The position numbers were made by a program, and so were the translations under genes. DNA of 19,345 nt, taken from contig JAYODI010000098.1 in the NCBI GenBank assembly GCA_038279365.1, positions 1 through 19,345 on the forward strand. Reading direction: 5' to 3'. Source of the DNA: Candidatus Latescibacterota bacterium (GTDB taxonomy: Bacteria > Latescibacterota > UBA2968). Position 1 is the first letter of the stretch, and the number at the start of each line of letters is the position of its first letter. Positions 1-19,345 of the stretch are shown piece after piece. A model generated the notes under the pieces. It was not told the origin of the DNA. It did not search any database and saw only the letters and a list, made by a program, of their open reading frames with translations.

Positions 1-86
1 AAAAAAAGTAAGTCGTGCCGAAGGCAAACCAAGATAAAATCTAAAATAAAACCTGTTTTCCGCTACAACACCCCATTTTCAGCACC

Positions 87-1313
87 CTATCCAAAATAAT
101 ACCCCCAAACCTTCCGAACCGCCGCAATCGTCTGATCAATGTCTTCATCCGTAAATCGCTCATCAACCGGAAGCCGCAAACAGGTACGCGTCAGAGCGTC
201 CACATTGGGACAGGAATCAACATCATAAACGGTATCTCTCCAAAATGAAGGCACCGTGTCGGTAAGTGGATAATATTTCTTTTTTTGAATGAGCTTGGTG
301 CGCAAGATGTTGTTGACCGCCGCCATACCCGTATCGAGGCGAACACCTTCTGCTCGAAGGGCGTTTGCTAATTCATCACGTGTGGGTGTGTCGCCCGTAT
401 ATTGCGCGGCCAATGGCCAATAGGAAGGTTGGCTACCCGAAGCAATATAAGGCAGTTCAAAATGAGGCAGATCGCCGAGCTCGTTGTAGTAGCGTTTGAC
501 AATGGCGGCACGGCGTGCAACCAAGGCTTCGAGCTTGTGGAGTTGGGCCAATCCCACGGCGGCTTGTAGTGCAGTGGGACGATAGTTGGGTGCAAAGAAG
601 GAGACGGGTTGTTCACCTCGATTCACTTTGCAGTCGCGCACGTAGGTTTTATCGCGAAAAAGCCGGGCTATACGCGCGGTGTCATCATCGTTGGTGGTGA
701 CAAACCCACCATCGCCACTGGACATTTGTTTGGATTCATTCATCGAAAAACCACCGGCATCTCCAATGGTGCCCAAGAAACACCCGCCAAAGGTGCCACC
801 GTGGGCCTGGGCACAGTCTTCGAGAATTTTGATGCCCGACTCAAGACCGATGTTCATAAAAGTGTCCATGTCGCAGGGCAAGCCAGACATGTGAACGGTG
901 ATGATGACTTTGGTGCGGTGGGTGATCAATTTGCGTACGCTGTTTGGGCAGATCAGTCGGGTGTGCGGGTCGATGTCGGCAAAGATGGGAATGGCGTGTT
1001 GGGCCAAAATGGCAGCGGTGGTGCCCATGTCGGTCATGGGGTTGGTGATGACTTCGTCGCCTTCGCTTACACCAAGGGCACAAAGCGCGGTGTGTAGTGC
1101 GGCGGTGCCAGAGGTGACCATGATGGCGTGTTTGACGTTGAAGGCTTGGGCGACTTCGGTTTCAAAATCGGCGACCATGCCATCGGTACCCATAAGTCGG
1201 CCACTGTCGATTACTTTGTTGAGTAAGTTGCGTTCTTCATCGCCATAACGGTTGGGGGTGTTGTAGGGGGTGGGTTTGGCTTTGGGACCACCGTGAAGGG
1301 CGAGATTTTCCAT
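87..1313 (-). CDS. DegT/DnrJ/EryC1/StrS family PLP-dependent aminotransferase (408 aa)
   Basis: Family motifs LALHGG, SGTAALH, GDEVI, EDCAQAHG and FSMNESKQMSSGDGG (PLP lysine). Start moved from the ORF track's 1526 to ATG 1313 (MENLALHGG), which follows a GGAG RBS and avoids overlap with the upstream gene. Confidence 0.92.
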   Translation of the reverse strand: MENLALHGGPKAKPTPYNTPNRYGDEERNLLNKVIDSGRLMGTDGMVADFETEVAQAFNVKHAIMVTSGTAALHTALCALGVSEGDEVITNPMTDMGTTAAILAQHAIPIFADIDPHTRLICPNSVRKLITHRTKVIITVHMSGLPCDMDTFMNIGLESGIKILEDCAQAHGGTFGGCFLGTIGDAGGFSMNESKQMSSGDGGFVTTNDDDTARIARLFRDKTYVRDCKVNRGEQPVSFFAPNYRPTALQAAVGLAQLHKLEALVARRAAIVKRYYNELGDLPHFELPYIASGSQPSYWPLAAQYTGDTPTRDELANALRAEGVRLDTGMAAVNNILRTKLIQKKKYYPLTDTVPSFWRDTVYDVDSCPNVDALTRTCLRLPVDERFTDEDIDQTIAAVRKVWGYYFG

Positions 1314-1348
1314 GTTGACTCCAGGCAAAGGCTTGGTTAAAACGGTGT

Positions 1349-2185
1349 TTAAATAACGAGCGAAAGCGAAATAATGGCAATGCCCACACCGGCAATGGCA
1401 GGGCGTGCAAGGTGTTCTTTCCAATAGAAATGGGCAAAGAGGTTGTCGAGTAAAACGACGGAACAGCCGAGCACAGGAAAAAACAATGTGCCGGGTAAAT
1501 GGCTCAGTGCGGTCATTATCACACACAGGGCCACGGCATTATAAAGGCCAATAAAAATGCCGAGTGTGATGGCTGGCATTTGTGGTTTATGTTTTTTGAA
1601 GGCGATGACGCCACAGCCTAAGAGACCTGCGGTGGTTCCGATGATCAATAAGATTTGTAGGTTCAGGGCATCGAGGCCATTGTAGTGTACTGAACGCAAA
1701 CACGTGTGGCTAATGCCTTGCCAGAGGCAAACGAGAATCAAGAGCCCAAAGGCTTTGGGGCCTTTAATATGATGGGTTTGGCCTGAGTGGGAGGTCATGA
1801 GGGCCAGTGCAAAAAGTGCAAGAATGAGGCCTATAAATTGCAAGGGTGCCATGGGCTCGCCCCAAAGGTAAATGCCGAGTGCGATGGGCACAATAATAGA
1901 CATTCTAAATGCGGTGAGTATGGGACCTACGGGTGCGATGGTGAGGGCATAGTTCATTAAAAGCATGGAACTGATGAATACTGTGCCTGTTACAAGGCCT
2001 GTGTAAATAGCCCCCGTGGGGAATATCCACGCATCGGTTATAAGGAGGTAAATGGCGATAGATAGTGCAACGGTGATGTAGTTTGCACTGACGACAACGG
2101 GGGCATAATATCCGCGTCTTTGTGCCAACTTGAAAAATTGGATAAAACCAAAATCGAGAATGATAGATAAAAAGAGCCAGATCAT
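1349..2185 (-). CDS. EamA/DMT family transporter, paralogue 2 (278 aa)
   Basis: About 10 hydrophobic segments with DMT-like motifs (IYLWGEP, HFYWKEHL). Start set at ATG 2185 (MIWLFLSII) by colinearity with the adjacent paralogue. Confidence 0.85.
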   Translation of the reverse strand: MIWLFLSIILDFGFIQFFKLAQRRGYYAPVVVSANYITVALSIAIYLLITDAWIFPTGAIYTGLVTGTVFISSMLLMNYALTIAPVGPILTAFRMSIIVPIALGIYLWGEPMAPLQFIGLILALFALALMTSHSGQTHHIKGPKAFGLLILVCLWQGISHTCLRSVHYNGLDALNLQILLIIGTTAGLLGCGVIAFKKHKPQMPAITLGIFIGLYNAVALCVIMTALSHLPGTLFFPVLGCSVVLLDNLFAHFYWKEHLARPAIAGVGIAIISLSLVI

Positions 2186-2199
2186 AACACGTTGCTTCT

Positions 2200-3036
2200 T
2201 TACATGACAAGGGTAATGGCCACAACGGCCAAACAGACGCCCGCAATGGCAGGGCGGGTGAGGTATTCTTTCCAGAAGAAATGTGCAGAAAGATTGTCGA
2301 GCAAGACGACGCTGCATCCCACAATGGGGAAATAAACGGTGCCGGGTACCACACTCAGTGCGGTGAGCACAACAGACAGTGCCAGCGTGTTGTAAAGTCC
2401 AATTCCTAAGCCCACATAAACATCTTTGGGTCGAAAAGTTTGACGGCGGATGAGGACAAAAATCCAACCCAAGGTGCCAGCGGTTGCGCCAATGACCATG
2501 AGGACGTTGAGGCGATAAGGGTCGAGGCCCGCATAATGCACCCAGCGCATACACGTCATGCCCACGCCTTGAATGATGAAAATGGTGAAGATCATGACAA
2601 ATGCTTTGGTGCCCCGTAATGGATGTGTGCTCGATTTGTTGTGGGTCATGAGAGCCAATGCCACAATGGCGAGCGTAATGCCTGTGAGTTGGATCAGGGT
2701 AATGGGTTCTGCCCAAATGATCACGCTAAGCGCAACGGGTAAGAGCATCGACAAACGGAAGGCCGTGATGACGGGGGCGACACCTGCAACCGTGAGGCCA
2801 TAGGTCATCACGAGCATGGAGGCGATAAAGGTGATGCCAATGCAGATACCGATTTTGAAGATGTCTGGCGTGAAGACCCATTGATTGGTGAGATATAAGA
2901 ATATAGCCAGTGCTAAGGAGAGTGCCAAATAGTTGGCAGAGACCACCACGGGCGCATATTCACCGCGTCGTTGTGAGCCTTTGAAGAGTTGCACAAACCC
3001 AAAACTGAAGAAGATGGCGATAAAAACCCAGTGCAA
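2200..3036 (-). CDS. EamA/DMT family transporter, paralogue 1 (278 aa)
   Basis: Hydrophobic multi-TM protein with IIWAEP and FFWKEYL motifs. TTG start preceded by AGGT. Aligns colinearly with 1349..2185. Confidence 0.85.
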   Translation of the reverse strand: MHWVFIAIFFSFGFVQLFKGSQRRGEYAPVVVSANYLALSLALAIFLYLTNQWVFTPDIFKIGICIGITFIASMLVMTYGLTVAGVAPVITAFRLSMLLPVALSVIIWAEPITLIQLTGITLAIVALALMTHNKSSTHPLRGTKAFVMIFTIFIIQGVGMTCMRWVHYAGLDPYRLNVLMVIGATAGTLGWIFVLIRRQTFRPKDVYVGLGIGLYNTLALSVVLTALSVVPGTVYFPIVGCSVVLLDNLSAHFFWKEYLTRPAIAGVCLAVVAITLVM

Positions 3037-3113
3037 AAGATACCTGCTTAAAAAGAGTGCGTGATGTGAAATGGTAAAGGCCGAAAGATAAGGATTTTTT
3101 ACAGTGGGTGCAT

Positions 3114-3145
3114 AAAAAAAGCCGATCTTTTTGATCGGCTTTTTT
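3114..3145 (-). terminator. Intrinsic terminator downstream of hicA (potentially bidirectional)
   Basis: A7-GCCGATC-TTTTT-GATCGGC-T6, a perfect 7-bp GC-rich stem flanked by A and T tracts, 5 nt after the hicA stop. Confidence 0.85.
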
Positions 3146-3150
3146 ACAGA

Positions 3151-3339
3151 TTAGCCTATTTCTGGTATGGACAATCCACGACAAATTTTCTTGATCAATA
3201 AATCTGGTATTTCTGTGTGCCGAGGAACTGTTTCAATTTGTCCTGTTTGGGGATTGGTCCATATAGAATGTGAGCGCCCTTCTCGTTTTAAGTAACACCC
3301 ATTTCTTCGTAAATGTTTTAGAAACGTGTTTCGCTTCAT
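3151..3339 (-). CDS. hicA: Type II toxin-antitoxin system HicA family toxin (62 aa)
   Basis: MKRNTFLKHLRRNGC..REGRSHSIW..VPRHTEI..KKICRGL matches the HicA dsRBD-like pattern including the G-x-S-H histidine. ATG 3339 overlaps the hicB stop as ATGA. Confidence 0.9.
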   Translation of the reverse strand: MKRNTFLKHLRRNGCYLKREGRSHSIWTNPQTGQIETVPRHTEIPDLLIKKICRGLSIPEIG

Positions 3340-3551
3340 TCTACGACCACAGTTCCACATACTGCATTGCTTGGTACACCTCGCAAACCATCTTCGCGTC
3401 GGTCTTCCAAGATTAACGAAATTGCGTCAGAGAGGCTTTGAAGGGATTCTTCTTTGGTTTTGCCTTGTCCGTTTGCACCGGGTATTTCTGGCGAATATGC
3501 AATAAACCAATCTCCATCTCGTTCAATGATATAGGAAAATTCATTTCTCAT
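3336..3551 (-). CDS. hicB: Type II toxin-antitoxin system HicB family antitoxin, short form (71 aa)
   Basis: IIERDGDWFIAYSPEIPGANGQGKTKEESLQSLSDAI is the typical HicB partial RNase H-fold N-terminal domain. AGGAG RBS upstream. Confidence 0.9.
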   Translation of the reverse strand: MRNEFSYIIERDGDWFIAYSPEIPGANGQGKTKEESLQSLSDAISLILEDRREDGLRGVPSNAVCGTVVVE

Positions 3552-3591
3552 TGAGGTCTCCTAACGGTAGGTGAATTTCATGCTTTCATAA

Positions 3592-3619
3592 AAAATCTTC
3601 AAAATTTACGTTCTGTCAA
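3592..3619 (-). promoter_or_regulatory. Putative sigma70 promoter of hicB-hicA
   Basis: Consensus -35 TTGACA (3619-3614), a 16-nt spacer and a weak -10 GATTTT (3597-3592), about 40 nt upstream of the hicB ATG. Confidence 0.45.
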
Positions 3620-3633
3620 TCATAAAATGATGA

Positions 3634-3933
3634 TTATTTTAACTTTTCGTTGACACTGTTGATCTTATCTTCCATCGTTTGAACGCGGTCTGTGCGCGTG
3701 CCCACTTTGATGGTGGTGGTAATGCGTGGTGCGCCCATTTCATGAACGGTTTCGTGGCATTTTTTGATGGCGGCAAAAACGGCATCCCACTCGCCTTCTA
3801 TGTTGGTGCCATAAGCGTGTAGGTGTGTTTTTAGGCCCGCATCAGAGAGCACTTTTTCACAGGCAGCAACGTGTTTAGAAACGGACACGCCTACGCCCAT
3901 AGGTACCACACAAAGATCGACCATCACGTTCAC
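3634..3933 (-). CDS. MTH1187/YkoF-like thiamine-binding family protein (99 aa)
   Basis: DLCVVPMG..SVSKHVA..HAYGTNIEGEWD..GAPRI..GTRTD..MEDKINSV pattern. GTG start at 3933 with a GAGGT RBS. Confidence 0.88.
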   Translation of the reverse strand: MNVMVDLCVVPMGVGVSVSKHVAACEKVLSDAGLKTHLHAYGTNIEGEWDAVFAAIKKCHETVHEMGAPRITTTIKVGTRTDRVQTMEDKINSVNEKLK

Positions 3934-3947
3934 AACAAACCTCGCTT

Positions 3948-4925
3948 TCAATGTTCTTTTGGTGCTGATGTTTCGGGTTGAATGGGTGAAGAAATAGGAA
4001 TATCTGAGGTTTCGATATCTGGTTGTGGCAATGGTTCTGGGATATGGTTTCGAAATAAGATCCAATACATGGCCACGGCTGTCAAAATATAGGAAAAGAA
4101 TCCAAGCCAAGCATGAAGTTCTTGAGCGGTGAATACGGTGTTGGTTGCCAAGGCTGAGCCTTCGTAGTTGGTGAAAATACCCGTAAATACGTTGTTGGCG
4201 ACGTGAATGCCAATGGCCAGTTCAGCACCGTTGTCTTTGAGTGTGATGAGGGTGAGAAAGGCACCCCACGCAAAGTATGCCAGCCAAGAGGGCAAGCCGT
4301 GCTCAATCTCGGGATTGGCTGAGTGCAGAGCCATAAACCCAAGGCCATTGAGAAGGATGAGCATCAGGGAGTTGCGAATGAGATGGCCGAGTGCTTGCAA
4401 GAGGTAACCTCGAAACAAAAATTCTTCGGATGCCGCTTGAAACGGGATAAATACCAACACCAAAATAGCGAACGTATAGAACTGAGCAGGATCGAGCGTA
4501 TATGTATACGTGCCAGGATAAATGAGTTCTTCGATGATAACGCTCAAAATGATACATGCGATTTGCCATTTGAAGCCTTGCCATACACGGTGCCAACGAA
4601 TGGTTTTATAAGGTGTGATGAGGGATAAAAAAGGGCGGTGATGCAAGCGGCAAACAGTGAGCCAAATGCCTATGATGAGTGCAAAAAATGTGAGGCAAAG
4701 GGCGATAAAGTCTGGAATGGGACGCGACCCGTCCATGGGTTCTCTGTTGGGTGTTACAGATAAAAAGTCACTGCCAAATATAAGGGCAATGAAAATGAGA
4801 CTGCCCAAGAGCCAGATGCACCCTATGACGAAAAAACCGATAAGGTACATTCCCCAACGTGTTTTGCCTTGGTTGGCAAGGTCGAGAAAGGCTTGGCCCA
4901 TTTTTTCGGGTTGTGTGTTACTCAT
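3948..4925 (-). CDS. CPBP (CAAX/Abi) family intramembrane glutamic endopeptidase
   Basis: Multi-TM protein with all three motifs: EExxxR (SEEFLFRG), FxxxH (FMALH) and HxxNN (HVANN). Pro/acidic low-complexity C-terminal tail. Confidence 0.9.
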   Translation of the reverse strand: MSNTQPEKMGQAFLDLANQGKTRWGMYLIGFFVIGCIWLLGSLIFIALIFGSDFLSVTPNREPMDGSRPIPDFIALCLTFFALIIGIWLTVCRLHHRPFLSLITPYKTIRWHRVWQGFKWQIACIILSVIIEELIYPGTYTYTLDPAQFYTFAILVLVFIPFQAASEEFLFRGYLLQALGHLIRNSLMLILLNGLGFMALHSANPEIEHGLPSWLAYFAWGAFLTLITLKDNGAELAIGIHVANNVFTGIFTNYEGSALATNTVFTAQELHAWLGFFSYILTAVAMYWILFRNHIPEPLPQPDIETSDIPISSPIQPETSAPKEH

Positions 4926-4947
4926 CGCTTGTCCGGTCTGTATTGAT

Positions 4948-4983
4948 GCGTACTTTTCTTTTTTGATAAAAAAGAAAGACGCG
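4948..4983. terminator. AT-rich hairpin immediately downstream of the dehydratase gene (possible terminator or mRNA stabiliser)
   Basis: GCGT..TTTCTTTTTT-GAT-AAAAAAGAAA..ACGC inverted repeat. The stem is AT-rich and lacks a clear U-tail on the minus strand. Confidence 0.35.
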
Positions 4984-4985
4984 TT

Positions 4986-6131
4986 TTACCAATCGGCAAC
5001 ACTGCCATCGTTGTCGTAATAAAATTCACCACCGAGTTCTTCTTCGTAAAGGTTTATGTTTTGTTCGGCTTCTTCAGGAATCAGCTCAAAACCCAAACCG
5101 GGTTTGGTGGGCAGGTCGATGTGCCCGTCTTTGACCACCCAAGGTTCTTTTAATAAGCCTTCGCCCAAACCGGCATCGACTTGTTCTTGGATGAGAAAAT
5201 TGGGGACGGCGGCATCCACTTGCATACACGACGAGAAGGCAACGGGGCCAATGGCACAGTGTGGCATAATGTGCATGTAATAGACTTCGGCCATGTTGGC
5301 AATGCGTTTGAGTTCCGATATGCCACCTGCATGTGATCCATCGGGCTGAATGTAGGCCACAACGTTTTTCTCAAAGATTTGGCGAAATTCCCAACGTGAG
5401 AGGAGGCGTTCTCCGGTGGCGATGGGGAAGGGCACGTGATCGGACACATGTTTGAGCGCGTCCACGTTTTCTTGGGGCACAGGCTCTTCCACAAACATGG
5501 GGCGCATGCCTTTGATTTCGTGGCAGACTTCAACGGCGAGCGCGGGTGTCATTTTGCCGTGGAAATCGAAGCAGATTTCGCAATCGTCACCGACCCATTC
5601 GCGCATGGTGTAGGCGCATTTAACAAAACGGTCGATGGTGGCTGGGGGTTCGTGGGCACGCCATTTGCCACCGGGGCCCGACTTGAAGGCTTTGTAGCCG
5701 CCTTTTTTTTGAAGCATCTCAAGGCGTGCACGCGATGATTCAAGGGCTTTTTCAGACATGTCGCGAATACCCCAGTGTGCGTAGACACGTATTTTGTTGC
5801 GCACGGCACCACCCAAGAGTTGATAGGTGGGCACATCAAAGTGTTTGCCCGCAATGTCCCACAAGGCTTGGTCAATGCCCGAAAGTGCGGTCATGAGCAC
5901 ATTGCCACCGCGAAAAAAAGCCGAGCGATAGATGTGTTGCCAATGGTGTTCAATGGTGAGTGGGTCTTTGCCGATGAGATAATCGGCGAGTTCTTCTACG
6001 GCACCCCACGTGCTTTTGGGTTTGCCCTCAAGGGTGGTTTCTCCCCAGCCAACAATGCCTGTGTCGGTGGTGATTTTGATGAGGCGCATTCTTTTGCGGG
6101 GGTAGAATTGTTCTATTTTGGCGATTTTCAT
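4986..6131 (-). CDS. dgoD: Galactonate dehydratase-like enzyme (mandelate racemase subgroup, enolase superfamily)
   Basis: GWGE, SGIDQALWDIAGK, LLGG, metal ligands in DFHG / EEP / GER, QPD, PHC and a C-terminal DGSVADW characteristic of DgoD. AGGAG RBS. Exact substrate not established. Confidence 0.8.
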   Translation of the reverse strand: MKIAKIEQFYPRKRMRLIKITTDTGIVGWGETTLEGKPKSTWGAVEELADYLIGKDPLTIEHHWQHIYRSAFFRGGNVLMTALSGIDQALWDIAGKHFDVPTYQLLGGAVRNKIRVYAHWGIRDMSEKALESSRARLEMLQKKGGYKAFKSGPGGKWRAHEPPATIDRFVKCAYTMREWVGDDCEICFDFHGKMTPALAVEVCHEIKGMRPMFVEEPVPQENVDALKHVSDHVPFPIATGERLLSRWEFRQIFEKNVVAYIQPDGSHAGGISELKRIANMAEVYYMHIMPHCAIGPVAFSSCMQVDAAVPNFLIQEQVDAGLGEGLLKEPWVVKDGHIDLPTKPGLGFELIPEEAEQNINLYEEELGGEFYYDNDGSVADW

Positions 6132-6252
6132 GGTGACGTGCTCCTATAAAATTTTTGAAAATTTGGCCTTTGTACAAATCGTAACGCCATGCTTGAGGTA
6201 CTGTTGGTGCAGGTCCTTAACGCAGGGTGCTGTTGAAGAAGGATTTGGGGAA

Positions 6253-6281
6253 TAGACACGATACTTGTCAGATCGTATCTA
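6253..6281. terminator. Hairpin downstream of the aldo-keto reductase gene
   Basis: TAGACACGAT-9nt-ATCGTATCTA, a 10-bp stem with one G-U pair on the minus-strand RNA and no good U-tail. Confidence 0.3.
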
Positions 6282-6290
6282 AGCAAAATA

Positions 6291-7226
6291 TTATTCAACC
6301 CCAAGCGTTTCTATTTCTTGCACGAGGTCATTGGGCAATGGGCCTTGTTCTGCTGCGCGTACACATTCTTCAATTTCTGCGGGTGTTTTTGCGCCAATGA
6401 TGATGGTATCCATTTCACTTTGGCCCACCATAAAACGAACGCCGAGTGTGGCCAATGACATGCCGCTTTCGGCTTGGAGGGCAAAGATTTTTTTGTAGTT
6501 TTCCAAGAGTTCGGGTGTCATCCAGTTGGGTGGTGATTCCAATATTTTGGGATTTGTAACGGCAAGGTTACGGGCGAAGATGGCACCGATCATGCCCACG
6601 CAGCCCTTTTCTTTGGCAATGGGGAGGGCTTGGCGTGCACCTCGGCGAATGAGGTCGTAGTTAAAAGCGAGTAGAAATGTGTTTACGTCAACATCCTTTA
6701 ATACACGGCTCATATTGTCTGCTGTGTTTCCTGAAATGCCGATGAAACGACAGCGTTCTTCTTTTTGAAGTTGACGCAGAGTTTGGAGTGCTGGGGCGTT
6801 GTTGAAGCTGTATTCAATGTCGGGATTGAGACGACCTTGGTGAGATGTGTCTGTTGACCACCAGTGGTGAAAGTCGGCTTCGTGGAGTTGGAGGGTGTCT
6901 ACGTAATCACGGCGCAAGAGGCGCAGGTTTTCTTCGTATTGGGTGACGAGTGCTTCTGGTGAGTGAAACCGTGACGGGTTTTTAAAGTAGCCGAGTTTTG
7001 TGGCCAAGAGGTAACCGTCTTTTTTGTCTTTGAGGCCTTCGCCTAAAACGGCTTGAGAGACGCCATTGCAATACATAGGTGAGGTGTCGAAATAAGTGAT
7101 GCCAAGGTCTAAGGCTTTGTGAACGGTGGCGACGCCGTCGGCAAATGAGCTGGCAGTGAGATAGGCTCCTCCTAAGCCAATGATGGATGTTTGTTCGCCG
7201 GTTTTTCCGTAGGGTCTTTGTTGCAT
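6291..7226 (-). CDS. Aldo/keto reductase (resembles L-fucose/L-galactose dehydrogenase-type AKRs)
   Basis: GKTG..SIIGLG, GITYFDTSPMY (catalytic D and Y), LATKLG (K), LQLH (H), RFIGIS, IIIGAKTPAEIEE. AAGGA RBS. Confidence 0.9.
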   Translation of the reverse strand: MQQRPYGKTGEQTSIIGLGGAYLTASSFADGVATVHKALDLGITYFDTSPMYCNGVSQAVLGEGLKDKKDGYLLATKLGYFKNPSRFHSPEALVTQYEENLRLLRRDYVDTLQLHEADFHHWWSTDTSHQGRLNPDIEYSFNNAPALQTLRQLQKEERCRFIGISGNTADNMSRVLKDVDVNTFLLAFNYDLIRRGARQALPIAKEKGCVGMIGAIFARNLAVTNPKILESPPNWMTPELLENYKKIFALQAESGMSLATLGVRFMVGQSEMDTIIIGAKTPAEIEECVRAAEQGPLPNDLVQEIETLGVE

Positions 7227-7246
7227 GGGTATCCTTAGGTGAGGGG

Positions 7247-7295
7247 TTAGCAGTTAGCAGTTAGCAGTCAGCGATCAGCAGTCAGCGATCAGCAA
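7247..7295. repeat. Heptamer tandem repeat, 7 units (TTAGCAG x3, then TCAGCGA/TCAGCAG variants)
   Basis: Units read directly: ttagcag ttagcag ttagcag tcagcga tcagcag tcagcga tcagcaa. Confidence 0.95.
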
Positions 7296-7317
7296 AACCG
7301 AAAAAGCAAAATGGTGT

Positions 7318-8400
7318 TTAGAAACGATAGAGGTTCATTGCATTTTCGACTTTCACCATACGTTCTAAGTTTGGGCTGATTTTGATGGGAAATGCGCGGT
7401 CGGGTGCGTCAAAATCCCAGTGGGGATAGTCGGTGGCAAAGAGCAAACGGTCGGGTTGGTCATAGTGTTCTAAGAATTGGTTGAAGTGTTCGGGTTTTTC
7501 GGGTTCTTCCATCGGTTGTGTGGTGACCCACACGTGGTTGCGAATATAGTGTGAAGGTGGGTGTTGTACGTGTGGCACTTCGTCTTTGAGTTGGGCGTAG
7601 GTGCGATCTAATCGCCAAGAAAGGGCGGGCAACCAAGCCATGCCGCCTTCAATGAGGACAAGTTTGAGATTGGGGAATTGATCAAAGACGCCTTCAAAAA
7701 TGAGACTGATGACGTGGTGTTGAAAGGCTTGGGCCATGCCGGCGTGGTATTCGATGTAGTAGGAGGGCCAGCCTGTGCCGGTAATGGGGTGACCGCCATT
7801 GCCACCGCCAAAGTGTATGCCCACGGGGAGGTTGTTTCGTTGGGCGGCTTCGTAGAGGGGCCAGTATTTTCGGTTGCCCAATGGGGCGGATGTAAAGGTG
7901 GGCAAAAGGACTTGAACGAAACGTGGGTCTTGGGCCATTCGGTCAATTTCTTCGGCAGCCAAGTTGCCATTTTCAAAAGCGACAATGAGTGAGGCGCGCA
8001 AACGGGGTTCGGGGTCGAGCCATTCGGCGGCTTGACAGGTGTTGATGGCACGGGCAAATGCGGCATCGTATTCGGGCAGTTGGTTGCGAATGGGTGTGAG
8101 GGTGTTGAGAATGCCCAAATCGATGTTCCAAGCGTCTAAGAGTTGTTCGCGTAAAAAAGGCAAGTTTGATCCTGGGCTTCCACCACCAGGTGGCCAAGCG
8201 TCTGTGCGATGGGCACCGGGTTGGCTTTTGGGGTAGGTGGTGCCACCAAATCCTCTGCGCCCAAACCGTTCGTGATAGGTGCGCCATTTGTCGGGAATGA
8301 ATTTGTTAAGTGCTGGGCGCAAGCCGTTGTGAATGTCGCAGTCGATGAGTTGGATGTCTTGTGCACTTGGAGTGGTGATTGTGGCGCTGGTGCTTGACAT
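7318..8400 (-). CDS. Amidohydrolase_2 family protein; candidate dinuclear oxygenase catalytic subunit (AibH2/PtmU3-like), 360 aa
   Basis: DCDIH, GIHFGG, LIEGG, TTQPMEEP and ATDYPHWD motifs. Start at ATG 8400 with a GGAG RBS; the longer ORF start lies inside a tandem repeat. Confidence 0.85.
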   Translation of the reverse strand: MSSTSATITTPSAQDIQLIDCDIHNGLRPALNKFIPDKWRTYHERFGRRGFGGTTYPKSQPGAHRTDAWPPGGGSPGSNLPFLREQLLDAWNIDLGILNTLTPIRNQLPEYDAAFARAINTCQAAEWLDPEPRLRASLIVAFENGNLAAEEIDRMAQDPRFVQVLLPTFTSAPLGNRKYWPLYEAAQRNNLPVGIHFGGGNGGHPITGTGWPSYYIEYHAGMAQAFQHHVISLIFEGVFDQFPNLKLVLIEGGMAWLPALSWRLDRTYAQLKDEVPHVQHPPSHYIRNHVWVTTQPMEEPEKPEHFNQFLEHYDQPDRLLFATDYPHWDFDAPDRAFPIKISPNLERMVKVENAMNLYRF

Positions 8401-8430
8401 GGGTGACTCCGGTTGAATGGCAATGGTGAG

Positions 8431-8500
8431 ACGGCAGACGGCAAACGGCAAACGGCAAACGGCAAACGGCAAACGGCAAACGGCAAACGGCAGACGGCAG
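8431..8500. repeat. Heptamer tandem repeat ACGGCAR x10 (7 consecutive perfect ACGGCAA)
   Basis: Units counted at 8431, 8438, ... 8494, with degenerate units on both sides. Confidence 0.97.
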
Positions 8501-8534
8501 ACGTGGCGATGTGAATGGTGATTGTTTTATTTTT

Positions 8535-8644
8535 AGTCCGCAGGACTTTTCTTATCGTAGCACCGAAATTTATTCCGGTGCGGTTGGTCGAGCAATGACC
8601 GAATTAATTTTTCAAGCCACATTGTTCTGGTGCGGTCGAGCAAT
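8535..8644. repeat. Degenerate REP/REPIN-like palindromic element
   Basis: AGTCC-GCA-GGACT hairpin (8535-8547); GTAG leading into palindrome GCACCGAAAT-TT-ATTCCGGTGC (8557-8581); degenerate inverted copy 8598-8620; direct repeat GGTCGAGCAAT at 8586 and 8634. Confidence 0.45.
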
Positions 8645-8659
8645 TTGTCGAATGTATTT

Positions 8660-9688
8660 TCAAAACCCATAAAAATCACGTGCATTATCGCACATGATTT
8701 TCTGTGTTTGCGTGTCTGATAAACCAAGTGGCAGTGTGTGGTCGTGATCGTGTGGGTAATCGCTGGCATAGACGATGAGGTCGTCGGAGCCGATTTGTTC
8801 GATGACTTGGAGGAGCGATTTGCTTTTGGGTGGTGCGTCGGTTGGGGTGAGGGAGAAGCGCAGGTGTTTGCGAATGTAGGTGGAGGGTGGTTGTGTGAGC
8901 CAAGGGACTTCGCGTCTGATGCCTTTCCAGTCTTTGTCGAAGCGCCACATAAGTGCGGGCAACCAGGTCCAGCCGCTTTCGAGTAAAATCATTTGTAAAT
9001 TTGGAAAGTGATTGAAAATGCCACCGCTGATGATGCTTAAAATTTGCGATTGGAAGACACTGGCCATGCCGGCGTATTCTTCAATGTAGAAGGTGGGCCA
9101 TCCTGTGGATGTGGCGGGTGTGCCAGGGACACCGCCAAAGTGAATGGCAATTTTGAGGTTGCAATCGCTGGCTGCTTGATAAATGGGGTGATAGTTGCGA
9201 TTGCCATACGGTAAAGGTGCGCGAACAGGGAGGATGACTTGCACAAATTCGGGGCGATTGCCTATGCGGCGAATTTCTTCGGCGGCGAGTTCGGGGTATT
9301 GAGGCGGAACGACAATGGATGCCCGTAGGCGTGGTTCTTGGTTGAGCCATTCGTTCAGTTGCCAATCGTTCACGGCTTGTGAGAGCGCAAGTGCGGCATC
9401 GGGATTGTGAATGCCATCTACGGCATAGAGGCAGTTGAGAATGCCGATATCGGTATTGGGTATATCCAGGGCTTGTTCACGGAGTGTTTCCAAGTTTGAT
9501 CCAGCAGATCCGCCCCCTTTGGGGTGGGTGCCTGATTGTGCGGTGACGTTTGCGCCAAGCGGATAATATTTGTCGGTGGCACCGGCAAAACCTGTGAGTT
9601 GGATTTGGTCTATCCAGTAGTCAGAGAGATAGGGATAGAGGGCTTTGGTGTTCGGCACAGTGTTGTGGATGTCGGTGTCAATTTTCAT
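8660..9688 (-). CDS. Amidohydrolase_2 family protein; candidate partner subunit of a dinuclear oxygenase (AibH1-like), 342 aa
   Basis: DTDIH, NDWQLNEWL..EPRLRASI, AIHFGG, GWPTFYIEEY, LLESG, ASDYPHDH. ATG at 9688 overlaps the GH95 3' end by 11 nt. Confidence 0.85.
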   Translation of the reverse strand: MKIDTDIHNTVPNTKALYPYLSDYWIDQIQLTGFAGATDKYYPLGANVTAQSGTHPKGGGSAGSNLETLREQALDIPNTDIGILNCLYAVDGIHNPDAALALSQAVNDWQLNEWLNQEPRLRASIVVPPQYPELAAEEIRRIGNRPEFVQVILPVRAPLPYGNRNYHPIYQAASDCNLKIAIHFGGVPGTPATSTGWPTFYIEEYAGMASVFQSQILSIISGGIFNHFPNLQMILLESGWTWLPALMWRFDKDWKGIRREVPWLTQPPSTYIRKHLRFSLTPTDAPPKSKSLLQVIEQIGSDDLIVYASDYPHDHDHTLPLGLSDTQTQKIMCDNARDFYGF

Positions 9689-11942
9689 TGTTGAGTGGAT
9701 GAATTTGAAGGTTGTGATCGATGACGTAGGCTTTTTTGGCATGGGTTTTAAATTTGAGAAATTTGTCGCGATAGCGCACGGTTTGCACACCTGTTTTGGT
9801 GGTGTAGAGGATGGCCTGAGTAAGGTGGCCTTTGTTCCACGTGATATCGAGTTCTATGCCACCACGCGCGCGTAGGCCTTCAATGTTGCCATTGGGCCAA
9901 GCAGAGGGCAATGCGGGTAAGAGGTGAATATCTCCGGTGTGATTTTGCAAGAGGAGTTCGGCCATACCTGCGGTTGCGCCAAAGTTGCCATCTATTTGGA
10001 AAGGGGGATGTGCGTCAAACAGATTGGGATAGGTGCCGCCGCCTTTCATTTGGGTGCTGGTTTCTCCTACAAGGCGCAGTTGGCGTTGGAGGAGGGTGTG
10101 AGCGCGGTCGCCATCGCGAAAACGCGCCCAAAAGTTGAGTTTCCATCCCATAGACCAGCCTGTGCCTTCGTCGGTGCGAAATTCGAGTGATTTTTTGGCG
10201 GCTTCAAAAAGGTCGGGTGTTTTTTCTGGCGTAATTTCTTTGCCGGGGTGTAGGCCCCACAAGTGTGACACGTGGCGATGTGTGTTTTCTGGGTCATCTA
10301 CATCTTCAAGCCATTCTTGCAATTGTCCCAAGCGACCAATTTGGTGGGGGGCAATGCGCTTTCGTTTGGCAATGAGGGTTTTGCAAAACTGGGTGTCGAT
10401 ACGCAAGGTGCGGCAAGCATCTATACAGTTGGTGAAGAGGTCGCGAATAATTTGATGATCCATCGTTGGGCCAGCAACCAATCCGCCGTTTTCGGGGGAG
10501 TTGGAAGGGGTACTGATGAGGTGACCCGTGCGTGGGTCTTCGATGAGTTGGTCCACAAAAAATTGTGCGGCCCCTTTCATGAGCGGATAGGCTTTGTTGC
10601 GTAAGAAGTCTCTGTCGCGGGTATATTCATAATGCCACCACAAATGTTGGCACAACCACGCGCCACCTGTGGGCCAAATGCCGTGGTTGCTGGCATTGAT
10701 GGGGGCACTGCCTCGCCAAATGTCTGTGTTGTGATGAAGCACCCACCCACGCGCACCATAGTGTGAGCGCGCGGTTTTTTGACCTGTGATGGCCACTTCT
10801 TCAAGCATATCAAAAAGAGGTTGGTGGCAGGGCGATAAGTTGCACGATTCGGCAGGCCAATAGTTCATTTCGGTATTGATGTTGACGGTCCACTTGCTGT
10901 CCCAAGGTGGTTCAAGGTGGTCGTTCCAGATGCCTTGGAGGTTGGCTGGCTGACTGCCTGCGCGCGATGAGGCGATGAGTAGGTAACGACCGTATTGGAA
11001 ATAAAGCGCTAAGAGGTGGGGGTCTGAACGTTCGGGCAATTTGGCAAGGCGTTGGTTGGTCGGCTCGTCAATGGGGTTGCCAAGATGAATGGACATCCGC
11101 CTAAATAAAGATTGATGGTCTTGGAGGTGTTCTTCGAGCAGGGAATCGAAGGTTTTGTTTTGTAAGGCGCGAATGGTTTGGCTGCAGCGTTTTGTGGGAT
11201 CTGTGGTGAGTTTTTTAAAGTCTTTAAAATTGGTGGCCGCTGTGAGGATGAGGGTAACTGCATCGGCATCTTGGATGTATAAAGCATCTTCGTTTGCGGC
11301 AATGTAGCCATTTTTGACACGTGTGAGTAACCGTGCTTCAAAAGCCATGGGGTTGCGGGCGACTTTTCCCGTAAGTGATATTTGCTCATCTTCGAGCACT
11401 TGGTGCTCAATGCGTGCGTGGGGGCTGTCGAGTGATGCTGTAAAGGTGAGTTGGTTGGGTTTGTTGGTCGATAGGTGTATGACAATGGCTTGCGCTGGGT
11501 TGCTGGCAAAGACCTGTCGGGTATAGATCACGTCATTGACCTGATAGGTGGTGGTGGCAATGCCTGTATCGAGATTGAGGTCGCGATAGTAGTTTGTAAT
11601 ATCTTCGTGATCGGCAAAGGACAAACGCAAATTGCCACAGGGTTGGTATGCCTTTTGACGTTTGGGATTGCCCATGAAATATTTGAAAGCGAGCTTTTCG
11701 GCTTGTTCTTGTTTGCCATCAAAGAGCAGTTGGCGAATTTGGGGGAGTTGCTTAACGGCACTTTTGCGATGGTAGTCATGGGGGCCACCCGTCCAGAGGG
11801 TGTCTTCATTAAATTGTATGCGTTCATTTTCCACCTGCCCAAAGACCATCGCGCCTAAACGACCACATCCAATGGGTAGGGCCTCTACCCATTGCTCGGC
11901 AGGTTTGGTGTACCAGAGTTTGAAATTGTCCCATTGGGTCAT
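9678..11942 (-). CDS. Glycoside hydrolase family 95 (alpha-1,2-L-fucosidase / alpha-L-galactosidase-like), no signal peptide
   Basis: KLWY..PA..WVEALPIG.GRLGAMVFG, NEDTLWTG, FQYGRYLLIASSR, ANLQGIWN, NINTEMNYW, SNSPEN, HRHVSHL and HPPFQIDGNFG, all hallmark GH95 motifs. Confidence 0.95.
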   Translation of the reverse strand: MTQWDNFKLWYTKPAEQWVEALPIGCGRLGAMVFGQVENERIQFNEDTLWTGGPHDYHRKSAVKQLPQIRQLLFDGKQEQAEKLAFKYFMGNPKRQKAYQPCGNLRLSFADHEDITNYYRDLNLDTGIATTTYQVNDVIYTRQVFASNPAQAIVIHLSTNKPNQLTFTASLDSPHARIEHQVLEDEQISLTGKVARNPMAFEARLLTRVKNGYIAANEDALYIQDADAVTLILTAATNFKDFKKLTTDPTKRCSQTIRALQNKTFDSLLEEHLQDHQSLFRRMSIHLGNPIDEPTNQRLAKLPERSDPHLLALYFQYGRYLLIASSRAGSQPANLQGIWNDHLEPPWDSKWTVNINTEMNYWPAESCNLSPCHQPLFDMLEEVAITGQKTARSHYGARGWVLHHNTDIWRGSAPINASNHGIWPTGGAWLCQHLWWHYEYTRDRDFLRNKAYPLMKGAAQFFVDQLIEDPRTGHLISTPSNSPENGGLVAGPTMDHQIIRDLFTNCIDACRTLRIDTQFCKTLIAKRKRIAPHQIGRLGQLQEWLEDVDDPENTHRHVSHLWGLHPGKEITPEKTPDLFEAAKKSLEFRTDEGTGWSMGWKLNFWARFRDGDRAHTLLQRQLRLVGETSTQMKGGGTYPNLFDAHPPFQIDGNFGATAGMAELLLQNHTGDIHLLPALPSAWPNGNIEGLRARGGIELDITWNKGHLTQAILYTTKTGVQTVRYRDKFLKFKTHAKKAYVIDHNLQIHPLNNEN

Positions 11943-11945
11943 GGT

Positions 11946-12749
11946 TTAGGTTCCTTGTTCGACATGAGTGGTTAAACCGCCGTCTACAACGAGGTTTTGA
12001 CCACTGATATATCCTGCTTCGTCAGAGGCCAAAAAGAGGGCCGCATATCCAATGTCTTCGGGATGGCCCGATTGCTTGAGGCGTGGGCGTGTGTCGGGTT
12101 GTGTGGGTGTGGTAGGTGGGGGGTGAGGTGCTTGTGTCACATTAGGATCATAAGCATAATTGGGTTCTAATTGGTCACTGTTTTTGCCCAATTGGGTGCG
12201 AATGGCACCGGGGCTGATGGTGTTGATGCGAATGTTTTGGTTGGCATATTCAAAGGCAGCCTGGCGTGTAAATCCAAACATACCGGCCTTGGATGTGGCA
12301 TATGCACTGTAATTTTTCCAAGCAAACATGCCTTGCACAGAGGCGATGTTGACAATAGATCCCCCCCCGCGTGTGATCATATGGGGGATGGCTTCGTGGC
12401 AAGTGCGGTAAATGCTGGACAGGTTGACATCTAATACGCGTTGCCAACGATGGGGCTCGGTGTTGGTAACTGTGCCAGTGATGTCAACGCCGGCATTGTT
12501 GATCAAAATATCGAGTCCACCAAAGTGTGTTATGGTTTGGGCGATGAGGTTGGCCACGGAGGTGTCACTGCTGACATCGGTCTCGATAAAAATGGCCTGA
12601 TCTGATTGAGATGAAAGTTGGATGCCCTTTTCAATGTCGCGGTCGGCTATGACCACGGAGGCTCCTTCTTTTAAGAAGATTTCGACGGTTGCACGCCCAA
12701 TGCCATTGGCACCACCAGTCACAATGGCCACTTTGTTTTGAAGTCTCAT
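11946..12749 (-). CDS. SDR family NAD(P)-dependent oxidoreductase
   Basis: TGGANGIG, NNAG, catalytic S and YATSK, SPG, VDGG. Asp at the end of beta-2 (IADRD) suggests NAD. GGAG RBS. Confidence 0.93.
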   Translation of the reverse strand: MRLQNKVAIVTGGANGIGRATVEIFLKEGASVVIADRDIEKGIQLSSQSDQAIFIETDVSSDTSVANLIAQTITHFGGLDILINNAGVDITGTVTNTEPHRWQRVLDVNLSSIYRTCHEAIPHMITRGGGSIVNIASVQGMFAWKNYSAYATSKAGMFGFTRQAAFEYANQNIRINTISPGAIRTQLGKNSDQLEPNYAYDPNVTQAPHPPPTTPTQPDTRPRLKQSGHPEDIGYAALFLASDEAGYISGQNLVVDGGLTTHVEQGT

Positions 12750-12767
12750 GAGTGTTCTCCAAAATAA

Positions 12768-12808
12768 AATATAGATTATACTTTGAATGTTGATCCAATA
12801 TAGAGTAT
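12768..12808 (-). promoter_or_regulatory. Possible internal promoter/operator upstream of the SDR-GH95-amidohydrolase genes
   Basis: AT-rich 71-bp spacer with a perfect TATAAT on the minus strand (12780-12775) and an 11/12 direct repeat AATATAGA(T/G)TAT at 12768 and 12797. No -35 match at 17 nt. Confidence 0.35.
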
Positions 12809-12820
12809 TGTATGTTCATA

Positions 12821-13825
12821 TTACGGCAGTGGTGCAGACACGGCAATAAGATCGTGACGATTGTAGTCGAAGGCAAAATGAATCTGTGACTCGTCAGCTT
12901 CAACAAAGCCATCTGGATATGAGAGCCGCCCCGGAAAATCTGTGATAAGGTGTTTGTAATCCCAAGTTTTCATATCGTTGTCGGATATCCAAAGAGACAG
13001 TGGGTTGCGCATCCGTGCATTTGAATTGGGGTTGTGTATGAGCACAATGCGTTCATCTTTTAAACGATGCAATCGAAATTTACTGCCGGGGTTTGGAATT
13101 TGGGTGCTTTGCCACGGCGTCCACGAATGACCTTGATCTGTCGATTCGGAAGATGAGAGACGGCCTGTGCCATCGGCCCGACAAAGCATGATCAGGCGTC
13201 CATCGCTTAATTCTGTGAGGTTGTTTTCATTCCAACCCGCTTGTGGGCCAATCAATTCTGACTTTTTCCACGTTTGGCCTTGGTCTTGGCTGATGAGTGT
13301 GCCGTTGAGGCCTTTTTTGTTGGAACCGTCTTTGAGGTGGGATGGAAATGGGTCTTCTTGCACGTCATAGGTTTGGAAGGGCAAATACCAAGTCCCCCAG
13401 GTGCTGATATAAAGGTTGCGCACAAAGGTGCGCCTGGGGAGCGGTTTAAAGGGTTTTGGAGCGGACCACGTGTGTCCATTGTCTGTGCTGGTGAGGGTGA
13501 AACATTGCCAGTCTTCAAAAAAGCCCAAATGTGAGTGACCAAAAATGGTGATGGTATTTTGGTGCACCATAACTTCTGAGAGCAAACAGCCCCGGTCTTC
13601 AAATTGAAGCAGTGTTTTGGGTGCCGACCATGTTTCTCCTTTGTCGGTTGAGCGGCAGATGGCAATGTGGTTTTCCCTTTCGGGTTCACTGTTGCCACCT
13701 GTCATAAAAATAATGGCCCATGATCCATCGGGCATTTGACGCAGGGCTTGGTCGCACACACAGTGGTTGCCTGGGGTGCCTTTATAGACGTGAACAAGGC
13801 GATCTTTTGGTTTGTGTAATGACAT
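12821..13825 (-). CDS. Sialidase-like BNR/Asp-box beta-propeller protein
   Basis: Asp-boxes STDKGETW, STDNGHTW, SQDQGQTW, STDQGHSW and SDNDMKTW; RNPL and SYP motifs. No obvious signal peptide. Confidence 0.85.
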   Translation of the reverse strand: MSLHKPKDRLVHVYKGTPGNHCVCDQALRQMPDGSWAIIFMTGGNSEPERENHIAICRSTDKGETWSAPKTLLQFEDRGCLLSEVMVHQNTITIFGHSHLGFFEDWQCFTLTSTDNGHTWSAPKPFKPLPRRTFVRNLYISTWGTWYLPFQTYDVQEDPFPSHLKDGSNKKGLNGTLISQDQGQTWKKSELIGPQAGWNENNLTELSDGRLIMLCRADGTGRLSSSESTDQGHSWTPWQSTQIPNPGSKFRLHRLKDERIVLIHNPNSNARMRNPLSLWISDNDMKTWDYKHLITDFPGRLSYPDGFVEADESQIHFAFDYNRHDLIAVSAPLP

Positions 13826-13947
13826 ATTGATCCTATGGATGATGCTTCAAGATTGTTCTTGTTCTATGAAAATGGAATGGATAAGTTGGTGTATGTGATC
13901 CGATGATTCCAATAACTCTTTTTTAAAATTTATGTGAGGATGTGCCG

Positions 13948-15630
13948 GTGCCACAATCTAAATTAGAACCCAAATTGCTCACGGTGATTAAAGAAGGTTA
14001 TTCTTCAACCCAGTTTCGTCAAGATGTGATTGCTGGCCTTATTGTGGGCATTGTGGCCTTGCCGTTGGCCATTGCATTTGCCATTGCTTCGGGGGTGAAA
14101 CCCGAGCAAGGGTTGTATACGGCGGTGATTGCTGGGTTTATTATTTCGGCATTGGGTGGCAGTCGGGTGCAAATTGGTGGTCCTACGGGTGCATTTATTG
14201 TGATCGTTTATGAAATTGTGCATCAATATGGCTACGAAGGTTTGGCTACGGCCACATTGATGGCAGGTATTTTGTTGGTGATTATGGGCATTGCGCGGTT
14301 GGGTGCGGTCATTCAATTTATTCCATACCCACTAACCATTGGCTTTACGGCTGGCATTGCATTAATTATTTCGGTTGCCCAAGCACGCGATTTTTTGGGC
14401 TTAAAAATGGCTACTGTACCTGGCGATTTTTTGGAAAAATGCGTGGCCTATTACGAACACCTTGACACGTGGAACCCCGAATCGCTGGGCATTGGAGTTT
14501 TTACTGTGCTGATTGTTTGGTTTTGGCCTCGTGTTACAAGGCGGGTACCTGGTTCTTTAATTGCCATTTTTGGCACCACAGCCCTTGTGCACAGTTTTGG
14601 TTTGTCGGTTGAAACCATTGGCAGTCGTTTTGGAGAGGTACCTTCTTCGCTGCCGATGCCCCATTTGCCCAATTTGGAATGGGAACATGTGAAACATCTT
14701 TTTTCTCCCGCACTGTCCATTGCTCTTTTGGGAGGCATCGAGTCTTTGCTGTCGGCGGTTGTGGCTGATGGCATGACGGGGCGCAGGCACCGTTCGAATA
14801 TGGAAATTATCGCACAAGGGGTGGCCAATATTGCGTCACCCATTTTTGGTGGCATACCCGCCACAGGTGCGATTGCGCGAACGGCTACAAACATCAAAAG
14901 TGGTGGGCGCACACCCATTGCGGGCATGGTACACGCCATCACGTTGTTGTTCATTATGGTTTTTGTTGGCAAGTGGGCCGCGCTTATTCCGTTGGCTACG
15001 TTGGCCGGTATTTTATTGGTGGTGGCTTATAATATGAGTGAGTGGCGTTTGTTTGTAAAATTGCTGCACAGTCCTAAAAGTGATGTGGCCATTATGCTCA
15101 ACAGTTTCTTTTTAACGGTTTTTGTTGATCTGACCATTGCCATTCAAGTAGGGGTGGTGCTGTCGGCTTTTTTGTTTATGCGGCGTATGTCTGAAGTGAC
15201 TCAAATTGGTTACAAAACATCGGTCTTGGAAGAAGAAGAGGATGATGTTTTTGATGCACAATCTATTGGGCGACGAACTCTGCCTGATGGTGTGGCGGTA
15301 TTTGAAGTGTATGGTTCGTTTTTCTTTGGTGCGGCAGAAAAGTTTAAAACGGCCATTACTCAAATTGAGAAACAACCGCGGGTGCTCATTTTGCGTTTGC
15401 GCCATGTGTTGGCCATTGACGCAACAGCGTTACATGCCATTGAAGGTTTATATGAGCGGATTCACCACGATGGTGGTGTTTTGTTGCTTTCGGGCATTCA
15501 TGCCCAACCATTGGTGGCGATTGAGCGCGCAGGTTTGTTTGATCTCATTGGTGAAGACAATATTGTGGCCAATATCGATTTGGCAATTAAGCGCGCCGAA
15601 GAATTTTTAGAAACGGCAGAACAGATATAG
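13948..15630 (+). CDS. SulP/SLC26 family anion transporter with STAS domain (DauA/YchM-like)
   Basis: DVIAGLIVGIVALPLAIAFAIASG, GGSRVQIGGPTGAF, ESLLSAVVADGM, TGAIARTATN, and C-terminal STAS (GSFFFG, IDATAL). GTG 13948 preferred because it lies 7 nt after GAGGA. Confidence 0.93.
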   Translation: MPQSKLEPKLLTVIKEGYSSTQFRQDVIAGLIVGIVALPLAIAFAIASGVKPEQGLYTAVIAGFIISALGGSRVQIGGPTGAFIVIVYEIVHQYGYEGLATATLMAGILLVIMGIARLGAVIQFIPYPLTIGFTAGIALIISVAQARDFLGLKMATVPGDFLEKCVAYYEHLDTWNPESLGIGVFTVLIVWFWPRVTRRVPGSLIAIFGTTALVHSFGLSVETIGSRFGEVPSSLPMPHLPNLEWEHVKHLFSPALSIALLGGIESLLSAVVADGMTGRRHRSNMEIIAQGVANIASPIFGGIPATGAIARTATNIKSGGRTPIAGMVHAITLLFIMVFVGKWAALIPLATLAGILLVVAYNMSEWRLFVKLLHSPKSDVAIMLNSFFLTVFVDLTIAIQVGVVLSAFLFMRRMSEVTQIGYKTSVLEEEEDDVFDAQSIGRRTLPDGVAVFEVYGSFFFGAAEKFKTAITQIEKQPRVLILRLRHVLAIDATALHAIEGLYERIHHDGGVLLLSGIHAQPLVAIERAGLFDLIGEDNIVANIDLAIKRAEEFLETAEQI

Positions 15631-15651
15631 CCTGATTTATAGGTCAAAATT

Positions 15652-15702
15652 AAAAACCGTATCTCCCGAGCAAATATACAAGCCTGAGGTGCGGTTTTTT
15701 TT
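15652..15702. terminator. Probable bidirectional terminator between convergent genes
   Basis: AAAAACCGTATCTC ... GAGGTGCGGTTTTTTTT inverted repeat (two G-U pairs on + RNA) with T and A tails, between two convergent stops. The loop is long, about 20 nt. Confidence 0.6.
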
Positions 15703-16222
15703 ATTCGAAAATCAAACGCGCATACCGCAAAAAAATGCCACCGCCGGGGCGACCAAAAGGGCCATTGACGGCTAAAACGGCAATAACGTGTGTGGTGTTG
15801 GGTTTGGCATTTTCGGTGACGCATACTTTTTGTGGGTAATTAAAACCAGAGACACACCCGCGTCCTGTTTCTCCAAAAGCTTTGTCACATTGGCCATCAA
15901 TCCAGATTTCGCCATAGTCATCCACACATGTTTCAAAGTAGACCGATTTGCCTGTTATAGTTTCGCCATCAATGGTTTCTGGCAAGGTGACCGACATGCG
16001 ATACCAACCAAAACAGAAGCCTTTGGAACGGCCTTTTTGAATGTCGTCAATAACGTCCCAGGTGCTGTCGTCATAATCGGCTAAGCGGGCAGGTGTTTCG
16101 GGAAGTTGGTTGACCAAACCGCCATTGGGAGCACCAGGGACCAAACCATCGGCATATCGCCACTTTGCTTGAAGCACGTTTTTGTGGTCAACATTTTCAA
16201 GGTCTAATGTGTGTTGGCCCAT
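15701..16222 (-). CDS. Hypothetical protein, standalone galactose-binding-like (GH2 N-terminal/CBM-like) beta-sandwich
   Basis: DYDDSTW, GWYRMSVTLP, VDDYGEIWIDG, IAVLAVN..GGI pattern typical of sugar-binding jelly-roll domains. GAGGA RBS. Confidence 0.65.
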   Translation of the reverse strand: MGQHTLDLENVDHKNVLQAKWRYADGLVPGAPNGGLVNQLPETPARLADYDDSTWDVIDDIQKGRSKGFCFGWYRMSVTLPETIDGETITGKSVYFETCVDDYGEIWIDGQCDKAFGETGRGCVSGFNYPQKVCVTENAKPNTTHVIAVLAVNGPFGRPGGGIFLRYARLIFE

Positions 16223-16233
16223 AATATCCTCTC

Positions 16234-16455
16234 TTAAAACCGTTGTTGGTTGTTGGATTGTGTTACGCCATTGATGGTTTTGACGCGCCCAACTTCACCC
16301 GATTCAAGGCGCACCTTAATGCCGTGTGGGTGTGTGGGGGCGTTGGTTAAGATGTCTTTGACAATACCTTCGGTGAGTGTGCCTGAACGTTGGTGGTGTT
16401 TTTGTACAATGGCCACTTTGAGGCCCGTTTTAATTTGGTTGCGTTGGGTGCCCAT
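16234..16455 (-). CDS. YwbE family protein (DUF2196)
   Basis: R..IKTGLKVAIVQK..QRSGTLTEGIVKDILTNAPTHPHGIKVRLESGEVGRVK matches the conserved YwbE signature. Confidence 0.88.
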   Translation of the reverse strand: MGTQRNQIKTGLKVAIVQKHHQRSGTLTEGIVKDILTNAPTHPHGIKVRLESGEVGRVKTINGVTQSNNQQRF

Positions 16456-16462
16456 ATTGCTT

Positions 16463-17350
16463 TCAGCGTGAGGTGTGAGGTGTGAAGTTGATGGTCCAAT
16501 TTTGCCAGTAATACTTTATGGGATCGTTTTTTGGCCATTCGGCATAAATGTCATCCCACGTGAGCCAGTGCAAATGCGGTTGGAGTGAATCTTCACGTAC
16601 TGGGTGACTGCGTGGTTGATAGCGATAGTCGCAAGACAATCGCAAACGGTTAGATTGGTTGTCTTTGCCCTGGTGTACTGTGAGGCTGTGTAAAAAAAGT
16701 ACATCGCCACAGTTCATTGGGGCGGCAACCCAGTGTGTGTTTTCGTCAACAACAACACTTCGTCCTCCCGCGCCTTCTGCGGCTTGGGTTTCGAGCTTGC
16801 CTTGTTTGTGTGTGCCTGGGGCACAGGCCAGACCACCAAGCTCGGCAGGGCAGTCACCCAATGCAAACCAAGCTGTCCATGTGTTTTCACTGCCGCCAAT
16901 ATAATAATTGTCTTGGTGGGGTGGCGTAGAATATCGGGCAGAGTTGGGAAAGAGCAAGCGGAGAATGTTGCGGCTGTGTGGCAAGACGGGTTCGTTGAAT
17001 AATATTTCGAGTGGACGAATGAGGCGTGGGTGGAGGGCCAATGCGTGGAAGGCATGAAGCTTTTGTACATCACAATAAAAGTTACGCCATTCGGGTGTGT
17101 CTTCTTTGTACTGGGGTGCGTTGGGGGCTGCGATACCCAATTGATAGGGTGTGTTGGGTGCCAACCAATTGTAGGATTGGGCAAGGGTGAGAATTTGGTT
17201 TCGCAAGGCAATTACGTCTTTTTCTGGCAGAAGGTTTTTAAAAAAGAGGTAGCCTTCTTTTTCTGCGAATGTTTGTAATTTTTGAGGTGTTTCAAGCAGT
17301 GCTGTCGCGTCTTTAAATGGCGCGACATTTTTCATGGGAGTCATGGCCAT
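16463..17350 (-). CDS. Phytanoyl-CoA dioxygenase (PhyH) family Fe(II)/2-oxoglutarate dioxygenase (295 aa)
   Basis: GYLFFKNLL, TPPHQD (HxD), WTAWFALGD, PGTH, GDVLFLHSLTVH (distal His), RLSCDYRY (2OG Arg). ATG 17350 with AGGA RBS, 1 nt after the upstream stop. Confidence 0.92.
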   Translation of the reverse strand: MAMTPMKNVAPFKDATALLETPQKLQTFAEKEGYLFFKNLLPEKDVIALRNQILTLAQSYNWLAPNTPYQLGIAAPNAPQYKEDTPEWRNFYCDVQKLHAFHALALHPRLIRPLEILFNEPVLPHSRNILRLLFPNSARYSTPPHQDNYYIGGSENTWTAWFALGDCPAELGGLACAPGTHKQGKLETQAAEGAGGRSVVVDENTHWVAAPMNCGDVLFLHSLTVHQGKDNQSNRLRLSCDYRYQPRSHPVREDSLQPHLHWLTWDDIYAEWPKNDPIKYYWQNWTINFTPHTSR

Positions 17351-17351
17351 G

Positions 17352-18092
17352 TTATTTGTCCTGTGAGGCGTAGTGGGCAAGCAGTTTGTCAAGAGCAAGG
17401 AGGTGTACGGCCACGCGTCTGTCGAGGGACCACGCTGTGGATGCGGTTTCGGGCATAATGACATGATCGGTGTTGAAGGCCAGGGTATAACAAACAAGGC
17501 CCGCCAAGCCCCATTTGGGATCGACTTGATAGACGCCATCTGCAAGGGGTTTGTCTTGTTGACCTTCTTCTTCGTAGGTGTTAAATGGACCGATGCTGAG
17601 GGTTTGTTGTGCAATGTGGGGAACGAGCCATTGATTGTCTTTTCGGCCTTCATAAAAGTAGGAACCTGTGGCATCATAATCTTCGTGCATATCGAGGTGA
17701 AAGACAAAACGATGTCCTTCAAGTGCTTTTTTAATGGCTTTGGATTCGGGTGTTTCTTTTGAGTCAAAGGCCCGGTTGATGTCTTTGCCTTGGGCATTGA
17801 GGCGTGTGTTGGCCACATAACCTGTGGGATTGATGCAGGGGATGATAAAAAAACGAAAATGCGAGAGCACAGAGGTGAGGTCTTGTTCGAGAAAACGAAA
17901 GATGGCTTCGACCCCTGCAGGTTCATCACCGTGCATGCCGCCTGTGAGAAAGACAGTTGGACGATTTGGCTCGCCAATGAGGAGGCGGTAGATTGGGTAG
18001 TCATTAACTGTTGTGATGATGGTTTGGTCTACGTGTGGATGTGTTAGTGCATTGAGGCGTTTTTCTATGTCTTTATAGTTGCGTGATGGCAT
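17352..18092 (-). CDS. M14 family zinc metallocarboxypeptidase / succinylglutamate desuccinylase-like protein
   Basis: GGMHGDEPAG (HxxE), PCINPTG, NAQGKDINRAF, LDMHED (third Zn ligand), C-terminal ET. Confidence 0.88.
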   Translation of the reverse strand: MPSRNYKDIEKRLNALTHPHVDQTIITTVNDYPIYRLLIGEPNRPTVFLTGGMHGDEPAGVEAIFRFLEQDLTSVLSHFRFFIIPCINPTGYVANTRLNAQGKDINRAFDSKETPESKAIKKALEGHRFVFHLDMHEDYDATGSYFYEGRKDNQWLVPHIAQQTLSIGPFNTYEEEGQQDKPLADGVYQVDPKWGLAGLVCYTLAFNTDHVIMPETASTAWSLDRRVAVHLLALDKLLAHYASQDK

Positions 18093-18109
18093 AGGATTCC
18101 TTTAGAGAA

Positions 18110-18184
18110 GTCACTGGTCGCAGGTCTGCAGGTCGCAAGTCAGAATCGAAAAGACTCGTGACTTGTAGACCTGAGACTTGTGAC
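18110..18184. repeat. Inverted pair of degenerate heptamer arrays forming an imperfect 32-bp stem
   Basis: Left arm gtcactg-gtcgcag-gtctgcag-gtcgcaa-gtc, an 11-nt loop, and a right arm whose reverse complement is gtcacaa-gtctcag-gtctacaa-gtcacga-gtc. Confidence 0.85.
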
Positions 18185-18188
18185 GGTT

Positions 18189-19262
18189 TTATTGATAAAA
18201 TGCATTGATGTCATAAATTTTGAGCATAATTTCTGAGTCGCGTGCCCAATCCGTACCACGTGTGTAATAGGTGATGAGGGCTTCGTTGTTTTGGTAGTAA
18301 ACGGCAGCATAGGCTGCATCGTGATCGCTGCGGTTGTCGATGTCGCCCACAATGTGCCACGTTTCACCGTCGTCTTTGGAAAGGGCAGCGGTAAGGGGGG
18401 TGCGGGGCCAGTTGCGATCTGAAGCCACACAATTCCACAAGAGAAGCAAATCGCCAGTGGGCATGCGGGTGACCAAAGGTGGCGAATCTGGCGCGGGGAG
18501 ATGGATGGGTTCGGGTGTTGTCCAGGTGGTGCCTTGGTCATCGGAGTAGGCTTTGTAGATGCATTTTTGTGTGGTGCGCAAGAGGCATAAAAGACGGCCA
18601 TCTTTGCGTTCGATAATCGTGGGCTCGTGTGCACCACGCCCTGGTGCGGTCATGGTGTTTTGAGACAGATGCCAGGTTTCAAATTCATCGTCAGAATAAA
18701 AGACAAAAGAGTGGAGATCGCCTCTGACATATTTAAAACCTGGGCCACCGTGCGAGGGCAGAAGGATGCGACCAGATGAGAGACGCAGGATGTGATCGTT
18801 GTTGGTACAGTACCAGCCGGGTTGTGAGAGTTGAACAATGTCGCTCCACGTTTCACATTCGTCACTGGAGCGTTTCATGTAGACATTGCGATATTCATCC
18901 GATTCCCAAGCTGTGAATGTGAAGAGGATGTCGTTGTTTTTGAGGCGAATCATGTTGGGGTGCTTGACGTTTTTCCCCCAGATGTTTTCTTGGAGGGTGA
19001 ATTTGGCACTCCAGGTGCGACCTTGGTCTGTCGAGATTTTACCTGAGAGTTGGCAAGGAAATTCGTCTTTGGTACCGCGCTCGGTATCATATTGGTTGCG
19101 AAATGGATCGGACGGGCGATTGGCATAATATTCGGACCAAACGTGCAGGAGGCGGTTGTTGCTCAGTGGAAAGATGAGTTGATGGTCATGCCGTGTGTTT
19201 TCAGGTGTCCAAGGGCAAAGGGTTTGTTCGTTTTTGGGTATGATAAGGGGGCGGTCAGGCAT
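18189..19262 (-). CDS. Sialidase-like BNR/Asp-box beta-propeller protein
   Basis: Asp-boxes STDQGRTW, SSDECETW, SDDEFETW, SDDQGTTW and SKDDGETW; HEP, LLRT, PRTPL and AAY motifs. AGGA RBS. No signal peptide. Confidence 0.87.
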   Translation of the reverse strand: MPDRPLIIPKNEQTLCPWTPENTRHDHQLIFPLSNNRLLHVWSEYYANRPSDPFRNQYDTERGTKDEFPCQLSGKISTDQGRTWSAKFTLQENIWGKNVKHPNMIRLKNNDILFTFTAWESDEYRNVYMKRSSDECETWSDIVQLSQPGWYCTNNDHILRLSSGRILLPSHGGPGFKYVRGDLHSFVFYSDDEFETWHLSQNTMTAPGRGAHEPTIIERKDGRLLCLLRTTQKCIYKAYSDDQGTTWTTPEPIHLPAPDSPPLVTRMPTGDLLLLWNCVASDRNWPRTPLTAALSKDDGETWHIVGDIDNRSDHDAAYAAVYYQNNEALITYYTRGTDWARDSEIMLKIYDINAFYQ

Positions 19263-19311
19263 GAAATGTTCCTATAGGTTGTAAGTTAATTGGCGAAACT
19301 GTGAAATTGCA

Positions 19312-19341
19312 AATTAACGAATCAACGAATTAACGAATCAA
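19312..19341. repeat. Octamer tandem repeat AATYAACG (3 units plus a partial), possibly continuing beyond the window
   Basis: aattaacg aatcaacg aattaacg aatcaa, preceded by degenerate gcgaaact gtgaaatt gcaaatt. Confidence 0.8.
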
Positions 19342-19345
19342 AACC

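Follow-up and report, generated by a model that had tools for sequence, protein, structure and literature searches.

Why do two amidohydrolase-family genes lie side by side in the middle of a sugar-breakdown operon? The question is raised by a stretch of 19,345 nucleotides from Candidatus Latescibacterota bacterium (contig JAYODI010000098.1, positions 1 to 19,345; hereafter the window), in which eight genes on one strand occupy 13825 to 4986, no two neighbors lying more than 259 nt apart. The features that bear on the question, in the order in which they would be transcribed, are:

12821..13825, minus strand: BNR_2 (sialidase-like beta-propeller) protein, first gene of the run (PF13088, 8.6e-39)
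11946..12749, minus strand: SDR oxidoreductase, 3 nt upstream of the GH95 gene (PF13561, 1e-62)
9678..11942, minus strand: GH95 glycoside hydrolase, alpha-L-fucosidase/alpha-L-galactosidase family (PF22124, 1.2e-181; PF14498; PF21307)
8660..9688, minus strand: predicted AibH1-like partner subunit gene, product P0002 (342 aa; PF04909, AibH1 match)
8401..8659, no strand: spacer between the subunit genes (259 nt; heptamer tandem repeat)
7318..8400, minus strand: predicted AibH2-like catalytic subunit gene, product P0003 (360 aa; PF04909, AibH2 match)
6291..7226, minus strand: aldo/keto reductase (AKR), 91 nt downstream of the AibH2-like gene (PF00248, 7.9e-35)
4986..6131, minus strand: enolase-superfamily aldonate dehydratase, galactonate dehydratase type (NF010624; PDB 3rr1, 8.1e-78)

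Judging from their sequences, the pair most likely encodes both subunits of a metalloenzyme that uses oxygen and belongs to a recently recognized family, the amidohydrolase-related dinuclear oxygenases (AROs). This kind of enzyme is already known; its placement in a sugar-breakdown operon is unusual and undescribed.

An earlier note on this DNA had singled out two adjoining homologous TIM-barrel genes whose products start with a D-x-H motif, and this description holds. P0003 starts at an ATG at 8400 inside an ORF spanning 7318..8472, and P0002 at an ATG at 9688 inside an ORF spanning 8660..9790. Both match PF04909 over their full length (Pfam; 1.3e-39 for P0003 and 3.1e-30 for P0002), and the two are paralogues, with 42% identity over 345 residues (E = 7e-92), far beyond chance. 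Every motif that the note had quoted is present: IDCDIH (D22, H24), GIHFGG (H196), LIEGG (E251) and DYPHWD (D324, H327, D329) in P0003, and IDTDIH (D6, H8), IHFGG (H183), LLESG (E237) and DYPHDH (D310, H313, H315) in P0002. The models of both proteins are alternating strand-helix barrels whose best fold matches in the PDB are AROs, and each places the D-x-H on the first beta strand (D22-I-H24 on strand 19-23 of P0003; D6-I-H8 on strand 2-8 of P0002).

Which members of PF04909 are closest? The best PDB sequence match of P0003 is AibH2, which in 2-aminoisobutyrate hydroxylase is the catalytic Mn/Fe subunit (6m1w_B, 1.6e-89), and that of P0002 is AibH1 (6m1w_A, 4e-77), with the matches of each protein to the other Aib subunit weaker (1.7e-49 and 6e-56). 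A single-sequence search with P0003 also returned PtmU3 (8e-13) and DitZ (4e-5), together with weak yet significant matches to enzymes of the decarboxylase or hydratase type (1.7e-11 to 4e-3). With a 19-sequence profile, AibH2 (1.7e-115) was followed by the homomeric AROs 8SM6-9 (4e-109 to 4e-76), PtmU3 (6.5e-20) and decarboxylases (5e-19 or weaker), and no lactonase appeared up to E = 10 among either the 36 PDB hits of the sequence search or the 48 of the profile search. The predicted folds rank these relatives in the same way, as the P0003 model is closest to AibH2 chains (TM 0.81-0.82, 42% identity) and the P0002 model (pLDDT 85.8) to AibH1 (TM 0.90). The proteins thus group with AibH and, at ~1e-12, PtmU3, ahead of decarboxylases, and as far as sequence goes the dinuclear-oxygenase reading of the earlier note stands; those refuting conditions of the note that the analysis covered all came out in its favor.

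The predicted active site of P0003 is that of AibH2. All six AibH2 metal ligands and D342, as listed in the structural study (PMC7782822), align with identical residues of P0003, giving D22, H24, H196, E251, D324 and H327 as predicted dinuclear ligands and D329 as a second-sphere residue; H196 and E251 correspond to AibH2 H211 and E265, the remaining ligands of metal 1, with the glutamate bridging. Neither these ligands nor DYPHWD varies among 19 close homologues (57-91% identity). AROs are defined, in PMC13154177, by an N-terminal D-x-H that precedes a C-terminal D-x-P-H-x-[D/E] by ~200 or more residues, and P0003 carries the latter as D324-Y-P-H327-W-D329. With six ligands and both motifs kept, the assignment of 7318..8400 as the catalytic gene, also made in the note, is supported. 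According to Table 1 of the same source, low-potential AROs that use Mn have a hydrophobic residue within D-x-H, a hydrophilic residue ending strand 2 and an aromatic residue within P-H-x-D. P0003 has I23, N99 and W328 at these positions, N99 having been assigned by alignment to the SfbO Thr and by the end of strand 2 in the model rather than by the alignment of PMC13154177. Since this sequence rule puts P0003 in the low-potential Mn-using class, a Mn/Fe cofactor would be expected. By comparison, the diiron, high-potential AROs PtmU3 and DitZ, which belong to the same superfamily, share the ligand positions and act in terpenoid metabolism, are distant from P0003 (8e-13 and 4e-5) and have a hydrophilic middle residue in D-x-H, with Glu replacing the last Asp in PtmU3 (PMC13154177). 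P0003 also retains F330, a residue implicated in ferredoxin docking. W328 and F330 are both among the residues linked to redox tuning and to the docking of ferredoxin.

P0002 resembles AibH1 in what it keeps and in what it lacks. The five ligands of the mononuclear AibH1 site (D24, H26, H201, E255 and D328; PMC7782822) align with D6, H8, H183, E237 and D310. The C-terminal motif ends in Asp or Glu in oxygenase subunits but in His (H315) in P0002, and AibH1 likewise lacks the acid. Because D-x-P-H-x-[D/E] is absent, P0002 is not filed as a dinuclear oxygenase subunit, in keeping with the earlier designation of 8660..9688 as the partner. Among 22 H1-like sequences the last motif position is H in 14, Q in six, W in one and N in one; the residue aligned with H183 is His in only 17 of them. 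The AibH1 site is occluded, and mutants of AibH1 render the complex insoluble (PMC10401708).

The system most like this one is the 2-aminoisobutyrate hydroxylase AibH1H2 of Rhodococcus wratislaviensis (6M1W, 8FUL-8FUO), which is likewise encoded by two adjoining PF04909 paralogues, one with a full dinuclear set and the second-sphere Asp and the other with five ligands and no final acid. In addition to the reciprocal matches (1.6e-89 and 4e-77), the fold alignments give ~42% and 38% identity. However, AibH1H2 is encoded with a Rieske ferredoxin, AibG, and a reductase, AibF, and the window has neither gene; AibH1H2 belongs to a cluster for amino-acid catabolism, and its substrate is 2-aminoisobutyrate, whereas the pair described here lies in a run of GH95, aldose dehydrogenase and aldonate dehydratase genes.

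How might such a pair work? What has been observed is homology, conservation of the ligands and motifs, the fold and the recurrent gene pairing; from these we infer the complex, metals, chemistry and electron donor as follows. In P0003, metal 1 would be bound by D22 and H24 (the D-x-H of strand 1), H196 and the bridging E251, and metal 2 by D324 and H327, with D329 holding a water on metal 2. P0002 would be a non-catalytic partner with one buried structural metal and would stabilize the catalytic loop. Once reduced, the cofactor would take up O2 and a small polar substrate would be hydroxylated at an unactivated C-H bond. The most likely source of electrons is a small Rieske ferredoxin whose gene lies elsewhere in the genome. 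The substrate is the least certain step. We take it to be a fucose/galactose-derived sugar or sugar acid because the pair overlaps a GH95 gene and has genes for an L-galactose-dehydrogenase-like AKR and a galactonate dehydratase beside it; the enzyme might, for example, hydroxylate the methyl group of a deoxy-sugar or oxidatively remove an O-methyl group.

Do the two proteins form a heteromer? In AibH1H2, D342 of AibH2 contacts K282 of AibH1 at the interface (PMC12141560). The corresponding residues, D329 of P0003 and K252 of P0002, are each invariant in their own alignment; another interface residue, AibH1 Y287, is not conserved (I257 in P0002). Six of 10 long homologues contain two PF04909-like halves, and in one such fused form (P0244) the halves carry DYPHWD and then DFPHVH. 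We compared 80 related loci; DYPHWDF was one of the two patterns by which they were sought, so the invariance of DYPHWD in them is in part a product of the search. At 69 of these loci the gene immediately upstream of the H2-like one is H1-like, a raw count uncorrected for genome-wide background, as are all context counts given here. Encoding as a paralogue pair, the likeness to AibH1H2 that the note had pointed out, is in this respect common. Q, H, N or W occupies the last motif position in 72 of 78 H1-like genes. In a tree of these proteins, a single clade unites the H2-like members (support 97), the two window proteins each nest with their own kind, and the topologies of the H1-like and H2-like parts are broadly parallel. 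The conserved gene pairing, the fusions and the D329/K252 pair lend indirect support to a putative (alpha-beta)2 heteromer of P0003 and P0002. The H1-like partner was noted only as not universal in PMC12141560, and in PMC13154177 AibH1 is mentioned twice and heteromers never. The 80-locus comparison makes the partner a regular feature of the clade.

At 59 of the 80 loci there is a gene for an AibG-like Rieske ferredoxin; in 46 cases it immediately follows the H2-like gene, as it does in the nearest relative of the pair (L001; 61-63% identity). The gene is not nearby in the other 21, about one in four, and the window is of this kind: neither tblastn nor a six-frame HMM search (best E 0.43) found a Rieske ferredoxin in it, and domain searches of the window found no reductase domain. 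Since the Rieske and reductase partners of AibH1H2 are encoded in its operon, their absence from the window counts against our preferred explanation. One Latescibacterota relative (L053) also lacks the Rieske gene and has an HpcH aldolase gene directly downstream, which fits a link to sugar metabolism. The window differs too in its 259-nt spacer, as the subunit-gene spacers of relatives are, by their locus coordinates, much shorter. This spacer contains 10.4 copies of the 7-nt unit ACGGCAA at 8431-8503, and the AibH2-like gene has heptamer repeats on both flanks.

The neighboring genes provide the clue to the substrate. The pair sits mid-run, with the GH95 and SDR genes on one side and those for the AKR and dehydratase on the other. 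The GH95 protein matches 7kmq (1.6e-226) and 4ufc (3.4e-210). Its stop codon, TGA at 9680-9678, lies beyond the ATG of the AibH1-like gene at 9688-9686, so that the overlap with the start of an amidohydrolase gene, which had been remarked before, amounts to 11 nt; this overlap argues for co-translation. The closest solved relatives of the AKR, over its full length, are L-galactose dehydrogenases (7ezi, 2.3e-23; 8scc; 7smi; 9w6y), and the dehydratase scores 394.2 bits against the NCBIfam equivalog NF010624 'galactonate dehydratase' (cut-off 311). The SDR passes the cut-off of the NCBIfam 'glucose 1-dehydrogenase' subfamily (222.2 versus 215) and has generic PDB matches; the similarity of the BNR_2 protein to sialidases is weak and partial (best 8.1e-11). 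From these assignments, GH95, AKR, galactonate dehydratase and SDR are predicted to form an oxidative L-fucose/L-galactose pathway. On balance, we consider it probable that the pair is an AibH1H2-type heteromeric monooxygenase acting on a fucose/galactose-derived sugar or sugar acid.

It is in just such a pathway that one would look for a PF04909 lactonase, a point against the oxygenase reading. In bacterial L-fucose metabolism an L-fucono-1,5-lactonase was reportedly described by Hobbs et al. in 2013, and lactone hydrolysis by the cog3618 family is reported in that study to be metal-independent. Such lactonases (L-fucono-1,5-lactonase, LigI) share with the pair the Pfam family and the kind of genomic slot, between aldose dehydrogenase and aldonate dehydratase, and one could imagine that the two proteins, or the partner alone, hydrolyze the lactone product of the AKR or SDR. 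The genes present fit, domain and family searches found no other lactonase in the window, the bacterial L-fucose pathway has such an enzyme (PMC13406643), the Rieske gene is missing, and a hydroxide-bridged dinuclear site could in principle open a lactone. However, a lactonase is unlikely, since the PDB searches that returned oxygenases at 1e-115 to 1e-20 returned no lactonase up to E = 10, cog3618 enzymes lack the ARO motifs by published description (PMC13154177), the oxygenase-specific motif residues, including W328 and F330, are all retained, the closest relative pair has its Rieske gene directly downstream, and the H1-like partner goes with the catalytic protein in every context, whether sugar genes are nearby or not. 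More improbable still is that the genes encode two independent homo-oligomers, a stand-alone ARO and a separate mononuclear PF04909 enzyme. Homomeric AROs do exist (PMC10811679): SfbO (8SM6) and the orphans 8SM7, 8SM8 and 8SM9 share with P0003 the fold, the ligands, D-x-H, D-x-P-H-W/F-D and metal-preference residues of the same kind (hydrophobic, hydrophilic, aromatic; E 3e-86 to 2e-52). The H2-like gene stands without a nearby H1-like gene at five of the 80 loci, and both the spacer and a terminator-like hairpin (8702-8671), reported as lying between the subunit genes, would suit separate enzymes. These homotetramers lack an H1-like partner, and a Rieske ferredoxin gene lies next to each, which sets them apart from the pair in the window. 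The direct adjacency at most loci, the parallel trees, the fused forms, the conserved D329/K252 pair, the occluded AibH1 site and the insolubility of AibH1 mutant complexes all argue for a joint enzyme. A mononuclear, non-redox decarboxylase or hydratase of the ACMSD, LigW, gamma-resorcylate decarboxylase or LigJ type we regard as extremely improbable; the common Pfam family and the weak, significant matches favor it, but oxygenases match 60-100 orders of magnitude better, and D-x-H and D-x-P-H-x-D are, according to PMC13154177, absent from every characterized hydrolase and decarboxylase of this fold.

The likeliest rival, less probable than our preferred explanation, is that the pair is a heteromeric ARO of the same class whose substrate, perhaps an amino acid or amine, is unrelated to the sugar flanks, the proximity to GH95 reflecting gene shuffling. 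The sole characterized heteromeric member hydroxylates an amino acid, 2-aminoisobutyrate (PMC7782822), which weighs against a sugar. GH95 and BNR_2 genes occur near none of the 80 relatives, and the flanks of the module vary; by raw count, many neighbors are of amino-acid type, among them oligopeptide-type ABC parts (23 of 80 loci), M20 peptidases (5), D-serine-dehydratase-like genes directly downstream (5), PALP and RidA. The window further contains a DegT aminotransferase, a PhyH dioxygenase and an M14/AstE-like deacylase, and the heptamer repeats on either side of the AibH2-like gene could mark a rearrangement. Against an unrelated substrate are the 11-nt overlap, the position of the pair midway in the same-strand run, and the recurrence of sugar-acid genes near relatives from Chloroflexota, Poribacteria, Latescibacterota and Actinomycetota; within 7 kb of the 38 non-alphaproteobacterial relatives, again in raw numbers, there are GFO/IDH/MocA genes (11), keto-deoxy-sugar aldolases (7) and MR_MLE genes (6). 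The sulfonate-binding R232 and R235 of SfbO correspond to H219 and M222 of P0003, a difference from that enzyme.

Returning to the heteromeric monooxygenase with a fucose/galactose-derived substrate, a specific version can be envisioned, which we hold to be rather doubtful. A Rieske-less AibH1H2-type Mn/Fe hydroxylase may have been recruited to glycan catabolism, where it would hydroxylate the methyl group of L-fucose (or of its lactone or aldonate) or remove O-methyl groups from methylated fucose or galactose. Terminal-methyl hydroxylation of L-fucose (6-deoxy-L-galactose), the GH95 product, would yield L-galactose-series intermediates, which could then pass to the neighboring L-galactose-dehydrogenase-like AKR and the galactonate dehydratase.

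What would this mean for the family? PMC13154177 now proposes that some 17,000 proteins bearing the annotation "amidohydrolase" belong to the dinuclear oxygenases. The native substrates of AROs are known for a handful, and in the Mn-using class for one member only, AibH1H2; SfbO and its three solved relatives are orphans (PMC10811679). The locus also illustrates an annotation trap, as pathway-filling logic would call these genes L-fuconolactonase and their sequences point to an oxygenase. The operon placement provides a testable clue to the substrates of AibH1H2-type enzymes: because of the GH95 overlap and the AKR and dehydratase flanks, the candidates narrow to a short, purchasable list of fucose/galactose-derived compounds. 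Either methyl hydroxylation or O-methyl removal, if true, would mean that no ARO before this one had a carbohydrate as substrate, and that deoxy- or methyl-sugars can be processed by a new enzymatic route.

Comparisons with solved PF04909 enzymes support well the predicted membership of two adjacent proteins in the amidohydrolase-related dinuclear oxygenases (AROs) and, at the level of sequence, a division of labor like that of AibH1H2, the heteromeric 2-aminoisobutyrate hydroxylase with Mn/Fe in AibH2. In this assignment P0003 would be the AibH2-like catalytic subunit and P0002 its AibH1-like partner. Their genes lie in a same-strand run:

13825-12821, minus strand: BNR_2 gene, cytoplasmic-looking and sialidase-like, first in the run
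12749-11946, minus strand: SDR
11942-9678, minus strand: GH95
9688-8660, minus strand: P0002 (342 aa), first PF04909 gene
8400-7318, minus strand: P0003 (360 aa), second PF04909 gene
7226-6291, minus strand: aldo/keto reductase (AKR)
6131-4986, minus strand: enolase-superfamily dehydratase

P0002 and P0003 share 42% identity (E 7e-92), and all motifs quoted in the earlier note, which had proposed a two-subunit dinuclear oxygenase in a sugar operon, were found in them. The best PDB sequence match of P0003 is AibH2 (6m1w_B, 1.6e-89; cross-match to AibH1, 1.7e-49), and that of P0002 is AibH1 (6m1w_A, 4e-77; cross-match to AibH2, 6e-56). The next matches of P0003 are the homomeric oxygenases 8SM7, 8SM6, 8SM9 and 8SM8 (3e-86 to 2e-52); PtmU3 matches both proteins at ~1e-12 and decarboxylases are weaker. 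A 19-sequence profile widened the gap between oxygenases and other enzymes relative to the single sequence, with AibH2 at 1.7e-115, AibH1 at 4e-74, PtmU3 at 6.5e-20, decarboxylases at 5e-19 or weaker and LigJ at ~1e-3. AlphaFold models repeated the reciprocal AibH2/AibH1 ranking: the top fold matches of P0003 (pLDDT 79.5) are AibH2 chains (TM 0.81-0.82, 42% identity), and that of P0002 (pLDDT 85.8) is AibH1 (TM 0.90, 38% identity).

The active-site residues follow the same division. As described by Hibi et al. (PMC7782822), the AibH2 ligands are D25, H27, H211, E265, D337 and H340, with D342 hydrogen-bonded via water; AibH1 has ligands D24, H26, H201, E255 and D328 and a conserved H331, and the acid equivalent to D342 is missing. 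By alignment, the AibH2 residues correspond to D22, H24, H196, E251, D324, H327 and D329 of P0003, and those of AibH1 to D6, H8, H183, E237, D310 and H313 of P0002, in which H315 replaces the acid. P0003 carries both motifs given for the ARO superfamily in the text of Liu et al. 2026 (PMC13154177), an N-terminal D-x-H and a C-terminal D-x-P-H-x-[D/E], whereas AibH1, like P0002, fails the C-terminal one. A rule for Mn use from the same text (hydrophobic within D-x-H, hydrophilic where strand 2 ends, aromatic within P-H-x-D) fits I23, N99 and W328 of P0003, and F330 sits at the position there tied to Rieske-ferredoxin docking. The ligand, motif and Mn-rule residues of P0003, together with F330, are invariant in 19/19 homologues of 57-91% identity.

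P0003 has 6151 homologues at E ≤ 1e-20. A scan of a genome collection with the peptide patterns DYPHWDF and LGxR[KR]YW.. confirmed 591 relatives, from which the best 80 loci (44-61% identity) were retained; since DYPHWDF is a scan pattern, the finding that DYPHWD never varies in these loci is in part a product of the search itself. The best 80 of 591 come from Thermomicrobiales, other Chloroflexota including Caldilineaceae, Poribacteria, Latescibacterota, Opitutaceae, Actinomycetota and many Alphaproteobacteria. In a FastTree phylogeny of 93 rows, comprising P0002, P0003 and all such genes from 45 of the 80 loci, the 48 DYPHWD proteins group in a single clade with support 97; the closest partner of P0003 is an Opitutaceae protein, beside a Thermomicrobiales one, and the sister of P0002 is a Thermomicrobiales H1-like (AibH1-related) protein (support 96).

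P0002 and P0003 probably form a heteromer. Adjacency of H1-like and H2-like genes is conserved: in the best 80 of 591 loci, the H1-like gene lies directly upstream of the best H2-like gene, on the same strand and within 500 nt, in 69, directly downstream in 3 and 4 kb away in 1, with 2 undecidable at a contig end. The acid needed for the second metal is consistently lost in the partner. Among the 78 H1-like genes counted in these 80 loci, the last residue of the C-terminal motif is Gln in 46, His in 24, Asn in 1 and Trp in 1; in 5 it is Asp (DFPHFD, a distinct third paralogue) and in 1 no motif was found. An interface contact between AibH2 D342 and AibH1 K282, described in the text of PMC12141560, corresponds to P0003 D329 and P0002 K252, each invariant in its own alignment. 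Moreover, 6/10 long homologues (631 aa or more) contain two PF04909-like halves. Against a heteromer, however, AibH1 Y287, described as stacking on AibH2 F341, is I257 in P0002; the position of P0002 H183 is His in only 17/22 H1-like sequences; and in five of the best 80 of 591 loci the H2-like gene stands without an H1-like gene.

The two-half proteins, P0244-P0249, are single predicted polypeptides of 650-800 aa with an H1-like and an H2-like half, and could be either genuine fusions or products of read-through in gene calling. P0244 has a complete DYPHWD half and then a complete DFPHVH half, that is, H2 then H1; in P0247 and P0249 the H1-like half precedes the H2 half. The third, divergent ARO paralogue (motif DFPHFD) forms its own clade with support 100 and occurs in five Caldilineaceae loci:

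L014, 4057-5121: third ARO paralogue
L016, 3777-4841: third ARO paralogue
L017, 12101-13165: third ARO paralogue
L019, 12076-13140: third ARO paralogue
L021, 4962-6026: third ARO paralogue

It follows the H1/H2 pair at a distance of ~1 kb, with an MscS-like gene between them in the annotated L017 and L019, and in these loci the Rieske gene follows the third paralogue, not the H2-like gene.

How would such an enzyme receive electrons? A Rieske protein of about 140 aa (PF00355, 6.2e-18) recurs beside the H1/H2 module; its C-x-H to C-x-x-H spacer exceeds 14-30 residues, and the 14-30 pattern is genuine in 2 loci only. By tblastn over the best 80 of 591 loci, a Rieske gene is present in 59: directly after the H2-like gene in 46 (43 plus L058, L063 and L075, where the match starts 85-91 nt before the end of the H2-like alignment), adjoining another oxygenase gene of the cluster in 8 and elsewhere in the locus in 5. 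None was found in 21, one of them incomplete. Neither tblastn nor a six-frame HMM search (best E 0.43) found a Rieske gene in the window, and no reductase domain was seen there. We predict that the electron donor is a Rieske ferredoxin encoded elsewhere in the genome.

As for the layout of the run, the GH95 stop is at 9680-9678 and the P0002 ATG (9688-9686) falls within the final GH95 codons. The P0002-P0003 spacer, 259 nt in length, holds 10.4 copies of a heptamer, and a second heptamer repeat set fills the 91-nt gap between P0003 and the AKR gene. Tandem repeats of 7-8 nt occur in several intergenic gaps (8431-8503, 7246-7294, 18116-18141, 16468-16485 and 19312-19341), flanking the AibH2-like gene on both sides (ACGGCAA x10.4; GTTAGCA/TCAGCGA), and the repeat at 8431-8503 encodes, in frame, an odd 'PFAVCRLPFAVCRL' extension of ORF 7318..8472. 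We wondered whether the repeats are a scar of a lost Rieske gene. A cyanobacterial origin, considered because of the heptamers, found no support; a cluster 99% identical to the GH95 protein carries the label Candidatus Latescibacterota MAG, and on this label the likely source lineage is Latescibacterota. An Rfam search of the window returned no RNA family; promoter-like sites show no excess (10 vs 10.0 ± 2.9 in shuffles), and there are 24 terminator-like sites vs 13.5 ± 3.7 in shuffles. One terminator-like hairpin at 8702-8671 (minus strand), a consensus match only, has 14 pairs followed by a T-rich tail and overlaps the final codons of the AibH1-like gene; if real, it could reduce expression of the putative catalytic gene relative to its partner.

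Judged by their relatives, the neighbors outline an oxidative L-fucose/L-galactose route. The closest PDB entries to the GH95 protein are 7kmq, 2rdy and 4ufc; the AKR has L-galactose dehydrogenases as its four best solved relatives (2.3e-23 to 8e-21 over the full length); the dehydratase scores 394 against a cut-off of 311 for the NCBIfam 'galactonate dehydratase' equivalog and matches PDB 3rr1 at 8e-78; and the SDR is above the NCBIfam 'glucose 1-dehydrogenase' subfamily cut-off. Work by Hobbs et al. in 2013 reportedly assigned the lactone step of this pathway to a PF04909 fuconolactonase. Since, according to the text of PMC13406643, the step left vacant here in the L-fucose/L-galactose oxidative pathway is normally taken by a PF04909 lactonase, a sugar lactonase is both the natural misannotation of P0002 and P0003 and the main functional rival to an oxygenase. 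Sequence, motifs and fold argue against it, and no lactonase appears among the PDB matches to E=10 (36 with the sequence, 48 with the profile).

Other genes in the window are:

18189-19262, minus strand: second BNR_2, sialidase-like, cytoplasmic-looking
17352-18092, minus strand: M14/AstE-like deacylase
16463-17323, minus strand: PhyH-family dioxygenase
15701-16222, minus strand: 173-aa ORF, no Pfam or NCBIfam match
3336-3551, minus strand: 71-aa ORF, no Pfam match, upstream of and overlapping the HicA ORF
3151-3360, minus strand: HicA-toxin-family ORF (PF07927, 1.9e-10)
87-1316, minus strand: DegT (PseC/LegC-like) aminotransferase

The two BNR_2 genes, whose products match sialidases weakly and partially (8e-11), together with the PhyH, M14/AstE and DegT genes, point tentatively to metabolism of amino sugars or nonulosonic acids next to the fucose/galactose genes. 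The HicA ORF and its overlapping neighbor, by position probably a HicAB-type toxin-antitoxin pair, are placed between CPBP protease/thiamine-binding protein genes and EamA transporters; the 173-aa ORF is flanked by a SulP/DauA-like transporter and a YwbE/DUF2196 gene.

The evidence for a sugar link beyond this one locus is mixed. None of the best 80 of 591 loci carries a GH95 or a BNR_2 gene. Since ORF picking in high-GC loci at times favored the antisense strand, with one ORF cluster antisense to the oxygenase gene itself, other neighbor counts are lower bounds: within 7 kb of the module in the 38 non-alphaproteobacterial loci, PhyH in at least 13, GFO/IDH/MocA in at least 11, keto-deoxy-sugar aldolases (HpcH, DHDPS, RraA-like) in at least 7, MR_MLE in at least 6 and CUT1 binding proteins in at least 4; in the other 42 loci, oligopeptide-type ABC parts in at least 16, D-serine-dehydratase-like genes in at least 5 and MR_MLE in at least 1. 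A Latescibacterota locus without a Rieske gene (L053) has an HpcH aldolase directly downstream and GFO/IDH/MocA, CUT1 binding protein and sialate-esterase-like genes nearby, L033 has MR_MLE directly downstream, and L002 and L018 have sugar-type ABC transporters directly upstream. These neighbors are suggestive of a sugar link, to which they lend weak support because such families are common in these genomes and the counts lack a genome-wide background. Amino-acid-type neighbors (PALP, RidA, M20, D-serine-dehydratase-like) are also frequent.

The flanks of the H1/H2/Rieske genes differ by lineage, with oligopeptide-type ABC transporters, LysR and, directly downstream, D-serine-dehydratase-like genes in Alphaproteobacteria, and PhyH dioxygenases, GFO/IDH/MocA, MR_MLE and keto-deoxy-sugar aldolases in Chloroflexota, Poribacteria, Latescibacterota and Actinomycetota.

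Neither the main text of PMC13154177, the supplements of which may list neighborhoods, nor the literature searched places the ARO family in a sugar context. The family itself is already in print (2019-2026). As a working choice we take the substrate of the predicted P0002-P0003 oxygenase to be a fucose/galactose-derived compound.
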